DNA of 64,000 nucleotides, from assembly GCA_020619395.1 (NCBI GenBank), contig GCA_020619395.1_4860.1; one strand, written 5' to 3'. Below are positions 1 to 64,000 of the stretch, in pieces. Source of the DNA: a phage. The notes beneath the pieces were generated by a model that saw only the letters and a program-made list of their open reading frames with translations, made no database searches and had not been told where the DNA came from. How positions within the stretch are numbered: position 1 is the first letter of the stretch; every line of letters begins with the position of its first letter. A program made the position numbers and the translations under genes.

Positions 1-3000
1 CTAATGGCTCTGTTGTGTTGGCGTGTGGGTATGCCGACACTACTGGAACCGCCCGGTTTATGGAGTGGAAAGCAGGCAACAATACATTACGTATTGAGTC
101 GACTGGCAGTGCCTTGGGGATGGATAAGCTGACGCTTAATGGTACGACGTTACTGACCACAACTGCTCTCATGGGCTATCAACAAGACCCTGGTACCGGC
201 GGTGGTACCGTTGACCCGGATGACAACAAACTGTACATTAGCGGGGTGAACGGCATTACTTTCACGGGTAAAGGGTCAAAAGCCGATCCCGTCACCGGGA
301 AGGTCACAGCCAAACCCGCGACGACCTCTGAACCTGGCGTTGTGACGCTGACTGATAAGCCGAGCGATGTAGTCAAGGGACAAGCAGTCACCCCAGCTTC
401 GCTCTTACCGTACGAGGGTGATCTGTCTTCGTACGTCAGGAAAACAACGCTGCTGAATAACCAGCCGATGGACACTGGTAGCCGAACGCTAACGAAAAAG
501 GATTTGGGTCTGGACTTGGCTGATAACACAGCTGACGTCGATAAACCACTTTCTGATGCGTTGGCAGAAGCAGTTACCGGTCTTAGTGATAAAGATCACC
601 ATCACAACTTCGCCGATTTACAGATCCCAACGGCTTCTCAAACAGTTCCCGGTATCGCTCGATATTCTACCAACCTAAACGGCTTGTCGGATAATCGCGG
701 CGTTACCCCGAACGTTCTGAACGATTTGTCAAAACGTTTAGACGTAGTTGCAGCTGCGCTAGCAAACGCGAAAGAGGATTCCGTGACCGATTTTGCCGCT
801 GTGCGCGGTAAGACTTGGACTGTGGGATCTACACGTACCACCCTCGCCGTAACGGATTTGAATTATTTCTATCTGTTAAATGGTGCACGTAAAGAGGGGA
901 CGGTATCTGGTTCGATAGACTTGCAAACCACCCCGATGTTCCAGTGGTTCTCTCCAGATAACCGTATGGAAAGAACGTGGCAGAACGCGGTAATTAATAC
1001 CGGTGCCGGTATTGATTTTAGTGGGTTTGAGGTTGCCGTCCCGGAAACGAACTACGGTGCGCAGATTGGGTTAACGACAACCGGAATGGGTGATTTGTCG
1101 GTCGTTAACCTCTTGGCGAAAACGTGGGTTCGTTGCGACTCTGGTAAGCTGCGGATTTGGGTTCGTGGCGGTGGTGCTGTTTCTGTTTATCTGGACGGTG
1201 AAATTATCGGTGCGGGTATTACAGAAGCGGGGTATCTGGAGGCGAAGGTCAAGGAGGGGTGGAAGCAACACTGCTTAGCATTCCGTGCCGAGTGTAACGA
1301 TAGCGCTAAAGCAGCCGCAATTCGTTTCACAATTTACGACGGTGACTTTGCGGTTGGGGCCTCGGATAAAAACACCAAAGTTGCCCGCCTGCAGGAGTTT
1401 GTTAAGACGCCGAACGGTTTAAGGCATTACCTTTACGTGAACATGATAACCGATGCGTTATATTCGCGCGCCGAACCTATTGTGGACACGGAAGGTATTA
1501 ACCTGGAACGTGGGTATATCGGCCACATTGATGTCCCTGACGCGGGATTGGTTGCAGGCACGACTTACGAGTTTGAAACGACGTTTGATTTTGGCATGGC
1601 GTCCGAACTTAAACGGCACTTCGAAACACGTCTAGCACACGGGGTGAGTAACACCGACTGGTCGTTGACGGATAACCCGAAAATGCTGCCGTTGAATAAG
1701 GTTGATCCATTACCTAAACAATGGCTGTATGCGTATCCAACTAACCCGTCTGTTTCTGGGGATAACCTCGTTCGTTTAGATCGTGGGTTATTTGATTATA
1801 AATTCGTAAGTGCCACCTCGCTTAGGATTCTTCTTGCGGCGGTTGTTTCCACTGAAAACGCGTCCCCGTATTGCTGGTTTACACCAAGCAACCCGAAAGA
1901 AAATGGTATGGCGACATTCGAGGGTTCGGTGGTAATCGACACTGATTATCCTGAAGTCCCAAAAACCTCGGACGTCGAAGTTTCATTAAACTTCATGACC
2001 CCTTCTGCTGATGGGAAAGGTAAAACCAGAGTCCTGCGGTGGAGTAACACCAAGACCAGTTTAAATTGTGGCTTTATTGCCGCGCCGTACGATAAACCAA
2101 CCGGAAGAATTGCCAGCACACAATCCAGCGTTACTAATACGCTGGTTGATGCTCCTCGTGTAATCAAGAGCGTGGATGTTCAGTCGCCTGACTGTTTAGA
2201 CTATCTCCCGGTTTCAATCGCTAGCGAGTTCGCAGCCATTGGTTCGCGCTGGCTTATTCGTTATCGCTATATTGTTGATACGCAGATACTGCGAATATCG
2301 ACGATTAGTAAGATAGGTGGCCAGGCTTCGGCAACTGTTCGTGAGATAGAATACGACGTTCCGTTTGACGCGATTGATTATTTTAAAGGTGGCGCTTTAT
2401 CGATTAGTGTTACTGGCATCGAAACTGGTGAAGGCGTCACAATCAACCACGGTTTGATGGACCCCTCCACAACAGAAGTAGATTTAAATCGTTTCCATTA
2501 TCTACGCTCACTATTTGAGTCGTATATTGAGCGTTCTCCAGACAGCCAGTCTTCTGGGCATGAGGAGATGTCGATATCAACCGTCACGTTCGCGAACTTT
2601 GGAGATAACGTCGATAACCCGGTTACGGAATACATCACGATGTCTGCTGCAAGTGAGGGTTATCCGGAACTTGCACCGAACGGTAAACTCCCCGCACCGT
2701 TTTACAAAGGGCTGCAGAAACGTGGTGCTCCGCTACTTGAGTCGGCTCCTGCAGACTATACGTCTAACGGTGGTGAATGGAAGTACGGCTTTATGCGGGC
2801 TTATCGCCCAACTCAAAATGAGCGTTTTGTGTCGGTAAATGGGACAATGCTCTCTAACTACCCTGGATATATCATCGTGGGTAGTGAGAAAATTCCGGGT
2901 AATGTTATACCTTTCAGTGCATCGACAACAGCTGTTCAGATATCTGGGACTCTTGCCCGCACGAAACCGATGCAGCCAATTCACATCGTGTTCGTGCCTC

Positions 3001-3242
3001 CGGAAGGTTCTGTGCCGCCGCTGCAAGCGAAGTTCACTATTAATGGCGTGGGCAGTAGTGGTAATCCGATGTTCGTGATTACTGAAACGACACCGGTGGA
3101 ACTTCGCACTGGTGGCGAGACGATTCTCATTGAGAAGCGTAATCCATTCCACATCCCCACCAGGACATGGGATTGGATTTTACAAACGTTGGATACTGAA
3201 CGTAGAAACGAAGGCAACAACTCGGGTGAGTGGGCCTCTTAG
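1..3242 (+). CDS. Large tail fibre protein, 5' end probably outside window
   Basis: ORF open to window edge (no in-frame stop from nt 3; tracked GTG at 15 has no SD). 1075 codons. DKDHHHNFADL..TVPGIARYS motif recurs in the next gene. Fibre call is by size, composition and context. Confidence 0.6.
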   Translation, partial: NGSVVLACGYADTTGTARFMEWKAGNNTLRIESTGSALGMDKLTLNGTTLLTTTALMGYQQDPGTGGGTVDPDDNKLYISGVNGITFTGKGSKADPVTGKVTAKPATTSEPGVVTLTDKPSDVVKGQAVTPASLLPYEGDLSSYVRKTTLLNNQPMDTGSRTLTKKDLGLDLADNTADVDKPLSDALAEAVTGLSDKDHHHNFADLQIPTASQTVPGIARYSTNLNGLSDNRGVTPNVLNDLSKRLDVVAAALANAKEDSVTDFAAVRGKTWTVGSTRTTLAVTDLNYFYLLNGARKEGTVSGSIDLQTTPMFQWFSPDNRMERTWQNAVINTGAGIDFSGFEVAVPETNYGAQIGLTTTGMGDLSVVNLLAKTWVRCDSGKLRIWVRGGGAVSVYLDGEIIGAGITEAGYLEAKVKEGWKQHCLAFRAECNDSAKAAAIRFTIYDGDFAVGASDKNTKVARLQEFVKTPNGLRHYLYVNMITDALYSRAEPIVDTEGINLERGYIGHIDVPDAGLVAGTTYEFETTFDFGMASELKRHFETRLAHGVSNTDWSLTDNPKMLPLNKVDPLPKQWLYAYPTNPSVSGDNLVRLDRGLFDYKFVSATSLRILLAAVVSTENASPYCWFTPSNPKENGMATFEGSVVIDTDYPEVPKTSDVEVSLNFMTPSADGKGKTRVLRWSNTKTSLNCGFIAAPYDKPTGRIASTQSSVTNTLVDAPRVIKSVDVQSPDCLDYLPVSIASEFAAIGSRWLIRYRYIVDTQILRISTISKIGGQASATVREIEYDVPFDAIDYFKGGALSISVTGIETGEGVTINHGLMDPSTTEVDLNRFHYLRSLFESYIERSPDSQSSGHEEMSISTVTFANFGDNVDNPVTEYITMSAASEGYPELAPNGKLPAPFYKGLQKRGAPLLESAPADYTSNGGEWKYGFMRAYRPTQNERFVSVNGTMLSNYPGYIIVGSEKIPGNVIPFSASTTAVQISGTLARTKPMQPIHIVFVPPEGSVPPLQAKFTINGVGSSGNPMFVITETTPVELRTGGETILIEKRNPFHIPTRTWDWILQTLDTERRNEGNNSGEWAS

Positions 3243-3277
3243 GACGGACTGCCTACGGGCGGGTAGTCCGTAGGTAA

Positions 3278-3317
3278 ACCGCCCTTCCGTTATTGGGAGG
3301 GCGGTCTCCGTTTTATT
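3278..3317 (+). terminator. Rho-independent terminator after fibre gene 1
   Basis: 11-bp stem ACCGCCCTTCC/GGGAGGGCGGT, loop GTTATT, then CTCCGTTTTATT. A second hairpin (ACGGACT..AGTCCGT) lies at 3243-3273. Confidence 0.5.
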
Positions 3318-3337
3318 ACAGATTAGGAGTGTTTGCA

Positions 3338-6300
3338 ATGCCGAGAGAAGATGCGGCGCAGTTTAACGGTACCCTCAGTACCGCTACTTACCCGAACCGT
3401 TATTCGACGGTCATTCCCGTCGAAGCACCGTTCTATCGCATCGGGTTAACGTTAACCGTTACCGATAAAACAACCGGAACCAAACGCAAGTTAATAGAAG
3501 GTCTTGATTATTTCTTAGGACATTACTTCCAGGAATTAGCCGAGGCTGAGAACGATGCAATATACGGCAGCATAATGCTGCTGAACGCCACAGAGGTAGA
3601 ATACGAGTTGTTGTCGGTTGGTCGACAGTATCGCATCCCTGCTTCTGAAATCGGCAAGTATCTGGTTAAGACAGATATGAAAGACCCGCGTAACTGCGAT
3701 TGGTCTGAGCTGATGAAATATCCGCCGATTATCTCGCCAATCGACCCGCCAAAAGATCTCGAAGAAGCCATCCTTCGCGATGAGATTGTAAAGGCGCTGG
3801 AAGATATCCGACTGGGCATTTTAGAACGTGCCCACGAACTGGATGAGGCTTTTGCCGAAGTTACCGATTTGATTTATCAGAACGGTAAACAGGTGTTTGA
3901 TGACGAAATGTATCAACACCACCTGATTAAAAATGCACATGGTTACACCTGTGGCGATATCGGTGCACTCCCTGTGCTCGGTAAGGCCGTGGATGCGACT
4001 AAGGCGTTTGGACGTACACTGGCAGAGCTAGTGACGTTAATGTCTACCAGCGGCATCCAACAGAAACACGTTGACATGCTTCTGGATAATACCCTGGGTG
4101 ATTTACTGGGCCGTATGCGTGTTCTGAATAACGACGCGATTACGTTCCAAACAACGTCTGGTCACGTTATCAGCATGAAGGGTGAGAAGTTCATTATCAC
4201 CTCGACAAAACCGCTGGTATTAAAAGCTGACCAGGATAACAACGAACCGGGTATCGCTACGGAGTTCAGTGCTGGTCTGAACACGCTTTGGGTTCACTCG
4301 GGTAAAGCAGGTGACAAGTGGGGCGCTTATGATGCAGGTGTGCTTGCACCTGTATATAACAGCGTGTATCTCGTTACACCGGATATGGTTAAGATGTACT
4401 TGACCTCGGTGAAGATACTTCCAGCAAACGCCTACTTCAAGTCCAGCGACACGTTGAAGATTTACGGCTCTGGTAAAGAAACAAACAAAGTTTACATGAA
4501 TGCGGAGCTGCCTGCAGCAACCACAACTGTGCAGGGTTTGTTTGCGATTACTAACCTCTCGGCATCCGCTGCAGCGTCCACAGCGATTTCCCAAAAAGCT
4601 GTTACTGACTTGAAGAACAAACTCGACGGATATGTGGACGACACGTATACAGTCAATGGTAAAGGGTTTGTATTAGATTCAAACGGGCAGATGCATCTGA
4701 CCTTAACCGCGGCAGATTTCGGTATTGAGAAGATGAACAATACCGGACCGCTGGAGAAACCGGTTACTAATGCGTTGCGCACCGTGCTATCAGGCAAAGC
4801 GCTTACAACGCACACCCACACCATTGCAGATCTCGATAACGTGCCGTACGCATCCACGTCTGTTACAGGTTTGGCTAAACTGTGGGATGCAATCGACACT
4901 ACCTCGGATAAGATGGTCACTTCGCGTCAGGGCTTCTTGCTTGAACAAAAGATTGACACACTGAATGACAAGATTGCTACGCTGTTGCCCGCATGGACTG
5001 TCGGCGGATCATCGTACGGCAACAATAACTTCTTGCCTATACCTGTCCAGGGGAACTACGAAGGGTATACCAAAAACCAAACCTGGCAGAAAGGTTTGGC
5101 GCGTTACGAGTCTGGTAAGGTTTACTCGCTCCGTAACGGTTCTAACGGGAATCCACCAGGTGACTGGGCTATCTATTACGCCTATGCTGATGTGTCGCCA
5201 AGCAATACGCTGGAAAATATGCAGCAGACGTCCGTACGTTATCGACCCGCTGGAATGTCGGCGTATCCTGGGGTGAATCTGGTTGCTATTGTGATTACCG
5301 GTACCGATGCAATGATCTGCTTAGGCAGTGACGGTGCGTACTACCTGGTCATCTTCGATGGGACGATTGACCATGCAAAACATCATCGTGTTGTTAAAGT
5401 GGTGTTGGGTGATTACAAGAACGGTAATGGTGCGGGCACAGTAACGACAGCACCGTGGGCTCCAAACGCTTCTACAGACGATTTGATTGTTTGTAATGAG
5501 CGTGTCTACCTGTTGCGTACGGTGCTTACCTCCGGTGACTATTTCGTGAGTATGCGTAGCATCGCACTCAACGAACTTAATCCGGGTGGTAGCAACACGT
5601 TTGTGGCGGATGCGTTAACAGGCGGGATATTAACGTCGGGTGAAAACGTTTATCTACGACAGGGACAGAAACGTGCAGCTTCCGATGCGCTCCCAGCACC
5701 AGTTACACAGATCTACGCAGACGCGTTAGCGAAATGGAACAATGCAATCAACTTTGTACATGGCCCTGAGTGTAATCACGCGATTGGTGTTGATGGGCTG
5801 AAATTTCGTGTTGGTTTAACGCCAACAGTCTGGTTTGCCTCCTCCACAGGACAGACGATTAACTTTAAACAGTGGACGTCAAGCTTTGTTGTCGACTGTA
5901 GCGCATTAACGGTAACTCTGGAAGGCGCTGATCGATTCCCTATTGTGGCTGATCTTACCACGGTTCGTTATAACAGTGGTGCTGAGATTGGGATTCCGAG
6001 CCGGAAGTGGGGCGAAGGCCAAGCTAATAACAAAACCTTTGCAACATCGCAAGACAAGTATATTGTTTCGCAAGGACATGCAGGCGATCGCGACCTAATG
6101 CCTTATGTCACGATTACAACGTTAGATGACGGTGTGAGTTGGTACGAGTACCTGTCGTGCGACTACAACTTCACTGCCAGAAGTTTTAGTGCGGTAATGT
6201 TAAACCAAGGTCGTGGTTCTATCTACGAGCTGGGTATGGCGTATCCGCTGACTCTGGGAGCGAATTCCAGACTTATCTGGTTGTCACAACCGCGTTCCCG

Positions 6301-8521
6301 TTTGGCAATTGAAGTTGAGTTTGATCCGAACACCACTTACTCAGGTAAGGCGGGGTATGGCCCAACTAACAATCGTCGTGTAGTAGATTCTATCACGTAT
6401 GAGAATCTGTCGCAGATGTGCCACATTGTTACACCGGCGTCGCCTGGTACAGAGTTAAACGGCTGGTATTGCACAGGACCAGAAACATTCCCTTATCACA
6501 ACGTTTCTGGCACTTTCACGATTCATGCCGATCGGTTGACGCTGTCACAAGCCGAATGGGATAAGATGAAGCAGATGATCATCGACGGTGCACCGGCTGG
6601 CGCTGCGAATGGTTATGCTTCGGAATTTATCCTTGCCGCAAATAACGCAGGAAAGGCATTGTTCTCCGTTTGGTTCATCGGCATTGGTACGGCCACACCG
6701 CTCACGTTAGCACAAGTAGCATGTACGCGTACTGTGAACAACGTTAACGTGTTGGATATCTACTACTTTACACTGAAACCAACAATCAGCAACGGGCAGG
6801 TAACATTCCCCGCAGCGATATTGGCTTTGTTTGACTTCTATAACAACCTCGACTATGGCTTGAACTATGCTACGTTGGGTGAGATAACGGGAGGAAAAAC
6901 ACGCCGGCCGGGACAACCTACACTGGTGTCGGTAGATGGTACTCGGTTCGGGTTGTATCTTCCACACACGTTAACCTTGCGCCTGATTGGCGACTTGGGT
7001 GCGCTTAACTACGCTGTTGGTCTTACGCTGTCTAATGGTACTTGGACGCGTTCTTCTGCTCCACACGGCGTTGGACGTATGGCACCGGCACACACTCCAG
7101 TCAGTCCAGCTTATCTGGCCCATCGCGATCAAGTGATGCTACACAACTCATCTCTCGACTACGTCTACTGTGGTGGTATCGCAACGTCGTCGAGTGATTT
7201 TGTCGCGGCTCCTAATTTTAGTGGCCCGACTGAATCGGTTGTCATTGCTGGTGTGGAAACAGCTGAAGGTTGGCTGGTATATGTGACTGAGGAAGTTGAC
7301 CTGCGTTTCGGCTCGAGCACTTATAAGCTGCCTACGTGGTATATTGACCTCAGCGCAGCATTTCCAACAAACCATCAGAACCGGACATTCTACCTGCACG
7401 CCAAGGTAGAAAATGGTACACCGAAGTACGTAATGGACGTGATTCAACATCCAGACACTGAAACGGAACTCTATATCGGGTATGTTAAAACGGGCTCGTC
7501 GCGAGTCGTCGAGACTAACGTCGAACATGCTAAGCGATTAGGGGCGGTGAAACAACTGTTGGAACATGCGGCGGTTGAGAATAAGCATGATGTGGAGGTG
7601 GGAAGGGATGCAGCAACGGGCAGACTGGCACCATTGCGTAAAGAAGCGATGGGTCCTTTGTCGATCGATGCTACGAAAGGCTATCTGGATAGTCAGTTGC
7701 TTTATACCGTATCCGACGCACAGCGTCGCGGTAAAGCGATGGTGTCCAAACGTTTCGAAGGCTTGAAAACTTTGCCGGCGTTTACTCAGGCAAACAAGTC
7801 GGGGGCGTTTTGGAAACATCCTACAACAATTGCGACGGTAACGGCCGATGAGAACAGTGAAGCGACATCGTTGGGTATGGAGTGGGTAGGTATTCCAACG
7901 CCCGCTTTCGCTCCGACCTCAACAAACCTGATGGTGGTGGTGCAAAGTAAATTCGTCGTCCCAGGTACACCGGGAGTAGAAACGACCTTTAATGTCCACG
8001 TTGCCCCATGGGAGGCGGTGGATGGCTTTTTCTACAACGTCGAGGCGGAAGGTACGGATGTTAACATTGATGAAAATCCAGAAGTGTTATTGCCGTCACC
8101 ACATACCGTGCACCACAAACAGCACTCTCTGCCAGCAGGCGTGCCGTGTACCTTTACATTTGTCGCGGCGGTAAGTTCTTCAGCGCTCGAAACAGCTAAC
8201 CAGCATATTTGCTCTTGGCTTTTCACTGACGCTGGGGGACTACCAATCACCACCGATCTTTCGGATAGTAAGATTCAAATCTTACCACAGCCGGGAGAGA
8301 CCAACGGCACACCAGTTGTTCTGAACAGTCGTAGCTACACGTTTACGAATGTGACAGGTGCAATCCCGGTTGTTACCACGGGCGCTCAGGGTTTATTCCC
8401 ACCACCGATCGTGGCGTGGGATGGCGATGATCTTACGTTAACGATTGCGCACGATTGGGTGAACGAGAGGGGACGTCAACAGCCTGATGTTATCCAGGTC
8501 AATCTTATGTTCCGTACCTAA
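3338..8521 (+). CDS. Very large tail fibre protein (1727 aa)
   Basis: Start moved to ATG 3338 (AGGAG 8 nt upstream) from tracked 3293. TTHTHTIADL..SVTGLAKLW motif shared with upstream gene. Confidence 0.7.
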   Translation: MPREDAAQFNGTLSTATYPNRYSTVIPVEAPFYRIGLTLTVTDKTTGTKRKLIEGLDYFLGHYFQELAEAENDAIYGSIMLLNATEVEYELLSVGRQYRIPASEIGKYLVKTDMKDPRNCDWSELMKYPPIISPIDPPKDLEEAILRDEIVKALEDIRLGILERAHELDEAFAEVTDLIYQNGKQVFDDEMYQHHLIKNAHGYTCGDIGALPVLGKAVDATKAFGRTLAELVTLMSTSGIQQKHVDMLLDNTLGDLLGRMRVLNNDAITFQTTSGHVISMKGEKFIITSTKPLVLKADQDNNEPGIATEFSAGLNTLWVHSGKAGDKWGAYDAGVLAPVYNSVYLVTPDMVKMYLTSVKILPANAYFKSSDTLKIYGSGKETNKVYMNAELPAATTTVQGLFAITNLSASAAASTAISQKAVTDLKNKLDGYVDDTYTVNGKGFVLDSNGQMHLTLTAADFGIEKMNNTGPLEKPVTNALRTVLSGKALTTHTHTIADLDNVPYASTSVTGLAKLWDAIDTTSDKMVTSRQGFLLEQKIDTLNDKIATLLPAWTVGGSSYGNNNFLPIPVQGNYEGYTKNQTWQKGLARYESGKVYSLRNGSNGNPPGDWAIYYAYADVSPSNTLENMQQTSVRYRPAGMSAYPGVNLVAIVITGTDAMICLGSDGAYYLVIFDGTIDHAKHHRVVKVVLGDYKNGNGAGTVTTAPWAPNASTDDLIVCNERVYLLRTVLTSGDYFVSMRSIALNELNPGGSNTFVADALTGGILTSGENVYLRQGQKRAASDALPAPVTQIYADALAKWNNAINFVHGPECNHAIGVDGLKFRVGLTPTVWFASSTGQTINFKQWTSSFVVDCSALTVTLEGADRFPIVADLTTVRYNSGAEIGIPSRKWGEGQANNKTFATSQDKYIVSQGHAGDRDLMPYVTITTLDDGVSWYEYLSCDYNFTARSFSAVMLNQGRGSIYELGMAYPLTLGANSRLIWLSQPRSRLAIEVEFDPNTTYSGKAGYGPTNNRRVVDSITYENLSQMCHIVTPASPGTELNGWYCTGPETFPYHNVSGTFTIHADRLTLSQAEWDKMKQMIIDGAPAGAANGYASEFILAANNAGKALFSVWFIGIGTATPLTLAQVACTRTVNNVNVLDIYYFTLKPTISNGQVTFPAAILALFDFYNNLDYGLNYATLGEITGGKTRRPGQPTLVSVDGTRFGLYLPHTLTLRLIGDLGALNYAVGLTLSNGTWTRSSAPHGVGRMAPAHTPVSPAYLAHRDQVMLHNSSLDYVYCGGIATSSSDFVAAPNFSGPTESVVIAGVETAEGWLVYVTEEVDLRFGSSTYKLPTWYIDLSAAFPTNHQNRTFYLHAKVENGTPKYVMDVIQHPDTETELYIGYVKTGSSRVVETNVEHAKRLGAVKQLLEHAAVENKHDVEVGRDAATGRLAPLRKEAMGPLSIDATKGYLDSQLLYTVSDAQRRGKAMVSKRFEGLKTLPAFTQANKSGAFWKHPTTIATVTADENSEATSLGMEWVGIPTPAFAPTSTNLMVVVQSKFVVPGTPGVETTFNVHVAPWEAVDGFFYNVEAEGTDVNIDENPEVLLPSPHTVHHKQHSLPAGVPCTFTFVAAVSSSALETANQHICSWLFTDAGGLPITTDLSDSKIQILPQPGETNGTPVVLNSRSYTFTNVTGAIPVVTTGAQGLFPPPIVAWDGDDLTLTIAHDWVNERGRQQPDVIQVNLMFRT

Positions 8522-8568
8522 CAGATAGCGCTATGGGGCAAGGAAGCCCCAATCAAAGGAGTTTGGCA

Positions 8569-9771
8569 ATGGCCGAAATCATTTATCAGTACCCGCTTGA
8601 CCTTACCGGGACATTAACGTCGAACGCCGTTACACGGCGTATTACGTTAGGTTCTGGTAAAGTTAACCGGGCTTTTGCTTTTCCTGACGGAGCTTTCTAC
8701 GCGGATACCTTCCGCTTGGCAGCTGCGAATAAACCAGGTGTCTACCCGTACAAACGCGGCACAGACTACGAACTGATTTTTGCACATACTGCATATCAGA
8801 AAATGACCAAGAACCGCGAAGTGGTCATGGGTGTGGTGGTAACTAACTCGGCCATTCCTACTGATATCGAAGTCTCTGCGCAAGTCGTTGGTGGTTTTCA
8901 GTCCGCGAACGTCGAAGGTATCCGACAAGCGATTGCGTCGCTGAAAATTGAAGACCGTGTGGTGGACTTCAAGGATCTTCGAAACGTACCTGATACGTTC
9001 CCATCCGCCCCGACGTATAAAGACCTTGGCGATATCTACGGTTTTGAGTATATCATTACCGTACTCGCTGGGATTAAAGATGCGATTAACTCCGGCTCTG
9101 CAGTACAGCTGGAAGAAATCAAAGGTATTCTGGACGGTCTGAAAAACGACTTCCTCGATGCCTTAAATGCCCACATCAACGCCGAAGGTAACGTACACAA
9201 TCTCGACATTCATCAGGTTAATGGCCTGACGGAGACGGAGATTCGTGCTCTGATTCAAAGTGTACAGACTGCCATTGACGCCACTATCAAAGATATCGGC
9301 GACTTAAGAGCAGCAGACACGGCGTTGGGGCAACGCATCGATGCAATTGTGGCTTCGTTAGCCGCGTGGAACGACCAGCTTAATGTAGTTGCTCAAAATT
9401 ACCAGAAAATGTCGTTAGCATTAGCTAACCTTAATTCTCTGGTGTTGCAATTACAGAAGATGGTTAACGATCTTCAGTCTGCACTGAATGAAACAAATCA
9501 GCGCGTCACGGATCTTGAGAATCAGGGCAAAGACTTCCAACAGCAAATTGATAACCTGCAAGGACAAATCAACAGTCTTAAAACTCAGGTTATAAACAAC
9601 ACCAACGCAATTTCGCAGGCAAACCAGAATCTGGCGAACCATGCGGCTGCGGATAACCCACACCCGAATTACCTCCATAAACAGTATGGCGGTGTTGTGC
9701 AGGCTGCTGTTCACGTCAACAACAGCCTCACCTCGCGCGACGATGTTCAAGCTGAAGCGGGTACTAAGTAA
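8569..9771 (+). CDS. Fibre-associated protein with C-terminal coiled coil
   Basis: ATG 8569 with AAGGAG upstream (tracked start 8533). C-terminal heptad-like region LQKMVNDLQSALNETNQRVTDLENQGKDFQQQIDNLQGQINSLKTQ. Confidence 0.6.
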   Translation: MAEIIYQYPLDLTGTLTSNAVTRRITLGSGKVNRAFAFPDGAFYADTFRLAAANKPGVYPYKRGTDYELIFAHTAYQKMTKNREVVMGVVVTNSAIPTDIEVSAQVVGGFQSANVEGIRQAIASLKIEDRVVDFKDLRNVPDTFPSAPTYKDLGDIYGFEYIITVLAGIKDAINSGSAVQLEEIKGILDGLKNDFLDALNAHINAEGNVHNLDIHQVNGLTETEIRALIQSVQTAIDATIKDIGDLRAADTALGQRIDAIVASLAAWNDQLNVVAQNYQKMSLALANLNSLVLQLQKMVNDLQSALNETNQRVTDLENQGKDFQQQIDNLQGQINSLKTQVINNTNAISQANQNLANHAAADNPHPNYLHKQYGGVVQAAVHVNNSLTSRDDVQAEAGTK

Positions 9772-9784
9772 CTTGTTTACGAGC

Positions 9785-9820
9785 CGGACTATGTTTATGG
9801 ACATAGTCCGCTCGTTCTAC
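9785..9820 (+). promoter_or_regulatory. Hairpin between fibre gene and first Cys-repeat peptide gene (attenuator or terminator-like)
   Basis: CGGACTATGT/ACATAGTCCG 10-bp stem, loop TTATGG, followed by CTCGTTCTACTTTTT. Confidence 0.35.
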
Positions 9821-9836
9821 TTTTTAAGGAAGCGTA

Positions 9837-10229
9837 ATGGCGATATCTATTAAAGACGTCAGAAACCGCGTCCAGATAGTCGAAGCTAACATGGCGACAG
9901 GCCCCCGCATCGAGGCGCAAGTGGCCTCTAAAGCCCATAATGCAGCAGACCGATTTGGGGGTTGGACGAAAGCACAGCTAGATTGCGGCGGGACATGTTC
10001 TTGGACGTGCTCTAACGGTTGCTCGCATGGCTGTTCGAGCTGTTCAGGAAGCTGTTCTGCTTCTTGTATCGGTAGCTGTTCTTCGACGTGTGGCGGTAAC
10101 TGTTCTGGTTGCTCTGGTTGTTCTGGTGGTTGCAGTAGTAGCTGTACCGGTAACTGTTCAGGTGGTTGCGGCGGCTCTTGTTCCGCAAACTGCTCCGGGG
10201 CCTGCTCCGGCGGCTGTTCAGGTCGCTAA
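9837..10229 (+). CDS. Cys-repeat peptide 1 (130 aa): leader plus core with 21 Cys mostly at 4-residue spacing
   Basis: RBS AAGGAAG 5 nt before ATG. Leader MAISIKDVRNRVQIVEAN.., core CSWTCSNGCSHGCSSCSGSC... Candidate radical-SAM substrate. Confidence 0.6.
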   Translation: MAISIKDVRNRVQIVEANMATGPRIEAQVASKAHNAADRFGGWTKAQLDCGGTCSWTCSNGCSHGCSSCSGSCSASCIGSCSSTCGGNCSGCSGCSGGCSSSCTGNCSGGCGGSCSANCSGACSGGCSGR

Positions 10230-10625
10230 GGGGGATTAAATGGCAATTGGATTAAAAGAACTGAATAACCGATTAAACGCGATCGATGCAAACGCTTTAA
10301 AGAACACCACGAATGTGCAAAACTACATTCGCAATAAAGCTACGAATAACGCCGACTTGTTCGCAGGTCAAGGCCGTTCGCACTATGACTGTGGTGGCAC
10401 ATGCTCTTTTAGTTGCTCGAGTTGTTCTGGCGGGTGTACTGGGTCTGCTACGGGCGGTTGTGGGTCGACTTGTTCCGCAAACTGTGTATCGGGCTGTAGC
10501 AGTAGCTGTACGGGCTGTAGCTCTTCGTGCTCGGGTGGTTGTAGCGGAACGTGTACTGGTAACTGTTCTGGGGGTTGTGGTAAATCCTGCTCCGCAAACT
10601 GCTCCGGCGCGTGTTCTGGTGGTTG
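10000..10625 (+). repeat. Low-complexity codon repeats (TGC-TCN-GGN-GGN) within the Cys-repeat peptide genes
   Basis: Reiterated tgctctggttgctctggttgttctggtggttgc-type strings encoding C-S-G-G-C repeats; coding, not an array. Confidence 0.6.
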
Positions 10626-10641
10626 TTCAGGTCCTAACTGA
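10240..10641 (+). CDS. Cys-repeat peptide 2 (133 aa), paralog of peptide 1
   Basis: RBS GGGGGA before ATG. Leader MAIGLKELNNRLNAIDAN.., 20 Cys, CSANCSGACSGGCSG tail shared with peptide 1. Confidence 0.6.
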   Translation: MAIGLKELNNRLNAIDANALKNTTNVQNYIRNKATNNADLFAGQGRSHYDCGGTCSFSCSSCSGGCTGSATGGCGSTCSANCVSGCSSSCTGCSSSCSGGCSGTCTGNCSGGCGKSCSANCSGACSGGCSGPN

Positions 10642-10652
10642 CGGAGGCTTAT

Positions 10653-10859
10653 GTGATCAGTCTCAAGACTATTCGAAACCGTCTCGTTACGGTAGAAGGT
10701 TACATTACAACCGCACAGGCAAACAACTATATCGCTAACCAGGGCACCGTGTCGACCACAAATAACCTGGCTGGCTTACCGCTTTCTCACTATAACTGTA
10801 ATGGTGGGTGTAGCTGGTCCTGCAGCGGAAGCTGTAGCCGTGGAGCGGGGAATCGATAA
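10653..10859 (+). CDS. Cys-repeat peptide 3 (68 aa), short paralog
   Basis: GTG start with GGAGG 5 nt upstream. Homologous leader ISLKTIRNRLVTVE.., core CNGGCSWSCSGSCS (4 Cys). Confidence 0.45.
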   Translation: MISLKTIRNRLVTVEGYITTAQANNYIANQGTVSTTNNLAGLPLSHYNCNGGCSWSCSGSCSRGAGNR

Positions 10860-10881
10860 CAGAAAACGTTCGGAGTATTAA

Positions 10882-11769
10882 ATGAAAAACGATTTGCATC
10901 TTGCGTATAAAACCACATTCAACCACCCGCTGCATCTATCTTCCCCAGATTCAGTGCGTGCGCACCTTGCTGACAAAGTCAGACTGATTGCACAGATTCC
11001 TGGTGAGTGGCCAAAGGTTCGTGGTCGCTTCTTGACCGACAAGAAGAACTACACCGTAGAAAATACGTTTAAGATCCGTGATATGGTTGCAGAGGCCATC
11101 GTTATCTTTAACGGCGATGGTAACTCTCGTGGCGTGTTAGTCGACGGTAAGTATTTCTTCAGTGAAGGGATTTTGAACAACAGCGTCGATTTAGAACTGA
11201 TGTTTACACCGTTTGACGAACTTGAAGCAAAACCGATGGCGCGCCGTTGGTGGAGTCCGGACTATCTGGGCTCGTTCCCTTACTACTTTGTACTGGTACC
11301 TGCCGATACGGAAACGTATTTCGACACCGAACCGTACATCGATATCGAGGGATATAAAGAACTCGGCATCACCCGTTTAGCGGACATGATGGCGTATAGC
11401 TATAAGTTCGTGTGGGATAAAAAGCGTTCTGTCTGGTATGCGTTGACTGACGATTTTGAAATCACCAAACGTATTCGTAAGCCGTGGATGCAACACCTGG
11501 TTCAAACCCGATATGGGGATTACCCGGCGACAGAAGCGGATTTGAGTAAGCTGGTAAGCTTCCTCTTAACGAAGGTGGATTTAACGAAAGAAGAAGCAGA
11601 AGCTGTTTCTGAGATTCGTAGTCGTTCGGTAACGTTGGCCGATTTGAAACGCTTGAACGAAAGACACGCCGACCTGAACAAAATTTTAGCTGCCTATCAC
11701 GACCCGATGTTACTGGTGCCTGGCGCTAATGTAGACGAAGATCCTTTATTCGCCATTGATTATATTTAA
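10882..11769 (+). CDS. Hypothetical protein in Cys-peptide/rSAM cluster (295 aa)
   Basis: ATG with GGAG upstream. No recognisable motif; co-oriented and tightly spaced with the rSAM genes. Confidence 0.6.
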   Translation: MKNDLHLAYKTTFNHPLHLSSPDSVRAHLADKVRLIAQIPGEWPKVRGRFLTDKKNYTVENTFKIRDMVAEAIVIFNGDGNSRGVLVDGKYFFSEGILNNSVDLELMFTPFDELEAKPMARRWWSPDYLGSFPYYFVLVPADTETYFDTEPYIDIEGYKELGITRLADMMAYSYKFVWDKKRSVWYALTDDFEITKRIRKPWMQHLVQTRYGDYPATEADLSKLVSFLLTKVDLTKEEAEAVSEIRSRSVTLADLKRLNERHADLNKILAAYHDPMLLVPGANVDEDPLFAIDYI

Positions 11770-11791
11770 AAATATACTGGAGCAACCTGCA

Positions 11792-12706
11792 ATGACAGAT
11801 CAAGTAGAATCCAGGATCTCGTCTGAACTGTACGACAAACCGTCAATTCTGTCGGTTGTCGCAACTTCTAAGTGTAACTTAGACTGTAGCTTCTGTGGAG
11901 GGGCTTATTACATGGATAGAGAAGATACTTCTCGTGAGTTTCAACGCGAAGAGATTCTCTCGATTTTAGAGAAGAATCCGGATATCGGTGAGATTCATTG
12001 GACGGGCGGTGAGCCGCTGTTAGCGCAGCGTAAGATTGAAGACTTCGTGAACGAGTTGAAGGAGTCTCATCCGAACCTCCGTCATCACATGTACACCAAC
12101 GGTTTAAAGATGCGTAAATCACATCTGCCGTTGCTGAAACAGTTCGACCTTATCTTTGTGTCCATTGACGGCTACAAGAAGTCGGAACGTCCGTTTATGA
12201 ACTTTGTAAACGGTGGTAATCACGAAGCGCTGGAAGTGCTGTACGAGCTGGACAACTATTACACCTGGGGTGTGATGACGCGTGACCAGTTAGGTGATAA
12301 ACGCTGGTACGAAGATTTCATCGAGCTGCACCGAGCAATCTATCATTACCGTCCAGGTGGTGTGTCGTTGTTGTTTGATGCGATGATGCCGAAACCGTTA
12401 TCGCCAGACCACGTCATGAACTTCATGTACGGGTATTGGAAAATACTCGACAATATCGAACGCCTTAACATGCAGAACGATTCTGAATGTGGGCTCGCGA
12501 TCAGTAAAATGTTCGATACCGAGTGCAACACGTGCAGTGAAGTGCTGTGGCTTAACGCCGACGGTACGCAGGAGCAAATTCAGAACGCCCCAGAGATATT
12601 GGAAGTCGGCTGTAATCGCCTGGCGCGTTCTATCGGCGTTGATGCGTATAACTACATCAACCGTGTAATTTCTGCTAAGCGTAAACGGGCGGCGAACAAT
12701 GAGTAA
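11792..12706 (+). CDS. Radical SAM enzyme (304 aa)
   Basis: CNLDCSFCGG CxxxCxxC motif near N-terminus; additional C-terminal Cys cluster (ECNTCSE..VGC). Start moved to ATG 11792 (tracked 11756). Confidence 0.75.
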   Translation: MTDQVESRISSELYDKPSILSVVATSKCNLDCSFCGGAYYMDREDTSREFQREEILSILEKNPDIGEIHWTGGEPLLAQRKIEDFVNELKESHPNLRHHMYTNGLKMRKSHLPLLKQFDLIFVSIDGYKKSERPFMNFVNGGNHEALEVLYELDNYYTWGVMTRDQLGDKRWYEDFIELHRAIYHYRPGGVSLLFDAMMPKPLSPDHVMNFMYGYWKILDNIERLNMQNDSECGLAISKMFDTECNTCSEVLWLNADGTQEQIQNAPEILEVGCNRLARSIGVDAYNYINRVISAKRKRAANNE

Positions 12707-14027
12707 TAGCGAACAGCAAATCCAGTACACACCACGCACGTATCAGGTTGTGACTAACCTGTCATGTAACCTGGACTGCGAATACTGCTACGAGCGTAAA
12801 TATCCGCGTAACAACAAAGTAGCAGACGTGATTGATTTTATCCACGCTTGTTTCGAGCGCGATAAAGATATCCCGAACGTTGAAGTCATCATCGATATCA
12901 TCGGTGGTGAGCCGTTCATGCAGCCTAAACTTCTTTTGGCGGCCTTTGAAACCGCAGAGAAGTTATGCGCAGAACACAATCGCCCGTATATGTTCAGTAT
13001 CTCCACGAACGGTACGCTTCTGGACCGTCCGCTGAACAAAGAAATTATCGAGCGCTGGAAAGACAAACTGTCTATTGGGGTCTCCATCGATGGTTTACCT
13101 GAAGTCCATGACAAATATCGTATCTTTACCACGACGCGTGAAGGGTCGTACGAAGCTGCGGTACGCGGTTACAATTATCTGAAGAGTGTTGGCATCGCTG
13201 AACTGGGCGTAAAAGCGACGTTTACGATCGATACATTGCCGCACTATGCCGCCAGCATGAAATCGTTAATTGACATGTCCGGCGGTGGTACCATTTCTGG
13301 TAATGTAACGTACGAAGATATCCTGCCGCGCCATATGGCGTTGGATATCGCGAACCAGATGATGGACGTGATGGACTACTGGATTGAGAAGGGTCTGCAC
13401 ACCAACCCGCGTAACACGATTACACACATCATCCCGGATGGCCTGAACTTTATGGCAACTTGGGACCCGGATTGGCGTGACAAACTCTTACACGACGACT
13501 CTGTTCGTCTCGACCCAGAACGCCTGAAACCGTACTGCGGTACGTTGACGCACATGACCTGTCTCGGCTTTGATCGCAAGATTTACGGTTGTAACCGTTT
13601 CATGTCCACGGTAACTTCCCGCTCTGCTGTAGCGGAACTGGTCGGTCGTGAGTTTGTGAGTCTGGACGGTGGTAAGCTGTTAGAAGAGATTCAAACGCAG
13701 TACACCAACTACCCAGAAACCTGTTTAGGGTGTCCGATGAAACACAGCTGCGGTAGCTGCGCAGCGGCATCGTACGAAAACGGTGAAGGTACACTGGAAG
13801 ACCGTAAAGCGTATCACGCCGAGCGTCGTCAGTGTGGTTGGACTACTGCGAAGCTGATGGCGGCGGAATATTGGTATCAGAAAACTGGTACGACTCGCGC
13901 ATCAGATTTGCACGATAAATCCATGTGCTATTGTTCACGTTGTGTACGCCAACGTGCCGAAGCAGAAAAATTACAAAACGGAGCCCAGAATGAAGTCAAT
14001 ACTGATTCACAATTTTACGAAGCGTAA
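12699..14027 (+). CDS. Radical SAM enzyme with SPASM/twitch-like C-terminal Cys-rich domain (442 aa)
   Basis: CNLDCEYCYERK CxxxCxxC motif; C-terminal CLGCPMKHSCGSCAAAS..CGW..CYCSRC cluster typical of auxiliary Fe-S domains. Confidence 0.75.
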   Translation: MSNSEQQIQYTPRTYQVVTNLSCNLDCEYCYERKYPRNNKVADVIDFIHACFERDKDIPNVEVIIDIIGGEPFMQPKLLLAAFETAEKLCAEHNRPYMFSISTNGTLLDRPLNKEIIERWKDKLSIGVSIDGLPEVHDKYRIFTTTREGSYEAAVRGYNYLKSVGIAELGVKATFTIDTLPHYAASMKSLIDMSGGGTISGNVTYEDILPRHMALDIANQMMDVMDYWIEKGLHTNPRNTITHIIPDGLNFMATWDPDWRDKLLHDDSVRLDPERLKPYCGTLTHMTCLGFDRKIYGCNRFMSTVTSRSAVAELVGREFVSLDGGKLLEEIQTQYTNYPETCLGCPMKHSCGSCAAASYENGEGTLEDRKAYHAERRQCGWTTAKLMAAEYWYQKTGTTRASDLHDKSMCYCSRCVRQRAEAEKLQNGAQNEVNTDSQFYEA

Positions 14028-14556
14028 ACTGCACTTGGTCGATCGCTTCCTGCGCAAAAGCAAGCTGTACAATGTGCACGCAATTGTGGCAGGGGAAGAC
14101 TTCACTGATGAAATCCAAAGCCTGTTGATTAAATACGGGCTGAATGTGATGATCCCGGTCTACTGCGTTGAGAAAGGACACGAGTCTGTCGCGGAAATCG
14201 AAAAGCGCAACCCTGGCTTTGAGAAGCGACTGCTTGCATACCCACGCCACAAAATCGAACTGCTACGTCACTCTATTGATGAAGCCAGTCCTGAAAGTTT
14301 AGTGGCATTGGGCTTGTCATTCCCGCGGATGCGTATTCGTAACTTACGCTCCAATAACCCGGTTGACGCTTATTACACAGAACGTCAAATCTTCGAAGAA
14401 CACCTGCTCCCGCAGTTGGAAGAAGAAGAGCAACACAACATTTCTCTGTTGTGGGCCGGTAACCTCGATCAGGACTTCCAGATGCTGGACTTCGGTTTGT
14501 TGTTAGAACTTGGCCTGATTGAGGAGGACGAATGTCTGTTACTGACAAAAGCTTAA
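13990..14556 (+). CDS. Hypothetical protein, cluster member (188 aa)
   Basis: ATG 13990 with GGAG upstream (tracked start 13942 overlaps the rSAM gene). No assignable domain. Confidence 0.5.
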   Translation: MKSILIHNFTKRKLHLVDRFLRKSKLYNVHAIVAGEDFTDEIQSLLIKYGLNVMIPVYCVEKGHESVAEIEKRNPGFEKRLLAYPRHKIELLRHSIDEASPESLVALGLSFPRMRIRNLRSNNPVDAYYTERQIFEEHLLPQLEEEEQHNISLLWAGNLDQDFQMLDFGLLLELGLIEEDECLLLTKA

Positions 14557-15203
14557 CGAACGAAGAGATCCGCGCCCGTTATTTCCAGCGTGATTTGCCG
14601 ATTGATCGTCACGGTAATTTCATGGAACGAATCGGTGCGCAGGATCAGGGTCGTACCGGATTTTGTGCATTACTCCATTACCATCTCATCGAAGGGATGT
14701 CTGATAAAGAAGCCCTGGCACGCATGAAGCTGTATGAGATGTCGGAGATTGAAGCTAACTTCACATTGAAACGCACGAAAGAGTTTATTGCTAATGTGCT
14801 GGAGATTGACCTCGACGAAATTCGCGGGAATCTGAAATCTACCGCACGTTACATTTACGAAGACGTGCAGAAGATGCTGTTGGAACTCGACCACCGCTAC
14901 GAAGATGAGCGCCATGGTTATATCGAGTTTGAAGGTAGTCACTTTCAAGCCGATGAATCGTCGCGCACCATCCTCGGTCAATACATTCAGGCAGATACCG
15001 CACCAGAATACTGGCTCGATACGCTGAATACTAAGCACAGTCCGTTTACAGTAGCCCAATGTAAAGCGTTGCTGGCCGCTATTGTTGCACGTGACCAAGT
15101 GTTGCACTCAGCAATGGCAGATAACAAACGCCAAATCCGTGAGTTAGCTGAAAAGCGCGATTACACTGGATTAAAAACATTGTCCGAGTCACTCGGCATG
15201 TAA
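14532..15203 (+). CDS. Hypothetical protein, last gene of cluster (223 aa)
   Basis: GAGGAGG 4 nt before ATG; 25-nt overlap with upstream gene suggests coupling. Confidence 0.6.
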   Translation: MSVTDKSLTNEEIRARYFQRDLPIDRHGNFMERIGAQDQGRTGFCALLHYHLIEGMSDKEALARMKLYEMSEIEANFTLKRTKEFIANVLEIDLDEIRGNLKSTARYIYEDVQKMLLELDHRYEDERHGYIEFEGSHFQADESSRTILGQYIQADTAPEYWLDTLNTKHSPFTVAQCKALLAAIVARDQVLHSAMADNKRQIRELAEKRDYTGLKTLSESLGM

Positions 15204-15217
15204 GCAAAGAAAATAAA

Positions 15218-15258
15218 GGCCCTACCTCCCCGAAGGGAGGTAGGTACCTTTTATTTAT
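15218..15258. terminator. Bidirectional rho-independent terminator at convergent junction
   Basis: CCTACCTCCC-CGAA-GGGAGGTAGG hairpin flanked by A-run (left) and TTTTATTTATTT (right). Confidence 0.75.
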
Positions 15259-15284
15259 TTCTTAGAAACTACTAAGTTGTTTTG

Positions 15285-15812
15285 TTAAACGAATCCGTCC
15301 AGTTCACCGTTGGTGGTGCTCAGGTCAGTTTTAACGATTGGCTGCGTTACAGTATAAACTGCAAGGCTGGCAGGCTGGTATTTAATGTGGCCTTCTTTCA
15401 CCATAACAGTGATGATTTTCTCACCACTGTCGCCGTCCTCGCGTGAAATGGTGAGTTCAGACAATGCAAACGCATCTTCCGTTTTACCGGCGGCAATTAG
15501 ATCTGCGTTGACAAAAGCAAGCACTTCTTCATCGGTATCCCATTCTGCCTGGTCAGCGGTAACTGCTTTCGCACCGATGATGTTCAATGAATCGAGGCGG
15601 GTATAATGCAGCTCTTTCTCGCCAGTAAAGTTAGCGGATTCCGCGGTGGCAGTGATGGTGAGTTTGGAGTTGCGAGTGTCTCCAGAATCTGCTGGTGAAT
15701 AGTCAGCAACAGCGCCGAATGTAACGTCAGCAGAAGTTAACGGACTAGACAGTCCGCTGTTTGCAGCATTAAACAGCGCAACGAGTTGGTCTTTTGCAGA
15801 GATGACTGCCAT
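15285..15812 (-). CDS. Short member of fibre-module family (175 aa)
   Basis: N-terminal module (LVALFNAAN..RNSKLTITA..ELHYTRLDSL) plus C-terminal TNGELDGFV shared with C-type paralogs. Confidence 0.65.
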   Translation of the reverse strand: MAVISAKDQLVALFNAANSGLSSPLTSADVTFGAVADYSPADSGDTRNSKLTITATAESANFTGEKELHYTRLDSLNIIGAKAVTADQAEWDTDEEVLAFVNADLIAAGKTEDAFALSELTISREDGDSGEKIITVMVKEGHIKYQPASLAVYTVTQPIVKTDLSTTNGELDGFV

Positions 15813-15892
15813 GGTTGTTTCCTTATAGTAGGTTTGTGGTGCATACTAAATCGTTCTAAAAACAACATAGTGGGCTTAATATGACAGTAAAG

Positions 15893-15920
15893 TTGGCTGT
15901 TAAACGAGAAATTTTATACC
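15893..15920 (+). promoter_or_regulatory. Possible sigma70-like promoter for lipoprotein gene
   Basis: TTGGCT, 16-nt spacer, TATACC about 15 nt upstream of the RBS. Weak match. Confidence 0.25.
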
Positions 15921-15935
15921 ACTGAAAGGTACTCT

Positions 15936-16427
15936 ATGAAACGTCTATTTATCGTATTCGCGATTATAAACCTGTTGGCCGGTTGTGTTCAGTCGCCAAG
16001 CAACATAGGACAATTTAGCGCCACACCAGTAAAGAATCACGACTTGGTGATTTATACATGCACAGGGACGCAGGAGAAGTTTATAGACTACCGTCCGGTT
16101 CTGGACAATCTACAGATGATGCCGCGGTCAGTAACAGTAATGGATGTGGGTGCAAACTGGGTAGCAACGTGGGACGGTGGCAAACTAGAGTCACCGATGA
16201 TGTTTAAAGATACAATTGGCAAAATCGACGGGAATGTTAACACCACCACAGGTGAGCGTTATTACCGTATTAATAAAACCGTAAACGATAGCCCCACTTA
16301 CTCTTTTTCGGATGTGAACCCGTATACCGGCGAAGGTAAAGGGATGACATTCTTTCGCTGCAGCAGCGGGTTTATCGGTGAAGTTCCTACTCCGATTACG
16401 ATTGTTCCGTTAGAAGAAAATAAATAA
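15936..16427 (+). CDS. Lipoprotein (163 aa)
   Basis: Signal peptide MKRLFIVFAIINLLAGC with lipobox LAGC. Lone plus-strand gene between minus-strand genes, with its own terminator. Confidence 0.7.
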   Translation: MKRLFIVFAIINLLAGCVQSPSNIGQFSATPVKNHDLVIYTCTGTQEKFIDYRPVLDNLQMMPRSVTVMDVGANWVATWDGGKLESPMMFKDTIGKIDGNVNTTTGERYYRINKTVNDSPTYSFSDVNPYTGEGKGMTFFRCSSGFIGEVPTPITIVPLEENK

Positions 16428-16429
16428 TG

Positions 16430-16470
16430 CTTACCCACTCCCGTAAGGGGAGTGGGTAAGGGCTTTATTT
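16430..16470. terminator. Bidirectional terminator
   Basis: 13-bp stem CTTACCCACTCCC/GGGAGTGGGTAAG, loop GTAA, then GGCTTTATTT; A-rich on the other side. Confidence 0.7.
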
Positions 16471-16552
16471 ACCCTCTAAAACGCTCTGTAACGCTCTCTA
16501 AGCGCATTAAACGTATCAAATGATAAATGATATTACTTTTGATTAAAGTGGC

Positions 16553-17068
16553 TTAGATTTTAACTAGCTTGCTCCAATCGATGGGTTGTTGCTTAACCAC
16601 TTTAACGGTACCACGTGTCGGTGACCAGAAGGTGATATCAGGCTGGTTGCGTACGTCAACATGCAACCAGGTAATATCGCACTCGATAAAGTGAATAAAC
16701 GGAAACTCGTTAGGGTTCGCGGCAATATAGTCGTGTACTTTCTGCAACGGAGTATCAAGCATTGTTGCATCAAACGCATTACCGAATTTATGCATACTGC
16801 CTGATTCGGCGTACAGTTTGTTTGCACGAGTTTGCCAATCTCCACCCTTTGGTTTCTCTTGATTAATAAAGAACTGCAGGGTACGCAGACTACGCTGTTG
16901 CTGGGAACTGGTTAAAATCACCATCCGCCCAAAACGATTACGAATCTGTTGGAGCGAGATTAGCAGTAACGGATTAAGGAAACGAATAGCACCTTCACCG
17001 TATTTCGCGATGTACTCCTGCGGCATCAACTCTTTTAACGCGAAGTTGGCAGGATTCGGATGAAACAT
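16553..17068 (-). CDS. Peptidase M15-like (candidate L-Ala-D-Glu / D-Ala-D-Ala peptidase, endolysin-type)
   Basis: SMHKFGNAFD (H-x6-D) and WLHVDV (second His) resemble zinc-ligand motifs of M15/VanY peptidases. AAGGAG RBS. Confidence 0.5.
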   Translation of the reverse strand: MFHPNPANFALKELMPQEYIAKYGEGAIRFLNPLLLISLQQIRNRFGRMVILTSSQQQRSLRTLQFFINQEKPKGGDWQTRANKLYAESGSMHKFGNAFDATMLDTPLQKVHDYIAANPNEFPFIHFIECDITWLHVDVRNQPDITFWSPTRGTVKVVKQQPIDWSKLVKI

Positions 17069-17077
17069 TTTTTCTCC

Positions 17078-17719
17078 TTAAGGGGCAGTCAGGAACGCAC
17101 GTTTGATATTCAAATACTGCACGTTTACCGGTTGCCCATTAGTAATGTCAACACGTTCGTGTTCAGGAATCGCTAACGTACGAGATGTTCTAAAGAACAG
17201 GTAGTTGCGATTATAGGACAACGTCTTTTCTACCGGCCGGCTATAAACCACCTTAGAGTTATCGTCTACATAGGACGGCCAACCAAACTCGTGAACGGCA
17301 TGGTAGAAGGACTTACGAATAAAGGTGTCAACGCCTAATGCCTCCATGATGCGTAAGAACATCAGGTCAGCGAATGTTTTGTCACATGCACGAGATAGAT
17401 TACCTTCGACAGTGTCAGGGTAAAAGCCTACCGATGAACGTTTCTGGTAAAACAAATCATGCACACAAGCGGCAGCGGCCCAAGGCCCATCCGGATGCAG
17501 GATAGGACGTAACGCTTCTGGAATGCTTGCCAGGTCCGTCACAAATCCTCTCGGTACCGTTACCCATAACGGGGTATCCGGATGCACACCTGCTAATGCT
17601 ACCATCGCATCCATTCCGGTCTGTTCACGATAGAGGCTGCGCAACGTAAACTCGAAATGGAAATCATCCGTGAGGATAAACCACGGCTTCTCTAACAACG
17701 TATACTTAAGTGCTTCCAT
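17078..17719 (-). CDS. DUF1353-like protein
   Basis: VPRGFVTDLASIP..AAACVHDLFY matches the DUF1353 signature as recalled. Confidence 0.5.
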   Translation of the reverse strand: MEALKYTLLEKPWFILTDDFHFEFTLRSLYREQTGMDAMVALAGVHPDTPLWVTVPRGFVTDLASIPEALRPILHPDGPWAAAACVHDLFYQKRSSVGFYPDTVEGNLSRACDKTFADLMFLRIMEALGVDTFIRKSFYHAVHEFGWPSYVDDNSKVVYSRPVEKTLSYNRNYLFFRTSRTLAIPEHERVDITNGQPVNVQYLNIKRAFLTAP

Positions 17720-17782
17720 ACTGACCTCACGTCATATAACGCACGAGCATCGTGAGGACCATTAATCCCAGTAAAATGGACA

Positions 17783-17935
17783 TTAAGCCTTTCGGCCAGT
17801 CGTCGTTGTCGTATTGCATGGCTTTACCCTCCGACAGAAGATCGCGCGTAATAGTTTGAAGAACCCAGAATCGTAATACGTTTCCGGAACGGTTTGTACT
17901 TCGGGGAACTTAGGCGGAGTTGGACGGTGGGTCAT
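17783..17935 (-). CDS. Small hypothetical protein (50 aa)
   Basis: ATG with AAGGAG 9 nt upstream; below ORF-track size cutoff. Followed by an 18-codon hydrophobic micro-ORF (17727-17783) overlapping via TAATG. Confidence 0.3.
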   Translation of the reverse strand: MTHRPTPPKFPEVQTVPETYYDSGFFKLLRAIFCRRVKPCNTTTTTGRKA

Positions 17936-18007
17936 TACGTTTTCTCCTTGCGGCAAAAACAAGGGCGCGCCAGATAGCTTTCATTAAGGCAGCAAACCAA
18001 TTCTGTT

Positions 18008-18625
18008 TCATTTGCACATCCCCAACTTAGCCACGTAGTCTGGCATTTCCTGATAGACGCGGCCATACCAGCCGTAAGTAAACTCTTCGTTATCCTCACG
18101 CCCTTCACTGATTTCCGTGTAGTACGCAACCTGATGACAGGTTAAAGCGAACATCAGTCGATTCAGGCCCTCTTCCCCACGGGCTTTGATGAAGCCTTCT
18201 AACGCTGTTAACGTACGTGGCCCGATACCACCATCGGCATCGATATCATCGTATAGTTTACCCTGACGGTTTAATACGTTCAGAATACGTTGCAGGGACT
18301 TGATACAGTTACCGCGTCCTGCGTTGATGCCGAAATCAAACATTCGGTCAGCTAGCAGGACATTCATTTTCATAATCTGGTCTAAACGCATCCGCTGCCA
18401 CCAGAGCTTGTTGTAAATGTCTAACGCGATTTCTAAGCTCAGGTCACGCATATCCCCTTTATAGCCATATTCGCGCGCAGTGAGTTCGGTGACACCACGG
18501 TTCGTTGCTTTGCCCAAATCTTTCGGGTTATTAACGTAACCGGCTTCGATGTTTACTTTGGCACGAATAATGCCCTCTTTACTCCAACGATCGACCACGA
18601 TAACCTCCTGAGTTGATAGGGTCAT
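18008..18625 (-). CDS. GH108-like muramidase with peptidoglycan-binding domain (endolysin or virion lysozyme)
   Basis: EAGYVNNPKDLGKATNRGVT matches the GH108 EGGYVNDPxDxGGxTxxGIT signature; C-terminal DGGIGPRTLTAL region PG-binding-like. Start uncertain: ATG 18625, or GTG 18598 with AGGAGG 5 nt upstream. Confidence 0.6.
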   Translation of the reverse strand: MTLSTQEVIVVDRWSKEGIIRAKVNIEAGYVNNPKDLGKATNRGVTELTAREYGYKGDMRDLSLEIALDIYNKLWWQRMRLDQIMKMNVLLADRMFDFGINAGRGNCIKSLQRILNVLNRQGKLYDDIDADGGIGPRTLTALEGFIKARGEEGLNRLMFALTCHQVAYYTEISEGREDNEEFTYGWYGRVYQEMPDYVAKLGMCK

Positions 18626-18657
18626 AAAAAGAAAGCCTCTTCCCCGTGGGGAAGAGG
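18623..18657 (-). terminator. Hairpin with U-tract after 725-aa gene (leaky terminator or attenuator)
   Basis: CCTCTTCC..GGAAGAGG stem then CTTTCTTTTTAT on minus strand; overlaps the possible lysozyme start. Confidence 0.4.
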
Positions 18658-18703
18658 GCATGGGTTATCTTCAGGCTTTAAACCCGTCAAGTTCCTCGTT
18701 AAA

Positions 18704-20881
18704 TTACGATAACGGTATCGTTGGCCGCACCCACGGTTTAGGGGCAGATTTGGTATACGGATTACATTCCATCATTTTACCGAGATACGCATCGTAATAC
18801 ACGAAGCGATCGACATAGAACCTCTCCACCGGTGTACTACTGGTAGCCGATTTCACCCGGTTGCGTTCCACAGCGAGGCCAATCACCCCGGTAGGCGCGG
18901 GTTTTAGGGTGAACATTACCGCACGGTTGTAACGCCAAGTGTCGTGCACAATATCAAACTCCGATACACTGTGTGCCATGATACCAAACAATGTGGTGGC
19001 TGGTAAGTTGGCTACAGCATCGCCGTATGGTGTTCCCACCAAACCGCCGGGTATGTTTTGCTTTTTGAACAGCGTACCTGAAATAATCGTACCTAAGAAC
19101 TCCACAACTACAGGTTTGGTTGGGTCGGTGACTTTATCTATCCCATCCGCACTGGCCAATCGGTTGGCATCTAAATCTGCGAGGTAGTCGAGGAACTCTT
19201 GGTACTCGTCGGTGACATTCGGTTTCACCGTTCCGACGGATACCCAGTTGACGATACTTTTATTCCCACCGACGGCTTCGCCTGCCATCCCAGGGCGAGT
19301 CCATGACATCCCGTCTTCACGACCGTAGACATAGACCGGCGAGCCGGTAGCCGGGGTGTTCCATTGCTCGAACGCTGTATATCGTCCCGGCTGGCCCCAA
19401 TCGCCACCAGGACCGCCATAGTAGCGACTCTGGTAGCCGGTAAATTGTGCGACGACTAACTGGGTAGCACCGCCTTTGTCACGGGACCCAGCTAAGCCGT
19501 TACGGTTATTGGTGCCGCTGGGTACCGCCGCGCCTGGCCCGAGAGGCGCACCACCAGCTCCACCGATCTTGGTGGTGCTAAACGCATAGTAGTCGCCCCC
19601 ACCCCCACCTCCGGCGATGGTGCCGTAGTTTTCGATGGTGACTTTGCCGCGGAAGGCATCGGTAATGTGGATTGCGTCAGCTCCGTCTGCTGATGTGTTC
19701 GCAGGCAGAGAATAGACCATACCCGAACCACCACGACCAAGAATGGTTCCCCGGTTAACGAAGTTCCAAACCACCTCGCCAATTTGCGGCAATTCGTCGA
19801 TAACGAACGTCGGTTTCAGGTTGCTGTCGCGATAAACGAAAGCCCCCGCATCTACGGTCACGTTAACAAACAAACGCCCGCACGCCGCATGGTTGGTCAA
19901 CGTCGTGGCCCAGTAGCTGTCCGAAACTTGCGACGTAGTTGTGTAGTTCAGGTTAAGGGTTTGCTCGTTATCTTGATAGCGTGCCACATTCAACGTGGCA
20001 CTGCCCATGACTTTGTACGAACCCTCCACAGGTGCCAATTGCACTTGTCTTGGCCACTCGCCTGCCAGGTCCTCTACGGGAGCAATTTCGTTTACATCAA
20101 AAACACTCCGAATGCCGAGTGTCTCGATGGCCAGAGCATCATGCAGGCTACCGGTGAAATCATCCGGGACGTATGTGGTTTTGCCTGCATATGTCTCGAG
20201 TTTGTTACGTGAAAAGAACACATACTTCGTTCCAAACATCCCGCTCCCCGGTCTAGCGGTCAAAGCCACGACGCTGTTATACGCAGAGGTTTGGCCTATA
20301 TCCTCCGGGGACATCGGGGCGCTGACATCGACTTTATCAAGATCCACGATCCGTTTGGTTGCATTAGAGTAGAAGTTAATCCACTGCTGTTTATTCGCAG
20401 CCTTTAGCGTGAGAATGATGTTGGTAACAGTGTAGACGGTGTTGATATCCACGTCACCGTTTATCACATCTAGCGTTTGGCTGCCGTACCAGACAAGACT
20501 TGTCTGTTTCGCCTGGAACGTGATGCGCGCAGCATTGTTTGTCCAAGTGATAGGCAGGTCTTCAAAGTCGTCGGTTAAAAAGGTAATCCCCAGTAAAGTG
20601 TCTAAATGCGGCAACAGTTCGTGAATGGATGCACAAGTGGGAATGGCATCCAACTTAACCTTAGCGAAATAATCAGCAATATTTTGCTTCGTGACTTGGG
20701 CCGTAATTTGACCGTAATTTGAATACCCCGGACCCCCTGTCAGTGTGACGTCTAGGGTTTTTTCGTCACGATGCGCCACGGACACCAGGCGTACGTTAGC
20801 GGGGTCTACTGCTTTGGCGACCGCGTTTTTACGGTTGAGCGACCGAATCACGGTCGCCACTAAATCGGGAGTGTAGGACAT
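18704..20881 (-). CDS. Fibre-module family protein with Gly-rich region (725 aa), candidate receptor-binding protein
   Basis: N-terminal family module (RKNAVAKAVDPANV..YGQITAQV); AGGGGGGDYY..GGAGGAPLGPG Gly-rich block; C-terminal NPYTKSAPKPWVRP shared with 20896-22215. Confidence 0.65.
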   Translation of the reverse strand: MSYTPDLVATVIRSLNRKNAVAKAVDPANVRLVSVAHRDEKTLDVTLTGGPGYSNYGQITAQVTKQNIADYFAKVKLDAIPTCASIHELLPHLDTLLGITFLTDDFEDLPITWTNNAARITFQAKQTSLVWYGSQTLDVINGDVDINTVYTVTNIILTLKAANKQQWINFYSNATKRIVDLDKVDVSAPMSPEDIGQTSAYNSVVALTARPGSGMFGTKYVFFSRNKLETYAGKTTYVPDDFTGSLHDALAIETLGIRSVFDVNEIAPVEDLAGEWPRQVQLAPVEGSYKVMGSATLNVARYQDNEQTLNLNYTTTSQVSDSYWATTLTNHAACGRLFVNVTVDAGAFVYRDSNLKPTFVIDELPQIGEVVWNFVNRGTILGRGGSGMVYSLPANTSADGADAIHITDAFRGKVTIENYGTIAGGGGGGDYYAFSTTKIGGAGGAPLGPGAAVPSGTNNRNGLAGSRDKGGATQLVVAQFTGYQSRYYGGPGGDWGQPGRYTAFEQWNTPATGSPVYVYGREDGMSWTRPGMAGEAVGGNKSIVNWVSVGTVKPNVTDEYQEFLDYLADLDANRLASADGIDKVTDPTKPVVVEFLGTIISGTLFKKQNIPGGLVGTPYGDAVANLPATTLFGIMAHSVSEFDIVHDTWRYNRAVMFTLKPAPTGVIGLAVERNRVKSATSSTPVERFYVDRFVYYDAYLGKMMECNPYTKSAPKPWVRPTIPLS

Positions 20882-20895
20882 GGTGACACCTTAGT

Positions 20896-22215
20896 CTATA
20901 GCGGTGGATACCAAGGGACCGGGGCGGTTTTGCTATATGGACTGTAGACCATATAGCCGCCTTTGCTTGGGTCGTAATAGATGAAATAGTTACAGTAATT
21001 CGAGTAAATGCTCGTCATTTGTTTGGATTGGTATCCGTTACGGTATAGTCCCTGGTAAGTAATAGCTGATGTCGTGGTGGTGTAAGCAGTGTGGTACAGT
21101 ACCCGACGCCGGTTAGCAATACTTTCTTGGAACATTTCTTCGGTCGGAAACGCGTGTTGCATCAGCCGTCGAATACTCCCGGTACAGTATCGAGTGCCAT
21201 ACGGGGAACCCGTTAAATCATCCGCAGTTTCAGGCGATTCTGCCCGAGTCAACACGTACTCGTTTTGATACAACGTGACGCTCATCGAATTTGGGCTGGT
21301 TTCCCGGAAACTCATGTAACGCGCATAACGTTCGACGTCCTCTTCCTGCGCCAAATAGGCCACGTTATTTTTCGGACCAAAGTGCAAGAAGAACGGACGG
21401 CGGAGATTACCCATATCCTCAGGTGGCGTCAACTTCACGCAGTAATTGTACTCCCCACGCATATCAGGGTCTAAGCCTGGGTTGTTATTGCGTGTAGCGA
21501 CATACCCATAGAGGTCATACGGGTTATCAGTAGCAGCATTACCGATAGTGAACGGGATGCCCGACCATGCCGACAGCGCCGCGATGAACTGGGTCATGTA
21601 CGAGTTACTGTTTAGTCGCAGCGGGGTACCCATCGGGATATTGATTATCTGTTGGGTGTACATGCTCCAGTCGAGTCGATAGACCGTGCTGTAAACATCC
21701 ATGGGTTCCCAAGCTCCGGTTTCGGTGGTGTGGTACAAGTCGGCAAAGCTGGGCTCTTCACGAATAAAGCTAATAGGAATGTGACCCGTGAATGCGGGGT
21801 TATCCGATTTAATCGCCACCGTCCGATCGCCCGTTGCCACAGTGATCATTGCAAACTGGCTGTCAGGATACGTTAAATCGTCAGCAGTAAGCACCAGCCC
21901 ACAAGCTGCGGAAATCCGGTCGATGATGTCGCGGTAGGACGTCGCCCGATAAGGTACTTTAACCGGTACGCTGACGCCTTTAAAATACTGCGAAAGGTTT
22001 AAGCGGTCGTAGTAGATGTCCATCTTACCGCTGTAACCGCCACCCTGTAATCCGTTTACCACTATACGGCTGTTGCGGCCATCGCGCAAGGCATTGGTTA
22101 AAGGACCTTGTAATAACGCCACGTTGGTTGCGTTGAGTGGTTTCTTGAGCTGCGGGTTATCACGATTAATCTGATCCCAAACCAGCTGCATGACAGGTTT
22201 GTTATAGTTGATCAT
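20896..22215 (-). CDS. Fibre-module family protein (439 aa)
   Basis: N-terminus MINYNKPVMQLVWDQINRDNPQL..RNSRIVVNG..IYYDRLNLSQYF; C-terminal SPYSKTAPVPWYPPL. Confidence 0.65.
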   Translation of the reverse strand: MINYNKPVMQLVWDQINRDNPQLKKPLNATNVALLQGPLTNALRDGRNSRIVVNGLQGGGYSGKMDIYYDRLNLSQYFKGVSVPVKVPYRATSYRDIIDRISAACGLVLTADDLTYPDSQFAMITVATGDRTVAIKSDNPAFTGHIPISFIREEPSFADLYHTTETGAWEPMDVYSTVYRLDWSMYTQQIINIPMGTPLRLNSNSYMTQFIAALSAWSGIPFTIGNAATDNPYDLYGYVATRNNNPGLDPDMRGEYNYCVKLTPPEDMGNLRRPFFLHFGPKNNVAYLAQEEDVERYARYMSFRETSPNSMSVTLYQNEYVLTRAESPETADDLTGSPYGTRYCTGSIRRLMQHAFPTEEMFQESIANRRRVLYHTAYTTTTSAITYQGLYRNGYQSKQMTSIYSNYCNYFIYYDPSKGGYMVYSPYSKTAPVPWYPPL

Positions 22216-22225
22216 TGCAACGTCC

Positions 22226-22262
22226 TAAAAAAAGAAAATAGGCCCTTCAGGGCCTATTTTTA
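22226..22262. terminator. Bidirectional terminator
   Basis: TAGGCCC-TTCA-GGGCCTA hairpin flanked by A-run and TTTTT. Confidence 0.6.
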
Positions 22263-22289
22263 GCTGTTATGGTGAAGTACGCTATCCCT

Positions 22290-22382
22290 TTAACTCCAGC
22301 TGATTCGACCTGCGTGTTGGGGATTATCCCGCTGAATGAGCCGACACAACAGCTCAAGTGCAGTGGATGAGTAAAACCCCAT
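22290..22382 (-). pseudogene. 30-codon remnant of a C-type fibre-module gene
   Basis: Translates to MGFYSSTALELLCRLIQRDNPQHAGRISWS*, matching the N-termini of the C genes (MGLYSAPELELLCQQVVRDNPELAGRIS..). AGGAG RBS retained; stop after codon 30. Confidence 0.6.
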
Positions 22383-22393
22383 ATTAGCTCCTG

Positions 22394-23296
22394 TTAGCTA
22401 AGAACCAGTTCGATAACGTGGACTACCGACGCGCTATTGGTCGAAGAGGTGTACGATGGTGTGTCTGGTGAGTTGCTGCGATAGTACCAGGGGGTGGCGT
22501 TGTCATAACCGTTGGCAAACAATGTTGCGCTTGAATCGGTTGGACTACCGCCGGAGCGCGCCGGTAAGTCGCCAAAACGTCTTACGACGCCCGCGTAGCG
22601 GAACAAGCTTGCGAACGTGTTGTGCCACTCGCCATCTTGAAAATAACCACCGCTGCTTAGGTAGGTGCTGTGCCCATAACTGTAGTCTCCGAGTCGAGGC
22701 AAACGTACCACATACTCGTAACCGTCTTTATTAAATGTCCGACGCTGGTTAGTGGTAGCGACGCCCCGTGGCGGGAAACCGTAGTCATCTGTTCCCCAGG
22801 CCAGACCTTGCTGGTATTGTTCGTTCCACGTCGTCCCTAAACGGGTCACCGTGTCAGGAATGAACAGAATGCGTCCTTTGAAAACGAATTTATGGAACAA
22901 TGTTGGAGCTTGGTTCCAGGCATTAAAGCCAATTAAACCATTCAGCTCGGCATGGTTAAGAATAAATTCTTCGTTTGTCAGTGTGCCAAAGTAGCCACGA
23001 TGCCAATCGCCACGAATAAGTTCCTGTGGGCCGGGCCCTGTCATTGGAAAGTCGCCCTGTACAATCGGCAGCCCCATAACCTTTTCAGTGCCCTTTACCG
23101 CCACGATGCGATATTGATACGTTTTATACGCCTCGGTGGTCGTGTCCTCGTACGTCGTTGTGTTACCTGGTAGTGTTACAATAGGTTCCCCCGGTGCTAC
23201 TGGGTTAACACTTTGTCTGGGGTTGTCGTAACGATAGATTTCAATGGAATCTAAAGTCTGACCTGGCTGTTGTTTCCAGTTTAAGATAATCGACAT
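22394..23296 (-). CDS. Fibre-module paralog type A, triad 3 (300 aa)
   Basis: FN3-like N-terminus (TTYEDTTTEAYKTYQYRIVAV) and central GPGPQELIRGDWHRGYFG..ELF..HKFVFKGRILF domain. Confidence 0.7.
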   Translation of the reverse strand: MSIILNWKQQPGQTLDSIEIYRYDNPRQSVNPVAPGEPIVTLPGNTTTYEDTTTEAYKTYQYRIVAVKGTEKVMGLPIVQGDFPMTGPGPQELIRGDWHRGYFGTLTNEEFILNHAELNGLIGFNAWNQAPTLFHKFVFKGRILFIPDTVTRLGTTWNEQYQQGLAWGTDDYGFPPRGVATTNQRRTFNKDGYEYVVRLPRLGDYSYGHSTYLSSGGYFQDGEWHNTFASLFRYAGVVRRFGDLPARSGGSPTDSSATLFANGYDNATPWYYRSNSPDTPSYTSSTNSASVVHVIELVLS

Positions 23297-23299
23297 GTT

Positions 23300-24298
23300 T
23301 TACTCCACTAACTCGATAACGAATGCGTACAAACCGACCTTCTCAGCACTGTCAATTAACGTAACTTGGGAGAGGTTACGTTTCGACGTATTGGTTATGC
23401 TTGAATCGATAGGCGCAGACCCGCGAACCAGAACTAATCCCGATTCAGGATCACGTTCTTGGCACAAGAAACCTTTGCCTTGGTAAGCGCTACCGCTCCC
23501 ATAAATGGACGCTGGACTAATATTAGTCCAGTTAGGGAGCATTTGTTTGTTAGGGATACAATCTCCGAACGGATAAACAAAATCGTTATATTCGCAGCGA
23601 CCATATTCCAAGTCATCATGGTCTGCGTTTCGCAACGATTCATCCAATGTCATTACTGTCGGTTCGTCCCCGTCGGTTAAACCGCGCAGCAATCGCATCC
23701 GATAGGTGTCGCCTTGCCATTCAAACAACCCACTCTGGTCAACACCTGCCAAATCCCCACGTCCGTTATCAGGACCAAATCCATCAACACCGTACACAAG
23801 CCCCGCGTTATAAATGTCATTCCACGAGTAAAGTGTAGAGTTAAATCGTCCGCCGCTGTTCATCATGTAGTAAACTTTACCATGTCGATAAAACTTGTTC
23901 ATGATTAGCGTGCCCGTGCCCGATATCCCTGTTAATGCACGAAAGCCTGCAGGCAACGCGTCATAGGTCATCTGTTCTTCGAACGGCAACTGCCCCAGAA
24001 ACGCCAAGTCGTCAGTATCGGAATAGTTAATCTGGTCGACGCCACCCACACCACGACGGTTTTTAATGACAATGGATTTTTGTGGACTACCTACGGTACG
24101 GCCGTTAACAGTTACTGTTAAAAGATACCAGTAACGGGTGTTAAGAATAACGGTTTCGTCCGTCCATTCCGTTTCGCCATTACTTAAAGTTGCAATAGGG
24201 GCTGGTAATGCGGCTGTATTTATTTTAGCCGTGCCCCGATAAATGTTAACAATTGAACCTGCCGGATTTTCATTTTTCCAGCGTAGTGTGAATGCCAT
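23300..24298 (-). CDS. Fibre-module paralog type B, triad 3 (332 aa)
   Basis: MAFTLRWKNENPAGSIVNIYRG.. N-terminus; AAGGAG RBS; 3-nt gap to A gene. Confidence 0.7.
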   Translation of the reverse strand: MAFTLRWKNENPAGSIVNIYRGTAKINTAALPAPIATLSNGETEWTDETVILNTRYWYLLTVTVNGRTVGSPQKSIVIKNRRGVGGVDQINYSDTDDLAFLGQLPFEEQMTYDALPAGFRALTGISGTGTLIMNKFYRHGKVYYMMNSGGRFNSTLYSWNDIYNAGLVYGVDGFGPDNGRGDLAGVDQSGLFEWQGDTYRMRLLRGLTDGDEPTVMTLDESLRNADHDDLEYGRCEYNDFVYPFGDCIPNKQMLPNWTNISPASIYGSGSAYQGKGFLCQERDPESGLVLVRGSAPIDSSITNTSKRNLSQVTLIDSAEKVGLYAFVIELVE

Positions 24299-24308
24299 CT
24301 GTTACTCC

Positions 24309-25751
24309 TTAGAAGCCGTTCAACTCACCGTTCGCGGTTGCTAAATCTGTTTTAAGTGGAGGTTCTGCCTGAGTAGGCGGTAGTGGACGCGGTGCGTCGA
24401 CGTGTGGTTCAAGTACAACCATCGGCCTAACTGTACCTACGCTGTTCGACACTGTCGATAACGGCAGCGCAGTATCGACGTTTGGTTCACCCACCACAAT
24501 CGGGCTGATAGGTTCTTCCACCTGTTCCGCAGTTGTTGCTAGAGGTCTCGGCGCATCTGTTGTCGCAACCTCGACTGCAAGAGGGCGAATGCTATCAGGT
24601 TGTGGTGATGGTACATTAGGAATAACCCTAACGCGCCACACAACATCCCCTTCCACATCAGCTAAAGATAAGACGATGTCGTCCTTATTGATTTCCTCTA
24701 AAACAGGCCACCAGTAAGTGGTATCTGTAAGGGTTACCCATTCAACTGAGCCACCGCGCATATTGCAACGTTGTACTTTAACAGGGTTACCCCCGGTTAA
24801 CAGTTGTTGCGTGAAGAAGACGGTGGTTCTGGTTAACGTGGTGTCATTTGCCCAGTCGCCGCCCGTAGAACCGTCACCGAGTTGTGAAATAAGCCACAAC
24901 GGTGTGGCCTTTGATAAATCAGGGCTAACCGGAACGGAGACGCGGTAATAATGCGTCTTGTTATTCTCAGTTTTCGTGACAATCAAAGCCTGGTCAACAG
25001 GTTCGATACCGTCTGGATACGGACCAGTGTCACCTGTACCGAAAATGGCACCCGCTTGATAAAGGGCCGTCCAGGTTGCTGTTAACGTTCCGGTAGTCGG
25101 TAGATAAACAATCTTACCATCCTTGAAAAATTTCAACCATTCGAAAGTCATTTTCGTTGGGGCAACATCAGGACGAATTAGGTTGTTTAGTTCAGCAAAG
25201 GTAAATAACTCTTGCTGAGAAACGTGGCCGAAGTATCCGTTTGTGCTGTCCCCTGCCAACAAATATTTATTGCCTGGCCCAGAATCTGGATAGTAGCCCA
25301 CGGCTTCATTCAAATAATCGACCGGGATATAGCCGCGATAGCATACGCTATTATACGCGGTTAAATTAATACGTGTTGGCGTTGCCAGCGATTTGATAGG
25401 CGCGTCTACCGACTGTACACTGCTATCAGATAACCAAACACCGTATAAATCGCGTAGAGCTGGGAGAAGATCCCGCACGGTCTTGGCCGTTTGTGGTACG
25501 TAGACGCGCGGAGCTATTTTAAATAGATCTGATAATGTTAAACGGTCGTAATAAACCGTGCACTCCCCAGAGAAACCTTTACCGGGTTTACCTACCAACG
25601 TAATTACCGTGTTACGACCATTCTTAGTGGTCTCGGCAGGAATACCCCTCACCCCAATCGAATCAGCGCTGATTCTTCCTGCGAGTTCAGGGTTATCCCT
25701 TACGACTTGTTGGCAGAGCAATTCCAGTTCGGGTGCGCTATACAATCCCAT
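24309..25751 (-). CDS. Fibre-module paralog type C, triad 3 (480 aa)
   Basis: N-terminal family module (VRDNPELAG..GRNTVITLVGKPGKGF..VYYDRLTLSDLF), central GPG..GYFG..ELF domain, DAPRPL repeats, C-terminal TANGELNGF. Confidence 0.7.
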   Translation of the reverse strand: MGLYSAPELELLCQQVVRDNPELAGRISADSIGVRGIPAETTKNGRNTVITLVGKPGKGFSGECTVYYDRLTLSDLFKIAPRVYVPQTAKTVRDLLPALRDLYGVWLSDSSVQSVDAPIKSLATPTRINLTAYNSVCYRGYIPVDYLNEAVGYYPDSGPGNKYLLAGDSTNGYFGHVSQQELFTFAELNNLIRPDVAPTKMTFEWLKFFKDGKIVYLPTTGTLTATWTALYQAGAIFGTGDTGPYPDGIEPVDQALIVTKTENNKTHYYRVSVPVSPDLSKATPLWLISQLGDGSTGGDWANDTTLTRTTVFFTQQLLTGGNPVKVQRCNMRGGSVEWVTLTDTTYWWPVLEEINKDDIVLSLADVEGDVVWRVRVIPNVPSPQPDSIRPLAVEVATTDAPRPLATTAEQVEEPISPIVVGEPNVDTALPLSTVSNSVGTVRPMVVLEPHVDAPRPLPPTQAEPPLKTDLATANGELNGF

Positions 25752-25762
25752 GAAGTCTCCTG

Positions 25763-26662
25763 TTAAGGCAGAACGAGTTCAAGTACCGCAATGGAGCGTA
25801 TTGTAGTGGTACCGTAGTTACTCCATGCCGGCGACTCAGGGTAAGGTGGACGGTTGTACCACTGACTGGACGTGTTATTCATAGCCGCAAAGAATGCAGA
25901 TTGTTGGGCAGTAACCGAATCGATTGAACCGACCGGAAGGTCGTCAAAGCGCGGAAACTGCCCACTGTAGTTGTACAGGCGCGCGAAGGTGTTAAACCAC
26001 TCACCGTCGAGATACAACTCAGTGTTACCGCTTCCAACGTAAGACGTCCAGTATTTGTAGTCGAACAAATACGGCAAGCGCACCACGTATTCGTAACCGT
26101 TCTTCGCCACCGTGCGGCGTTGGTTACGTGCAGTAGCCCAGCCCGGTACATATCCATTGCCATCCTGGCCGTACATCATCCCCTGGTTATAAATGAACTG
26201 CGGGCTAGCGTTTATTATCGAGTTATCGGACATAAACAGAATACGGTTTTTGTAAATGAATTTATGCCAGGCACCAACGGCGGAACTGAACATATTCACC
26301 ACGAGGCCGTTCAGTTCCGTGTTAGTGAATAACTCTGCTGGCGTTACTGTTCCAAAGTATCCAGCGTGCCAGTCGCCGTATAACAGTTTCTGGGGGCCAG
26401 GCCCGGTGTCTAAAAAGAACCCTTGGGCGGTAGGGGTGTTGAAGACACGCTCACCGTCTTTAACCGCAGCTATCCAATAACGGTAAGTGGTGTTGTTTTC
26501 CACAGCGTTGTCTTCGTACGATGTAGCGTCACCCGGAAGGGTTGCCAGAGGCGTTCCCGGTGCATTAACATCAATTGTGGCGTTGCCCGGCGTCTTGCGA
26601 TAGATTTCGATGTTATCGAGCGCCTGTGGCTTCCGTTGTGCAAAGTGTAATGTAATAGGCAT
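25763..26662 (-). CDS. Fibre-module paralog type A, triad 2 (299 aa)
   Basis: Start set to ATG 26662 (MPITLHF..), 2 nt after upstream stop; tracked 26698 start overlaps. About 60% identity to the other A copies in the central domain. Confidence 0.7.
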   Translation of the reverse strand: MPITLHFAQRKPQALDNIEIYRKTPGNATIDVNAPGTPLATLPGDATSYEDNAVENNTTYRYWIAAVKDGERVFNTPTAQGFFLDTGPGPQKLLYGDWHAGYFGTVTPAELFTNTELNGLVVNMFSSAVGAWHKFIYKNRILFMSDNSIINASPQFIYNQGMMYGQDGNGYVPGWATARNQRRTVAKNGYEYVVRLPYLFDYKYWTSYVGSGNTELYLDGEWFNTFARLYNYSGQFPRFDDLPVGSIDSVTAQQSAFFAAMNNTSSQWYNRPPYPESPAWSNYGTTTIRSIAVLELVLP

Positions 26663-26664
26663 GA

Positions 26665-27654
26665 TTAATCCTCGATAAGCTCGATTACTGGAATCCAAAT
26701 ACCGCCCACGGTCGCACCAGGGACATGTTGTATACGCTGGAGGTTATCCACGGTATCAGTGGAATCCGCCGCCGCCAATCCGCGCGTCAGCCCCAACTTA
26801 CGTTCTGGGTCAAACTCCTGACAATGCGCCCCACGGCCTGCCACCAGCGATCCATTTCCGAATATGCTGGAGTTCGACCACTTTATCAGGGACATCACTT
26901 TTTTCTTTTCTGGGAACCAGCTACTTATCCCATAGATGAGTCGGTTGTATTCGCTATCGGCAGTATACGGTGACGCGTCATGGAGTTTACCGTCCCACTG
27001 TGCATCGAGTGTCATGACCGGGCTTTCACTGTCGAGTGTTAAACCGCGCAGCAGGCGCATCCGATAGCGGTCACCCAACCACGTAAACTCCCCAGCCTGG
27101 TCAACGTCAGGTAAATCGCCATGACCGCCTTCCGGACCAGGTCCCGCCACACCGTACAGCAAACCCGCGTTATAAATCGCATCACGGCTATACAGCGTGT
27201 TGCCGTTCACACGAAGACCACTAAACAGATACAGAATTTTACCGTCTAGCTGGAACTTCATCAAGCCCGGCTTAACAGTTGGGTCGTATCCAGAAAGGGC
27301 CACAAACCCTGGCGGATAATCACCCGCGCTAGGTAATTCACCGTACGCCACGTACCCGTAATACGCAAAGCGGTCATCACCGTACTGTGGAGCCACGATG
27401 CCGATACCGCGACGGTTCTGAATTAGAATTGATTTCTGCGGACTGAACAGTGTCCGACTTCCCACTGTCACGGTGGTCATGTAGTAATACGTTGTCCCCA
27501 GTATCGCTGTTCGGTCAGTATACTCAGTTTCCCCGTTAGTGAACGTTGCCAGGGGTTCAGGTAATGCCGTACGCACCAGAGGTTTGGTGTCGCGGTACAG
27601 CTTCACGGTCGAAGCCCCAGGGTTATTGTTCGTCCAACGAATTGTAAAAGCCAT
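26665..27654 (-). CDS. Fibre-module paralog type B, triad 2 (329 aa)
   Basis: MAFTIRWTNNNPGASTVKLYRD.. homologous to the other B copies. Confidence 0.7.
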   Translation of the reverse strand: MAFTIRWTNNNPGASTVKLYRDTKPLVRTALPEPLATFTNGETEYTDRTAILGTTYYYMTTVTVGSRTLFSPQKSILIQNRRGIGIVAPQYGDDRFAYYGYVAYGELPSAGDYPPGFVALSGYDPTVKPGLMKFQLDGKILYLFSGLRVNGNTLYSRDAIYNAGLLYGVAGPGPEGGHGDLPDVDQAGEFTWLGDRYRMRLLRGLTLDSESPVMTLDAQWDGKLHDASPYTADSEYNRLIYGISSWFPEKKKVMSLIKWSNSSIFGNGSLVAGRGAHCQEFDPERKLGLTRGLAAADSTDTVDNLQRIQHVPGATVGGIWIPVIELIED

Positions 27655-27666
27655 TGTCGTTACCTC

Positions 27667-29163
27667 TTATTGGAATCCATCCAACTCACCGTTAGTATCG
27701 CCCAGAGTAATTTTTGAAGGTTGGGCGATTTGGTCAGTCGTGAGAATAATCGGTCTAATCTTAACGCTAGCCATGCCTGTTACCGCGACGGAATATGCAC
27801 GTTCATCATTGTCCGTCGTGGCAAGCAGAGGACGTGGTGAGTCTGATGACGCTTCCCGCAGCCAGGCAGGGGTGGCAGTTTCGGTGTTGTCGGTGTTGAA
27901 AACTAACGGACGTGGATTCGCTGCGGCGGAGGTTTCCGTAATAGGCACCACACGAAGCGATTCATTTTGGTCGATGTCCGTCAGAGTAACCACGGACGGT
28001 GCCCATGTTAGCTCTGCACCTTCGTCAATCAACGGCACAGGTTCATTGGCAACATCAAACATCTCCAGGATTGGCCAAAAGCCAGAAGAGGTGTAGATGT
28101 AGGTGTTTGAACGATAGCTCGCGCTGATAGACTGGTAATACGCTTGGTCGGCACCGAACTGGTGTCGTAACCACACGTAATCCAGGAAGTTAGCATCAGT
28201 CGTGCTAAGAGTTCCCCACTCCCCATATACGTTCACCGACCCCAATTTGCTGGTCAGTGACAGGATAGAGGTGATTGACGGCGGTTTACTCCAATCAGGC
28301 GCGGCGGCGTTCTCGGTGTAATACGGGATAGACATTCTGAAATAATGCGTTCCTTCATCATCCCGTTTTACCATGTATTTCAACTGTTCAACATCGACAG
28401 GTGTGTAAGTCGACTTCGGGCGAGGTCCTGCGTCTCCGGAATCAAATATTGCACCCTTGTTGTACAGGTCTGCCCAGGTAACGTTGCAAATCGCACGGGT
28501 CGGAACAAACACTACCGCCCCATTCAGAAAGAATTTGAGCCACTTGATAGCGTAGCGGTTAGGCCAGTTGGTGCCGTTATAAAGGGCATACACCATTTCA
28601 TCAGATGTGAATAACTCTTCCGCGCTTACCAGCCCAAAGAATCCGTATAACTCATTACCAGCCATTAATCCTTTTGGCCCAGGACCCGACTTCGGATACA
28701 TCGCAATCGGTTCGTAAACATAGGTCATCTTGCATGACCCGGTATAGCACAAGGAGTTAGCGTGCGCCGTCAGAGTTACAGTTTCCGGCGTAGCGTATTT
28801 CATTAATGCAACGTTTGGACTGGTGATATCACTCGCGGTTAAGTTCAACCCGTTCAATTCATTGAACGCCGGTAACGCTTCCGCATGGGTTTGTGCGCTA
28901 CGTGGAATACTCACCATATTCGGGCCAGACTTAAATAGACTGGCCAGATTCAACCGGTCGTAATATACCGTTATTTCCCCAGCAAATCCTTTACCGGGTT
29001 TTCCTACCAACGTAATCTGAGTGTTTCGTCCGTTAACGTTTTTCGCAACAGGAACACCCCTGACCCCAATGGAGTCAGGGGTGATTTTTCCTGCTAAACC
29101 GGGATTGTCACGCACAATTTGTTGGCAGAGCAGTTCCATTGAAGGTTCTGTATACAACCCCAT
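27667..29163 (-). CDS. Fibre-module paralog type C, triad 2 (498 aa)
   Basis: N-terminus about 75% identical to the triad-3 C copy; NPRPL/SPRPL repeats; C-terminal TNGELDGFQ. Confidence 0.7.
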   Translation of the reverse strand: MGLYTEPSMELLCQQIVRDNPGLAGKITPDSIGVRGVPVAKNVNGRNTQITLVGKPGKGFAGEITVYYDRLNLASLFKSGPNMVSIPRSAQTHAEALPAFNELNGLNLTASDITSPNVALMKYATPETVTLTAHANSLCYTGSCKMTYVYEPIAMYPKSGPGPKGLMAGNELYGFFGLVSAEELFTSDEMVYALYNGTNWPNRYAIKWLKFFLNGAVVFVPTRAICNVTWADLYNKGAIFDSGDAGPRPKSTYTPVDVEQLKYMVKRDDEGTHYFRMSIPYYTENAAAPDWSKPPSITSILSLTSKLGSVNVYGEWGTLSTTDANFLDYVWLRHQFGADQAYYQSISASYRSNTYIYTSSGFWPILEMFDVANEPVPLIDEGAELTWAPSVVTLTDIDQNESLRVVPITETSAAANPRPLVFNTDNTETATPAWLREASSDSPRPLLATTDNDERAYSVAVTGMASVKIRPIILTTDQIAQPSKITLGDTNGELDGFQ

Positions 29164-29176
29164 GGTATTTACTCCA

Positions 29177-30100
29177 TTACGGTAAGACTAATTCAAAAGC
29201 AAAGAATATCGTGGCCGAGTTCCCGACACCTGCGGTGTTACTAATCCCCATAGGCACGGTGCCATACGCATAAGCGAATATGTTGTTGCTCCACAAAGGA
29301 GCTAATACAGCGGCACCTGACTCATTCGGCTGCGCAGTCGCGCCTTGTCTTTCAAGTGAGTCAATCGCACCAAGACCGAGGGCTGCGTACTGTGCACCGA
29401 CAGGATACAAACGGCCCATTGTGTTTCGCCATTCACCGTTGTTGTAATCCTGTCCTGAGAGTGCCGCGTCGTACGGGACTGCGTAAGGTAATCGGATACG
29501 GTACGTACGACCATCCTTCGTGACCTTACAATCTTGTTTAGTCGCCGTGGCTCCCTGCGGAACAATACTTCCGACATCATCGGTCCCGTACATCATGCCG
29601 TACTGATACGCCATTTGTACCGAGTTGCTTTTCGAATGCATCGTCGCTGGGAAGAAGACAATTCGCCCACGGAAAATAAACTTGTGCCATTCCTGAGGGT
29701 CGTAAGTAAACATGTTTCCCTGCTGCGCGGTTAACATGAGTTTTAACTCGGCAGTATTAAAGAACTCGGTATTAGATACCGTACCGAAATAGCCTGACGC
29801 CCAATCGCCACGCAAAATAGTTTGTGGCCCCGGTCCAGTGTCCGGATAGAACCCTTGCGTAATCGGATTGCCGATAAGTCGTTCACTATCTTTCACAGCA
29901 GCTACCCAGTAACGATAAGTTGTATTCTTCGTCAGGGTATCGATATTATCTACGAACTCTACCGCGCTACCGGATAAGGTGGCGTGGGGTGTACCTGGGT
30001 TGTAAACGTCGATTGTTGCGTTCCATCCTTCCTTGCGGTAGATTTCAATCGCGGTAAGACCTTTGCTGGCTTGGGACGGCCAGCTTAACCGTATAGTCAT
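29177..30100 (-). CDS. Fibre-module paralog type A, triad 1 (307 aa)
   Basis: GPGPQTILRGDWASGYFG..EFF..HKFIFRGRIVFF central domain; AAGGGG RBS. Confidence 0.7.
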   Translation of the reverse strand: MTIRLSWPSQASKGLTAIEIYRKEGWNATIDVYNPGTPHATLSGSAVEFVDNIDTLTKNTTYRYWVAAVKDSERLIGNPITQGFYPDTGPGPQTILRGDWASGYFGTVSNTEFFNTAELKLMLTAQQGNMFTYDPQEWHKFIFRGRIVFFPATMHSKSNSVQMAYQYGMMYGTDDVGSIVPQGATATKQDCKVTKDGRTYRIRLPYAVPYDAALSGQDYNNGEWRNTMGRLYPVGAQYAALGLGAIDSLERQGATAQPNESGAAVLAPLWSNNIFAYAYGTVPMGISNTAGVGNSATIFFAFELVLP

Positions 30101-30109
30101 GACTGCCCC

Positions 30110-31108
30110 TTACTCGACCAGTTCAAAGATAGGGTAGTAGCGCCCTTTCGTGGTGGGTGATAAATAGTTTATACGCTGAATCGTGGATACGGGTGTTCCA
30201 CCGGCATTGTTAAAAATACCACGATGGAGCACACGGTCTTCCGCGGTATCGTGTTCCATACAGAGAACACCACCGCCGAAATACTGTGCCAAGGTTCCCA
30301 AAGTACCTTGCCCCAGATAAGTATAACCGATTGTTGCCCAGTTAGCCCAACGCTGTTTCTTCGGCACCTCGTTAACCATCGTGTAAAGTAAATCGTTATA
30401 CTCACACGGGTTGGTTAGAGAAGCGATTTCATCATGGGTTTTCCCATTATAGTCAGCTACGAAAGGATACGCAGGAGGCTCGCTAGACATCGTCAGGCCG
30501 CGAGGAAGACGCATGATGTACGTATCCCCTTTGTGGACTATCTTAGCGTCTTGTGGAGTGGCCGGTAGCGTTCCATGGCCGTTCTCTGGACCAGCATCGC
30601 CCGTACCATAGACTAAACCAGCTTGATAGAGGGAAGCCCAGTCCACAGGCGTATTCGGGAACTGCGACGTGCTAGATAGCATGTAATAGATCTTCCCGTT
30701 TCGGGTAAATTTATACAACGCCACACGATCGGTTAGTAGGTTAGGGAACATCGCCAAAAATGCAGGTGGCATTTGCGACGGAAGCCACTGTTCGTCGTAA
30801 GGAACCGCACCCATAAACCCTAAACGGTCGTCACCGTTTAGAATAGTCATTGGACCGATCCCACGCTTTATCTCAATGGTGTATTTCTGGCTAGACGATG
30901 CCACTGTTTTACCGTTGGCGGTTACCGTCAGAAGGTAATAATAGGTTGCGCCTGGTGTGGCGGTGGTATCACGCCATTCTGTCTCGCCATTTGAGAGCGT
31001 TGCAATCGGTTCAGGCAAAGCGCTTGGTGTGATATCTTTAACATCACGGTAGATTTTTACTACCGTAGGGATTACGTTTGGATTTTTCCAACGCAAAGTA
31101 AAAGACAT
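30110..31108 (-). CDS. Fibre-module paralog type B, triad 1 (332 aa)
   Basis: MSFTLRWKNPNVIPTVVKIYRD.. homologous to the other B copies. Confidence 0.7.
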   Translation of the reverse strand: MSFTLRWKNPNVIPTVVKIYRDVKDITPSALPEPIATLSNGETEWRDTTATPGATYYYLLTVTANGKTVASSSQKYTIEIKRGIGPMTILNGDDRLGFMGAVPYDEQWLPSQMPPAFLAMFPNLLTDRVALYKFTRNGKIYYMLSSTSQFPNTPVDWASLYQAGLVYGTGDAGPENGHGTLPATPQDAKIVHKGDTYIMRLPRGLTMSSEPPAYPFVADYNGKTHDEIASLTNPCEYNDLLYTMVNEVPKKQRWANWATIGYTYLGQGTLGTLAQYFGGGVLCMEHDTAEDRVLHRGIFNNAGGTPVSTIQRINYLSPTTKGRYYPIFELVE

Positions 31109-31119
31109 AGATGATACCT

Positions 31120-32532
31120 CTACTTAAAGCCGTCCAGTTCACCGTTAAGAGACGTTAACGTTGTCTTGTCAGGGGGCGTATACATTTCAGCGGTAGCCGC
31201 AATAGGTTGGAAGTCGACTGTCTTCGGCAGCATTAAAGCAGGCGGATGCAGTGCGAAACTGTTTTCTGAAGTAACAACTACCGGTTCGAAATCGGTAGTA
31301 TCCGGATTACCGAGCACTAACGGCTTGAGACTAAATGTGTTTTCTGCGGACACGCTGCACGGTTGGAGACTGTAATCTGCCGTACCGTGGATATCTTCTA
31401 AACCCAAGGTAACTGTGGACTTATCCACCAACTCCAGCACCGGGAACCAGTAGTAGTTGCCCGCACTCGATGATTTTTCTAAGTTTGTCCAACTTGCTCC
31501 AGACAACGTCGCCATGCGATGATTGGCGACGTTGGTCTTCAGTGTATCTTTCAATAAACAGAACAGCGTCCAGTAACTGTTAATCGGTTTGTCCCACGTT
31601 CCATTATACAGAAAGTTGAACATCTCAAACTCACTACCTGCTAACTCAGCGGCAGTTGGGGTGCCGCTGACGTATGGGTCTTTCCCGGCACTAGGTAGAC
31701 GAACGCGGAAGTAAAACCTTTTGTTGTCTGCGCCTGTAAAGCTAATGATGCGTCCCTGGTTAACGGGCGTCGCCGCAGGGTATTTACCATTATCGTCTGT
31801 TCCGTAAACGAGTCCGTTTGTATATAACGTATTCCAGGAGATGGAGCTAGCGACAGGACTGATCGGAAGGTAAATAACCCTACCCTGGTAAAAGAACTTG
31901 TACCAACCTTCGGCACCAGAATGTACCGGTGGTAACGCACCGGCCGATATAGTGGCATTAAGAAGTTGAGAGTGTGTAAACAACTCTGCAGTTCTGGTTG
32001 TTCCGAAATAACCCGCGATAGTGTTACCTTGCAGCAACGTTTTAGGGCCAGGTCCAGAATCGGGGTAAATTGCACCACTCGGGACGGTATAACGTATCGT
32101 TAAGCTGCCTGTAAACGCAGGGCAATTGCCTGAGATATTTAATTTCAACGTCTGCGGCGAAACGCTCGGTTTAGGTAAACTTGCGTCAGGTGACTGCAAA
32201 TCAGAAGCAACTAATGTAAGCCCCAATGCGTCGTTTATTGCAGGTAGCGCGTCTCGTACCGTTAAGACTGTATCTTTGATAGCCACAGTCGGCACAAAAT
32301 TAAATAAAGTGGCCAGGTTAATCCGGTCGTAGTACACGGTAACATTACCTTGTACACCTGTCCCTGGATACCCGGTGAAAACAGCTTTGGTGTTACGTTG
32401 GTTTAACGTAACTGAAGTTGGGCCACTGGTTAAAGCAGCGATAGCCGGCGTCAGCTTAACAACTAAATCAGGGTTATCCCGATTGACTTGGTCGTATACA
32501 AGCAGTGCCGACTCCTTCGAGTAAAATAGCAT
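31120..32532 (-). CDS. Fibre-module paralog type C, triad 1 (470 aa)
   Basis: VNRDNPDL..RNTKAVFTGYPGTG..VYYDRINLATLF N-terminal module; C-terminal LNGELDGFK. Confidence 0.7.
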   Translation of the reverse strand: MLFYSKESALLVYDQVNRDNPDLVVKLTPAIAALTSGPTSVTLNQRNTKAVFTGYPGTGVQGNVTVYYDRINLATLFNFVPTVAIKDTVLTVRDALPAINDALGLTLVASDLQSPDASLPKPSVSPQTLKLNISGNCPAFTGSLTIRYTVPSGAIYPDSGPGPKTLLQGNTIAGYFGTTRTAELFTHSQLLNATISAGALPPVHSGAEGWYKFFYQGRVIYLPISPVASSISWNTLYTNGLVYGTDDNGKYPAATPVNQGRIISFTGADNKRFYFRVRLPSAGKDPYVSGTPTAAELAGSEFEMFNFLYNGTWDKPINSYWTLFCLLKDTLKTNVANHRMATLSGASWTNLEKSSSAGNYYWFPVLELVDKSTVTLGLEDIHGTADYSLQPCSVSAENTFSLKPLVLGNPDTTDFEPVVVTSENSFALHPPALMLPKTVDFQPIAATAEMYTPPDKTTLTSLNGELDGFK

Positions 32533-32545
32533 AGGGACTCCGCAT

Positions 32546-32576
32546 CGCCAAAAGAGGGGGGCTCCGAAGAGCCCCT
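32546..32576 (-). terminator. Hairpin terminator between short-paralog genes and triad 1
   Basis: Minus-strand GGGGCTC-TTCG-GAGCCCC followed by CCTCTTTTGG. Confidence 0.45.
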
Positions 32577-32580
32577 ACAC

Positions 32581-33408
32581 TTAGCTGTTATAGTGGTAGT
32601 ACGCCACGCCTTTCACGCCTTCCTCATCGATACCCGTTTGGATAACCACGCGGTCGTACGATTTGTTAGCGAACTGAGCGGTGGATGTCGGCACATCCTG
32701 AACGGTGTTACTGTTCAGTGGCCCCGCGTAGTTCGGAATACCCAGGTCATCCAACACCTTACGCAAACCAGCCCACTGCGGTAGGCCAGAAGCATCTACT
32801 GTCAGTAGGTTTTTATACGCGGTAAAGTCAATACCGTACGTCAACAAATCAATACACTTCTTACCGAGAGACGGTGAAATAGGCTCTTGAATCGCATTCA
32901 AGACATCTGATTTCACCGAAGTGTCTAGTACCGGTAAACCACGGTTATAACGCAACGTCGCAGAACCGATATAAGCCGGAGATGTCGATAGCGCTGCAAT
33001 GGTCTGTGTATTGGTGTAATTTGGGGTATTGGCACCAAACAGTGAGTAGTTTTGGATATCGATTGCGGAGAAGTTTACTCCGTAAGTATCCAAGAGCACC
33101 GAAAAGGCTGAGTGGAGGTTGGGCGCGTCAAACGTGACGAACTGCGCCTGGACAGAAGGACCCCACGGCAATAACCGCGCTAAGTTCACACGGTCGTAGT
33201 AAACGGTGATTGCGTCTCGAAATCCGGAACCCTGAATACCGCGCAAGCGTGCCGACGTATTGCGGTTGTTGGAAGCTGCATTAACGGGAACCTGCGTCAC
33301 TTTCTCCACGTAGCAGTTTGCCGGCGACGCTTTAATAGGTAGGTTTGGGTTATCCCGGTTAATGAGGTCAAAGACCAACTCGTTTGACGGCTTAGCATAG
33401 TTGATCAT
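32581..33408 (-). CDS. Fibre-module family short paralog (275 aa)
   Basis: ATG 33408 (tracked TTG 33411). N-terminal module INRDNPNL..RNTSARLRGIQGSGF..VYYDRVNLARLL; C-terminal YYHYNS. Confidence 0.65.
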   Translation of the reverse strand: MINYAKPSNELVFDLINRDNPNLPIKASPANCYVEKVTQVPVNAASNNRNTSARLRGIQGSGFRDAITVYYDRVNLARLLPWGPSVQAQFVTFDAPNLHSAFSVLLDTYGVNFSAIDIQNYSLFGANTPNYTNTQTIAALSTSPAYIGSATLRYNRGLPVLDTSVKSDVLNAIQEPISPSLGKKCIDLLTYGIDFTAYKNLLTVDASGLPQWAGLRKVLDDLGIPNYAGPLNSNTVQDVPTSTAQFANKSYDRVVIQTGIDEEGVKGVAYYHYNS

Positions 33409-33411
33409 CAA

Positions 33412-34299
33412 TTATACCTCGCTTGGATCGTCCAGATCGTTGAACTGGAGATACAACGTTCCGACGATGGTGGTACAGGTAACAGGCAGTTTCAACACCA
33501 GCGCATACTTGTACTTCGCGTTTGTCGGCATTGCAACAGGGTCATTCAGACCAACGCTGATAACCTCCGCGCCCGCCAAACCGTAGGAAGCGGAGGTGGT
33601 CGCTACCCATGCAGTACCCGTGATATCTTTCAGCAGGTTAACCATATCCGTTAACGGCTGTCCGGACAGAATACCCGGCACGTATGCCAGCAACTCATCA
33701 CGGTATTTGGTGAAGTTGTACGGGTAGGAATAAACCTCTGCAATGACCGCAGTAACGGTTTCGGAACCCATCTGACCGTTCGGGTATTTCAGACCGGTCA
33801 GGACGTTAGTGGTGACCGCAGAGACTAACGACTCATCGCCTTTCACGACTTTAAATGTCGCCTGTCCAACCCAACCGATAGACTCAGGATGTGCAACAAC
33901 ACGCACAGTTCCTTCGGTCTTATCACCGTTCCATTCGATATCTGCGTCCTGCAGGTCAGCTTCTTCCAGAACAAAACCGTAACGTTGGTTCAGTCCAGGA
34001 ATGGCCGCATACAAGGTTTCGTTGGATGGGCCGATCGCCAACGTGTCACCAATCAGCACTAACAAGTCTTCGATTTTCATGCGGTTGTAGAAGACATTTT
34101 TCTTACCCGACCAGGTAGAGCCCGTTACCCCATCTGCCGTAATTTTAATTTGCGTGTTACGGTTAGTCAGCGTTTCCTTCTCCGTACCACGGATGTCCTT
34201 TGGCGAGGACCAGATGATGTCAGTCATCTTAACAGCAAGCGAGTTCTGTGCGTTCACTGCTGCCAACAGGACGTCTTTAGAAGGTTGATAAATAGCCAT
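33412..34299 (-). CDS. Fibre-module family short paralog (295 aa)
   Basis: N-terminal module (NRNTQIKITADGVTG..FYNRMKIEDLL); C-terminus LYLQFNDLDDPSEV. Confidence 0.65.
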   Translation of the reverse strand: MAIYQPSKDVLLAAVNAQNSLAVKMTDIIWSSPKDIRGTEKETLTNRNTQIKITADGVTGSTWSGKKNVFYNRMKIEDLLVLIGDTLAIGPSNETLYAAIPGLNQRYGFVLEEADLQDADIEWNGDKTEGTVRVVAHPESIGWVGQATFKVVKGDESLVSAVTTNVLTGLKYPNGQMGSETVTAVIAEVYSYPYNFTKYRDELLAYVPGILSGQPLTDMVNLLKDITGTAWVATTSASYGLAGAEVISVGLNDPVAMPTNAKYKYALVLKLPVTCTTIVGTLYLQFNDLDDPSEV

Positions 34300-34309
34300 T
34301 CGCTAATTC

Positions 34310-35149
34310 CTAGTTGTTGTAGTGCAACATACACTCGCCGATTACTTTCGGGTCGTTCTGAATGCCGGTAATCAGCAATACGTTATCGTACGCTTTATTG
34401 GCGGTCGCCAACTCACTCGTTTTGTAGCGGGTAATTGTGCAGTTCGTCGGATCAAACGACGGTACCCCACGTGCGACCAATGTGGCCATCAGATTGGACG
34501 TGTAACCCAAATCAAAGTTACTTCCTACGTCCATTCGCCCGTTCTTAAACGAGGCCATAACCTGCACTTCATCAGTAAAGTCTTCCCCGTACGTCAAGAA
34601 GCCCATGTATTTCTTACCAGTGCTTGCTGCTGCAGGGTGGTTCAAAGCCGACAAGATGTCGTTTACCACGAGGTCTTCGAGACTATTCTTACCCCGGATA
34701 GACATAAAGGTGATGCTGCCAGTGTATTGGATACAGCTAGCGTTAATGCGCATCGTGTTGTTTACGTTCAGATAAACGTATTGTTCTGGGATATCGTCTG
34801 CAACCAGGTTTAATCCATAACGACCGTTCAGGTTCTGCGCAAACGCAGTACGTTTCGACTCCACGTTCAACCAACCGTAGGCATTCGGTGCAGTTACCTG
34901 AGGTGTCATGTTCTTAAATAAGTCGTTCAGCGACAAGCGCTTATAACGGAACGTCTGAGGACCGATATAGCCACGACCTTGACGACCACGAATGATAATC
35001 TCAGTATTGGCACCGCTTGCTGTCGGTGTGATTGCTTTCGGCGTACCGATGATAGCATTGTCTAAACCCATCGGTAGAACAGCATCCGGGTTTTCGGCAT
35101 TAATCGCATCGTACAGATATTGTCGCTGAGACAGACTATATAAAGCCAT
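34310..35149 (-). CDS. Fibre-module family short paralog (279 aa)
   Basis: ATG 35149 (MALYSLSQ..) with GAGGAGG 5 nt upstream; tracked 35167 start would translate the RBS. C-terminal MLHYNN. Confidence 0.65.
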   Translation of the reverse strand: MALYSLSQRQYLYDAINAENPDAVLPMGLDNAIIGTPKAITPTASGANTEIIIRGRQGRGYIGPQTFRYKRLSLNDLFKNMTPQVTAPNAYGWLNVESKRTAFAQNLNGRYGLNLVADDIPEQYVYLNVNNTMRINASCIQYTGSITFMSIRGKNSLEDLVVNDILSALNHPAAASTGKKYMGFLTYGEDFTDEVQVMASFKNGRMDVGSNFDLGYTSNLMATLVARGVPSFDPTNCTITRYKTSELATANKAYDNVLLITGIQNDPKVIGECMLHYNN

Positions 35150-35167
35150 AATAGCCTCCTCGGCCAA

Positions 35168-35206
35168 AAAAGAAAGGAGTAGCCAGGAGGAGGATTTCCT
35201 CCTCCC
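35168..35206 (-). terminator. Hairpin terminator-like element
   Basis: GGAGGAGG-ATTT-CCTCCTCC stem-loop; U-run begins 9 nt downstream on minus strand. Confidence 0.35.
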
Positions 35207-35218
35207 AGCGAGGCCTAA

Positions 35219-36130
35219 TTAGGCATTAAAGTGCAGGTACATGACGCCCTGGAAGTTGGTGCACAGAGTGTCATCCAGCTGCAGCAGCAGAACCTGGTTG
35301 TAAGCAGTGTTTGCACCTTCAACCGGTTTCTTAGGATCGTCGCCTGAAGCAGTGCCATCGTCAGTAGTAGAACCAACGTACAACACGTTAGCACCTTTCA
35401 GGTTATAATCCGCAGGCTCATCAGATGCAACCCACAGTTCCGGCACAACTTTATTCAGCTCAACCGGGAATGCAGAGTCGCCAGCGATAACACCTTTCGC
35501 CTGTACTTTCAGGAATGCTGCGATTGCTGTGCAGTCTACACCGTAAGAGTAGATGTAGCCCTGACCCTTCGCTTCGCTTGGACCATCTGGGTAAACCAGG
35601 CCGTCGAGCTTGGTTTGTGTTACCACCAGACTCAGACGTTCACCAACCTGAGGCTTAGCACCGATTTTAACCGGGATGCTGCCCAGATATGCGTAGCAGT
35701 CTTCTTTGAAGGTAATGACATGGTCAACCGGTGCTGGGTCCGGATCGTTCGGGTTAGTCAGCGGCGGGTTGGTATTTTCCGGAATAGCCGCCGGAACGAT
35801 ATCGTCTTCGGTCAGCTTCAATCCATATTGGTTGTTCAGGGTCGTCAGCAGGTCTGTGGTGGTTTTCGGCAGTTTAACGTCGAGGTATGCTGTTACGTTA
35901 CGGAACAGCGCACCGCCTTCCAGGCGATTATAAGTCACGTCCTGAGTACCGATGTACCCGGAGTTCTTTTTCGCAGTCAGGGTCATGCTGGTATTGCGAT
36001 CGGCACCTCCATCGATAATAGGGGTCGGTGTGCCGAGCGTTATTTTAGAAAGTTCCAGTTCTGCGTCTGGGTTTTTCTCATTAATAAAATCCAGAACCAG
36101 CTGATCGGACGTTTTGTTTAAAGGTTTCAT
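35219..36130 (-). CDS. Fibre-module family short paralog (303 aa)
   Basis: N-terminal module (INEKNPDAEL..DRNTSMTLTAKKNSGYIG..TYNRLEGGALF); C-terminal MYLHFNA. Confidence 0.65.
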   Translation of the reverse strand: MKPLNKTSDQLVLDFINEKNPDAELELSKITLGTPTPIIDGGADRNTSMTLTAKKNSGYIGTQDVTYNRLEGGALFRNVTAYLDVKLPKTTTDLLTTLNNQYGLKLTEDDIVPAAIPENTNPPLTNPNDPDPAPVDHVITFKEDCYAYLGSIPVKIGAKPQVGERLSLVVTQTKLDGLVYPDGPSEAKGQGYIYSYGVDCTAIAAFLKVQAKGVIAGDSAFPVELNKVVPELWVASDEPADYNLKGANVLYVGSTTDDGTASGDDPKKPVEGANTAYNQVLLLQLDDTLCTNFQGVMYLHFNA

Positions 36131-36151
36131 TCTTACTTCCTTTACTCAGGA

Positions 36152-36997
36152 TTAATCAGGGTCGTTGTAGTGCAAATACAAACGCCCGCCAAAATTCAGA
36201 CAGTACAACGACAGCTCCACAATCAGCACGTTGTCGACTGCTGGGTTGGTTGGTAATTCCGCTTTGTTACGCCCGTTATAGACGACGACGGCTTCACGAA
36301 GGTTAAAGTCGATTGGGTTACGGTACGTTGTCCAGTTATCACCGGTGACCGTTTTGAGAATCTGTGCCAGACGTTCTGCGGTTATCGCAGCACCTAGTCG
36401 TTGAAATTCCTCCGCGAAATTATCAAAGCGCCAGGGATACGAATAAACTGCACCTTGACCGACCTTGATGTTAAAATACGGATACTCGTAAGGTGTTACT
36501 GTTAAGGGTTCGAAGTTTGCAGGAAGCAACGCATCGCCTGGTAACAGCTGTACCTGTTGTTGCCCTATCCAACCTAAAGAAGTGGGCGTGGCAATCAGAT
36601 CCACACGCCATGTCTTCCTGTCGATTTCGGTATTCACCACATCTGCAGGTTTAAGGCTGAGACCGTAATACTGGTTAATTAACCCGACCACGTCATGCAT
36701 CTGGTAAACGGCATCGAGACGTGCAGGAACACGTAGAGGTTGAATCCCGTCTGGGTCGGTAAACATGTCTGCGAAGTCAACACGATCGTAATACACGGTA
36801 GTGGCACCGATAGCATTAGCGGTGGCCAATGCCTGAATGCGCACCATCGCGTTATGACCATTGGCTTTTGCCAGGTCTTCGTCAGACGTCGGAATCGCAG
36901 GGACACCGAAAACCACATCTTCGACTTTTAAATCGAGATTGTTTTCGACGTTAACCTCCGCGATAATAATCTTTTCAGCAGTGGCTAAAAGTGGCAT
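36152..36997 (-). CDS. Fibre-module family short paralog (281 aa)
   Basis: Divergent N-terminal module ..TTVYYDRVDFADMF; C-terminal LYLHYNDPD. Confidence 0.6.
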   Translation of the reverse strand: MPLLATAEKIIIAEVNVENNLDLKVEDVVFGVPAIPTSDEDLAKANGHNAMVRIQALATANAIGATTVYYDRVDFADMFTDPDGIQPLRVPARLDAVYQMHDVVGLINQYYGLSLKPADVVNTEIDRKTWRVDLIATPTSLGWIGQQQVQLLPGDALLPANFEPLTVTPYEYPYFNIKVGQGAVYSYPWRFDNFAEEFQRLGAAITAERLAQILKTVTGDNWTTYRNPIDFNLREAVVVYNGRNKAELPTNPAVDNVLIVELSLYCLNFGGRLYLHYNDPD

Positions 36998-37007
36998 GTC
37001 AAAATCC

Positions 37008-37850
37008 TTATATCGGGAGATAGTGAAGGATGAGATTACCGGCGTAGTTGCTGTCCGCAGCTAGCTTGATAATCGCCACACGCTGATAATCGGGGTTGTA
37101 ACTATCGTTCGGTGTGACTGAAGTTATCCCCATAAATCGCGCACCTTGGAGTGCAATTTGTTCAGGTTGCGCAGTCGCCCCCGTCACATATGCAAACTTT
37201 AATGGCACCACTTCGTTCAGCAATTCAACATCCGCCGCGGTGATTGCGCGGTTGTAAGCCCAATCGGTAGTGAACTGTTTTTGCAGTTCAGTCCAATCGT
37301 AACCATACGCCACATACTCAGCCTGTGGTTTACTAGCAACCACGAACGGCGCGATAATTGCGCTGAGGTCAACATCCGTCACCACATCCGCCAAGTTCGG
37401 GAAGAACTTCGCAAAGCGTAAACGGAAACCACCTTGCCAGGCCAAGCAACCAGGCTTAATAGTCACATCGATTAACCAGCTTTCTCCCAAATCTTTTACT
37501 GACTGGTCAACGATATCGTCGGCAACTAAAGACAAGCCGTATTTCGCATTCAGAAACGGCAACAACTCAGAGAGTTTATTTACCGGGTCGGCAACGACTA
37601 CCGGTATTACGTTCCTGAACAGAATTTCCATTTCGATACGGTCGTATTCGAGCGTAACGTTGCCTTTGTAGCCCTTGCCGTTCAACCCGTATAAGAGCAC
37701 ACGCGTATTCCGGTCAGCGCCAGGCGTTTGGACAGACTCAGGGAAGCCAGTTGCAACCTGCTCCCATGTGAGTGGATTGGCCGTTAATCCGTTCTGTCGG
37801 TTAATAGCATCTAACAACATCTCTTTCGAGGGCTTATCGTAAATAGACAC
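37008..37850 (-). CDS. Fibre-module family short paralog (280 aa)
   Basis: GTG start with AGGAGG 8 nt upstream. INRQNGL..DRNTRVLLYGLNGKGYKG..EYDRIEMEILF; C-terminal LILHYLPI. Confidence 0.65.
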   Translation of the reverse strand: MSIYDKPSKEMLLDAINRQNGLTANPLTWEQVATGFPESVQTPGADRNTRVLLYGLNGKGYKGNVTLEYDRIEMEILFRNVIPVVVADPVNKLSELLPFLNAKYGLSLVADDIVDQSVKDLGESWLIDVTIKPGCLAWQGGFRLRFAKFFPNLADVVTDVDLSAIIAPFVVASKPQAEYVAYGYDWTELQKQFTTDWAYNRAITAADVELLNEVVPLKFAYVTGATAQPEQIALQGARFMGITSVTPNDSYNPDYQRVAIIKLAADSNYAGNLILHYLPI

Positions 37851-37860
37851 CTATACCCTC

Positions 37861-38658
37861 CTAGTTGTTAAAGTGTAGGTTGAGGCTGCCCTGGAAGTTC
37901 GTACATTTATCGGTCAGTTGCACTGACACGACTTTCGCGAACGCCGTATTTGCTCCCGGCAAGTCTGCAGGTACGCCGTCGAATACGACAGTGGCACCAC
38001 GCAGGTTATACGGGGATGGGGTATCTTCAGCTACCCAAATCTCAGGAACACATTTGTTGAGTTCGATTGCCAACGCCGTGTCATCTACCTCGATACCGAC
38101 CGCTAAGAGGCTCAGGAAACGAGAGATGTGGCTACAATCGATGTCACGCGAATAGATATACGCCTGACCCAACTGGATGTCCTGGTGATCCGGGTACAGA
38201 AGACCGCTCAACTCTGTATTGGTTACTACTTCTGCCAGAGGTGTAGCAGGTTTCAGCTCGATGACCGCTTGACTTCGCCACTCGTGGGAAGTTTCAACAG
38301 CAACGACTGTGTGCGTCTGTCCATCAATGGGGTTATCTTCGATATCCTCAGGTAAGATAGACAGATTAAAACGCTCGTTAATCGCCGCGAGTAAGTCGTG
38401 CGTGGTTTGCACGTCCTCGTCTCCAAAGGCAACATCGCCTTTAAGGTAGTCCTCTAATGGACGACGATGGTAGTCCACAATCACTTGCGTACCTTCATCA
38501 CCGCGCATCTTCGAGGTAAGGACTACCTCCGAATCACGACCGTCTACTGACACAACCTCCGGCAGTCCGATATCAACATCGTCAAAGGTAAGCGGTGGGC
38601 TTATCTTATTCTCTTCGTTGATGAGTTTTAGCAGATTCTGTTTTGAAGTAAAAGACAT
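37861..38658 (-). CDS. Fibre-module family short paralog, first gene of array (265 aa)
   Basis: ATG 38658 preceded by palindrome TTAACTCGAGTTAA and no clear SD; C-terminal LNLHFNN. Confidence 0.6.
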   Translation of the reverse strand: MSFTSKQNLLKLINEENKISPPLTFDDVDIGLPEVVSVDGRDSEVVLTSKMRGDEGTQVIVDYHRRPLEDYLKGDVAFGDEDVQTTHDLLAAINERFNLSILPEDIEDNPIDGQTHTVVAVETSHEWRSQAVIELKPATPLAEVVTNTELSGLLYPDHQDIQLGQAYIYSRDIDCSHISRFLSLLAVGIEVDDTALAIELNKCVPEIWVAEDTPSPYNLRGATVVFDGVPADLPGANTAFAKVVSVQLTDKCTNFQGSLNLHFNN

Positions 38659-38760
38659 CGCGTTAACTCGAGTTAAGGGATTATTGAGGTCGTAAGATTT
38701 TTAGACCCCCTGCCAGCATATTAAAAGCGTAGTGCGTACCAGAATCTGAACAAGAGCAAA

Positions 38761-38810
38761 CAAAAAAAAAGAAAAGGAAACAAAAAAAGAAGGGGAGCCG
38801 AAGCTCCCTT
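38761..38810 (-). terminator. Strong rho-independent terminator upstream of the paralog array
   Basis: Minus-strand GGGAGC-TTCG-GCTCCC hairpin followed by a long T-rich run (CTTCTTTTTTTGTTTCCTTTTCTTTTTTTTT). Confidence 0.7.
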
Positions 38811-38814
38811 TTCT

Positions 38815-39246
38815 TCACGACTTCGACTGCTCCCATTCAGGATAGACGAAGTTTCCATTGTGTTCTTTGTAGTGTTTGTAGAGTTCCTGGACAAGATCAG
38901 AAATCTTATCCCCGCAATCATGAAACCAACTATCCCAGCAAAAGTGCGGGAAGTCGTTCCACGAATAAGATACCTTGTCATTGAAAGCTTCCCAACTGAC
39001 ATACCACCAATAGCCCTTCTGCAGTTCATAGGCATCCCAGAACTTATACCCACTAGACGTTTCGTATACCACGATAATCCATTTGACATCGTTCGTCCCT
39101 TCGTCGCAGATACCGAATGCGTGGTCGGTGGTGTCGAACGTGTAGTCCGTCTTATAGGGTTTGTTTTTGTTGTTTATCCGAATACGTGCACCCTTCGGCA
39201 TCAGAGCATGGAAAGTATCGCCGTTCAGCTTTTTGATTACGTTCAC
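38815..39246 (-). CDS. Hypothetical protein (143 aa), Trp/Tyr-rich
   Basis: GTG start with GAGGA 9 nt upstream; no recognisable domain. Confidence 0.5.
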   Translation of the reverse strand: MNVIKKLNGDTFHALMPKGARIRINNKNKPYKTDYTFDTTDHAFGICDEGTNDVKWIIVVYETSSGYKFWDAYELQKGYWWYVSWEAFNDKVSYSWNDFPHFCWDSWFHDCGDKISDLVQELYKHYKEHNGNFVYPEWEQSKS

Positions 39247-39267
39247 GACTTTATCCTCAATCGTCGA

Positions 39268-39486
39268 TTAACAGACCCACACAAGGCCGTTATTCTTTGG
39301 GCGGTCTTTAACACCGTAGGTTACTTCAACATTGTCAATCATTTTATCGCCGTCTTTCATTGTTTTCATGAAAGCTTTGGCTTCTGCTGCAGACATTTTC
39401 AGCAGCAGGTCAATCATGTCAGGCTTACGTTTGGCGGTGGTTTCAACAACAGGTTTGATTTCAGATTTGGAGAAGAGGTTGCGCAT
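39268..39486 (-). CDS. Hypothetical small protein (72 aa)
   Basis: ATG with AAGGA 9 nt upstream. Confidence 0.45.
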   Translation of the reverse strand: MRNLFSKSEIKPVVETTAKRKPDMIDLLLKMSAAEAKAFMKTMKDGDKMIDNVEVTYGVKDRPKNNGLVWVC

Positions 39487-39547
39487 GGGATATTCCTTTT
39501 TTGTAGATTGCAGGTTGATTGGCGGGACTTTGCCCGCCGAGTTATTA

Positions 39548-39994
39548 TTAGTGTACTTCTTTTTCTAAACGCAGGCGATGTGTTGCTAAGGCAACCGCGC
39601 GGTTTTCGAATTCAAGACTGAATGGGCTGATTTGTGCCATGTATTTCTTTACGATGTCGTCAGAGACAACTTGACGACGATAATCACGAATCATTTCAGC
39701 AAAGCTGCTAGTAGGAAGTTCATCGTATTCGATTTCCATACCACGTCTATTGATGTAGTACGAAGCAACCATGTCGTTAAACATTACATCGCCGGCTTCA
39801 CCTAGGGGGAACTCGTCGCGGGTAGGTTCTGTGGTCTGGAACGTGGCTTCTTTGGCGTTAGCGATAATCTCTTCGAAGACCTCAGTAGTGAATTCGCTAG
39901 GGTCTTGTTTGTTGGCCGCCATCACGATTAGGAAAGAAATCATAATCGGGTTTTTGCTAGCGTACTTAGTAAGTTCGTTATTCAGAATGTACAT
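39548..39994 (-). CDS. Hypothetical protein (148 aa)
   Basis: AAGGAG 8 nt before ATG; preceded by the conserved leader cassette. Confidence 0.6.
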   Translation of the reverse strand: MYILNNELTKYASKNPIMISFLIVMAANKQDPSEFTTEVFEEIIANAKEATFQTTEPTRDEFPLGEAGDVMFNDMVASYYINRRGMEIEYDELPTSSFAEMIRDYRRQVVSDDIVKKYMAQISPFSLEFENRAVALATHRLRLEKEVH

Positions 39995-40025
39995 GTTAAA
40001 ACTCCTTAAGATAATGGTCGAGTAA

Positions 40026-40072
40026 GAGAGTTAATGGTTAACTCTCACCTAAGTAATATATATCTGAAAATT
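40026..40072 (-). promoter_or_regulatory. Conserved upstream motif plus leader hairpin (copy 1 of duplicated leader cassette)
   Basis: Plus-strand AACTCTCACCTAAGTAATATATATCTGAAAA and hairpin GAGAGTTAA-TGG-TTAACTCTC; about 75 nt near-identical to 58103-58180. Confidence 0.45.
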
Positions 40073-40087
40073 ATTGTAATCGGACTA

Positions 40088-40127
40088 GACAAAAAAAGAA
40101 GAAACCCTACTCCCGAAGGAGTAGGGT
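40088..40127 (-). terminator. Rho-independent terminator
   Basis: Minus-strand CCCTACTCC-TTCG-GGAGTAGGG followed by TTTCTTCTTTTTTTG. Confidence 0.7.
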
Positions 40128-40167
40128 GCTGCTTTATTGACCGCTTTTGGGATAAGTGCCTCTCAAG

Positions 40168-40608
40168 TCAATCGGCCACGTAATCACGTAAGAGTTTCCG
40201 GGCTGCTACTGTAGCAGAAACTTGCTCTTTATTAGCGTTAATGCCGATACCATTAAAACGTTTTAGTTTGTCTAAGAAAACGCTAATGTTTTCTTTCGGC
40301 ATAGGGCGTGGGAACTTACGCAGAAAATAAAGTTGTTCGCGGCCAGGCACCCAACTGAGTACCCAGCACGCTTTCAGTGTACGGAAGATATCACGGTAGG
40401 GTTTCTTCTCTTGAAAGAAGTCCCCTTTTAACTGACAACGGTCTTCAACCATTGCCTGGAGTTGAGTGGCTACGTTGGCCATTGCCGGCCAGGTGATAAG
40501 ACGACTACGGTGTTTACCCACGTAGAGACGTCCACCTGTAATACGACGAGACTGTGGATGTACTATTTTGACAAACTGTAATCTTTTCTGTTTGCGTGGC
40601 TTTAACAT
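40168..40608 (-). CDS. Hypothetical basic protein (146 aa)
   Basis: AAGGAG 8 nt before ATG; Lys/Arg-rich; no confident domain. Confidence 0.55.
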   Translation of the reverse strand: MLKPRKQKRLQFVKIVHPQSRRITGGRLYVGKHRSRLITWPAMANVATQLQAMVEDRCQLKGDFFQEKKPYRDIFRTLKACWVLSWVPGREQLYFLRKFPRPMPKENISVFLDKLKRFNGIGINANKEQVSATVAARKLLRDYVAD

Positions 40609-40635
40609 TTAAATACTCCTTAAGGGGCTATGACA

Positions 40636-40968
40636 CTACGGCCGTACAGTTAACATTTCTCTCAGATCGGTCACATCGAGCTTAGCAATCATGGGTGACG
40701 TCGTGATGTGTGCGCAACGAGGCTGTACTCGGTACGCCTCAAGTGGAAAAGGTTTGTTAAATGCTTTTATCTGGTCGCGGCGGAGCTTCTCCATCGCACG
40801 TTTGGCTAATGTCCTTTTTAAAGGTGACCACTTCGCTGCTAAACCGAGAATGATAACATCGACGATTAGCTGGTTCTCTTGATACTCGAATGTACCAATG
40901 AGTTTCTTACCTTTATAGAGTCGCGCACGTCCCTGCTGGAACACGACTGACGTTCGTTTCGTTTTCAT
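40636..40968 (-). CDS. Hypothetical protein (110 aa)
   Basis: ORF in operon orientation; weak RBS. Confidence 0.45.
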   Translation of the reverse strand: MKTKRTSVVFQQGRARLYKGKKLIGTFEYQENQLIVDVIILGLAAKWSPLKRTLAKRAMEKLRRDQIKAFNKPFPLEAYRVQPRCAHITTSPMIAKLDVTDLREMLTVRP

Positions 40969-41011
40969 TGCTTGTGGTTTCCATGGTTAAAGGGAAAACA
41001 AACTGTTATTT

Positions 41012-41413
41012 TTACTCATCTTTTACCTCGAAACCGTGACTACGAAAATACTCGATGGCCGCAGAACGTCTACCTACGCAGGAGAGTTTTTCATAGAGTA
41101 ACTCAAGGAGTGTCTTTGGTTCCCAACGCTGCTCTATGAAATAGATTAGGGCACCCAGGTTCCATCCCAACATCTTATCACGCAGATCCGCATCTCGTCG
41201 GGCATCTCGTAGCTCGTCTTCGAGTTTCCGGTTCTTAGACTGTTCCTCAGAAAGTAATCGTGTAAGCTTACGGCGTTCTTCGAAAGATTCATCGAGATTT
41301 CTCTTCCACGCTTCTTTCGAAATTTCCAACTCAGTCTTTGAGAGGCTGAGTTCCAATTCCAGTATTTCTAATTGGCGACGCAATTGTTTTTTCTCCTGAA
41401 ACAGGCCGAACAT
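41012..41413 (-). CDS. Hypothetical coiled-coil protein (133 aa)
   Basis: ATG 41413 with AAGGAG 7 nt upstream (tracked 41428). Heptad-rich LRRQLEILELELSLSKTELEISKEAWKR. Confidence 0.55.
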   Translation of the reverse strand: MFGLFQEKKQLRRQLEILELELSLSKTELEISKEAWKRNLDESFEERRKLTRLLSEEQSKNRKLEDELRDARRDADLRDKMLGWNLGALIYFIEQRWEPKTLLELLYEKLSCVGRRSAAIEYFRSHGFEVKDE

Positions 41414-41478
41414 GTTTTCTCCTTGCAATAGCTCTATCGATTCTGTTACGAACTTCTGCTAACGATAATGGTTCCCAC

Positions 41479-41799
41479 TTAAAATCCATTGCGACCTCCC
41501 TGTGCGATGTATAACGCACATTTCGCATTGAGTGCTTCGATATTAGCGATAAGTATCATCACCCCGCCGAGTGTGCGCGGTACGCGAACTGCTTCGTATT
41601 CACGCCCTTGCGTGCGGACACAATATTCATCGCCCAGGAACGCGATTTCGTAATACTCAGCACGTAACGGTACAAATGACTGTAGCAACATATCTGCGGT
41701 TTGATAGTCGTCAGTCAGTTTCCCGCCCTCGAGTAAATATTTCTGAATCTCGTGAATGGTCAATCCCTGTAATGAAATAGACACCGGCTTCTCCTTCAT
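41479..41799 (-). CDS. Hypothetical protein (106 aa); start uncertain
   Basis: Overlaps upstream ORF by 89 nt in a different frame; no SD at either candidate start. Confidence 0.35.
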   Translation of the reverse strand: MKEKPVSISLQGLTIHEIQKYLLEGGKLTDDYQTADMLLQSFVPLRAEYYEIAFLGDEYCVRTQGREYEAVRVPRTLGGVMILIANIEALNAKCALYIAQGGRNGF

Positions 41800-42136
41800 G
41801 GTCGATTAATAACAGTTCAGGTGGCACGTCATAGTCGATGGGTGCGGACTCCTCCATCGCGCTATATAATCGCTGATAGAACTCTCTGGAAGTTTCCAGG
41901 TGCCCTCTTGACACATGTCTGACATGCGGTATGTTAGGATGATAAAACTCGCCGTAGGTTATCGCTAACTCAACAAACCATAGACACAGTTCTCTTGGCC
42001 CGTACCGGTTATAAAACTTTATCACCCCAACATCAAACATCTTGTTGTAATGCGGTAAATCACGATAACGAAGTTTTAGTGTACCTACGCCGATGCGTTG
42101 AAGCTCGATAGAGATAGCTACGTCTATGGTTACCAT
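41711..42136 (-). CDS. Hypothetical protein (141 aa)
   Basis: ORF with weak AAGGG RBS. Confidence 0.45.
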   Translation of the reverse strand: MVTIDVAISIELQRIGVGTLKLRYRDLPHYNKMFDVGVIKFYNRYGPRELCLWFVELAITYGEFYHPNIPHVRHVSRGHLETSREFYQRLYSAMEESAPIDYDVPPELLLIDHEGEAGVYFITGIDHSRDSEIFTRGRETD

Positions 42137-42159
42137 TCACAATTACCCTTATCTACCGA

Positions 42160-42543
42160 TCAGTTAAATCCGGTATATTCGTTGATGCTACCGTCCTTGA
42201 TATACACGCCTGGCGTCAGTGCAACTTTACGTGGATCGTTATCAGCACGCTCGCCGTTACACTGAACGTTCCACTCGTTGACTAAGCGCTCCATTTCGCG
42301 CGATGCATATAGGCGCACGTCTGTAACCAGCTCGCTGGCCTCACCCAGATGCGTTGCGTGAAGCACGCTATTCTCCAGGCCGTAGAGTTTAGCGAGCAGG
42401 ATTTTGTTAAGTTCTAACGCTGCTTTTGCAACGAGCGCGTACCCTTGACGTTGTCCATCTATGTCTGCGTTCAGTAACGTCAGCTGATGATTTTTCATGT
42501 GCTCGATAGCCAGTGCTAAATCGGTGTTCGGTGGTGTTTCCAT
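42160..42543 (-). CDS. Hypothetical protein (127 aa)
   Basis: Start overlaps upstream stop (TAATG coupling). Confidence 0.55.
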   Translation of the reverse strand: METPPNTDLALAIEHMKNHQLTLLNADIDGQRQGYALVAKAALELNKILLAKLYGLENSVLHATHLGEASELVTDVRLYASREMERLVNEWNVQCNGERADNDPRKVALTPGVYIKDGSINEYTGFN

Positions 42544-42863
42544 TAGTCTTTATCCTCACGTTTACTAAATTCTTCTAACATCTCGTCGTACGCACTCCTG
42601 GTATCTTTTAATCCCTGAACGGCCGCGTCATAGGCACGCCGCGCAGGGGACGTAAGATGGTAGTGCCCAATACGTTCGATAATGTCGTGACAGCGACTTA
42701 TGTGCGTGCAGAGCCTACTCGCATTAACGCCCAGTTCCGCGAGGTCGTGTCTTAACTGCAAGTTATCGGCCTGTACACGACGGTTAGCGGCAGCTAATTC
42801 TCGGTTTTCTTCGTACAGTTGTTTTTGTCGCTTGTTAATCAGCGCCAGTAACCAGTTCAACAT
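42543..42863 (-). CDS. Hypothetical coiled-coil protein (106 aa)
   Basis: AAGGGGGA RBS before ATG. Confidence 0.55.
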   Translation of the reverse strand: MLNWLLALINKRQKQLYEENRELAAANRRVQADNLQLRHDLAELGVNASRLCTHISRCHDIIERIGHYHLTSPARRAYDAAVQGLKDTRSAYDEMLEEFSKREDKD

Positions 42864-42873
42864 CCTGTCCCCC

Positions 42874-43392
42874 TTAACGCTTCAGATAGATAACGTTATG
42901 GTTTTCGTACTTCGCGTCTACCCAGGAAAATTCCCAGTAATGTCTCGGACGATCGGCGATTTTCATGTCCAGTTCCAGTATACCGTCCATAGGTACCTGT
43001 CTGAGCACCTCTACGATGCTCTGCAGCTCGTTACGAGGCCGGTCGTGGATTAGCTCCAGATAACGCTCCAAACGCGCAGGCGTCGCTACAGTGCGAATAT
43101 GAGTACGTTTATCATCGTCGTGCAGGTAAAGGAAGTTTGGTGTGCGTGGAACGTACCAGTGCCAGGTACCGATATACGGACCAGGCTGATAATCAGACAG
43201 TTGTTTGATTGCATTTAATACCGACGAACAACGGAAATACCAGATGTCCCATTCATCACGAGGGAACAGTTCCGCGACTTTCACTTTCAATGGGTCGATA
43301 CTAATATCCCCCGCAGCCAATACTTCCGGGGCAACGCCAGATTCTAAAACGTTACGTTCCCGTTTGGTATACAGGTTCATGATAATATTCAC
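42874..43392 (-). CDS. Hypothetical protein (172 aa)
   Basis: GTG 43392 with AAGGAG 8 nt upstream. Confidence 0.55.
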   Translation of the reverse strand: MNIIMNLYTKRERNVLESGVAPEVLAAGDISIDPLKVKVAELFPRDEWDIWYFRCSSVLNAIKQLSDYQPGPYIGTWHWYVPRTPNFLYLHDDDKRTHIRTVATPARLERYLELIHDRPRNELQSIVEVLRQVPMDGILELDMKIADRPRHYWEFSWVDAKYENHNVIYLKR

Positions 43393-43419
43393 TTAATGCT
43401 CCTTAGGATTTAAAATAGC

Positions 43420-43704
43420 TTACTGTTTAGCCCAGTATTCGGCTAACGTTTGGTCACCTTTACCGATGCGAGCATGAATGCCCATTTTACGCAGCCGGTA
43501 CAGTTCAAGGGACATGGTGTTTAGTTTGATAAGATTTACGTCTGTTGGACTCTTAAGGCAATCGTCTAATACATTAACGAATTTATCCAGCGCCTCTTGC
43601 GGAACTTTACCTTCTGGGTAGTCGTACAGTGTTATCACTTTAAAGGTGTAACCGTCGATATTCGACAACTGTTTTACAGCTTCACCGATATCACGATTTA
43701 TCAT
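43420..43704 (-). CDS. Hypothetical protein (94 aa)
   Basis: ATG 43704 with AGGA 7 nt upstream chosen over tracked 43773, which overlaps the upstream gene. Confidence 0.4.
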   Translation of the reverse strand: MINRDIGEAVKQLSNIDGYTFKVITLYDYPEGKVPQEALDKFVNVLDDCLKSPTDVNLIKLNTMSLELYRLRKMGIHARIGKGDQTLAEYWAKQ

Positions 43705-43747
43705 TGGTGTCCTATTGAGACGCATTGGTCTGGCAACACCGATTACT

Positions 43748-44080
43748 CTACTCATTGACCACCCCCAAACCACTTACAGTGGATGCTGCGGGGACATCCA
43801 GGTTATTCATCCATAGCGACAGCTTGTTCATCTTCGCTGCGGTCTCTGGGCTAGGGTTATTGCGCAATTCACTTAAAGCCATCGCATACTGGGTTGCCAG
43901 TATTTGACTGCCGTAGAAAGCACCACGGCTTACAGGCAGCGCTTCGAAGCGTGCATCGAAATTGTTTGCTTGGTTAAGTTCTTTAACAGTGCTCAGAATG
44001 GCTTCTTGCATTCGAAGTTCACCGTCGCCTTCAAGGTCAGTTGCCTGACGCAATACCGCAATGTGATAGACTTTAGACAT
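43748..44080 (-). CDS. Hypothetical protein (110 aa)
   Basis: AAGGAG RBS; preceded by conserved upstream motif and terminator. Confidence 0.6.
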   Translation of the reverse strand: MSKVYHIAVLRQATDLEGDGELRMQEAILSTVKELNQANNFDARFEALPVSRGAFYGSQILATQYAMALSELRNNPSPETAAKMNKLSLWMNNLDVPAASTVSGLGVVNE

Positions 44081-44140
44081 TTTAATTGCTCCTTAATACA
44101 TGACATAAGTTCTGATTGAAACGTAAATTTCAGAGGTTCA

Positions 44141-44162
44141 CTGAGATAACATCTATCTGAAA
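44141..44162 (-). promoter_or_regulatory. Conserved upstream motif (GAGATAACATCTATCTGAAA class)
   Basis: Plus-strand CTGAGATAACATCTATCTGAAA 60-80 nt upstream of the ATG at 44080; same core at 51581, 59856, 40040, 58148. Confidence 0.4.
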
Positions 44163-44202
44163 TAAAATAAAGCGTACCAGCCACCCCGAAGGATAGCTGG
44201 TA
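44163..44202 (-). terminator. Rho-independent terminator
   Basis: Minus-strand CCAGCTATCC-TTCG-GGGTGGCTGG (two G-U pairs) followed by TACGCTTTATTTTATTT. Confidence 0.6.
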
Positions 44203-44207
44203 TACAC

Positions 44208-45020
44208 TTAGTTAGTTTCGAGTGGATCGTCTGGAATAGTAAACGTTATATCAAGTGAAGCTGTTGTGTGGTTGGGGATTGCCAAGTCGTGATAGATATC
44301 ATGCCCTGCACCATGTTCTTTATAGAGGAGATACAACCCGATTGCACGCATCGCTTCCCCGGTATAAAACCCAAAGGCTTGACCGTTATCCGTAGTAGGG
44401 TTTGCCCACGGAGACCAGGCACCGTTAATGGCTTTTCCTGGAATGTCTGTGACGGTGAAGTTGTCACCCATCTCTTTCATCCCCATATCCATAATTCGGT
44501 CTAACCCATCCACCGTACAACCGGCCATTGCTGCGTAAGCACTGCCTGCTATCCAGAGCGCACACATATGTGCTGTGAAATCATTCTCTACCCATACCGG
44601 TTTATTTGGTGCCGTAGGGAATTCATTCGGGGTGTGGTTGTCAAAGCGGTCTAAGAACCCTACGAGCCACTTAGCCCAATTTTCAACGTACACTACTAGC
44701 TCAGGTGGAACCTCTTTACCACGCACCACCAACTCGTACCAACAACGCGCAGCGGCGTTATACGCGCGCGGCTGATAACCTGCCCACGGATGTCCATCGC
44801 CCCAATGGAACGTTGTCCACGTATCTGCCGGACCGTAAGGGTAGTTATCCCAACGGTTCCAAATATACGCCGCACAACCTGGACCTAACTCACCTATCTG
44901 CGTTTGGTAGTTGGTTTGTGAATCGTGCATAAACCGAATCTGATTTAAGAGCCAGTCTTTGTAGCGATCATCGGTGTGTATGGTGTACATAAACGGATAC
45001 TGATAGCCGGGATACGGCAT
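44208..45020 (-). CDS. Hypothetical protein (270 aa), Trp/His-rich
   Basis: Long ORF in operon orientation; no assignable motif. Confidence 0.55.
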   Translation of the reverse strand: MPYPGYQYPFMYTIHTDDRYKDWLLNQIRFMHDSQTNYQTQIGELGPGCAAYIWNRWDNYPYGPADTWTTFHWGDGHPWAGYQPRAYNAAARCWYELVVRGKEVPPELVVYVENWAKWLVGFLDRFDNHTPNEFPTAPNKPVWVENDFTAHMCALWIAGSAYAAMAGCTVDGLDRIMDMGMKEMGDNFTVTDIPGKAINGAWSPWANPTTDNGQAFGFYTGEAMRAIGLYLLYKEHGAGHDIYHDLAIPNHTTASLDITFTIPDDPLETN

Positions 45021-45034
45021 CCCGTGCCATGCAC

Positions 45035-45313
45035 CTAGCTGATACGTTCCTTCCGAATAAATGTTCGAGAACGGTATCGTACCTGGACAATACGCGAGCG
45101 AGTCAAGACGGTAATCTTCTTACCGTTAGGTTTACGTGCTTTCGCAATGTACGCTTGCGAGGTACGGGCACTTTCAACACCTAAGTCGATTGGCCCTACT
45201 CCGCTTATCACAATCTCGTCAGGCGATAATGACAAGCCGTTATCGTGATTAATCAACGCCACGACAAGCGCTTTCGACGAGAGTGTTAGGTCGGGCTGAT
45301 AGCGGTCTGCCAT
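45035..45313 (-). CDS. Hypothetical protein (92 aa)
   Basis: ATG 45313 with GGAGG 6 nt upstream, immediately after a terminator; tracked 45349 start lies inside the hairpin. Confidence 0.45.
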   Translation of the reverse strand: MADRYQPDLTLSSKALVVALINHDNGLSLSPDEIVISGVGPIDLGVESARTSQAYIAKARKPNGKKITVLTRSRIVQVRYRSRTFIRKERIS

Positions 45314-45326
45314 TAACGCCTCCAGA

Positions 45327-45370
45327 AACAAAAAAAAATAAGCTACCACACATATGATCGTGTGGTAGCC
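45327..45370 (-). terminator. Rho-independent terminator
   Basis: Minus-strand GCTACCACAC..GTGTGGTAGC 10-bp stem followed by TTATTTTTTTTTG. Confidence 0.75.
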
Positions 45371-45383
45371 TACTCGTACGGTG

Positions 45384-45779
45384 TTAGTGCAGTGTAGCGC
45401 TGTGCACTACAGTTAACCCGCGACGTCCGATTTCATCCGCGATGGATTGCAACAGCTTATCGTAACCCACCTTTACAAATTCAGGTAAGCCGCGGTCAAC
45501 CATCTCCATCTCGGTGATTTCTTCACGGAAAACTTGACAACAGCCTTCTAAATAACGTTTAGCTTCTGTCACGTCATCGACATACCGCGCATAACTCAGG
45601 GCGATCGCGTAACCTTCTGCAATAAACGCATACTTCATGAAGACTTCAGGGTCGAGTTCTTCAACTGCCACGTCTAGACGTGAAGCGGTCTGACGTACAG
45701 AGTTACGTAATGATTCAGAAAACAGTGTAGTCGTAACCATATCCTGATTAGGAACGGTTTTAGGCATAATCAATTTCAC
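45384..45779 (-). CDS. Hypothetical protein (131 aa)
   Basis: GTG start with AAGGAG about 9 nt upstream. Confidence 0.55.
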   Translation of the reverse strand: MKLIMPKTVPNQDMVTTTLFSESLRNSVRQTASRLDVAVEELDPEVFMKYAFIAEGYAIALSYARYVDDVTEAKRYLEGCCQVFREEITEMEMVDRGLPEFVKVGYDKLLQSIADEIGRRGLTVVHSATLH

Positions 45780-45790
45780 GAGGACTCTCC

Positions 45791-46174
45791 TTACGATAAC
45801 TCGCCCATGTAAATTACTTCATAACCGAACCACTCACCGATTTCAATAAGGTAAGAAACTAGCAAGTGGCGATGACAGAATTTCCCCGGTGGGCAATAGC
45901 ACATTAGTACGACCTCGCCCTGGCGGAGAATCTCTATCAACTTATCAGTGTCTTCATCAAACAACCGACTAAGTTTCTGCAGGTAGCGTTTGGTATACGC
46001 AGCTTCTGCGTCGGGGCCTTTGTCAGACTTCTTGTAGTCCATCAGAAAGTCCCAGTCAGGTGCCAAATATTTCAGCCCCGACTTAACCGTTATATCCAGC
46101 TTTGGCAAATTCCGTTTTTCAGCTATCCGCCACTTCGCCAGTTGGAGCGTCCACAGCTTTACTTGCTTTGGCAT
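45791..46174 (-). CDS. Hypothetical protein with CYCPPGKFCHRH motif (127 aa)
   Basis: Start set to ATG 46174 (MPKQVKLW); Cys/His cluster near C-terminus; overlaps 3' end of upstream gene by 56 nt. Confidence 0.45.
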   Translation of the reverse strand: MPKQVKLWTLQLAKWRIAEKRNLPKLDITVKSGLKYLAPDWDFLMDYKKSDKGPDAEAAYTKRYLQKLSRLFDEDTDKLIEILRQGEVVLMCYCPPGKFCHRHLLVSYLIEIGEWFGYEVIYMGELS

Positions 46175-47126
46175 TTTTCGCTCTCTCTTTTTCTTTCTCC
46201 TGAAGCGCTTTAAAATGCGGTGCATATTCGCACCACTCTTCTGCTGTAAATGACGTGATAAACAGTCTTTCGGTATCTTCAGTTACCGTAAAGGTTGTGT
46301 GATTTCTTTTCGGGTCCTTAAAGTTAGCAAAAGTCGGTACGTCCAAACCCATAGCAGAAATAGCACCACCAAGAGCAGAGCACCATACCCGTCTGTAAGC
46401 ATCGTTGATTTTAATCTCCCATCCCACAGACGGTGTAATACCAAGACTACGATAATTCTGCGACTTTGCCGACGGATGGGCATAAACGATGAGCATGTTA
46501 TTCTCACGGTCTATCGCGAATTCGTAGTTGTTGTAGTTACTGACCTGCACCAATCTACGAATGTCTTCCGGCAACTCCTGCCACATTTCCAGTTTCTCTT
46601 TATCCCACGCAGGTGTTAGAAGCGGTGGAACGCGGCCGGCATGATCTTGGAAATACATCAGTTCGCTATAAAGGTTCTTTAAGCGAGCGTACTCGTCTAA
46701 TGTCCAATCTCCCAGCTCTAGACTATTCTCCAACGCATCTAGCTTATTCCAGCCAACAACTGCATAGGCGTGGTGCTGTTTGCGTGTAATGTCGCACATC
46801 AGTTTAGCGAGACCGTTAACAACATTGCCTTGCTGAACCAGAGGCGACCAGCCGTTAGCGTAGCCGGCGCTAACGACAGGCGGAAAGTTCTCTTCCCCGA
46901 GCACCGCCCATGTAACACGATCGGTTTGTGCGTGGTATCTGTCCATTAACCGTTCAACAATGGCCACACTACAAAGAATTTCCATGAAGTTCGCGTTACC
47001 TCCATTCCACATGGAGAAATATGCAGGACGGACATGTCGCGCTTCATTGGCCGGTGCTTTGCACAACAGCTGATACATTATCCAGGTGGAATCCAACCCT
47101 GCTGAAAACGAAACGAGCTTCGTCAT
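46119..47126 (-). CDS. PP-loop superfamily ATP pyrophosphatase-like enzyme (335 aa)
   Basis: N-terminal SFSAGLDST resembles the SGGxDS PP-loop (QueC / PAPS-reductase-like families); GAGG RBS. Confidence 0.55.
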   Translation of the reverse strand: MTKLVSFSAGLDSTWIMYQLLCKAPANEARHVRPAYFSMWNGGNANFMEILCSVAIVERLMDRYHAQTDRVTWAVLGEENFPPVVSAGYANGWSPLVQQGNVVNGLAKLMCDITRKQHHAYAVVGWNKLDALENSLELGDWTLDEYARLKNLYSELMYFQDHAGRVPPLLTPAWDKEKLEMWQELPEDIRRLVQVSNYNNYEFAIDRENNMLIVYAHPSAKSQNYRSLGITPSVGWEIKINDAYRRVWCSALGGAISAMGLDVPTFANFKDPKRNHTTFTVTEDTERLFITSFTAEEWCEYAPHFKALQEKEKERAKNAKASKAVDAPTGEVADS

Positions 47127-47134
47127 CCTTTACC

Positions 47135-47467
47135 TCACTTTTGTTTCTGTTTTTCTTCACGCATCAACTTAGCGTTCAGGTCGACCATGTAACCCGGTTT
47201 TTCCATCACCTGCACTTCTTCCCAGTTGCTTCCCACCGTCATTTTGAGTGTTCCTTGACGTACCGCGATTTCTTTTGCAGTGTCACGGCAGACCTCTAAC
47301 GCTTCGTCCAAATCGTTAAAGGTTGTCTTCTGTGGTCCGTTAAAGGTTTTAGCGCATTCCAGGAATACACGTTCGTAAACATCCTGGTCGAGTAAGAGTG
47401 GTTTGTCCGCAGCGTGGGCAACCATAGGCGCAACGAGTGCGCCTAACAGAACTAAAACTTTCTTCAT
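47135..47467 (-). CDS. Secreted/periplasmic small protein (110 aa)
   Basis: Start set to ATG 47467: MKKVLVLLGALVAPMVAHA signal peptide with AHA-A cleavage-like site. Confidence 0.55.
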   Translation of the reverse strand: MKKVLVLLGALVAPMVAHAADKPLLLDQDVYERVFLECAKTFNGPQKTTFNDLDEALEVCRDTAKEIAVRQGTLKMTVGSNWEEVQVMEKPGYMVDLNAKLMREEKQKQK

Positions 47468-47557
47468 TGTTTCACCGTGCGTATAAGTTGATAACGTAGG
47501 GTTAAAATTAAATCCATGTAACCTAGGGTCAATAGCGCACATGCGGCGCTATTAGCA

Positions 47558-49318
47558 CTATGCTTTCTCTGTCCAAGCGTGACCACGCAGCGTTTCACCA
47601 CGTATGTCGTATTGCTTATATTTCGAAGAGTCGTAAGACGCAGGTAAGAAGATCTGATGAACAATATCCGCCAGTCGACGAGCACCAAGGTTCTCTACAG
47701 CATTGGCTTCCATTGTTTTCTCAGCGATGAACGTATAGGTGTCCATGTCGTACTGCGTTTCCACCCCTTCGGTTTTCAACAACTTAATCATGCCGTGGAA
47801 CTCACTGTTATCCAACTTACAGATAGCAATCAGTGCCTCGGTATCCAGCGAAGACATTTTCGCCCTTAACGGAAAACGTCCCTGGAGTTCTGCCATGAGT
47901 TTAGAAACAGGCGCTTGAGCAAACGACCCAGCAGCGACAAAAAGCACATTGGTTGTGTCAACGCCATGATAAATACCTCCTTCAACCATTTTCAACAAGC
48001 TACGCTGCACACCACTACGGGATACACGTGCAGAGTGTTGCGTGTCAACCTCGATAAGTTTGTCAAACTCATCCAGGAACACCACCGCAAAGTTCTCAAC
48101 GAAATCATGCCCATTACAGTTGGGTAGTTTCTTGAGGTCTTTGCGGCTGACTGTTTCTTTTTCTGGTGCAACTGTTTCAGGTATCTCGTAATGCCAGAGT
48201 CGTTCATCAGCGTATTTGGTAAATTCTGGAGAACCTTCGAACACGTCATCCCACCAACGACACCACTTCTCAGGATCTTCCAAACGAGACAACATGCGAA
48301 TAGTAAACGCTGCAGCGTCGATCGGGAACCAATTAATGCCCACCGGCTCGGCGTCCTCGTCGTCGCCGTTAAACGTGTCGAACAAATCGTAGAAATCTGA
48401 GCCATCGGCACATGAGAGCGGAAGGTTATTCGACATCAACTTTTGACCAGCATCAACGTATAAGTCAATCTGTTCGCCTAAAGCCATCAGCGACATAAAC
48501 TCACCCATATACCCAATCGTGCCCGGTATATCGCCACCCATTAACTCATCGACTTGACTTTCAAGTTCTTCACTATTTAACAGTTCAGAAATTGACGAGA
48601 CACCGAGCAGACTCCTTGCGATTTCCGACATCTTATCTATCCATTCCTGCACAGTACGACCACCGAGCGCAACAGAATAAATATCGAAGTCTTCGTAGGT
48701 TAAATTATGTTGACGGCAATAGCCAACCATAAACGCGCGAAGACAATAGATGTCTTGGTATTCTTCGTACAACTCCTTCGGATCGAGTATACCCTGACGC
48801 CGTAATAGTTCGGTGTGTTCACGTTTAGCTTGATACCGCAGCTGGCGCTCAGCGGCGCGCTCGTCTAGTTCACGTTCAACTTCCTTGCGGGATTCACGCT
48901 CCCACTCTTCTCGAGTAAGACGATTACCGTCTACTTCCGACTCGACACGACGTTTGGTACGCAGTTCGATATACCAGTCGGGCAATTCGACAGAACGCGC
49001 TAAGTCGGCTAAGTCCTTGCCGATTGATGTAACTTCCCGGCCTACGTAGCCCGATTCTGTAAACGCGGTCATGTCGAGTTCCAGTACGGGTAAACCGAAT
49101 TTAGTTTTCAGTACCCGCATCAACGCCGTTTTACCCGTGCCTGTTGGACCTTCTATTAAAAGGTTCTGTTTGTGGACCGACATACGGTCCACTACGTTGA
49201 GTTTGTTGGCACGATATCGATTACGTAGCGCAATCGCCAGCATTTTCTTTGCCTGCGTTTGTCCGTATACGTAACGGTCGAATAGCGCCACTATCTCAAT
49301 CGGCGTAAGGTTTTCCAT
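47558..49318 (-). CDS. HslU/ClpX-family AAA+ ATPase (586 aa)
   Basis: N-terminus TPIEIVALFDRYVYGQTQAKKMLAIALRNRYR..LIEGPTGTGKTALMR..FTESGYVGREV and C-terminus VFLDEFDK..GVQRSLLKMVEG..ENLGARRL parallel E. coli HslU block by block (from memory). Confidence 0.75.
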   Translation of the reverse strand: MENLTPIEIVALFDRYVYGQTQAKKMLAIALRNRYRANKLNVVDRMSVHKQNLLIEGPTGTGKTALMRVLKTKFGLPVLELDMTAFTESGYVGREVTSIGKDLADLARSVELPDWYIELRTKRRVESEVDGNRLTREEWERESRKEVERELDERAAERQLRYQAKREHTELLRRQGILDPKELYEEYQDIYCLRAFMVGYCRQHNLTYEDFDIYSVALGGRTVQEWIDKMSEIARSLLGVSSISELLNSEELESQVDELMGGDIPGTIGYMGEFMSLMALGEQIDLYVDAGQKLMSNNLPLSCADGSDFYDLFDTFNGDDEDAEPVGINWFPIDAAAFTIRMLSRLEDPEKWCRWWDDVFEGSPEFTKYADERLWHYEIPETVAPEKETVSRKDLKKLPNCNGHDFVENFAVVFLDEFDKLIEVDTQHSARVSRSGVQRSLLKMVEGGIYHGVDTTNVLFVAAGSFAQAPVSKLMAELQGRFPLRAKMSSLDTEALIAICKLDNSEFHGMIKLLKTEGVETQYDMDTYTFIAEKTMEANAVENLGARRLADIVHQIFLPASYDSSKYKQYDIRGETLRGHAWTEKA

Positions 49319-49527
49319 TATTTTTCCTCTTTCAATATCTCAGCAACCGCTTTGCGACACGCGTTCACCGCGTCAGGATAAGTGCTATTGTTCGGGTCTA
49401 CTCGATCAATACACATTCTGAACGTACTGGTTGCGGTCTCGCGACGTTCTGCAGTGCGGGTACTGGTACTGACGGCGATATAAATACAGAACAACACAGC
49501 AGCTGCAATCGGCCAACGTAAGTTCAT
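49318..49527 (-). CDS. Small membrane-anchored protein (69 aa)
   Basis: Hydrophobic N-terminus WPIAAAVLFCIYIAVS; start and stop overlap neighbours by TAATG-type coupling. Confidence 0.45.
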   Translation of the reverse strand: MNLRWPIAAAVLFCIYIAVSTSTRTAERRETATSTFRMCIDRVDPNNSTYPDAVNACRKAVAEILKEEK

Positions 49528-50225
49528 CAGTAATCCCCCGTTGCCCCTATCGCAGTCGCTACTTTACTGGCAACCTCGTCAACCGGAAGCACCACCTCGT
49601 CTTTCTTGCTCACAATCTCTGGCACTTCTTTGACATGTTCAACGGTCACGTCAAATTTCCGAGTATAACCAACAAGTAACTTTGCCATTTCTGCACGACT
49701 AACGAACTGTTGTTCTTCTGACAGATGCAACGACGTATCAAGTAGTCCGGAATGCATGAAGTTTTCAATGAGTTGGTCTTCTTCTGCTTTGAAGTCGTAC
49801 CGCTCGTTCGGTGCAGCCACAAATGCATAACCGAAATACTTCCCCTCTTCCTGTTCAGGGCGTAACGATTTAACTAACTCCTCAGCGTGTTCACAGAAGT
49901 CCGCCAAAGTATAATCGTCAAGTGTGGCAACTGCGGTTTCTGTTACAATTTCACCGCTGTCGAGTTCGGTGAGGTGCATCACCCACAGGTGCCATGGGCG
50001 CGGTTGGTCGAACAGCCCACCGACTAACATGTCTGTGGCGATAGCACGAATACGTGGACTTGCTGTAAAGTGAAAACCGCGGCCCGCGTACGGGCCGAGA
50101 CGGCGAATGGAGCTGCCAATAAAGGTGATGCGGTTCAGCGCGTTTTCAGCGATGGTGTGCGCTGTACGCTCTGTAGCAGCTTTTGGGTTATACTTTTTGT
50201 TACGGGGTTTCTTTTGCTTAGCCAT
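49527..50225 (-). CDS. Hypothetical protein (232 aa)
   Basis: ORF directly upstream of the HslU-like gene; no HslV-like motifs. Confidence 0.55.
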   Translation of the reverse strand: MAKQKKPRNKKYNPKAATERTAHTIAENALNRITFIGSSIRRLGPYAGRGFHFTASPRIRAIATDMLVGGLFDQPRPWHLWVMHLTELDSGEIVTETAVATLDDYTLADFCEHAEELVKSLRPEQEEGKYFGYAFVAAPNERYDFKAEEDQLIENFMHSGLLDTSLHLSEEQQFVSRAEMAKLLVGYTRKFDVTVEHVKEVPEIVSKKDEVVLPVDEVASKVATAIGATGDY

Positions 50226-50695
50226 TACTTAAAAACCTTTTTGCAAACTGTGTGGAATACTTTACGAATTTCACGAAGGGATTGTTCGGTGTGCAGATAA
50301 CGATACGTTATCTTCCACGCGTTATACGTGTTTTTCAGGGTGATTTCGCTGAGGTCATAAACGAAATCATCATCAGGGTACATGAGTCTCGCCATGGATA
50401 AATCCCACAATGGTGGAATATCCGCTTTCATTAACTCAGCGACAAGCTCATGTGCTTTGTGTTCAAAGCCGATGCCAAGAACGAACACCACATGAAATTC
50501 CCCCGGTGTGTTCTTTTTAGAATATGGTCCGTGTCCATGACACGACCAGATTGTCGTGGCACCAGGATAACTACAAATGACCTCACACGCATCCCGTACG
50601 CCTTTCTCAACCCAACCGTTTACGAGCGCCTTAGACGTTCGTAGTTTAAACCGACCCAGAACATCCAGGTCCACGCCACCGTATAAAACTGGCAT
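50225..50695 (-). CDS. Hypothetical protein (156 aa)
   Basis: AAGGAG RBS; no assignable domain. Confidence 0.55.
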   Translation of the reverse strand: MPVLYGGVDLDVLGRFKLRTSKALVNGWVEKGVRDACEVICSYPGATTIWSCHGHGPYSKKNTPGEFHVVFVLGIGFEHKAHELVAELMKADIPPLWDLSMARLMYPDDDFVYDLSEITLKNTYNAWKITYRYLHTEQSLREIRKVFHTVCKKVFK

Positions 50696-50723
50696 CTTTA
50701 ATTCTCCTTAAGGGTGTCTTCAT

Positions 50724-51176
50724 TTAATGGTTATGTTCTGTAAAAATTGCGAGTGCGAGCCAGTGCTCCATCACTCTTTCCATCACATCCGGGTCAGGTC
50801 GATAGTTGAGTCTAAACGTCCAGCTTGGATAACAGAGGTTCGCGTTGCCTTCTTGACGCAGCCAAGTAAAGTTTAACTGAAAACGTTTCCCGTATTCGTG
50901 CGGCTGCCATCCTTCTAATAAATGATTAATGTCTTTAAGACCCGCCTCGGTTGCCACAAATGTTAAGCTGTGGTGTCTACGTGTACGAAGCTTGTCTCCG
51001 TCTTTGCGAACTTCTCCCGTGAATGCCCAAACGGTTGCGATATTCGGCCATTCGCTAAATGCCCTAATGATTGCACGCGTTTTAACATCGACTGGTTTTT
51101 CAGCATCCAGCGCCCGGATTGTGCGCTGCTTGTACGCGGCCAATTCCGCATCATTGACGACTGAACATTGAAACAT
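50724..51176 (-). CDS. Hypothetical protein (150 aa)
   Basis: ORF with G-rich RBS. Confidence 0.5.
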   Translation of the reverse strand: MFQCSVVNDAELAAYKQRTIRALDAEKPVDVKTRAIIRAFSEWPNIATVWAFTGEVRKDGDKLRTRRHHSLTFVATEAGLKDINHLLEGWQPHEYGKRFQLNFTWLRQEGNANLCYPSWTFRLNYRPDPDVMERVMEHWLALAIFTEHNH

Positions 51177-51196
51177 GGTATACCCCCCAAAGGGTT

Positions 51197-51237
51197 AAAA
51201 ATAAAAAGAACCCTACCTAACCGAAGTTAGGTAGGGG
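51197..51237 (-). terminator. Rho-independent terminator
   Basis: Minus-strand CCCTACCTAAC-TTCG-GTTAGGTAGGG followed by TTCTTTTTATTTTT. Confidence 0.75.
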
Positions 51238-51242
51238 ACTAC

Positions 51243-51548
51243 TTAAGCGACAGCGCGTTTGCGTTTATCGACGACTTTCTTGGTTGCTTTCGCTGCCTTC
51301 TTACTGGCAGGGATAGTATCAACCGGGGTGTCGGCTACCAAGGCACGCTCTACACCGTCTGCACGTACGACGCGCAGATTCTTCGCCTGTGGTAAGCCTT
51401 TGAAAGTGATGGTCAAACCCGCGCGGAGACCTTGATACAGAAACCCTTGCAGGTTCAGTTTCTTGGCGGTTGCAGTGTTCTCACAACCTTTCTCCACGTA
51501 CAGCAGAGTCGTACCTGCGCGTTTAACAATTGTGTATTGTTTAGCCAT
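51243..51548 (-). CDS. Small basic protein (101 aa), possible nucleic-acid-binding
   Basis: Lys-rich C-terminus KKAAKATKKVVDKRKRAVA; preceded by conserved upstream motif. Confidence 0.55.
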   Translation of the reverse strand: MAKQYTIVKRAGTTLLYVEKGCENTATAKKLNLQGFLYQGLRAGLTITFKGLPQAKNLRVVRADGVERALVADTPVDTIPASKKAAKATKKVVDKRKRAVA

Positions 51549-51580
51549 CTACTTTTTCCTTTCTTTACAGTTAGGTTCAG

Positions 51581-51602
51581 TAAAATAACATCTATCTGAA
51601 AA
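51581..51602 (-). promoter_or_regulatory. Conserved upstream motif
   Basis: Plus-strand TAAAATAACATCTATCTGAAAA about 35-55 nt upstream of the ATG at 51548. Confidence 0.4.
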
Positions 51603-51610
51603 GTCGTGCG

Positions 51611-51943
51611 TTAGACCATCATCTCTAAGCGCACATACTCTTTACGGCTAGGATGTACCTGCGCCATAATCCGATGATGTACACGGTCGATGAGCAGCGT
51701 TTCGTTTACGCGCGGAATAAACCGAAATACGTTTAACGGTAACGTGAACTCAACACCCGTCACAATATTAGACAGTGTCATTAGTTCTTCGCCGATACCT
51801 TTAACTTCTGCAACCACGGAACGATCGTGTACCTCACCACCTAACGGGGGTGTGAACGCCCGAATAAAGCGGACGTGCAGTTCCTGGTGCGTCAGTGTGG
51901 GCTCAATGGGGTTTAGGTTCGACATGAAGCTGTCCTGGGGCAT
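51611..51943 (-). CDS. Hypothetical protein (about 110 aa); start uncertain
   Basis: Tracked 183-aa ORF overlaps 51903-52220 in another frame; only the C-terminal part looks protein-like. Start at MPQDSF (51943) or MSNL (51925). Confidence 0.35.
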   Translation of the reverse strand: MPQDSFMSNLNPIEPTLTHQELHVRFIRAFTPPLGGEVHDRSVVAEVKGIGEELMTLSNIVTGVEFTLPLNVFRFIPRVNETLLIDRVHHRIMAQVHPSRKEYVRLEMMV

Positions 51944-52220
51944 ACGCGGTACCTTTTTCATTGGTTGTGTTAGCAACGCACCACATCCACTGTTTAGTTT
52001 CTTTGTCTTGCCAAGAAAACAAGATAGAACCCTCGCGGATTTCAGACGCATCAACTTCGGGATGGAATAACATGAATTCGTTTTCATCGTTGTCCACCAC
52101 GACATACTGCCCTTCTTCCATACGGTCGAAGTTAGCGACACCAACGGTAATCGGTTCCGCATCGACAGAAAGAGTCACTTCACGTTTTGGCAGGTCACGA
52201 TGAATAGCACTTAACCACAT
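51903..52220 (-). CDS. Hypothetical acidic protein (105 aa)
   Basis: AGAGGA RBS; downstream of terminator. Confidence 0.5.
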   Translation of the reverse strand: MWLSAIHRDLPKREVTLSVDAEPITVGVANFDRMEEGQYVVVDNDENEFMLFHPEVDASEIREGSILFSWQDKETKQWMWCVANTTNEKGTAYAPGQLHVEPKPH

Positions 52221-52271
52221 TCTCTTAATTCCTCTTTACGTGGGTTGTTTCACATAAGTTAGTGGACTGAT

Positions 52272-52310
52272 GTAAATAAAAAGGGACCTCCTTACCCGTG
52301 GGCAAGGAGG
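52272..52310 (-). terminator. Rho-independent terminator
   Basis: CCTCCTT..AAGGAGG interrupted stem followed by TCCCTTTTTATTT on minus strand. Confidence 0.55.
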
Positions 52311-52316
52311 CAAACC

Positions 52317-52799
52317 TTACAGTTGGTTTTCTTCGCGGTCGTCTGTCAGGACGGCTGCGCAGATAAAGCGCGCGAGTTTCAATTTCGCAGCCGCCGTCTC
52401 CTCTGCAGTCGGATTCGGGTCAACCGGCGCAGCCAAATCGACATCTGCCAGCTCTTCCGCGTATTTCTCAGCAGCTTCATCGAAGCCTGCACGGATACCT
52501 GCCAGAAGGTCTTGTACTTCATCGCTTGGCACAGGACCATCGATAAGAATCTTCTGAGCGTCAGACGGCTCTACATCGGCAAAGTTCATTTCGTTCAACA
52601 TGCCAATGCGTTCTGCGTTAGAGGTGATGAGTTGTGCCAACAGTTTTTCAAAACGGTTGATGTGTTCATCGTCCAACGGTTGACCGGTCAGTAGCTCGTA
52701 GTAGCGGGCCATAAGTGTGTTCGCGTCGGCCCCTTCCTCATGACGCACGCCTAAATCAAAATCGTGCTGAGGGAGCTGACCTAATTCGATCATATCCAT
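52317..52799 (-). CDS. Hypothetical highly acidic protein (160 aa)
   Basis: ATG 52799 with GAGG 7 nt upstream (tracked TTG 52811). Asp/Glu-rich. Confidence 0.55.
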   Translation of the reverse strand: MDMIELGQLPQHDFDLGVRHEEGADANTLMARYYELLTGQPLDDEHINRFEKLLAQLITSNAERIGMLNEMNFADVEPSDAQKILIDGPVPSDEVQDLLAGIRAGFDEAAEKYAEELADVDLAAPVDPNPTAEETAAAKLKLARFICAAVLTDDREENQL

Positions 52800-52839
52800 A
52801 GTTAACCTCAACGGTGTTTAAGGGTCATACAATGGCGAA

Positions 52840-53118
52840 TTACGCCGTTACCGGAACAGGGGTGATTAACAGCTCCCCTTCCACCTCACGTAACTGATAA
52901 CCGTACATAACGTTGTAGGATTTAATGCCGTCGCGTTGTTTGGCTTTCGCGACGAGCTTTTCCAACACGCGGCTATGTGCGCGAGTCATTTCTTCTTTCG
53001 AATAAACGACTTGGAGTACGTGCTGTTCGTCAATAACGGCACGGAACTGCATTACGTCGCCGTCCTCAACGTTGTAAACGACTTCTTTAGACTTCGACAC
53101 TGTACGATTAATTTGCAT
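52840..53118 (-). CDS. Hypothetical protein (92 aa)
   Basis: ATG 53118 with GGAG 8 nt upstream (tracked 53130 lacks SD). Confidence 0.5.
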   Translation of the reverse strand: MQINRTVSKSKEVVYNVEDGDVMQFRAVIDEQHVLQVVYSKEEMTRAHSRVLEKLVAKAKQRDGIKSYNVMYGYQLREVEGELLITPVPVTA

Positions 53119-53920
53119 TATTTTCTCCATTAGTAGTTTTCAGGGCACGTCCGTACACATAACTTTCGGGTAGCCAACCATTTTCTAATAACCACATTGC
53201 GGCTGGTCCCCCAGTATATTGGTGGTAAGTGTAAACTAATTCATCCCCCACCGGTAATTCAGACTGGATACAGTGCATCAACAGTCCGAACTCCTCTCGA
53301 GTTAGAGTAACCACCCCTTCTGCGGTAAACCATCCACCAATAACCCAGCGTCGTCCACGATGTGAGAGCACTGTCAGTTTGTAACTATCGCTGCTCCGCC
53401 ATGACATCATCCTCCCGCCCATGACAAGCGTTGAGTAGATAGAGCTTGTACCGTAAAGCATCCTAACCCAATCCAAGAACGCTTTCTTACTATCGAACAA
53501 CGAACTGACATCCCCACAGAAATCCTCATCGTGGCTAGGCACCGATGTATTAATTTTGCGGTAGTTTATCGTTTCGCAACAAAAGCCCATGCGCGAATAT
53601 TCGTCCCCTTCCGAACGAGTAAAATGCATCGCGTAGTTACACCCCGCTGAGCGGAGTAAAGCATCCGCAAGCGAGGTTAACTGGGCGTCTAAAGCACGAA
53701 CCATATTGATAACTTCTAACATGTATCCGTGGTCCAGACAGAGCACGATCGCATCAGGCGCAACTGTGTCCCGACTGAATACTTCAAAGATTCGGTAGTA
53801 AAGACGACGTTCATCTTGTAACGTGGAAGGATCGATATCATTTAACAACGATAACGCTTTACGGTCTTCCAACCACGTTCGGTCCAGAATCCTCTCCGTG
53901 CGTTCGATAACTCTCAGCAT
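53108..53920 (-). CDS. Hypothetical protein (270 aa)
   Basis: AAGGAGAG RBS. Confidence 0.6.
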   Translation of the reverse strand: MLRVIERTERILDRTWLEDRKALSLLNDIDPSTLQDERRLYYRIFEVFSRDTVAPDAIVLCLDHGYMLEVINMVRALDAQLTSLADALLRSAGCNYAMHFTRSEGDEYSRMGFCCETINYRKINTSVPSHDEDFCGDVSSLFDSKKAFLDWVRMLYGTSSIYSTLVMGGRMMSWRSSDSYKLTVLSHRGRRWVIGGWFTAEGVVTLTREEFGLLMHCIQSELPVGDELVYTYHQYTGGPAAMWLLENGWLPESYVYGRALKTTNGENNAN

Positions 53921-53929
53921 ATTCTCTCC

Positions 53930-54733
53930 TTACGCAAGGGTGTAGTGATGCGTGATTACACGATACTCTAACCCTTCGATAGAAGGAAACTCGTGCTCTA
54001 TCGCAACGCCCATGTTGACCTTCTTACCTTTCTGTCCCGCCAAATGCAAAATGGCGTGGTAGTGTTTTAGAAACTCTACCGAGTAGGCAATCGGGTCAAA
54101 ACTTTGGCAGCAGAATTGCTCAGTAATGATGCTCTTCGGGAACTCCTTATAGAGCATTAATGAAAACGGTTTCTGGCCGTGTAACCCTACAAACGCGGAA
54201 ACAAAACCATTTGCTAATTCACCCAACATCTCACGCGTTCCTGCGTCTTTTAGCGTGGGCCGCATTAGATAGCAAACATCTTGGGTTTGTTCTAATGACA
54301 ATGTCTCCAACGGGACAACTGATGGGTCTGACGTAAAGCCGTATTTCGGACTAACAGTAATCTCCACACGCTTCGTTACAGCTTCGAACCCCAGACGTTG
54401 GTACAATGCCGCATGTTCGGTGTCATGCGGAAAACAGGTAATATCAAGCATCTGCACTTCCAGGAGTCGCGTTAAACGCTTCCACTCGTGGAACAGGGGC
54501 TCGGAAAGCACGTGCAACTCGTAGATGTAGTAAACAATACCTGAACGACATCCACGAAAATACATTTGCGCACGACCGCTATTGCTCAACACTAACCAAT
54601 GATCATCTTCTTGGTCTGCGACGGGTCGCAAATCTTGAATCCGTTCACGGAGTTGCCCCAAGGTGGTCAATCGACCACTAAACTCTACGGTCAGGTCATT
54701 ATTGTCCATACCGTATAGATTAAATAGTTGCAT
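53930..54733 (-). CDS. Hypothetical protein (267 aa)
   Basis: ORF tightly packed in operon. Confidence 0.6.
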   Translation of the reverse strand: MQLFNLYGMDNNDLTVEFSGRLTTLGQLRERIQDLRPVADQEDDHWLVLSNSGRAQMYFRGCRSGIVYYIYELHVLSEPLFHEWKRLTRLLEVQMLDITCFPHDTEHAALYQRLGFEAVTKRVEITVSPKYGFTSDPSVVPLETLSLEQTQDVCYLMRPTLKDAGTREMLGELANGFVSAFVGLHGQKPFSLMLYKEFPKSIITEQFCCQSFDPIAYSVEFLKHYHAILHLAGQKGKKVNMGVAIEHEFPSIEGLEYRVITHHYTLA

Positions 54734-54743
54734 GTAAGGTACC

Positions 54744-55562
54744 TTATAAGGTGCCGATTAGCTCTGTCACTGATTTACGTTTATTCGCGTCGGCGGACAT
54801 ATATCGACCTACCTGAACTTCACGCCAGGTAAAACCGTAGTAGATGTCACGTGTGAGTAACGTATCTGCGTTTGACAGAACGACCTTATTGCCATCGGCA
54901 GCTTGTTGTTTTAAAAGTTTCGCTAACTCGCGGTGGTCAGCTTGTGAAAATTCCTTGCTGTGATACTGCGCATGTTTAGCCGTATCCGAAAGTGGGATGT
55001 ATGGCGGGTCAGCGTATATCACTGCGTTAGATGGGCACTTATTTAGGATGTCGCGGAAGTCGGCGCAGAGCAGCTCGACGTTGGTTTCCGAACAACGTTT
55101 TGCCCACGCCAGAATTTCCTCTTCAGGGAAATAGACACCGTTCGGATGTTGACCATAGGGCACGTTAAACCCACCCGACCGATTGTATCTGCACAAGCCG
55201 TTGTAACCATGACGTGTAAGATACAGGAACATCGCAGCGCGCTGGAGATTAGGTTTCCCCGTGGTTGTCTCGCTGTTAAATTCCTCACGCCGTTTCATGT
55301 ACAGACCGCGGTCCAGCCCATTTGCAAAGAGCGCCTTTGCTTCCAGTATCAACGCCTCCGGACGATCACGCGCCATGGTCAATAACTCGATTAAGTCCGG
55401 GTTCGTGTCGCCGAGAATATAGTTCGGGTATTTAGTGTTTAAAAACACTGACCCTGCACCCACAAACGGTTCAACGAAATACTCAGCATCCGGAAGCACC
55501 TGTAGAAGCTCGGGCAGTACACGACTCTTACCACCCATCCATTTTAAAATTGGTCTTATCAC
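54744..55562 (-). CDS. dam: DNA adenine methyltransferase (Dam family, GATC-type N6-adenine MTase)
   Basis: LKWMGGK, VEPFVGAGSVFLNT, FLYLTRHGYNGLCRYNRSGGFNVPYG, DPPYIPLS: near-collinear with E. coli Dam motifs (from memory). GTG start. Confidence 0.85.
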   Translation of the reverse strand: MIRPILKWMGGKSRVLPELLQVLPDAEYFVEPFVGAGSVFLNTKYPNYILGDTNPDLIELLTMARDRPEALILEAKALFANGLDRGLYMKRREEFNSETTTGKPNLQRAAMFLYLTRHGYNGLCRYNRSGGFNVPYGQHPNGVYFPEEEILAWAKRCSETNVELLCADFRDILNKCPSNAVIYADPPYIPLSDTAKHAQYHSKEFSQADHRELAKLLKQQAADGNKVVLSNADTLLTRDIYYGFTWREVQVGRYMSADANKRKSVTELIGTL

Positions 55563-55565
55563 CCG

Positions 55566-56567
55566 TTAGCATCCTCTCATGCCAGATTGAAACATGTCAT
55601 TAATCGTTGGTCTGGGGTTGGTCTCCACCGGGAGGCTAGGTTCTTCTTTCAGCACTCGGTCGGCGCGGTTCCCTTTTACGCGTTTCCAGCTAATAAGCTC
55701 AGGGTCGCGTTTCAACGTTAGTGTACGCAGTACCTGTTTGCAACGTAGGATGTTGCCATACAGGTGATTTGCTGGATTATTATCAGCAGCTGTTTCAATA
55801 TAGACTTGGTCGGAATGACGTTGTGCGAAATCGAATAGCGCGCCCATTAACCGGCGACCAATGTCACGTTTACGATGCGTAGGTGCAACCGTCAAGCCAG
55901 AAAGTTCAACGACGCCTGGTGTAACCAAGCGCATCTGGGCAATACCGACGATATCGCGGCCGTCTCGCCAAATTGCAGTCTCCACATTAGCGTGCTGAAT
56001 TCTTGCTATTACTGTTTCTGCTAACGGACCAATGTGCGTATAGTGGCCGCGCACATCGTACTCTAGCTCTTCGCAAATTGCACCACTGACCAGATTCAGG
56101 ATAACGTCTTTGTCGTCCTTGGAAAGTTCTGCGTATGCGTCACCAGAAATAATCTTGATTTCCGATGCAGTTATTACTTTATCAAACAGTTTAGAATGAC
56201 ATGCCCAGACGATATCTGAAAGAACAAACCCTTTTTCGACCAGTTTTTGTTCAACATCGTCAGTAGGTGCTGGACATGACATATATTCGAATCCGGTATG
56301 GTCTAGCACAAGGGATAAACCAACTTTATCGAATGCCCCAGGTACAAACTCCTCAAAATAGTGACAGGTTAGTGTGGGGTCACCGTGTCGATAAGTGGCC
56401 ACTAAATAACCCTCCCAGGTTTCTTTATTCTGTACCACGTAAACAGAATAAGTCTCGTCCTTTAGAAACTCTTTTAGGCGGCGTGCTCGTACAGTATCGG
56501 TACCGACGTTATTTTGGAACTCGGCAGAGCGAATGCTGCTGCGGAACAATTTAGCCACAGTTTTCAT
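55566..56567 (-). CDS. GNAT-family acetyltransferase-like protein (333 aa)
   Basis: ATG 56567 with GAGGG 8 nt upstream (tracked GTG 56597 lacks SD). C-terminal VELSGLTVAPTHRKRDIGRRLMGALFDFA resembles GNAT acetyl-CoA motif A. Confidence 0.6.
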   Translation of the reverse strand: MKTVAKLFRSSIRSAEFQNNVGTDTVRARRLKEFLKDETYSVYVVQNKETWEGYLVATYRHGDPTLTCHYFEEFVPGAFDKVGLSLVLDHTGFEYMSCPAPTDDVEQKLVEKGFVLSDIVWACHSKLFDKVITASEIKIISGDAYAELSKDDKDVILNLVSGAICEELEYDVRGHYTHIGPLAETVIARIQHANVETAIWRDGRDIVGIAQMRLVTPGVVELSGLTVAPTHRKRDIGRRLMGALFDFAQRHSDQVYIETAADNNPANHLYGNILRCKQVLRTLTLKRDPELISWKRVKGNRADRVLKEEPSLPVETNPRPTINDMFQSGMRGC

Positions 56568-56613
56568 TGTAATGCCCTCAAAAGGTAATGCTGTCACAAC
56601 ATGAGGATAACGC

Positions 56614-56654
56614 GTAAAAAGACAAAAAATTAAGGGGTCCGAAGACCCCTTAAT
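56614..56654 (-). terminator. Rho-independent terminator
   Basis: Minus-strand TTAAGGGGTC-TTCG-GACCCCTTAA followed by TTTTTTGTCTTTTT. Confidence 0.75.
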
Positions 56655-56656
56655 GA

Positions 56657-57313
56657 TTACAGTTCAGGTTTGGAGACAAGCGCCGTCCAAGTTTCAGAAT
56701 GTTTGACACTGACGTGCGCCAAGCGATTCACCATGAACGCAAATTTGTCCATATGCTTCTGCACTTCGTTATCAGTCAGATTACCAGCGATAACTTTACC
56801 GTCTTTGGTCAGCACGATATAACCGTGGTTGTTGTCTACCGTAGTAAACGCCACGTCAATCGTAACTGGGTACAGTTTCACCAGCGTCGGCAGAATATGA
56901 CCAACACGATCCGCCATACCCGCAAGCTGACCACAAAGGTCGGCTTTATCCTGCATAAACAAACGCAACATCGCTACTGCAAACACCGGATAGATGTTTT
57001 CGATTTGCGTGTCGTAACGAGACAGACCGATAACTTCATCACCACGTGTTAGCACCATGTTGTTCAGATGCGCGCCTTTATAGATGGTAAAGCGTACGTC
57101 GCTACCAAGGTTAACCGCAACGATTTCCTGACCAAGGTCAATCGGATATTCGCGCTCGATGTGAATTGTTTTCAGACGTTCACTGATTGGTACAATTACA
57201 TCCGGTTTAGGAATGGTAGGTGAACGCGGAGATTCGGTAGTACGCGTTTTTGTGGCTTTAATCGCGTTGCTTGCCATTGAATCTTTTGCTACAGTTTTAG
57301 GGGCCTTCGCCAT
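56657..57313 (-). CDS. Hypothetical protein (218 aa)
   Basis: ATG 57313 with AAGGAG 7 nt upstream (tracked 57391 overlaps upstream gene). Confidence 0.55.
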   Translation of the reverse strand: MAKAPKTVAKDSMASNAIKATKTRTTESPRSPTIPKPDVIVPISERLKTIHIEREYPIDLGQEIVAVNLGSDVRFTIYKGAHLNNMVLTRGDEVIGLSRYDTQIENIYPVFAVAMLRLFMQDKADLCGQLAGMADRVGHILPTLVKLYPVTIDVAFTTVDNNHGYIVLTKDGKVIAGNLTDNEVQKHMDKFAFMVNRLAHVSVKHSETWTALVSKPEL

Positions 57314-57335
57314 GATATACTCCTTAAGGGTTATA

Positions 57336-57725
57336 TTAGTTATCCCAGAAAGCTGCTTCTGGAAAGTCGTGTTCAAATGCCCGACGGTCATTCTCTACAC
57401 GGTTTAAATGTGTCGGTAAAGACACGCAGTTATTACAGATACAAAGTTCTTTATCCCCTTGACTGGGGTCAAAGTCGTACCATTTCCACTCAACAGTATC
57501 CCGTTTCGGGAAGGTACCTTTGCAATCGTCGCAGACCACTTCTTCAGCTGCAATTTCAGCCTGCAGCTTTTCCCAGCAGTTCTCGCACATGTAATACGTT
57601 TCGCGGCCCCATGGGTCGCACTCTGCCGTATAACGTGGAGCTATAGACCCCACTTTAAGATGTTTACATCGATCATCCTCTTCCGTCATTACACGACGGG
57701 TGATACCATTTACAAACCAATTCAT
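57336..57725 (-). CDS. Cys-rich zinc-ribbon-like protein (129 aa)
   Basis: Paired Cys motifs CENCWEK, CDDCKG, CICNNC. Confidence 0.55.
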   Translation of the reverse strand: MNWFVNGITRRVMTEEDDRCKHLKVGSIAPRYTAECDPWGRETYYMCENCWEKLQAEIAAEEVVCDDCKGTFPKRDTVEWKWYDFDPSQGDKELCICNNCVSLPTHLNRVENDRRAFEHDFPEAAFWDN

Positions 57726-57736
57726 ACGTTTGCTCC

Positions 57737-58102
57737 CTACATCACTGCAGAAGGTTTACGTGCCATGACTTTAAGTCCTGTTTCTCGTACCCGGATAGGA
57801 CAGTTATTCATGTAGTCGATGCAGGATTCAATTTTGAAGCTATGGCGGCATTTGCCGTTGATGGAACGGTAAACGATTTCGTAATTCAGGCGCAGTGTAT
57901 CGGCAACACGCATCAGAGTTTCGATAGTCACGGCTTTCTCGCGTTCATTTTTAATCGCAGAGATTTGTGACGGTGAGCAGCCTACCAACAATGCAATGTC
58001 TTTCTGCGTAACATCCTTCGCAGTGACACGAGTAATAATGTAAGAGAGACGAACCAGAAATGCTTTCTTTGCCAACACAACAGTTTGATGTTTAAAACGC
58101 AT
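57737..58102 (-). CDS. HTH (XRE-like) transcriptional regulator
   Basis: KDIALLVGCSPSQISAIKNEREKAVTIETLMRVADTL fits helix-turn-helix_3 pattern; AAGGAG RBS; first gene after the conserved leader cassette. Confidence 0.65.
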   Translation of the reverse strand: MRFKHQTVVLAKKAFLVRLSYIITRVTAKDVTQKDIALLVGCSPSQISAIKNEREKAVTIETLMRVADTLRLNYEIVYRSINGKCRHSFKIESCIDYMNNCPIRVRETGLKVMARKPSAVM

Positions 58103-58133
58103 TAGAATACTCCTTTAGATTAATAGTCGATTA

Positions 58134-58177
58134 GAGAGTTTAACGACAACTCTCACTAAGGTAATATATATCTGAAA
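58134..58177 (-). promoter_or_regulatory. Conserved upstream motif plus leader hairpin (copy 2 of duplicated leader cassette)
   Basis: Hairpin GAGAGTT-TAACGAC-AACTCTC and AACTCTCACTAAGGTAATATATATCTGAAA; 58103-58180 near-identical to 39995-40072. Confidence 0.45.
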
Positions 58178-58217
58178 TTTAGTGGACTGGAAGCAAAAAG
58201 CATAGGACTGTTCTGAT

Positions 58218-58259
58218 CTGTAAAAAAGACAATGCCCTCTTACCCGAAGGTAAGAGGGG
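58218..58259 (-). terminator. Rho-independent terminator
   Basis: Minus-strand CCCTCTTACC-TTCG-GGTAAGAGGG followed by CATTGTCTTTTTTACAG. Confidence 0.7.
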
Positions 58260-58264
58260 TACAA

Positions 58265-58888
58265 CTAACCTGCCAGAATACGTTCAACGATACGGGCGGC
58301 CTGTAACGCCATATCGTCGTCTGCTGTAATTCGCATCAGTGGAAACTTATCACCACCGTCTGTAGTGATGTGGAACGCAAAACGGTAATGGTCGCGTAAG
58401 GCGTCCCAATCGGTCTGTGAGCGCAGATACTTCGCTGTCAGTACCTCATCATCCCAGTGCTTACCTTGTGCTTCTACGCGCTTCTTAAAGCGTTCTGTGG
58501 CGGTTTCGTAAGATACATCGGTTGCCACGTAAAGCTTTGGTGCGTTAATGTGGTCTAATACTCGCGAACGGAAAACTTCCCCTTTACCATCTACGCCCTG
58601 GTAGACAATGGTCGATTGACAAAAACGGTCAAAAATAACGACATCGTGCTCTGGTACAACGAAATCCATTGTATATTGGAAATCCAGACACATCGCTTTG
58701 GCAATACGTTCATTAGAGGCGTGCTGGATAACCAGAGAGCGTGCACTAATACCGGCTTCAGTGGTATTCGTCGGGTGATTGACGATGGTGACATTAACGC
58801 CAGCGGAGCGCAACATCGCTTGAATCATTTTCGCGAGTGTTGATTTGCCAGAAAAGTCCGGACCATCCAGCGCCACTGAGTTTAACAT
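58265..58888 (-). CDS. tmk: Thymidylate kinase-like dNMP kinase (207 aa)
   Basis: P-loop ALDGPDFSGKST and DRFCQSTIVYQG (DRY..AYQG-like) typical of dTMP kinases. ATG 58888 with GGGGAAG upstream (tracked GTG 58930 lacks SD). Confidence 0.65.
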   Translation of the reverse strand: MLNSVALDGPDFSGKSTLAKMIQAMLRSAGVNVTIVNHPTNTTEAGISARSLVIQHASNERIAKAMCLDFQYTMDFVVPEHDVVIFDRFCQSTIVYQGVDGKGEVFRSRVLDHINAPKLYVATDVSYETATERFKKRVEAQGKHWDDEVLTAKYLRSQTDWDALRDHYRFAFHITTDGGDKFPLMRITADDDMALQAARIVERILAG

Positions 58889-58948
58889 TTTATTCTTCCC
58901 CAAAAGTTTAATTAATTGTAGTGGTGTCACAATATAGCGAGCATACGT

Positions 58949-58986
58949 AAAGAAAAAAAATAATAGGCACTCCGAAGAGTGCCTAG
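58949..58986 (-). terminator. Rho-independent terminator
   Basis: Minus-strand TAGGCACTC-TTCG-GAGTGCCTA followed by TTATTTTTTTTCTTT. Confidence 0.75.
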
Positions 58987-58991
58987 CTTAC

Positions 58992-59756
58992 TTAGAAGTC
59001 AACTCGCGTTTTCGATTTTTCCTCAATGCCTTCTGGCCATGAATCAATCCACGCCTGCAGCACCGCAGCTACACGGGGCTCAGCTAAGAACTTCTTCAAC
59101 AACGGCCATGACTGGAGAGGATATAAAAACTTCAACGAAACTTGACCTGGGTCAAACTCATTCCGAACAGTAAACGGTAAACGGAAATCATAAGTTACCT
59201 GAACAACTGGCTCACTGAAAGGCTGGCCAAAGAAACTCAGGTTCCGAGTTACCGAAAGGACGTGCCCTGCAAACTCACCCCGAATCAGTTCGCTGCTCTT
59301 AACGGAGACAAACGAATAACCGTCGGTGTTCGGCTTACGCAGTCGTTCGGTTTTCATCACGTTAGCGAAGAAGTTATCAATCACTTCTTCGACCAATACG
59401 TAATTCAGACACTCCCCACGCAACGCCTCGAGATTGTGTTGAGACCATGCATCCCATAGCGCCGGTTTTCTGGCAATCAGCTTAAAGAACAGACGTGCAG
59501 AAACCGCCCGGAGTTCGCCGAGCATTTTCTTGGTCAGTTCAGTTTGATCCCAACTAGGGGCACAAAAGATTGTCCTTCCGCCGGAACCTACTAAGGTGGC
59601 ACCGGTCACGCTGTTAATCAGTTTGTGACTTAACATGTGCGGAATACCTTTTGGTGTCAGGTCATTTTCGTTATACGTGAATACGTAGCGATACTGACCA
59701 TCTGCGGTAGGTACGGAAAGCCATTCTTTGGTTGCTGCTTTATTGAGTTTTGACAT
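58992..59756 (-). CDS. Hypothetical protein (254 aa)
   Basis: ORF following conserved upstream motif. Confidence 0.55.
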   Translation of the reverse strand: MSKLNKAATKEWLSVPTADGQYRYVFTYNENDLTPKGIPHMLSHKLINSVTGATLVGSGGRTIFCAPSWDQTELTKKMLGELRAVSARLFFKLIARKPALWDAWSQHNLEALRGECLNYVLVEEVIDNFFANVMKTERLRKPNTDGYSFVSVKSSELIRGEFAGHVLSVTRNLSFFGQPFSEPVVQVTYDFRLPFTVRNEFDPGQVSLKFLYPLQSWPLLKKFLAEPRVAAVLQAWIDSWPEGIEEKSKTRVDF

Positions 59757-59855
59757 TTTGTTTACTCGCTTTTAAGTTTAAGTTGGTGAGTTTTAACCGA
59801 CTCACAACGGCTTCTAGCATATGCTAAGGATGAAACGTAATTTTTGCACGTCTCC

Positions 59856-59879
59856 CTAAGATAACATCTATCCAAAAAA
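59856..59879 (-). promoter_or_regulatory. Conserved upstream motif
   Basis: Plus-strand CTAAGATAACATCTATCCAAAAAA, with TGAAACGTAATTT shared with the 44101-44140 copy. Confidence 0.35.
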
Positions 59880-59880
59880 G

Positions 59881-59913
59881 AATAGAGTCGACCCACTCCC
59901 GAAGGAGTGGGTA
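59881..59913 (-). terminator. Rho-independent terminator
   Basis: Minus-strand ACCCACTCC-TTCG-GGAGTGGGT followed by CGACTCTATTCTTTTTTGG. Confidence 0.6.
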
Positions 59914-59917
59914 TAAC

Positions 59918-60514
59918 TCACTGATGATCAACTGTCGGTTCAGACCACTCGGGAACTGTCGGAAGTTTAATATCAGCTGCGTATTCTGAAGGTACTGCAA
60001 GTGTGGTAAATCCACGACATGCTAAATAGTGCTGCATTCGTGCTGCCTGGTTTGGTGTGTCAGTAATCACCAAATGGGTCTTACGCATAAGTGCGAGTAC
60101 CGCCTGTCCTTCTTGCGGTGTAGGCGTACGTGGATGCTTACTGATAATGCTCATTAACCAGTCACGTGCAATACCACCTACATTACAACTGGCCTCACGC
60201 AAATCAACCACACCTTCTCCCTCACCGACCACCTGTTTGGTGGAGTTAGGATAAAAGCGATACGGTGCACGACGACGCTTACGACGTACTTCTGAAATAG
60301 CACGCCCGAGTATCATCTGTGCATGTTTAACGCTACAGCCTTCCACCGGTCTACGCATGTTCGTTACTAAACAGGCAATCTCTAGTACCTTACCGATTTG
60401 ATAACGACGCTTAAAGCCATGACGACTTATGTCTACGTATTCTGGAAGATTGCCGTTTTTATTGATGTTTGCAACCGTAATCAAAAACAGCGAATCGAGA
60501 ATCATCTCAGACAT
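59918..60514 (-). CDS. Hypothetical protein (198 aa)
   Basis: ATG 60514 with AAGGGGAG 6 nt upstream. Confidence 0.55.
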   Translation of the reverse strand: MSEMILDSLFLITVANINKNGNLPEYVDISRHGFKRRYQIGKVLEIACLVTNMRRPVEGCSVKHAQMILGRAISEVRRKRRRAPYRFYPNSTKQVVGEGEGVVDLREASCNVGGIARDWLMSIISKHPRTPTPQEGQAVLALMRKTHLVITDTPNQAARMQHYLACRGFTTLAVPSEYAADIKLPTVPEWSEPTVDHQ

Positions 60515-60526
60515 CACAGTCTCCCC

Positions 60527-60898
60527 TTAAAACCCCGCAACGACTGCAGCCATAAAGTCATGCACGACTTTACGTTGTTCTGCAAGCGGGTAGCCAAATT
60601 TAGTAATGTCGTGCATCCACCGAACCCGGTGAGTCCGACCATCGTGACTGAATGTGGAGCGCAGTACCAGGAAATAATCCGCACTGACTCGAAAATGTAA
60701 CGAGCAGCTGCCATGTTTGGCTCGCACGGTCAACTGAATACGCTTTACACCGCCGCCTAAATACTTAGCGTCGATGTCGACCTGGTCAACCTCCGACACA
60801 GCCCGTAAGGCTTGCGCGACGTCTTCCAGGTCCCCGTTCTTGCTCACATTAGCGCCATGGAGCGCTGCGGTACAGAGTTGAAGCTCTCGATAGAACAT
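60527..60898 (-). CDS. Hypothetical protein (123 aa)
   Basis: AGGAGA RBS; 55-nt overlap with upstream gene. Confidence 0.5.
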   Translation of the reverse strand: MFYRELQLCTAALHGANVSKNGDLEDVAQALRAVSEVDQVDIDAKYLGGGVKRIQLTVRAKHGSCSLHFRVSADYFLVLRSTFSHDGRTHRVRWMHDITKFGYPLAEQRKVVHDFMAAVVAGF

Positions 60899-61452
60899 CC
60901 TTCTAGTCTCCTGTCCCTCCCATAGTTCAAGGGATTTTTATAATACCAATCTTCATGCACAGGAGTCACGCGGATATACCGGCTGTAAAACAACAAGTAT
61001 TTGTAGAAGGTATCAATACTGACGTCTTTGTCTACCGATAGAAAGTAGTTTAAAGACGGGTCGTCTGGGAACGACACAAAGATACCGGTGAAGTACGCAT
61101 CGGCATAGGGGCCATTAAACGGCGTCACTTCACACCTCAGGCAAGGTAAGCCAACCTGAAACGCGTTCTGTCCTGTCCAGTAAATTCCACGTGTGGTTGC
61201 ATCGCGTGTTTTCCCATCGGGACGACAAACAACCCCTGCTATAAAACTGGACCGTTGACTTGGGTCAGCCGCATTTAAGAACTGGGCTATTCTGTCTACT
61301 GAAAAATATTTTAACGTGCCGGGCGGTAATTGCCAGAACTGTCCCATCGCACGTACCACCTTCCAACCAGGGCGATTTCTTGCCCCAAAACGCTTTACAC
61401 AAAAAGTATATCGCGAGCCAGTCTGATGTGGCACGCTGCGGACAGCTACCAT
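60844..61452 (-). CDS. Hypothetical protein (202 aa)
   Basis: ORF coupled to upstream GNAT gene. Confidence 0.55.
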   Translation of the reverse strand: MVAVRSVPHQTGSRYTFCVKRFGARNRPGWKVVRAMGQFWQLPPGTLKYFSVDRIAQFLNAADPSQRSSFIAGVVCRPDGKTRDATTRGIYWTGQNAFQVGLPCLRCEVTPFNGPYADAYFTGIFVSFPDDPSLNYFLSVDKDVSIDTFYKYLLFYSRYIRVTPVHEDWYYKNPLNYGRDRRLEGCSIESFNSVPQRSMALM

Positions 61453-61453
61453 G

Positions 61454-61921
61454 TTAAAGCTCCTTTACCATATCCTGGTATTCAGTTCGGAATCCGAAAC
61501 GTTCATAAAACGCAATAGCACGGTCGTTATTACCGAGCACGTTAAGCTGCATCCATGCGCAGCCTTTTGATTTGCCATAGTTCTCTACGGCTTCGATCAG
61601 TTCATGACCAACGCCTTGTGAACGAACCGATTCATCTACAAAAAAGTTATATACCCAGAGGAAACGTTGTCCCTTTTTGGTGTAGCCAAAGGTGATGAAG
61701 CCAACAGCCACATCACGGTCATCAACGGCGCAAGCGCACAGCGTACCTTCACCCCAAACCTCCTCCAGTTTTGAGATTTGATTAAACCCTTCACGACCGT
61801 TTAAGTCGGCAAGTTTTATTTTCTGATCGTCGTATAACTTGTTGTGTAGTCCTAACAAGTCGGCGTAATATTTCTTTCCATACGGAGAGTTGGGCTTGGT
61901 GACAAAAACAATTTTCATCAT
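61454..61921 (-). CDS. GNAT-family N-acetyltransferase (155 aa)
   Basis: FFVDESVRSQGVGHELIEAVENYGKSKGCAWMQLNV..AIAFYERFGF matches GNAT motifs A/B. Confidence 0.75.
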   Translation of the reverse strand: MMKIVFVTKPNSPYGKKYYADLLGLHNKLYDDQKIKLADLNGREGFNQISKLEEVWGEGTLCACAVDDRDVAVGFITFGYTKKGQRFLWVYNFFVDESVRSQGVGHELIEAVENYGKSKGCAWMQLNVLGNNDRAIAFYERFGFRTEYQDMVKEL

Positions 61922-63051
61922 TTCACCTCAGCCAACGATTGCTTCGTCCACTCCATTAGACCCTCCGCCACACGTACCAACGCCGTGGTGAAAGCGTCTT
62001 CCATCGCCATTGCATTACGGTAACGTAACGTGGCCTCCTTCAGCTCATCCCCTTCTAGGTTCTTAAGCTCGGACTTCATCGCTTCCACTTCTTCGTAAAT
62101 GCCGGTGTAGCCCACAACACGGTTCTTTGTTCCACGTGCAGCAATAGATTTGATAAGTGCTTCCACAGCCTCTATTGCTTTCCCACACTGATGCATATCC
62201 AGCGATTTAATGGTTTCACCATACTCACCGTCACGCGCAATTGCCCAACTGACCTTACCACTATGGTGCTCAACCACAACGATATTTCCAGGGACAGGAA
62301 AAGCTTCCACCTTTTTAAAGGGATCGATGATGCCAAGCAACCCAGCAGCACGCTTAACTGCCCAGTTCGTGGACTTGCTGATTTGTTTTAAGCCCGGCCC
62401 TTCGAATGCTTTGCTTTTCTTCAGAGCGGTGCGTGTGTAAACCGTGTACTTTTGCACGACGCCTTCGTACGCATTTGTTTGTTTAGAAAACTTAACACAC
62501 GCTTCAAAATCGGGTCGATCTTCAAAGCAAATTTTAGACGTCCAGCTACTCGTGTGAACGTCGACCGCAGCGAGTGTTTTGTGGTCATCTAACAGCGACA
62601 TTCGCGTTTTAAGCTTATTGAGCTTACGTTCCATGAAAGCAGCTTTCGAAGTTATTTCTTTCAAACGGTCGGCTTGTTCTTTCGCTAGCGCTTCCGCGAA
62701 ATCGTAAAAGCGTAATGCGAGCTTTTTCGAAAGTTTACCCGCGCCCTTTGCGGTTGCACCTAGTCCAGCACCCACTAACTTTCCAGTACCTTTAACAGCT
62801 TTCGCAGTAATGCGCCCTGCTGCGCGATGGATGCCAGCCCGCGGGTCAGTATCAGTCATAAACTGAGCACGCTCCATCGCTTCGCGCGATTCACGAGCAA
62901 CCAACATATCTTCACCGTCGTCGGTTAAGCACCAACGCTGACGAATCGCGCAAACCGCAGGGAAGTCGGGCTTAACTCCCAGACCTTCGAGTGCGACCAG
63001 GCGATCGTAGTCGTCAGTCAGGACTTCTAAATCTAAATCGAGCGTCGACAT
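61918..63051 (-). CDS. Hypothetical protein (377 aa)
   Basis: Long ORF; Lys/Ala-rich central segment. Confidence 0.55.
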   Translation of the reverse strand: MSTLDLDLEVLTDDYDRLVALEGLGVKPDFPAVCAIRQRWCLTDDGEDMLVARESREAMERAQFMTDTDPRAGIHRAAGRITAKAVKGTGKLVGAGLGATAKGAGKLSKKLALRFYDFAEALAKEQADRLKEITSKAAFMERKLNKLKTRMSLLDDHKTLAAVDVHTSSWTSKICFEDRPDFEACVKFSKQTNAYEGVVQKYTVYTRTALKKSKAFEGPGLKQISKSTNWAVKRAAGLLGIIDPFKKVEAFPVPGNIVVVEHHSGKVSWAIARDGEYGETIKSLDMHQCGKAIEAVEALIKSIAARGTKNRVVGYTGIYEEVEAMKSELKNLEGDELKEATLRYRNAMAMEDAFTTALVRVAEGLMEWTKQSLAEVK

Positions 63052-63061
63052 CCCCTGCTCC

Positions 63062-63334
63062 TTACATCTGCGTCAAAGTATAGTAGTAGTTGCGATGTGG
63101 CCATCGAACACACAAGGCAAATATCTCTCCCGTATCCGGCGTGGTGTAAACTGTCTGAATTGGGTCATTTTCTTGTGGTGCGACTTTCGAATCAAAACCG
63201 TGGCGTTCCAGGTAATCGAAGAACTCATCCTCGGAGCCTGGGAACAAGCGAAGGCTAGTCACCTTCTTAATCGGTTTTGACGGCGTAGGGAAGAATGCTT
63301 CCCACAAACGACGAGCTAAACTGGTAGTTTGCAT
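63062..63334 (-). CDS. Hypothetical protein (90 aa)
   Basis: ORF in operon orientation. Confidence 0.5.
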   Translation of the reverse strand: MQTTSLARRLWEAFFPTPSKPIKKVTSLRLFPGSEDEFFDYLERHGFDSKVAPQENDPIQTVYTTPDTGEIFALCVRWPHRNYYYTLTQM

Positions 63335-63364
63335 AATAGCGACCTCTGATTAAAGGCAACGTGG

Positions 63365-63964
63365 TCATAATAAGCACAAGCTCTCAAGCCACAGATGTCC
63401 TTCAAGCGCATGGTGGTAACAAGGAATACCACACTGCTTAGCGTATTTCACGCCCATGGCAGTACCGCCGGTCGGATTACCTTGTTTATCTAAAGGCGCA
63501 GAGTAATAAACTGCGTCTACAGGCGTTGCTAAATCATCGCCCATAATTATATTCAGATTACGGCCATGAAGCGCCCAGGCGAACTCCTGGAGCTTTTCTG
63601 GCGCGGGATGAAGCTTACCTACTATCTCACGATAGCGGTCATCCTGAGGGATTACACGGAACTCTACGTTGGGATTCTGTTTCTTGAGCCAGAGCTTTTT
63701 CTCATCGGGTAGGTAACAAATGAACTCATCATCCCACACCACTTTCTTGCCGGTATCTTGGTCGATTGTATTCGCCCACTGTCGGGCAAATCGGAATTGC
63801 AATTGGTCTGGACCACACCAGCAGCCGCCAGAGGAAAAATGAATCGTGTAATCTTTGGCGTGCAGCGCATTAAACCCACGTAACAGTCGCATGTACATTT
63901 CAGACATGGTATCTTCATCAGTCTTCCGAGAACCGATTACCGCAATTTTATAAATCTTTTTCAT
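63365..63964 (-). CDS. Hypothetical protein, possible Rossmann-like nucleotide-binding fold (199 aa)
   Basis: N-terminal KIAVIGSRKTDE..FSSGGCWCGPDQ pattern; fold assignment tentative. Confidence 0.4.
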   Translation of the reverse strand: MKKIYKIAVIGSRKTDEDTMSEMYMRLLRGFNALHAKDYTIHFSSGGCWCGPDQLQFRFARQWANTIDQDTGKKVVWDDEFICYLPDEKKLWLKKQNPNVEFRVIPQDDRYREIVGKLHPAPEKLQEFAWALHGRNLNIIMGDDLATPVDAVYYSAPLDKQGNPTGGTAMGVKYAKQCGIPCYHHALEGHLWLESLCLL

Positions 63965-64000
63965 GGACTTACCTCCTATACGGAGTGGACGATTCGTAAG

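Follow-up and report, generated by a model that had tools for sequence, protein, structure and literature searches.

A conserved H-x-H motif in the shared shaft region of giant fibre paralogues from an SPN3US-like jumbo phage

Tandem baseplate/fibre paralogues at the locus

The stretch of DNA analysed here (the window, 64,000 nucleotides of contig GCA_020619395.1_4860.1 in assembly GCA_020619395.1) belongs to a jumbo phage similar to Salmonella phage SPN3US, with which it shares 96.9% nucleotide identity over 8.6 kb and the same gene order across this 8.6-kb segment. Its first two genes are syntenic orthologues of SPN3US gp169 and gp168, and the gp170 gene lies upstream of gene 1, outside the window.

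1-3242, + strand: gene 1, the SPN3US gp169 orthologue (ACQ60_gp097, 1376 aa), of which the 3'-most 1079 codons are present
3-812, + strand: part of the shared N-terminal region in gene 1 (gp169 residues ~298-567; hhalign, BLASTP)
3338 (ATG) or 3293 (TTG) to 8521, + strand: gene 2, the SPN3US gp168 orthologue (ACQ60_gp098, 1727 aa)
3395-5005, + strand: shared N-terminal region in gene 2 (residues 20-556; hhalign)
8533-9771, + strand: gene 3, the gp167 orthologue, a fourth and short paralogue in which a long coiled coil accompanies the shared N-terminal domain

The reading frame of gene 1 is open at the window start, its 5' end falling outside, and stops at 3242; its first residue in the window corresponds approximately to residue 298 of the 1376-aa SPN3US orthologue. 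Gene 1 matches phrog_8078 (E=0) and gene 2 matches phrog_7449 (E=0); both products are candidate baseplate/fibre proteins, that of gene 1 being a candidate virion component, and the gene 2 orthologue gp168 is essential in SPN3US (PMC5694885). Genes 2 (residues 14-586) and 3 have a match to another family, phrog_2163, in common, and gene 3 also shows coiled-coil Pfam matches.

In SPN3US, gp168, gp169 and gp170 have been published as “paralog family C” of baseplate/fibre candidates, which are detected in virions and absent from tailless mutant particles (PMC5694885). The window genes likewise encode large neighbouring virion proteins with a homologous N-terminal region and divergent C-termini. 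A first-pass annotation of this DNA had noticed a short H-x-H motif common to the products of genes 1 and 2 and had placed it in otherwise dissimilar contexts, a description that proves to be wrong. By BLASTP the two proteins align over 226 residues surrounding the motif (25% identity, E 2e-11), and hhalign of the two orthologue sets, drawn from a phage collection and a search of representative sequences, extends the collinear region to ~540 residues (gp169 residues 28-567 with gp168 residues 20-556, E 2.2e-42). The N-terminal regions of gp168 and gp170 are also collinear apart from one insertion (hhalign E 4.7e-33). Beyond residue ~560, BLASTP finds nothing significant between gene 1 and gene 2.

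Paralogue order does not change across phiEaH2, Parshik, Kwan and CR5, the four other SPN3US-like genomes that were examined. Within the fibre-shaft module described below, paralogues are 16-29% identical to each other, as compared with an overall orthologue identity of 29-45% in the SPN3US-like genera and of 22% in Vibrio phage pVa-21, and the duplication is therefore older than these genera. Genes 1 and 2 and the gp170 gene upstream of them are thus old tandem duplicates encoding SPN3US-type baseplate/fibre proteins, which have kept a common N-terminal region of ~540-560 residues before diverging into unrelated C-terminal parts.

The motif as a junction of fibre repeats

Both motif strings are present exactly as originally quoted: DKDHHHNFADLQIPTASQTVPGIARYS lies at nt 588-668 in the + frame of gene 1, with its HHH at 597-605, and TTHTHTIADLDNVPYASTSVTGLAKLW at nt 4805-4885 in gene 2, with its HTH at 4811-4819. 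Each protein contains exactly one H-x-H (0.16 expected from the histidine content of gene 1 and 0.88 from that of gene 2), lying at the C-terminus of the region common to both. Close to this end lies a shaft module of ~150 residues, composed of repeat units found ubiquitously among phage fibres.

312-740, + strand: gene 1 fibre-shaft module (module alignment; an HMM of the alignment matches ORF residues 99-263, E 8e-57)
312-425, + strand: first gp12/Phage_fiber_2-like unit of gene 1
450-596, + strand: 'LN-x..LTK-x-DLGL-x-x-DNT-x-D-x-DKP-x-S' unit of gene 1
597-620, + strand: HHHNFADL of gene 1
597-605, + strand: H-H-H of gene 1 (H496 and H498 of the SPN3US orthologue), putative ligands of a (His)6 metal site in a trimer
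621-740, + strand: second gp12/Phage_fiber_2-like unit of gene 1
4508-4963, + strand: gene 2 fibre-shaft module (module alignment, HMM match and sub-threshold Pfam PTR match)
4508-4624, + strand: unit A1 of gene 2
4649-4810, + strand: 'NG..LTLT-x-x-DFG-x-x-K-x-NNT-x-x-x-EKP-x-T' unit of gene 2
4811-4834, + strand: HTHTIADL of gene 2
4811-4819, + strand: H-T-H of gene 2 (H492, T493 and H494 of gp168)
4835-4963, + strand: unit A2 of gene 2

The underlying alignment comprises 16 sequences from three paralogue families and six phages. Its HMM finds only one module in each of the two proteins and no further copies elsewhere in the 64-kb window; gene 3 has neither an H-x-H nor a match to it. Within the module, a first gp12/Phage_fiber_2-like unit (A-T-x-x-x-x-G-V-x-x-L ... 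A-x-T-P-x-x-L) is followed by a '(I/L)NG...LTK-x-D-x-GL-x-x-V-x-NT-x-D-x-x-KP-x-S...AL-x-x-K' unit, ending in a single PTR-type 'H-T-H-x-I-A-D-L', and by a second gp12/Phage_fiber_2-like unit, and the motif is the junction of the second and third units. Judged by its sequence, the motif joins two widespread repeat types, K-A-x-x-x-H-T-H-x-I-A-D-L (PTR, PF12789) and P-x-A-S-x-x-x-x-G-[IL] (Phage_fiber_2/T4 gp12/P2 gpH).

The relationship with PTR ('Phage tail repeat like') is seen in gene 2, where GKALTTHTHTIADLDNV matches the family consensus 'GKAxxSHTHxIADVTGL'. The corresponding Pfam match spans K-A-L-T-T-H-T-H-T-I-A-D-L and stays below the gathering threshold of 27 bits, with 15.8 bits over the full protein and 22.9 bits (E 8.8e-5) when the 161-residue module is scored by itself. 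Matches to PTR at E≤10 occur in 6 of the 16 module sequences, and none is reported by Pfam for the H-H-H-N-F-A-D-L unit of gene 1. In contrast to PTR proteins, which carry tandem 20-residue units (sampled members match the 60-position model in 4-5 stretches), each window protein has one unit, and no tandem array of 20-residue 'H-T-H-x-I-x-D-V-T-G-L-Q-x-A-L-D-x-K-A' units is present.

The search of phage fibres for the motif, advised by the first-pass annotation, was run with phmmer and residues 440-545 of gene 2. It recovered 942 relatives at E≤1e-3 among 1.84 billion representatives, many of them with tandem copies (up to 27 repeats per protein), which makes the motif one copy of a very common tail-fibre repeat. 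Bona fide PTR members are detectably homologous to this segment (P0010, E 1.9e-31; P0031, E 4.5e-21; P0060, E 5.7e-16), these three scoring 187-216 bits on the PTR model, and relatives sampled from the search include PTR members at 186-216 bits and Phage_fiber_2 members at 743 bits. The relatives show the consensus K-A-x-T-S-H-T-H-T-x-A-D-I, and both histidines are kept in 229 of 290 non-orthologous aligned stretches, a retention of 79% that is inflated because the matches were selected with a query containing H-T-H. Only 29% of the 'NT-x-D-x-x-KP-x-S' units in relatives are followed by an H-x-H, and therefore the pair is not needed for the fold of that unit.

Units of the second repeat type, 'P-x-A-[ST]-x-x-x-x-G-[ILV]-x-x-[LY]...[AV]-T-P-x-x-L', occur twice in each window protein. 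The consensus A-[ST]-x-x-x-x-G-[ILV]-x-x-L ... A-x-T-P-x-x-[LV] is found in gene 1 as 'ATTSEPGVVTL..AVTPASL' and 'ASQTVPGIARY..GVTPNVL', and in gene 2 as 'ATTTVQGLFAI' and 'ASTSVTGLAKL', which differ from the type in lacking the canonical 'A-T-P-x-A-V' ending. Moreover, residues 84-108 of T4 gp12 hold a repeat to which LQIPTASQTVPGIARYSTN of gene 1 is closely similar. Neither window protein reaches the Phage_fiber_2 (PF03406) gathering threshold of 22 bits or is reported at E≤1, and only 2 of the 16 module sequences match this family (best E 0.0037). Single copies of PTR and Phage_fiber_2 repeats thus fall below the Pfam thresholds and go unannotated in giant fibre proteins.

Among solved structures, the module profile matches gp12 short tail fibres (9f4b, E 0.004; 5iv5, weakly) and AP22 gp53 (4mtm), with the units given above lined up on their repeats, the matches of the window proteins to gp12-type structures being weak (E 0.004-0.19). 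The composite SHTHPWNQITGVPTASLTAKGITQLSS, with its leading H-T-H, recurs in P0059, a tail fibre protein of E. coli, and in the P1-like phage vB_EcoM-813R1, and its second half is the repeat of P2 H, P1 S, lambda Stf and Mu S; structures have been solved for Mu S (5yvq) and gp12 (5iv5, 9f4b). The SHTHSIANVTGLQDALDEK unit is present in PDB 9d93 chain La, the closest PTR-like unit with a solved structure that the analysis encountered. Direct sequence searches of the PDB gave nothing meaningful for both full window proteins, nothing for a hand-made consensus of the unit and no relative of the PTR-rich P0010. A tblastn search (E≤1e-3) found no PTR/gp12-like module in Pseudomonas phage records, phiKZ-type phages included. 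In sum, the motif is ordinary: it belongs to a fibre repeat of very wide occurrence, sits within an inherited region and represents no new kind of element, and we regard the part of the explanation made of paralogy and repeat-family relationship as nearly certain. The accounts of family C (PMC5694885) and of phiKZ (PMC13250141) give the paralogy, and neither the H-x-H motif nor the repeat-family relationship is described there.

Two other origins for the resemblance have to be weighed against common descent. Low-complexity fibre sequence, rich in Thr, Ser and Ala, might produce such a match by chance, and one out of 2000 shuffles of gene 2 did reach a Smith-Waterman score of 49 against the 27-mer of gene 1 (mean 27.6, SD 3.5), although the observed score of 50 was reached by none of them. 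The resemblance therefore exceeds chance; with the shuffles, the BLASTP and hhalign matches of the surrounding region and the invariance of the motif among orthologues, a chance match becomes practically negligible, and the BLASTP, hhalign and shuffle tests rule it out. The exchange of modules invoked by the first-pass annotation would imply that a short cassette moved between otherwise unrelated fibre genes through horizontal or intragenomic recombination. Fibre genes are known mosaics, these repeat units also occur in phages that are very distant (actinophage minor tail proteins; P2, P1, lambda and Mu fibres) and shuffling is, at a deep level, the probable source of the module. However, homology is much wider than the motif, with ~540-560 collinear residues, the similarity of the module DNAs does not rise above shuffled controls (score 14 vs 11.3 ± 1.6), and both the conserved paralogue order and the age of the duplication speak for descent. 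Given the lack of DNA-level similarity and the collinearity of the paralogues, we reject a recent exchange and consider a transferred cassette in general as barely plausible.

Conservation of H-x-H and a putative metal site

Non-conservation in orthologues had been named beforehand as the observation that would speak against the motif; instead, H-x-H is invariant in every orthologue examined. In seven gp168-type orthologues, including that of pVa-21 at 22% identity, H492, T493 and H494 are all invariant. Both histidines are likewise present in five gp169-type orthologues (H496 and H498) and in five gp170-type sequences, and none of 11 other gp168-type representatives, taken from clusters at no more than 50% identity, has lost the H-x-H. 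Only five columns of the module alignment are invariant (N56, P91, H108, H110 and G127), two of them being the motif histidines. The middle residue varies among H, T, K, P and S with both histidines fixed, and two strictly conserved histidines one residue apart are also what is found in (His)6 axial sites.

The idea of a shared structural or metal-binding joint thus holds as far as sequence goes, H-x-H being invariant across orthologues and paralogues, and metal binding is proposed by analogy with solved H-x-H (His)6 Fe/Zn sites (PMC6116203). In the T4 gp37 tip (2XGF), as in the P2 gpV spike and the shaft of the R1/R2 pyocin fibre, H-x-H forms octahedral (His)6 Fe sites, and in T4 gp12 it forms a Zn site; a role in folding register or stiffness has been proposed for these sites (PMC6116203; PMC12609058). 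A related His-x7-His Fe “lock” occurs in the stem of the phi11 RBP (PMC4901313). By analogy with T4 gp37 and R-pyocin fibres, the most likely role of H-x-H in the window proteins would be a (His)6 Fe or Zn site on the trimer axis: the chains would form parallel trimers, with the three H-x-H pairs pointing to the three-fold axis and their six imidazoles coordinating one buried Fe (or Zn) ion octahedrally. Such a site may fix the register of the chains during folding and stiffen the shaft just before its variable distal part. The pyocin fibre also has a single H-x-H site in the middle of its shaft, proposed to serve folding register and stiffness (PMC6116203). The context differs elsewhere, in the T4 gp37 needle or at a spike apex, since the H-x-H of the window sits in a PTR-type unit, and no sequence homology was detected between the window proteins and the known fibre or spike domains bearing H-x-H. 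An AlphaFold2 model of the module (monomer, 5-sequence alignment) was unusable, with a mean pLDDT of 36.5 and a pTM of 0.23. We give the metal-site mechanism a somewhat better than even chance, and the whole explanation, joining paralogy, repeat families and metal site, a probability of about 0.6.

For the poorly understood fibres of SPN3US-type jumbo phages, these results offer a precise and testable handle. Residue ~560 of gp168 and gp169 marks the end of the conserved shaft and the start of the variable, presumably host-binding part, and the likely metal-clamped register point could help in the design of soluble trimeric fragments or of chimeric fibres.

The same histidines might instead owe their conservation to the repeat fold itself, whether by packing or hydrogen bonds inside the trimer core or by contact with a chaperone, with no metal ion bound. 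The neighbouring fold tolerates the absence of the pair, as seen in the 71% of related 'KP-x-S' units without a following H-x-H, and no solved structure was found in the PDB combining the PTR repeat with a described metal. Against this stands the conservation of the histidines, which exceeds that of nearly all their surroundings and accounts for two of the five invariant columns at 16-25% paralogue identity, together with fixed histidines around a variable residue, the pattern expected for ligands. Moreover, the cited H-x-H of fibres and spikes (T4 gp37, R1/R2 pyocin fibre, P2 gpV, phi92 spike and T4 gp12) all bind Fe or Zn on the axis (PMC6116203), and a metal-free role seems to us unlikely. 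The metal-site reading further takes the fibres as simple homotrimers, which is an assumption; in the related phiKZ fibres, the N-terminal domains of gp131-like paralogues anchor the fibres to the baseplate, several paralogues contributing theirs to a single hetero-hexameric fibre base (PMC13250141). Paralogues might likewise co-assemble here, with in-register H-x-H from different gene products contributing to one mixed (His)6 site and so locking a heteromeric fibre; if true, such a site, setting the register of a hetero-oligomeric fibre, would be of a kind not yet described. The similar abundance of gp168, gp169 and gp170 in the SPN3US virion (PMC5694885) agrees with this possibility, whereas in the model of phiKZ the heteromeric base has a gp131 homotrimer extending beneath it, in an account where histidine, iron or metal are nowhere mentioned (PMC13250141). 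The H-x-H is found at a nearly equal distance from the N-terminus in gp168-type (485-492) and gp169-type (496) proteins of all phages examined, and at 490 in pVa-21 gp124, but simple descent also predicts equal spacing. All in all we hold a mixed site for very unlikely, as in gp170-type proteins an insertion of ~200-220 residues puts the H-x-H at 696, and pVa-21 has two H-x-H paralogues, not three.

Paralogous fibre genes and a shared module

The first 8.6 kb of the window correspond, with 96.9% DNA identity, to positions 145457-154056 (reverse strand) of the Salmonella jumbo phage SPN3US (Seoulvirus), and ~30 close relatives of this phage match them similarly. Ali et al. 2017 number ACQ60_gp097, gp098 and gp099 as gp169, gp168 and gp167, and a fourth large gene of 1237 aa as gp170 (PMC5694885); in the SPN3US annotation, the latter lies directly upstream of the gene 1 orthologue. 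The proteins gp168 (188 kDa, essential), gp169 (149 kDa) and gp170 (135 kDa) make up the virion "Paralog family C", grouped earlier by PSI-BLAST, which comprises phiKZ gp131-related baseplate or tail-fibre candidates that are missing from a tailless mutant (PMC5694885).

Genes, ~150-residue modules and motif strings (window coordinates)
before window start-3242: gene 1, 3' 1079 codons; orthologue of ACQ60_gp097 (1376 aa)
312-740: module of gene 1
588-668: motif string of gene 1, H-H-H at 597-605
3338 (ATG)-8521: gene 2, orthologue of ACQ60_gp098 (1727 aa); an alternative upstream TTG start at 3293 is also in open frame
4508-4963: module of gene 2
4805-4885: motif string of gene 2, H-T-H at 4811-4819
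8533-9771: gene 3, orthologue of the 400-aa gp099

The first-pass annotation had noted a common motif, H-x-H..ADL..GIA(R/K), in genes 1 and 2, and both strings were found as quoted, with exactly one H-x-H in each protein. Aligning the gene 1 27-mer to gene 2 gives a Smith-Waterman score of 50, which none of 2000 shuffled versions of gene 2 reached (27.6 +/- 3.5); the motif is therefore real, and the odds of a chance resemblance are negligible. Its contexts, described at first as otherwise dissimilar, turn out to be homologous: a BLASTP alignment spans 226 residues on either side of and including the motif (25% identity, E 2e-11), and hhalign of the orthologue alignments places gp169 28-567 collinear with gp168 20-556 (E 2.2e-42) and gp170 26-773 with gp168 20-569 (E 4.7e-33), a ~220-residue insertion in gp170 being the exception. 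Past residue ~560, BLASTP found no relatedness between the paralogues. Gene 3 has the N-terminal domain alone in common (phrog_2163 matches genes 2 and 3), followed by a coiled coil without H-x-H.

The module exchange once suggested is, as a recent event, very improbable, given collinear homology over ~540 residues, module DNA of genes 1 and 2 with no similarity beyond shuffled controls (best local score 14 versus 11.3 +/- 1.6), and a gp170-gp169-gp168-gp167 order kept in all four further SPN3US-like phages (phiEaH2, Parshik, Kwan and CR5). Similarity is also higher between orthologues than between paralogues. Judged by sequence comparison, the paralogues are old tandem duplicates and not the outcome of a recent cassette transfer. 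An ancient, much deeper shuffling is possible, since the repeat units are common to unrelated phages.

Conservation of the histidine pair and its repeat units

A motif that varied among orthologues would speak against a shared structural joint. Across the paralogue clusters of phiEaH2, Parshik, Kwan and CR5 and the two paralogues of Vibrio phage pVa-21, the H-x-H is invariant in the gp168-, gp169- and gp170-type sets. Invariant residues are H492, T493 and H494, and likewise G511 and L515 of TGLAKL, in the gp168 type (n=7, overall identity down to 22%); H496, H498, L503, A508 and G514 in the gp169 type (n=5); and H696, T697, H698, G704, T709 and G714 in the gp170 type (n=5). When the 16 module sequences are aligned jointly (16-29% identity between paralogue families), the invariant columns are only N56, P91, H108, H110 and G127. 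The H-x-H and, downstream of it, VP-x-A-[ST]-x-x-x-x-G are retained in 11/11 additional gp168-type representatives from clusters at <=50% identity, and pVa-21 gp124 (gp169-like) has H-K-H at residue 490. The two histidines are almost absolutely conserved, both being fixed around a middle H, T, K, P or S.

In each of the three paralogue families, the module is made up of the same four parts.

Parts of the module
Part 1: A-T-T-x-x-x-G-x-x-x-L ... A-x-T-P-x-x-L
Part 2: (I/L)-N-G ... L-T-K-x-D-x-G-L-x-x-V-x-N-T-x-D-x-x-K-P-x-S ... A-L-x-x-K
Part 3: H-x-H-x-x-A-x-L
Part 4, second such unit: P-x-A-[ST]-x-x-x-x-G-[ILV]-x-x-[LY] ... [AV]-T-P-x-x-L

The Pfam family PTR (PF12789, "Phage tail repeat like") matches K-A-L-T-T-H-T-H-T-I-A-D-L below its cut-off of 27 bits (full protein 15.8, module 22.9), and Phage_fiber_2 (PF03406), also sub-threshold, matches 2/16 module sequences. 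A full phmmer scan of 1.84 billion cluster representatives with gene 2 residues 440-545 retrieved 942 proteins at E<=1e-3, of which 143 reach E<=1e-10; in many of them the query matches 5-27 stretches. Those sampled are clear members of PTR (72-216 bits) or Phage_fiber_2 (83 and 743 bits). The relatives' consensus is L-T-K-x-D-V-G-L-x-N-V-D-N-T-S-D-x-x-K-P-[IV]-S-T-A-T-Q-T-A-L-D-G-K-A-x-T-S-H-T-H-T-x-A-D-[IV]-T. Both histidines are kept in 229 of 290 non-orthologous aligned stretches, a figure somewhat inflated by the H-T-H of the query, and H-x-H follows the N-T-x-D-x-x-K-P-x-S unit in only 190 of the relatives' 655 units, which makes the pair an optional sub-element of the repeat. By tblastn, the motif region also matches minor tail proteins of Arthrobacter, Gordonia and Curtobacterium siphophages.

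With a profile of the 16 module sequences, the second half of the motif aligns with N-terminal repeats of the gp12 short tail fibre (9f4b, E 0.004; T4 gp12 5iv5 weakly) and with AP22 gp53 (4mtm), and 'LQIPTASQTVPGIARYSTN' of gene 1 is very similar to the repeat that T4 gp12 has at residues 84-108. An E. coli 'tail fiber protein' (P0059, MCZ5247813.1) has many copies of the entire composite 'SHTHPWNQITGVPTASLTAKGITQLSS', which phage vB_EcoM-813R1 also contains. P2 gpH, P1 S, lambda Stf and Mu S share the repeat that forms the second part of this composite. These alignments show the motif's second half to be the classical repeat of enterobacterial fibres; together with the PTR-type relatives, they make the motif the point where two very common fibre repeat units meet, each in single copy here.

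A putative axial metal site

The most likely role of the H-x-H is a putative axial Fe/Zn site: the fibre proteins would form parallel trimers, the three H-x-H pairs would face the three-fold axis, and together they would coordinate octahedrally one buried Fe (or Zn) ion. Axial ions of this (His)6 type are established in the T4 gp37 tip, the mid-shaft of the R1/R2 pyocin fibre, the P2 gpV and phi92 spikes and T4 gp12 (Zn), and they have been proposed as reference points for chain register in folding and for stiffness tuning (PMC6116203; PMC12609058). The phi11 RBP has a His-x7-His Fe 'lock' at a bundle junction (PMC4901313), and H-x-H as a mark of iron sites in fibres is already a widespread idea (PMC11705849). 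The H-x-H here lies just ahead of the paralogues' divergence into distinct distal parts, a position in keeping with a role in register or clamping. Structure prediction of the module, as a monomer only, gave a model of too low a confidence to be informative (mean pLDDT 36.5). We found no solved structure that has exactly this unit and a metal described for it; 'SHTHSIANVTGLQDALDEK' occurs in 'Tail collar fibers, gp4' (PDB 9d93, chain La).

A purely structural H-x-H, free of metal, would be the alternative, which we regard as rather unlikely. Quite improbable is a heteromeric site assembled from different paralogues, despite a nearly identical distance from H-x-H to the N-terminus in the gp168 and gp169 types, the similar virion abundance of gp168, gp169 and gp170 (PMC5694885) and the hetero-hexameric base of phiKZ fibres (PMC13250141); the gp170 insertion and the presence of only two such paralogues in pVa-21 argue against it.

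The paralogy has been published before, Pfam already has the repeat families, and metal sites of the H-x-H type are textbook matter for phage fibres; the only novelty is that each of these jumbo-phage proteins has a single, sub-threshold, strictly conserved copy at the end of the shared region. In practice, this is of use for construct design and for fixing the conserved/variable boundary of SPN3US fibres.

Other histidine motifs, neighbouring genes and database records

A second conserved His-containing motif occurs in the shared N-terminal region, at gene 2 residues 192-211 (window 3911-3970, 'YQHHLIKNAHGYTCGDIGAL') and in gene 3 (~9160-9240, estimated coordinates, 'HINAEGNVHNLDIHQVNGL'). 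H194 and H201 are invariant in the gp168 type; H199, H206 and H216 in the gp169 type (P-x-H-I-A-x-x-N-P-H-G-T-T-x-A-Q-x-G-A-H-P); and the gp170 type reads A-P-A-H-x-H-V-x-R-K-D-N-P-H. A similar and widespread fibre unit, H...N-P-H-x-V-T-x-x-Q-V-G-L-G-N-V-D-N-T-S-D, is seen in the database proteins P0018, P0046 and P0061; the motif could be another metal or register site. The gp170 type (1386-5099 of the SPN3US locus record L001, outside the window, upstream of gene 1) shares the ~150-residue module ('VGHTHTSAAFGIKRATTTEFGLVQ', residues 696-698) and has a second H-x-H, APAHTHV, at 407-409; its ~220-residue insertion is absent from both gp168 and gp169.

Gene 3 is a short fourth paralogue, with ~160 residues of predicted coiled coil after its N-terminal domain; residues 210-375 are matched by dozens of coiled-coil Pfam families, and it may be the counterpart of the helical bundle at the phiKZ fibre base. 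A few kb downstream of the fibre paralogues, at ~11918-14033 (from the SPN3US annotation, L001 17918-20033), lie two adjoining radical SAM domain genes, whose position is kept in SPN3US, phiEaH2, Parshik, Kwan and CR5.

Some SPFM database entries look like scrambled assemblies: LR535906 (SPFM8) and LR535908 (SPFM10) match the window in 40 small pieces that cover only 29% of it, tblastn matches are fragmented in LR535906, LR535907, LR535908 and LR535913 (SPFM8, 9, 10 and 15), and P0002, a protein of SPFM12, consists of ~20-residue gp168 segments in reversed block order. Finally, gp168- or gp170-type fragments are recorded as partial 'hypothetical protein' of E. coli or Salmonella enterica (P0001, P0003, P0004 and P0005), on contigs that are either very short (310-745 bp) or 240-kb, and are probably jumbo-phage DNA inside bacterial assemblies.

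Follow-up and report, generated by a model that had tools for sequence, protein, structure and literature searches.

Cys-repeat proteins and radical SAM enzymes in the tail module of an SPN3US-like jumbo phage: candidate crosslinked miniature tail-fibre subunits

Proteins in which every fourth residue is a cysteine, encoded next to a radical SAM/SPASM enzyme, are covered by a group of family models, in which TIGR04115 stands for the maturase and TIGR04114, TIGR04117 and PF27846 for its CXXX-repeat targets. This CXXX-repeat system exists in silico only, and we know of no published chemistry for it. The SPASM enzymes PapB (freyrasin) and CteB (SCIFF) make repeated Cys thioethers in short periodic motifs. 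In the QhpD-QhpC pair of quinohemoprotein amine dehydrogenase, a SPASM enzyme sets several Cys thioethers in a small protein that later serves as a structural subunit, and the modified protein is thus kept in a larger assembly, not released as a natural product. Covalent reinforcement of a virion part, finally, is known from the isopeptide chainmail of the HK97 capsid, whose crosslinks form autocatalytically. A sequence-only reading of the DNA analysed here, a window of 64,000 nucleotides, had reported Cys-repeat peptides beside two radical SAM enzymes and knew of no described system of this kind. Given that TIGR04114, TIGR04115 and PF27846 exist, this last point does not hold, although the window proteins score below the cutoffs of all four families. 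Overall, the earlier observation is confirmed, while its interpretation is only partly supported.

The window derives from an SPN3US-like jumbo phage, a giant Salmonella phage (98-99% identity), and the locus corresponds to the gp167-gp161 block of SPN3US. Its plus strand carries a tightly packed operon in the order ORFs A, B and C, gp165, gp164, gp163, gp162 and gp161. ORF A (9837-10229; 130 aa, 21 Cys) and its paralogue ORF B (10240-10641; 133 aa, 20 Cys) are Cys-repeat proteins, and a further paralogue, ORF C (10653-10859; 68 aa, 4 Cys, GTG start), is without the long repeat. All three begin with a common N-terminal region of 48-50 residues (49 in ORF A), somewhat longer than the conserved 45-residue leader originally proposed, followed by a junction motif, which in ORF C reads YNCNGGCSWSCS. 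Of the intervals between cysteines, 17 of the 20 in A, 16 of the 19 in B and all three in C equal four residues; the cores are almost exclusively C, S and G, interspersed with a few T, N and A, and lack both D and E. Each ORF has a good Shine-Dalgarno sequence (AAGGAAG for A, AGGGGGA for B, GGAGG for C). Changes between genera fall mainly at the third codon position (32/21/76 at positions 1/2/3 in one example), with a dN/dS of about 0.11-0.17 in the cases where it could be computed, indicating that the Cys frame is the true reading frame and that ORFs A-C are under purifying selection; the three small genes are genuine, as had been supposed. Across four phage genera all 21 Cys columns of A and all 20 of B are invariant, compared to 15 of 60 and 19 of 63 other core columns (25-30%). 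ORF A matches phrog_6085 (E 7e-40) and, weakly, TIGR04114 (18.4 bits, cutoff 20); an AlphaFold2 model of ORF B was uninformative (pLDDT 40.5). ORF C is called as a 68-aa hypothetical protein in hundreds of contigs.

The principal enzyme, gp163 (12699-14027, plus strand), is a radical SAM/SPASM maturase with a CNLDCEYC motif and a full eight-Cys SPASM pattern near its C-terminus (C-x7-C-x9-C ... C-x2-C-x5-C-x2-C ... C); the radical SAM triad and the eight auxiliary cysteines are kept in 32 sequences. Its top family match is NCBIfam TIGR04115, the CXXX-repeat-target maturase (E 3e-36, 125.6 bits), followed by the ranthipeptide maturase PapB (E 1e-32, 113.6 bits); both matches span nearly all of gp163 and lie far below the curated cutoffs of 350 and 340 bits, respectively. 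The QhpD family TIGR03906 also appears among the hits of the analysis, as a distant relative (55-116 bits, cutoff 453 bits). Among solved structures, the thioether synthase CteB is nearest to gp163 (5WGG; E 3e-10). These relatives place the enzymes with peptide maturases and not with QueE or NrdG, in keeping with the earlier assignment, and we regard gp163 as the likely catalyst of Cys crosslinking. Compared to PapB and CteB, gp163 acts, as proposed here, in the context of a phage tail module on cores devoid of Asp/Glu acceptors, and it has no N-terminal RRE, the alignment opening only at CteB residue 106 and gp163 residue 22. QhpC likewise differs in having Asp/Glu acceptors, no repeat array and a non-viral setting.

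The second radical SAM enzyme, gp164 (11792-12706, plus strand; CNLDCSFC; Pfam Radical_SAM, E 1e-15), ends in a short Cys motif (C-x2-C ... GC), of which C257 and G285-C286 are invariant. It likely starts at the ATG at 11792, although the longest ORF begins at 11756. No NCBIfam family matches it at or above cutoff, but its homology to the first radical SAM gene in a Deferribacter prophage cassette extends over the entire protein (E 2e-14). Both radical SAM motifs and the SPASM-like C-terminus had been recognized before, as had the position of the enzymes downstream of the peptides, which holds with the qualification that gp165 (10882-11769, plus strand) intervenes. This conserved cassette partner of 295 aa yields a confident structure model, yet one without a known fold relative. 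At the end of the operon, gp162 (13990-14556, plus strand; 188 aa) matches only phrog_7988 and has homologues in jumbo-clade (SPN3US-like) loci only, and gp161 (14532-15203, plus strand), seen solely in the same clade, carries a DUF4376 domain (Pfam, E 1.4e-9), which we take to be typical of phage tail and tail-fibre assembly proteins; it also weakly matches the tail protein phrog_2837. The start of gp162 precedes the end of gp163 at 14027, and this and other gene overlaps in the operon suggest translational coupling.

Relatives of gp163 occur in at least 489 IMG/VR contigs, of which the best 80 loci were examined for Cys-repeat genes. A Cys-repeat ORF on the same strand accompanies the enzyme in 75 of these 80 viral loci, mostly immediately upstream and with 6 to 103 consecutive cysteines spaced by 3-5 residues, whereas the opposite strand contains a single such ORF. 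Because of this co-occurrence and the top match to TIGR04115, the comparative evidence for an enzyme-substrate link between gp163 and the Cys-repeat proteins is strong, as the sequence-only reading had anticipated. Viral gp163 relatives from tail modules even clear the TIGR04115 cutoff, at 434-497 bits. Beyond what defines the CXXX-repeat system, the gp163 clade also has another radical SAM enzyme (gp164), gp165 and the C-S-W junction motif, N-A-x-x-L-x-G-x-x-x-S-x-Y-x-C-x-G-x-C-S-W-x-C-S, and its targets are fibre modules, as opposed to peptides of 53-75 aa.

In unrelated phages, the N-terminal "leader", junction motif and repeats together form the C-terminal module of tail-fibre proteins of about 200-570 aa. 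Proteins of 250-570 aa end in the junction motif and repeats in, among others, a Deferribacter prophage and a 213-kb phage contig; downstream of the fused proteins follow gp165-like, gp164-like and gp163-like genes, and the cassette of Cys-repeat protein, gp165-like protein and two radical SAM enzymes thus recurs in unrelated phages. By our reading, the fused proteins appear to bear hallmarks of fibres, namely HxH...YYTxxE repeats, collagen-like GxY and tail-collar-like N-termini, and two of them adjoin GpJ-like tail genes. A profile search with A, B and C returned 165 clusters; among the 150 listed, 36 contain the junction motif, 26 of them as proteins of 119-559 aa that extend merely 50-125 residues past it, the remainder being short ORF-C-like or truncated forms. 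The genomic surroundings are in every case a tail module. In viral loci outside the jumbo clade, the neighbours upstream of the Cys-repeat genes (73 non-redundant proteins) belong mostly to the baseplate wedge, tail fibre, tail-collar fibre and central tail fibre J families.

As the Cys-repeat module ends tail-fibre proteins in hundreds of other phages, it is probably an enzyme-crosslinked fibre part, and on balance we favour, with restrained confidence, the view that A, B and C are miniature tail-fibre subunits crosslinked by radical SAM chemistry and not free peptides. They would be produced late in infection, along with the fibre genes, and would consist of a short helical N-terminal segment for oligomerisation or attachment and the junction motif, to which A and B alone add a (C-x-x-x)n rod of small residues. 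In the reducing cytoplasm, which prevents disulfides, gp163 could employ a 5'-deoxyadenosyl radical to link the sulfur of each Cys to a carbon in a nearby residue, giving sactionine- or ranthionine-type thioethers and hence a ladder of small rings. gp164 might contribute a set of links complementary to these or a modification of another kind, and gp165 is proposed as a substrate-presenting or assembly factor in place of the RRE domain that gp163 lacks. The stiff, protease- and redox-resistant product would then be mounted on the gp167-gp170 fibre/baseplate apparatus, where gp162 and gp161 may assist. Such a part would recall HK97 in that a phage structural protein is hardened by covalent crosslinks inside the cell, with dedicated radical enzymes on a tail-fibre module replacing autocatalytic isopeptide bonds in a capsid. 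We found no precedent for a radical-enzyme-crosslinked tail-fibre module in the searchable literature; if correct, this would be chemistry so far undescribed for virus particles. Against it, A-C have no counterpart to the long fibre body at the N-terminus of the fused proteins, making their attachment hypothetical, and gp163 and the repeats score below their family cutoffs.

A structural fibre module might instead undergo radical SAM chemistry other than thioether ladders, such as conversion of Cys/Ser to formylglycine (anSME-like), epimerisation, or C-C or ether crosslinks, with the cysteines binding metal or forming disulfides after lysis. The cores, rich in Ser and Gly, offer no acidic acceptors of the kind that PapB or QhpD employ, which also counts against the crosslinked-subunit reading; anSME, cyclophane-forming and other SPASM families score 48-59 bits with gp163, and gp164 fits no family. 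We nevertheless consider different chemistry unlikely, as each of the top-scoring relatives with characterised function (PapB, CteB and the SCIFF maturases) forms Cys thioethers, and every Cys is fixed while its neighbours vary freely, as expected of the reacting residue.

Still more doubtful is a released RiPP, for which a leader of about 49 residues would be cut and the crosslinked core freed at lysis as toxin, signal or metal chelator, unrelated to the virion and only incidentally located in the tail module. A gene order in which small precursors come first and radical SAM/SPASM enzymes next does resemble sactipeptide and ranthipeptide clusters. Three paralogous precursors are common in RiPP clusters, and distant bacterial radical SAM loci encode peptides of 53-75 aa with Cys repeats in tandem, arranged as in a classical RiPP cluster, a further point against fibre subunits. 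However, matches of the operon genes to Pfam, NCBIfam and PHROG revealed no leader peptidase or exporter, nor does the operon hold an immunity gene; the "leader" and junction together have their homologue in the interior of full-length fibre proteins, and the tail-module context is repeated in unrelated phages. In addition, ORF C is nearly coreless, and one relative (P0171) runs on past the motif into an extra, globular domain of ~140 aa. ORFs A-C are therefore probably unlike a classical released RiPP; the "classic" RiPP architecture first ascribed to the locus is doubtful, and of the functions then suggested, a virion component is favoured over a toxin or signal.

Published mass spectrometry of SPN3US virions lists gp167-173, with gp161-166 all missing, and the radical SAM enzymes are therefore not virion proteins. 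For ORFs A-C this absence is uninformative, since they are unannotated or mis-framed: ORF A has no annotation in SPN3US, and gp166, overlapping ORF B, is annotated in the wrong frame, the SPN3US_0166 translation being an out-of-frame product rich in Ala/Val/Leu/Arg. Tat-type signals typically mark proteins that fold or take up a cofactor before export, and distal fibre ends usually hold receptor-binding or tip domains. That A-C are neither substrates nor virion parts but CXXX arrays chelating Fe, Zn or Fe-S, for instance to feed or stabilise both enzymes, or transient fibre-assembly chaperones, is the least probable account, since their extreme, metallothionein-like Cys density, the Tat-type signal peptides of the bacterial CXXX proteins P0322 and P0325 and the missing gp161-166 are set against co-occurrence specific to one radical SAM/SPASM clade annotated for such repeats, fusion at the distal end of fibre proteins, and annotation errors that account for the proteome gap.

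The virion proteins of SPN3US include gp167-gp170, of which gp168-gp170 are missing from a tailless mutant; gp167 was found in purified virions, the table giving it no head assignment (PMC5694885 Suppl. Table 1). Its homologue in the window (8533-9771, plus strand; 99% identical), a structural protein associated with the tail or fibre that contains a long coiled coil, adjoins the cassette upstream and matches phrog_2163 virion structural protein as well as coiled-coil proteins. At the other end, a bidirectional intrinsic terminator (15221-15244; 10-bp GC-rich stem, T-runs on both strands) ends both the operon and gp160, the convergent gene for a head protein. The location noted earlier, after fibre genes and ahead of this terminator, is accurate, save that a stable RNA hairpin followed by a U-rich stretch (9779-9815, plus strand) separates gp167 from ORF A. 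With an MFE of -23.7 kcal/mol (z = -4.47; none of 200 shuffles folds equally well), this hairpin might act as a partial terminator or attenuator, or might stabilise the transcript. At the same position, Huxley, Kwan, CR5 and Phobos show, as judged by eye only, hairpin-capable inverted repeats of other sequence.

The cluster lies in a 5.6-kb region that shares 98-99% identity with Salmonella phage SPN3US and related phages (Seoulvirus; phiKZ-like jumbo phages) and that corresponds to SPN3US genes 167 to 161; gene products of the window are named here after their SPN3US homologues. Directly after the homologues of gp170 to gp167, and hence in a tail fibre/baseplate module, three small genes follow on the plus strand: ORF A (9837-10229; 130 aa, 21 Cys), ORF B (10240-10641; 133 aa, 20 Cys) and ORF C (10653-10859; 68 aa, 4 Cys, GTG start), each with a good Shine-Dalgarno sequence and separated by gaps of only 10-11 nt. 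Since several frames are open in the repeat DNA, we tested the coding frame directly, using orthologues from Machinavirus (Huxley), Wellingtonvirus (Kwan) and Derbicusvirus (CR5, Phobos). Substitutions relative to these orthologues pile up at third codon positions (e.g. 32/21/76), synonymous sites are near saturation, pN amounts to 0.15-0.41 (0.22-0.35 for A and B), and dN/dS, where computable, is about 0.11-0.17. Across four genera, every Cys is invariant (21/21 in A, 20/20 in B), compared to just 15 of 60 and 19 of 63 of the other core positions in A and B, respectively. The three-gene layout is kept throughout the jumbo-phage clade, with about 21 Cys in A, 20-23 in B and 2-4 in C. A, B and C are real, strongly constrained genes; the three small Cys-repeat ORFs singled out in an earlier sequence-only reading of this DNA, with 21, 20 and 4 Cys, are thus confirmed by their Shine-Dalgarno sequences, codon-position pattern and Cys conservation.

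The codon-position pattern and the conservation of the Cys frame also speak against the alternative-frame or opposite-strand ORFs that have been annotated over the repeats in SPN3US, Huxley, Kwan, CR5 and Phobos. SPN3US_0166 (gp166; 10313-10738 on the plus strand of the window, 9614-9949 in locus L002) is out of frame with ORF B and has an Ala/Val/Leu/Arg-rich annotated product, ORFs A and C have no annotation in SPN3US, and hypothetical genes of the opposite strand are drawn across the repeats in Huxley (gp176/177), Kwan (gp183), CR5 (CR5_157) and Phobos (gp167/168). The exact A and B sequences of the window are absent from a collection of 15 billion proteins, in which ORF C is called on hundreds of contigs, and a homology search with ORF B returned few correctly called relatives. 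Gene callers often choose the wrong frame or strand for these repeats, a systematic annotation blind spot, and the published proteomes of SPN3US, a model jumbo phage, would lack these proteins. In the SPN3US virion proteome, gp167-173 were detected, and none of gp161-166 (PMC5105663, PMC5694885). For A, B and C this absence is uninformative, since the annotation offered none of the three in the right frame; furthermore, their cores contain no Lys or Arg over 67-84 residues, and therefore yield no normal tryptic peptides and are invisible to standard tryptic workflows. The N-terminal regions offer such peptides, namely VQIVEANMATGPR, IEAQVASK, AHNAADR and FGGWTK for ORF A, and LNAIDANALK, NTTNVQNYIR and ATNNADLFAGQGR for ORF B.

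All three proteins combine a common N-terminal region of 48-50 residues with a core composed of Cys, Ser and Gly and a little Thr, Asn and Ala, devoid of Asp and Glu. The Cys are spaced by exactly four residues in 17 of 20 intervals in A, 16 of 19 in B and all three in C, such that A and B possess the Cys run that characterizes CXXX-repeat targets. Against the HMM of the CXXX-repeat target family TIGR04114, A, B and C score 18.4, 16.4 and 13.7 bits, all below the cutoff of 20 bits, which is exceeded by a fibre relative from locus L009 (20.7 bits); several relatives have precomputed matches to the corresponding family PF27846. In its AlphaFold2 model (pLDDT 40.5), ORF B shows no more than weak helices near the N-terminus.

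A, B and C are located 1.8-2.9 kb upstream of the gene for gp163, in the same operon. gp163 is a maturase-type radical SAM enzyme with a CX3CX2C motif (C23, C27 and C30 in CNLDCEYC) that is conserved in 32 aligned sequences. The SPASM-like, Cys-rich C-terminus noticed earlier is borne out by eight conserved Cys, seven of them invariant (C280, C298, C342, C345, C351, C354, C379) and one, C288, almost invariant, matching the seven to eight Cys that serve the two auxiliary clusters of SPASM domains; the Pfam SPASM model itself gives no match to gp163 at E <= 0.1. The best family is TIGR04115, the CXXX-repeat-target maturases (125.6 bits, E 3e-36, far below the cutoff of 350 bits), followed by the ranthipeptide maturase PapB (113.6 bits, cutoff 340, aligned over profile positions 12-319 of 330); the SCIFF maturase scores 53.9 bits (cutoff 425). 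As peptide maturases dominate these matches, gp163 cannot be equated with QueE, NrdG or MoaA. The closest solved structure is that of the thioether-forming SCIFF maturase CteB. The alignment with this structure opens at CteB residue 106, and the radical SAM motif of gp163 begins at residue 23; the preceding CteB residues include its RiPP recognition element (RRE). gp163, which aligns only past this N-terminal domain, therefore has no RRE.

The second radical SAM protein, gp164 (CNLDCSFC), has a conserved C-terminal C-x2-C ... G-C motif and is claimed by no curated family. It scores 40 bits for QueE (cutoff 260), 39 bits for NrdG (cutoff 131) and 43 bits for MoaA (cutoff 284), in each case falling far short, and it is a conserved member of the cassette; with gp163 matching TIGR04115 and PapB best, HMM searches thus dispose of a QueE/NrdG-type identity for either enzyme, the case that would have spoken against peptide maturation. 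gp165 lacks an NCBIfam match, as do the small proteins that accompany the class-2 systems described below, and no winged-helix or RRE-like match was found for it. In pairwise tests, gp165 and gp164 proved homologous to their positional counterparts elsewhere (E 1e-9, 6e-8 and 2e-14). gp161 carries a DUF4376 domain and has no similarity to a 305-aa protein of locus L011. In a 225-kb IMG/VR relative (L025, 3126-4914), an additional gp164-like radical SAM gene (3543-4454) is inserted between ORF A and ORF B.

The genomic surroundings place the cluster next to virion genes. Upstream of ORF A lie the gene for gp167 and, before it, those for the large proteins of the gp168/169/170 type; gp167-gp170 were all found in purified SPN3US virions, and gp168-170 count as tail proteins, since a tailless mutant lacks them (PMC5105663, PMC5694885). 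Downstream, genes 165 to 161 overlap or nearly abut, and the operon is closed by the bidirectional terminator that the sequence-only reading had placed after the cluster.

A connection to fibres emerged from distant homologues of gp163 (34-39% identity), which we found in a Deferribacter abyssi prophage, a 213-kb phage contig and another phage-like contig. In all three, a tail gene (GpJ-like or T4 gp13-like) is followed by a 258-568-aa protein and by gp165-like, gp164-like radical SAM and gp163-like radical SAM/SPASM proteins, so that a four-part cassette recurs. As judged from reading the sequences, the 258-568-aa protein resembles a tail fibre, with an "INxNF" N-terminus and HxH...YYTxxE repeats; its C-terminus reads "...K-A-T-N-A-D-x-L-G-G-Q-x-x-S-Y-Y-R-C-x-x-C-S-W-T-C-S-S-x-C" and continues with 13-30 Cys at CXXX spacing. 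The same C-S-W junction motif is present in A, B and C, between the N-terminal region and the repeats, and elsewhere, fibre proteins of 200-570 aa end in this same succession of N-terminal segment, junction and repeats. When 1.84 billion representative proteins were searched with a profile built from A, B and C, 165 clusters were retrieved, and the junction motif occurs in 36 of the 150 clusters listed out of these 165. Most of these carriers (26 of 36) are proteins of 119-559 aa that have unrelated fibre-like N-terminal parts and just 50-125 residues past the motif, while the other 10 are short ORF-C-like or truncated forms. Again by reading of the sequences, the motif and repeats end proteins with collagen-like, tail-collar-like and HxH/YYT-repeat regions; the module is fused to fibre proteins. 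As the junction is common to full-length fibres, what had been called a conserved 45-aa leader is better described as a fibre segment, weakly predicted to be helical; it is indeed common to all three proteins, but is 48-50 residues long. An uncultured 210-aa relative of ORF C (P0171) has an extra domain of about 140 residues past the C-S-W motif, suggesting that the N-terminal segment and motif may also bear a distal domain.

Such loci are widespread. An alignment of gp163 relatives matched at least 489 viral contigs in IMG/VR, ranging from siphovirus-like prophages to 250-kb jumbo phages. In 75 of the best 80 loci, usually immediately upstream, there is an ORF on the same strand with a run of 6 or more Cys, 103 at most, spaced by 3-5 residues; an opposite-strand ORF of this kind was seen once among these 80, and in at least three of the five exceptions the contig ends just upstream of the match. 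The loci fall into two classes. Class 1, to which the window belongs, combines the C-S-W junction with a gp165-like gene and a pair of radical SAM genes. Class 2 is marked by an N-terminal domain of about 110 residues, the start motif "SSCRGACSGLC" and 40-105 Cys; it has just one radical SAM enzyme, with viral relatives of this class scoring 497 and 434 bits against TIGR04115, above the cutoff. Examples of class-2 proteins amid tail genes are found at loci L074 (2932-4434; 105 Cys in 500 aa, adjoined by a single radical SAM/SPASM gene) and L039 (4756-6198; 92 Cys in 480 aa, adjoined by the single radical SAM/SPASM enzyme scoring 434 bits against TIGR04115). When 73 non-redundant upstream proteins from viral loci outside the jumbo clade were compared with PHROGs, the commonest families were baseplate wedge, tail fibre, tail-collar fibre, baseplate, tail protein and central tail fibre J.

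Species-representative bacterial genomes contain no close relative of gp163 (28% identity at most). In these bacteria, tandem Cys-repeat peptides of 53-75 aa adjoin distant radical SAM relatives in a classical RiPP-like, non-fibre layout, which contradicts the notion that the whole TIGR04115 family is phage-borne. Related radical SAM enzymes therefore have Cys-repeat partners of two forms, peptides in bacteria and fibres in phages, and the window probably belongs with the fibre form. Two CXXX-repeat proteins of about 185 aa (P0322 and P0325) carry a Tat-like signal, SRREFFKKAAKSLLPILGAITLAS; this may point to export, presumably in bacteria, once the protein has been modified or loaded with a cofactor in the cytoplasm.

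For the fate of the Cys array, we favour conversion into thioether crosslinks, since the nearest characterised enzymes (PapB, CteB and the SCIFF maturases, QhpD) all join Cys sulfur to carbon, which is a non-alpha carbon in ranthipeptides of the PapB/CteB type, and since selection hits every Cys while neighbouring residues drift. gp163, together with gp164, would install these crosslinks in the reducing cytoplasm; gp165 may present the substrate, standing in for the missing RRE; and the product could then be mounted on the gp167-170 fibre apparatus, perhaps aided by gp162 and gp161. Our broadest proposal, held with clearly less than even confidence, is that many kinds of phages harden their tail-fibre tips post-translationally via radical SAM enzymes: the CXXX array would become a ladder of thioether rings, possibly joining the chains of a trimer, A, B and C of SPN3US-like phages might form a heterotrimer, and the outcome would be a covalently stapled, redox-insensitive rod or adhesin made in the reducing cytoplasm.

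The nearest competitor to thioether formation is a different radical chemistry acting on a structural protein. It shares the fibre context and the two radical SAM enzymes. In its favour, the CX3D/E acceptor residues of the known PapB motif are missing from the A, B and C cores; the sulfur-to-carbon chemistry common to the nearest characterised enzymes argues for thioethers instead. A released RiPP, in line with the classic RiPP architecture proposed at first, fits the precursor-sized ORFs of 68-133 aa that accompany the radical SAM/SPASM enzymes, but the same segment ends fibre proteins elsewhere, and, in contrast to a strict RiPP pathway with leader removal and product release, the nine proteins of the block have no match to leader peptidase, exporter or other peptidase and transporter families in Pfam, NCBIfam or PHROGs. 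That A, B and C are simply metal-binding or scaffold proteins agrees with their extreme density of Cys and sits poorly with the maturase-type enzymes beside them.

The initial impression that no described system matches did not hold, as the CXXX-repeat family (TIGR04115/TIGR04114), known in silico, is the closest relative, and the window system appears to work like a radical SAM/SPASM RiPP pathway. It nevertheless fails the curated thresholds of TIGR04115, TIGR04114 and PapB, differs from sactipeptide and other RRE-dependent maturases in the absence of an N-terminal RRE from gp163, and adds to the CXXX-repeat family a second radical SAM enzyme, a partner without known fold relative, the junction motif and the fibre context. 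Radical SAM thioether chemistry is known from bacteriocin-like peptides and one dehydrogenase subunit; if our proposal is true, it would also be a widespread route to phage tail-fibre parts and the first case of a virion structural protein modified by radical SAM enzymes. Part of the orphan CXXX-repeat "RiPP" family, which has so far been defined in silico only, would thereby gain a biological role. We found no paper in the searchable phage literature that ties radical SAM enzymes to tail fibres; in the accessible literature, phage radical SAM genes are taken as metabolic helpers or antibiotic-synthesis genes, and these enzymes go unmentioned in a jumbo-phage review of 2026. The proposal is directly testable in SPN3US, a genetically tractable model with amber-mutant genetics and archived mass spectrometry data. 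SPN3US-like phages are biocontrol candidates against Salmonella and Erwinia, and the chemistry of their fibres matters for both host range and the stability of the particles.

Several of the SPFM phage records (LR535903-LR535913; SPFM5, 6, 7, 9, 10, 12, 14, 15) match window positions 9700-15300 in many short pieces or partially at the protein level; for SPFM5, 9, 10 and 15, 40 pieces of 99.5% identity add up to about 44% of the query. In related SPFM records the radical SAM proteins are fragmented, and all of these look like indel-riddled assemblies rather than true gene loss. The gap from gp167 to ORF A is predicted to hold a stable hairpin that has a U-rich tail (9779-9815; -23.7 kcal/mol, z = -4.5), and hairpin-capable inverted repeats of differing sequence can be found by eye at the same spot in four other phages, which suggests that an RNA element, for instance an attenuator or a stabiliser, is conserved there. 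At the other end, the gp160 homologue (15285-15812, minus strand) is convergent with the operon and uses the same bidirectional terminator; gp160 is among the most abundant head proteins of SPN3US, with >300 copies per capsid (PMC5694885). A second strong bidirectional terminator with a 13-bp stem (16430-16460) separates a lipoprotein-like ORF of 163 aa (15936-16427) from a convergent 171-aa ORF, whose Phobos orthologue is annotated as peptidase M15A.

Follow-up and report, generated by a model that had tools for sequence, protein, structure and literature searches.

Cysteine-repeat proteins encoded beside a radical-SAM enzyme pair in an SPN3US-like jumbo phage are candidate tail-fibre components

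The stretch of DNA analyzed here (64,000 nucleotides; hereafter, the window) comes from an SPN3US-like jumbo phage, a giant Salmonella phage, and carries a compact plus-strand operon downstream of a fibre-like virion gene. That gene, the ortholog of SPN3US gp167 (8569..9771, +), is annotated as a virion structural protein or viral fiber protein and consists of an N-terminal domain followed by a long coiled coil, with no Cys; it matches phrog_2163 at 1e-108, with additional weak matches to tail-fibre PHROGs. An alternative open ATG lies upstream at 8533. Between the fibre gene and the operon is a strong RNA hairpin with a U-rich tract behind it (9779..9815, +), which resembles a terminator or attenuator. 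Its minimum free energy is -23.7 kcal/mol (z = -4.5), and none of 200 shuffled sequences folds equally well; a consensus terminator scan does not list it.

The operon opens with three paralogous genes, A (9837..10229, +; 130 aa), B (10240..10641, +; 133 aa), and C (10653..10859, +; 68 aa, GTG start), which are spaced 10 to 11 nt apart on the same strand and are each preceded by a Shine-Dalgarno-like sequence. They are followed by the gene for a 295-aa accessory protein without Cys (10882..11769, +; phrog_8030, SPN3US gp165), a small radical-SAM enzyme, rSAM2 (11792..12706, +; PF04055, 1e-15; phrog_1802; an alternative open TTG lies upstream at 11756), and a radical-SAM/SPASM enzyme, rSAM1 (12699..14027, +), which starts 1.8 kb downstream of C. 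The last two genes encode a 188-aa protein of unknown function (13990..14556, +; phrog_7988, SPN3US gp162), which is co-conserved in the jumbo-phage operon and whose family forms a cluster of 17 orthologs, and a DUF4376 protein (14532..15203, +; SPN3US gp161; PF14301, 1.4e-9; phrog_8169) with a weak match to phrog_2837, a "tail protein." The genes are separated by short gaps or overlap, and there is a hairpin at either boundary of the operon, the downstream one (15221..15244) being bidirectional and intrinsic-terminator-like, with a 10-bp stem, of which 7 pairs are GC, and T-runs on each strand.

Each paralog has an N-terminal part and a Cys-rich core: 49 and 81 residues, respectively, with 21 Cys in A; 50 and 83 residues with 20 Cys in B; and 48 and 20 residues with 4 Cys in C, whose core ends in a conserved GAGNR. 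The N-terminal ~49 residues can be aligned among the three (MAIS[IL]K..RNR[LV]...[VI][ED]), and all match phrog_6085, of unknown function, and no other PHROG (7e-40 for A, covering profile positions 1 to 127 of 129; 2e-41 for B; 3e-25 for C, positions 2 to 67). The local copy of Pfam has no family for them. Successive Cys residues are 4 apart in about 77 to 100% of cases and otherwise 3 apart, save for one 8-residue gap in B, and the residue after Cys is Ser or Thr in ~84% of cases in A and B and Ser in ~74% in C. The window contains three CXXX runs, all within A and B and with up to 21 Cys, whereas any run at all appears in only 8 of 200 shuffles and never exceeds 5 Cys; no second CXXX locus was found elsewhere in the window. 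A sequence-only reading of this DNA had described three paralogous precursor-like open reading frames with aligned leaders and a reiterated 4-residue Cys periodicity, and both descriptions are borne out, down to the exact coordinates.

The cores contain no Asp or Glu and are nearly devoid of tryptic sites. Predicted tryptic peptides from the N-terminal parts include VQIVEANMATGPR, IEAQVASK, and FGGWTK for A and LNAIDANALK, NTTNVQNYIR, and ATNNADLFAGQGR for B. An AlphaFold2 model of B, which carries little weight given its low confidence and an alignment of seven sequences, has a pLDDT of 43 (~36 in the core) and predicts only two helices, at residues 5 to 19 and 23 to 34; the lack of an autonomous core fold in the model would fit a domain that requires modification or assembly. 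As in bacterial CXXX targets, an extended period-4 Cys run lies next to a SPASM radical-SAM gene, with scores below the curated cut-offs for both target models (TIGR04114, cut-off of 20 bits: 18.4 for A, 16.4 for B, and 13.7 for C; TIGR04117, cut-off of 50 bits: 13 to 16 for all three). A close relative, P0004, passes TIGR04114 with 25.6 bits.

A, B, and C are real genes under strong purifying selection, and the frame that is translated is the one giving the Cys repeats. Among orthologs, dN/dS is ~0.04 to 0.2 with dS at or near saturation, Cys columns show almost no variation, both start codons and ribosome-binding sites are kept, and every indel is in frame. All three paralogs are present in every related genome examined, except that the short C copy was not detected in Caitlin, and lengths are nearly constant in at least four jumbo-phage genera (127 to 130 aa for A, 130 to 134 aa for B, and 68 to 69 aa for C in Seoulvirus, Erskinevirus, Machinavirus, and Derbicusvirus). 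The core is at least as conserved as the leader in most ortholog comparisons; against STsAS, core and leader identities are 0.99 and 0.71 for A, 0.95 and 0.80 for B, and 1.00 and 0.85 for C. The core had been described as hypervariable and as encoded by TGC-TCN-GGN repeat DNA, and these alignments and the codons contradict both points: TGT outnumbers TGC in A and B together (28 versus 13), all six Ser codons are in use, and Tandem Repeats Finder detects only 24 nt x 2.4 copies and 9 nt x 2.7 copies. The CXXX repetition exists at the protein level, and there is little of it in the DNA. With such weak DNA repeats and orthologs of constant length, expansion or contraction of the core by slippage, as had been proposed, is not supported.

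The SPN3US entries in GenBank and RefSeq, like several other records, either lack these three conserved genes or give them in a wrong frame. SPN3US, Huxley, ChrisDB, pEa_SNUABM_29, and other records have annotated open reading frames here in an alternative frame or on the reverse strand, or none; SPN3US gp166 is an out-of-frame call at this locus.

By its motifs, rSAM1 is a SPASM radical-SAM enzyme. It has the radical-SAM motif CxxxCxxC at residues 23 to 30 (C23/C27/C30) and the seven-Cys C-terminal pattern for two auxiliary clusters, its SPASM cysteines being C280, C288, and C298, then C342-x2-C345-x5-C351-x2-C354, and C379. The Cys residues are invariant in a six-sequence alignment that includes enzymes from T7-like and gut phages. 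The top family match is TIGR04115 (3e-36), at 125.6 bits against a cut-off of 350 and hence short of equivalog level; the second is PapB (1e-32, aligned over residues 22 to 357), also below its cut-off, and TIGR03906 is among the further matches (4e-15). CteB (5WGG) is the closest solved structure (3e-10), with residue 22 of the query aligned to chain residue 106. By sequence, rSAM1 is thus placed nearest the CXXX-repeat maturase TIGR04115, PapB, and CteB. It lacks an N-terminal RRE domain, and no RRE (PqqD-like) domain for leader recognition was found in the operon enzymes or their partners.

The smaller enzyme, rSAM2, has CxxxCxxC and three invariant C-terminal Cys in a twitch-like arrangement, with Cys conservation in 18 of 18 sequences. 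Its HMM matches the N-terminal half of a fused radical-SAM protein on a T7-like contig, L016 (5.6e-14), as well as a 472-aa protein of L037 and a 262-aa protein of L038, and rSAM1 shares 34% identity with the C-terminal half of this L016 protein (3e-57), so that both enzymes occur there in one protein and in the same order. The 295-aa accessory protein is a conserved cassette member with a new fold and no resemblance to any known peptide-binding domain; its family is also found in T7-like and P2-like cassettes. The proposal that a leader-recognizing enzyme processes variable cores survives in part: a SPASM enzyme does lie downstream, but the conserved-leader, variable-core pattern is not there.

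Among known systems, the bacterial CXXX-target system (TIGR04114 / TIGR04117, PF27846 tSAM_targ_Cxxx_rpt, and maturase TIGR04115) also has long stretches with Cys at every fourth residue beside a SPASM enzyme. It is defined bioinformatically, and we know of no published chemistry for it. Whereas the bacterial proteins carry a Tat signal before the core and are paired with a single maturase, those of phages begin with a fibre-type part, lack a signal peptide, and lie in tail-fibre modules, and the SPN3US lineage adds a second radical-SAM enzyme and the 295-aa accessory protein. A/B/C and rSAM1 also score below the cut-offs of the bacterial system, as detailed above (at best 18.4 versus 20 bits, and 125.6 versus 350 bits). 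SCIFF cores have C-x3-C spacing, and CteB joins Cys to the Thr following the next Cys, a geometry that the C-[ST] pattern of A/B/C would permit; CteB, however, has an N-terminal RRE of ~100 aa that is missing from rSAM1, and the SCIFF peptide CteA is a bacterial housekeeping-type peptide with six Cys in ~45 aa. The QhpC/QhpD system, to which the TIGR03906 match of rSAM1 relates, sets a precedent: a SPASM enzyme puts several Cys thioethers into a protein retained as a structural subunit instead of being set free as a peptide. QhpC, the gamma subunit of quinohemoprotein amine dehydrogenase, differs in having Asp/Glu acceptors and no repeat architecture and in belonging to a periplasmic enzyme. 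PapB is one SPASM enzyme that makes a series of small thioether rings in the six CXXXD units of PapA, and it requires an acidic acceptor C-terminal to Cys (PMC12373016). The PapB model resembles rSAM1 in starting at the radical-SAM motif, without an N-terminal RRE, whereas PapA (freyrasin) is a short leader-plus-core peptide, unlike the conserved proteins with 20- to 21-Cys cores (A and B) in a structural genomic context found here.

The genomic context is that of tail fibres. The module lies downstream of virion fibre protein gp167 and of gp168, a "baseplate/tail fiber candidate," and gp169, the upstream neighbor of gp168, is likewise a virion protein. gp167 was detected in purified SPN3US virions, where it carries no head-protein flag (PMC5694885, Supplementary Table 1), while gp161 to gp165 were undetected in the published proteomes of SPN3US virions (PMC5694885, PMC10052503). 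The absence of the gp163 to gp165 enzymes is as expected of assembly factors. For A, B, and C, these proteomes are uninformative: the mass-spectrometry database omitted their open reading frames (gp166 being out of frame), so that the three have been invisible to published proteomics, and their cores offer few tryptic sites.

Relatives of rSAM1 in IMG/VR extend this picture. A CXXX-repeat open reading frame is nearby in 74 of 79 loci having such a relative, mostly on the same strand and ~1 kb upstream; the remaining five are mostly contigs that end close to the radical-SAM gene. As in the window, the module occupies tail-fibre gene blocks in T7-like, P2-like, and gut myovirus loci. In L016, genes for T7 tube, nozzle, and core proteins, a PF03906 tail-fibre N-domain, and a collagen-like protein of 118 aa precede the CXXX protein, the accessory protein, and the fused radical-SAM protein, and a paralog sharing the N-domain has GXY collagen repeats where the CXXX repeats would be. 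In L038, the order is PAAR, Baseplate_J, Tail_P2_I, fibre open reading frames, the CXXX protein, the rSAM2-like protein, the accessory protein, the rSAM1-like protein, sheath, and tube; in L064, baseplate hub and wedge genes are followed by a 370-aa CXXX protein, a radical-SAM gene, and a collagen-like tail fibre. The collagen-like and other repeat tail-fibre shafts with dedicated assembly factors share this genomic slot and modular logic, but collagen-type shafts fold by trimerization without covalent enzymatic stapling, whereas two radical-SAM enzymes always accompany the module here.

Relatives also fuse the domain directly to fibre proteins. The CXXX protein of L038, of 401 aa, combines tail-fibre PHROG matches, collagen GXY repeats, and phrog_6085 in one chain; P0010 joins phrog_5073 (tail fiber) to phrog_6085; and P0082 joins phrog_910 (tail collar fiber, 2e-20) and phrog_972 to phrog_6085. 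In P0091, the CXXX domain lies mid-protein, with a coiled coil on one side and a 280-aa C-terminal domain on the other. Elsewhere, the 15 to 30 residues before the first Cys ("N.[AD]..L.G.....Y") are fused, together with the core, behind tail-fibre-type domains; that they move with the core as one module speaks against a disposable leader. The pattern "N.DA.TL.G.....Y" may be a common tail-fibre motif. When the part of the L038 fibre that precedes the core was compared by tblastn with 50,697 phage genomes, nothing matched.

Gene position in a tail module is suggestive of a structural role for the putative substrates, a possibility that had been raised only as a fallback and is now the best-supported reading. 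Phages with no close kinship carry the module too, frequently joined to a tail-fibre protein, so fibre parts are likelier than secreted peptides. We favor, with moderate confidence, a structural role at the tail fibre for A, B, and C, in which the two radical-SAM enzymes cross-link the Cys-repeat domain and the "leader" stays in place. Each protein would be tripartite: a short, helical N-terminal segment leads through a junction motif (N-x-[AD]-x-x-L/F-x-G-x5-Y/L-x) into a C-terminal C-[ST]-G-x repeat domain that presumably cannot fold alone and on which the neighboring enzymes would act post-translationally. Here, rSAM1, of the PapB / CteB / CXXX-maturase kind, and its smaller partner rSAM2 would modify the repeat domain, which we infer to be their substrate, with the 295-aa protein probably assisting in holding it. 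Each Cys sulfur would most likely be linked to the carbon of a nearby residue, giving thioether staples, so that a floppy Gly/Ser/Cys chain could become a covalently laddered, protease-resistant rod. Judged by enzyme kinship, thioether chemistry is probable; on the other side, the cores lack an acidic acceptor of the PapB kind, and rSAM1 is far below the family cut-offs. The retained N-terminal part would dock to the fibre or baseplate or oligomerize there, and it may in addition be recognized by the enzymes. We would expect A/B/C in the virion in a rod-like role, although "rod" is unfit for C, which has only 4 Cys. More tentatively, their N-terminal helices, being similar, may let the three assemble into a heterotrimer appended to the gp167 fibre.

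A classical RiPP system, in which the N-terminal ~50 aa would guide the radical-SAM enzymes and be cleaved to release a cross-linked bioactive peptide (antibacterial, anti-defence, or host-manipulating), seems unlikely. Small two-part open reading frames adjoining a SPASM gene, their weak matches to TIGR04114 and TIGR04117, and the kinship of rSAM1 to PapB and CteB, which produce ranthipeptides, are what such a system would show. The helix motif "LK..RNRL" could also be a recognition element, given its likeness to "IKNRLNAEMNRR" and "DY..LK....E..RR" of other phage CXXX proteins. However, Pfam, NCBIfam, and PHROGs searches of the operon's non-precursor genes found no peptidase or protease, no exporter or transporter, and no immunity gene, and a core that is constant in length and more conserved than its leader is the reverse of the usual RiPP pattern. 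Invariable placement in tail-fibre gene blocks, fusion of relatives to fibre domains of 200 to 450 aa, and a Cys region that is N-terminal or internal in some phages likewise argue against release of a peptide.

Modification by the same enzymes would also be compatible with a scaffold or assembly factor that fibre building or attachment requires but that, like a tail-fibre chaperone, is left out of the finished virion. The L038 cassette sits in the slot where P2-like phages hold fibre and chaperone genes, the neighboring gp161 to gp165 proteins are undetected in virions, and the DUF4376 and 188-aa genes are co-conserved. We nevertheless regard this as quite unlikely: CXXX domains inside long fibre polypeptides, mid-chain in P0091, do not sit easily with a chaperone that is later discarded, and costly covalent modification suggests a durable product.

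Less probable still is that the proteins are not substrates at all but metal-binding, Fe-S-binding, or disulfide-rich polycysteine proteins, with the enzymes having some other target, such as the fibre, a cofactor, or nucleic acid. Their dense, regular thiolates do resemble metallothionein-like or beta-helical Cys ladders, an alternative raised in the sequence-only reading, and the Tat signals of bacterial CXXX proteins are typical of cofactor-loaded exported proteins. Against this stand the pairing with this SPASM clade in 74 of 79 loci, a bacterial CXXX gene that directly precedes a TIGR04115 enzyme gene (642 bits), and the fact that the nearest characterized enzymes all cross-link Cys in peptide substrates. 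Finally, the deviating GenBank calls might suggest a non-coding or mis-framed low-complexity repeat without genes, but this is refuted by Cys-frame purifying selection with saturated synonymous sites, conserved starts and ribosome-binding sites, in-frame indels, and PHROG matches of 1e-25 to 1e-41.

If A, B, and C are indeed stapled fibre parts, two fields without prior contact, the peptide chemistry of radical-SAM enzymes and the architecture of phage virions, would be connected, with a virus as an example of RiPP-type enzymes cross-linking its own structural proteins. The uncharacterized CXXX-repeat target / TIGR04115 family would gain a biological role, two conserved radical-SAM genes of SPN3US-like jumbo phages would be explained, and a large natural pool of long multi-ring substrates for thioether-forming enzymes would be available for peptide engineering. 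Our search of the full-text literature found no description of radical-SAM-linked CXXX tail-fibre proteins in phages. More tentatively, radical-SAM "stapled" polycysteine rods could be a widespread, so far unrecognized fibre building block, made by serial SPASM thioether formation, in many cases alongside another radical-SAM enzyme plus the new-fold accessory protein, and forming laddered shafts or tips in jumbo myoviruses, T7-like podoviruses, P2-like prophages, and gut phages. TIGR04115 scores elsewhere are 382.6 bits in phage L018, 309 in phage L064, and 642.7 in bacterial L099 (cut-off of 350). Clustering at 50% identity yields 436 representatives of the CXXX family, and cores reach ~60 Cys in the loci that were examined.

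The region from 9837 to 10859 is filled exactly by three same-strand ORFs, A (9837-10229, 130 aa), B (10240-10641, 133 aa), and C (10653-10859, 68 aa), with gaps of 10 to 11 nt and a Shine-Dalgarno-like sequence before each; C starts with GTG. Their first ~49 residues can be aligned with one another, as the sequence-only reading had claimed for the leaders, and a single PHROG family, phrog_6085 (function unknown), matches all three. The C-terminal parts, or cores, comprise 81 residues with 21 Cys in A, 83 with 20 in B, and 20 with 4 in C. The four-residue Cys periodicity seen in that reading holds nearly always, with an occasional spacing of three; the residue after Cys is mostly Ser or Thr, the second position is usually Gly, and the cores contain no Asp or Glu. 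Random shuffles of the window never gave more than 5 Cys in any CXXX run. The exact ORFs, the regular Cys, and the shuffle controls together establish that the three paralogous Cys-repeat genes are real, the central point of the earlier reading. Its TGC-TCN-GGN repeat DNA was not borne out, as codons in the cores are mixed, with TGT outnumbering TGC and all six Ser codons present, and TRF finds only two arrays, both short and imperfect. The repetition is at the level of protein, not DNA. The last ~39 codons of A (10108-10224) and B (10517-10633), with the pattern …CTGNCSGGCG.SCSANCSGACSGGCSG, share 76% DNA identity, above the similarity of the remaining A/B cores, which may reflect gene conversion or a common functional C-terminal segment.

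The A/B/C locus was taken from 14 related genomes representing four or more genera. All three genes are present in all 14, except for C in Caitlin, which the pattern search did not pick up, and their lengths are nearly fixed (A, 127 to 130 aa; B, 130 to 134 aa; C, 68 to 69 aa). The Cys columns are near-invariant, and amino acid identity in the core equals or exceeds that in the N-terminal part, as in A versus STsAS (0.99 and 0.71, respectively). The core, described from the sequence as hypervariable, is thus conserved: the observation was genuine yet misdescribed. As synonymous sites between the window and its orthologs are at or near saturation (Nei-Gojobori) while core identity is retained, the reading frame of A, B, and C is settled. 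A non-coding repeat is refuted by the same comparison. In the SPN3US records (GenBank and RefSeq), the sole gene annotated across the locus is gp166 (ACQ60_gp100), a Val/Ala/Leu-rich ORF out of frame inside B (+1 frame; 10313-10738, and 7314-7649 in locus L001); A and C are unannotated. The records of Huxley, ChrisDB, Caitlin, pEa_SNUABM_29, _4, and _9, and pSal-SNUABM-04 have reverse-strand or fragment ORFs here, and some records have no ORF. Stratton and Lh1B have all three, with the start of B placed too early in Stratton.

The window region shares 98 to 99% identity with SPN3US-like jumbo phages of Salmonella and Escherichia (genus Seoulvirus), and the locus belongs to the tail portion of the phage genome. 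Upstream are a 1,075-aa and a 1,742-aa ORF, counterparts of the SPN3US virion proteins gp169 and gp168, the latter called a "baseplate/tail fiber candidate," and between the gp168 counterpart and A lies a 400-aa coiled-coil protein, the gp167 counterpart. In SPN3US, gp167 is fairly abundant in virions and is without a head-associated flag (PMC5694885); gp167-173 were detected in virions, and gp161-166 were undetected, gp166 being the out-of-frame call. A strong hairpin (9779-9815; -23.7 kcal/mol, z -4.5) with a U-rich tract behind it separates the abundant fiber gene from A and may be an attenuator lowering expression of the downstream maturation operon. Beyond C, five tightly packed genes in the same orientation encode a 295-aa protein (10882-11769), the radical SAM proteins rSAM2 (11792-12706, ~304 aa) and rSAM1 (12699-14027, 442 aa), a 188-aa protein, and a DUF4376 protein, and a bidirectional terminator-like hairpin (15221-15244) follows.

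rSAM1 has a CxxxCxxC motif and the full SPASM cysteine set. Among families, it best matches the CXXX-repeat target maturase TIGR04115 (3e-36), followed by PapB, a ranthipeptide maturase (1e-32), with both scores well under curated cutoffs; the solved structure nearest to it is that of CteB, a SCIFF thioether maturase whose N-terminal RRE domain rSAM1 lacks. rSAM2 has the radical SAM motif and three invariant C-terminal Cys. No Pfam domain matches the 295-aa protein, whose ~49 homologs apparently all come from related jumbo phages; as its confident AF2 model (pLDDT 90) matched nothing informative in PDB or BFVD, it is predicted to be an accessory protein of new fold rather than a recognizable RRE or protease. 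Of the named families, the nearest is the CXXX-repeat target/maturase system (TIGR04114, TIGR04117, and PF27846 with TIGR04115), which was defined computationally. Because A, B, C, and rSAM1 score under the curated thresholds of these families, we do not file them as members; they are a divergent phage branch. The bacterial members examined differ in that they bear a Tat signal and come with only one maturase. In the bacterial proteins P0013 to P0016 and in locus L099 (833-2587), the twin-arginine signal is SRREFFKKAAK and the gene directly 3' encodes a true TIGR04115 maturase (642 bits), which implies cytoplasmic modification before a folded or cross-linked product is exported.

Relatives outside the jumbo phages, found by protein search with B, changed our interpretation of A, B, and C. 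One, the 206-aa P0010, comes from a T7-like podovirus contig (L016), where it lies between a T7 tail-fiber N-domain protein and a 668-aa double radical SAM protein (11330-13336) with two CxxxCxxC motifs, one half being rSAM2-like and the other rSAM1-like (34% identity to rSAM1, 3e-57). The halves of this natural fusion follow the order of the separate rSAM2 and rSAM1 genes in the window. Adjacent paralogs in L016 (9632-9988 and 10001-10621) have a common ~65-aa N-terminal tail-fiber-type domain, followed by collagen GXY repeats in one and CXXX repeats in the other (P0010), as if these were interchangeable fiber modules. Another relative, P0007, lies behind a Laminin_G_3 fiber-type protein on a large phage contig. 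An IMG/VR scan with the rSAM1 alignment yielded 113 relatives, and 79 loci were fetched. A CXXX-repeat ORF lies near the rSAM1 relative in 74 of the 79, usually ~1 kb upstream and on the same strand; the remaining five are mostly contigs ending close to the radical SAM gene. In the representative loci annotated, the module falls in tail-fiber gene blocks. One of them, L064, is a baseplate and fiber module from a gut myovirus; L038, a P2-like tail module, runs from PAAR, Baseplate_J, Tail_P2_I, and fiber ORFs through CXXX protein, rSAM2-like, accessory, and rSAM1-like genes to sheath and tube, with the cassette in the fiber/chaperone slot. As the accessory ORFs in L038 and L016 match the 295-aa family HMM (1e-8 and 1e-5, respectively), three unrelated tail types have in common a cassette with four parts: a CXXX protein, an accessory protein, a small radical SAM protein, and a SPASM radical SAM protein.

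The phrog_6085 module, including 15 to 30 residues before the first Cys, is also fused behind tail-fiber-type domains. It is joined to tail-fiber PHROG matches and collagen repeats in a 401-aa protein of L038, to phrog_5073 in P0010, to a tail-collar fiber domain (phrog_910, 2e-20) and phrog_972 in P0082, and to a long N-terminal region that weakly matches a virion structural protein in a 568-aa protein of locus L037; in P0091 (549 aa), the Cys domain is internal, mid-chain. A junction of N-x-[AD]-x-x-L-x-G-x5-Y-x followed by C-x-G-x-C-S-W-x-C-S is common to A/B and the fiber fusions. Searching 1.84 billion representatives with a profile returned 436 family members at E <= 1e-3; among the loci examined, core size ranges from 5 to 63 Cys across lineages and is constant inside each.

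Among known systems, PapA/PapB and SCIFF/CteB look nearest in mechanism, and QhpC/QhpD is nearest in that the protein, once cross-linked, is retained. The characterized relatives of the SPASM clade, PapB, CteB, and QhpD, all act on peptides or proteins, bonding Cys sulfur to carbon in a residue close by. From this chemistry and the tight linkage of the SPASM clade to CXXX ORFs, we infer that rSAM1 cross-links A, B, and C; PapB cross-links serially over six CXXXD repeats (PMC12373016). With rSAM2 and the 295-aa protein, rSAM1 would install a series of cross-links along the cores, with thioethers to the Ser/Thr/Gly-rich spacer positions as the likeliest kind, as the cores offer no acidic acceptor. 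In AF2, the core adopts no fold by itself, a result of low weight. The modified core would stay joined to its N-terminal part and be used in the virion as a covalently stapled rod or tip, by the logic of the collagen-like segments that it would replace or accompany. Gene position, the fusions, and the absent protease and exporter argue for a fiber component, and on balance we lean modestly toward the whole chain, in which A, B, and C are radical SAM-cross-linked tail-fiber components that keep their N-terminal part. The genes and their constraint, the operon layout, the enzyme class, the co-occurrence, the tail-module location, and the fusions are established, and substrate identity, chemistry, incorporation into virions, and mechanical role are inferred. 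The searchable literature yielded no description of radical SAM-modified phage tail-fiber proteins or of this SPN3US locus.

A conventional RiPP, with its leader cleaved, would suit the small ORFs and the enzymes but is unlikely, as the context, fusions, and conservation pattern do not fit and a protease and exporter are missing. The sequence-only reading, which had an enzyme processing leader-core precursors, was probably right about enzyme and substrate and probably wrong in its RiPP framing; the structural role that it had also considered is now favored. An assembly factor, modified and then discarded, would suit the chaperone-like slot; the mid-chain fusions do not fit such a factor, and we find it unlikely. 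That A, B, and C bind metal or form disulfides, with no connection to the enzymes, is contradicted by their linkage in 74 of 79 loci and is improbable.

Further domain orders were seen among the relatives. In the 436-member search, P0066 (1,785 aa) has a C-terminal CXXX region of several hundred residues, and P0072 (767 aa) has an N-terminal one followed by repeated Ig-like units. In the gut phage loci L044 (9156-14622), L050, L066, and L039, an N-terminal CXXX region precedes a ~110-aa "DYTELKNAMDNEYRRRG..." domain. L044 has three paralogs, two preceding ~150-aa small ORFs and one also a ~124-aa ORF, which looks like a multi-cassette arrangement.

Elsewhere in the window, a long minus-strand tandem run of like-sized ORFs (~22394-38658; ~265-500 aa) is probably the counterpart of gp138-154, the head proteins of "paralog family B" in SPN3US (named in PMC5694885). 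Several of the records of SPFM1, SPFM5, 6, 7, 8, 9, 10, 12, 14, 15, and 20 match the region in 13 to 40 pieces, and SPFM assemblies have frameshifted protein entries, alongside which P0001, P0044, P0046, P0049, P0056, and P0059 are listed; these signs suggest indel-rich assemblies, not genuine variation.
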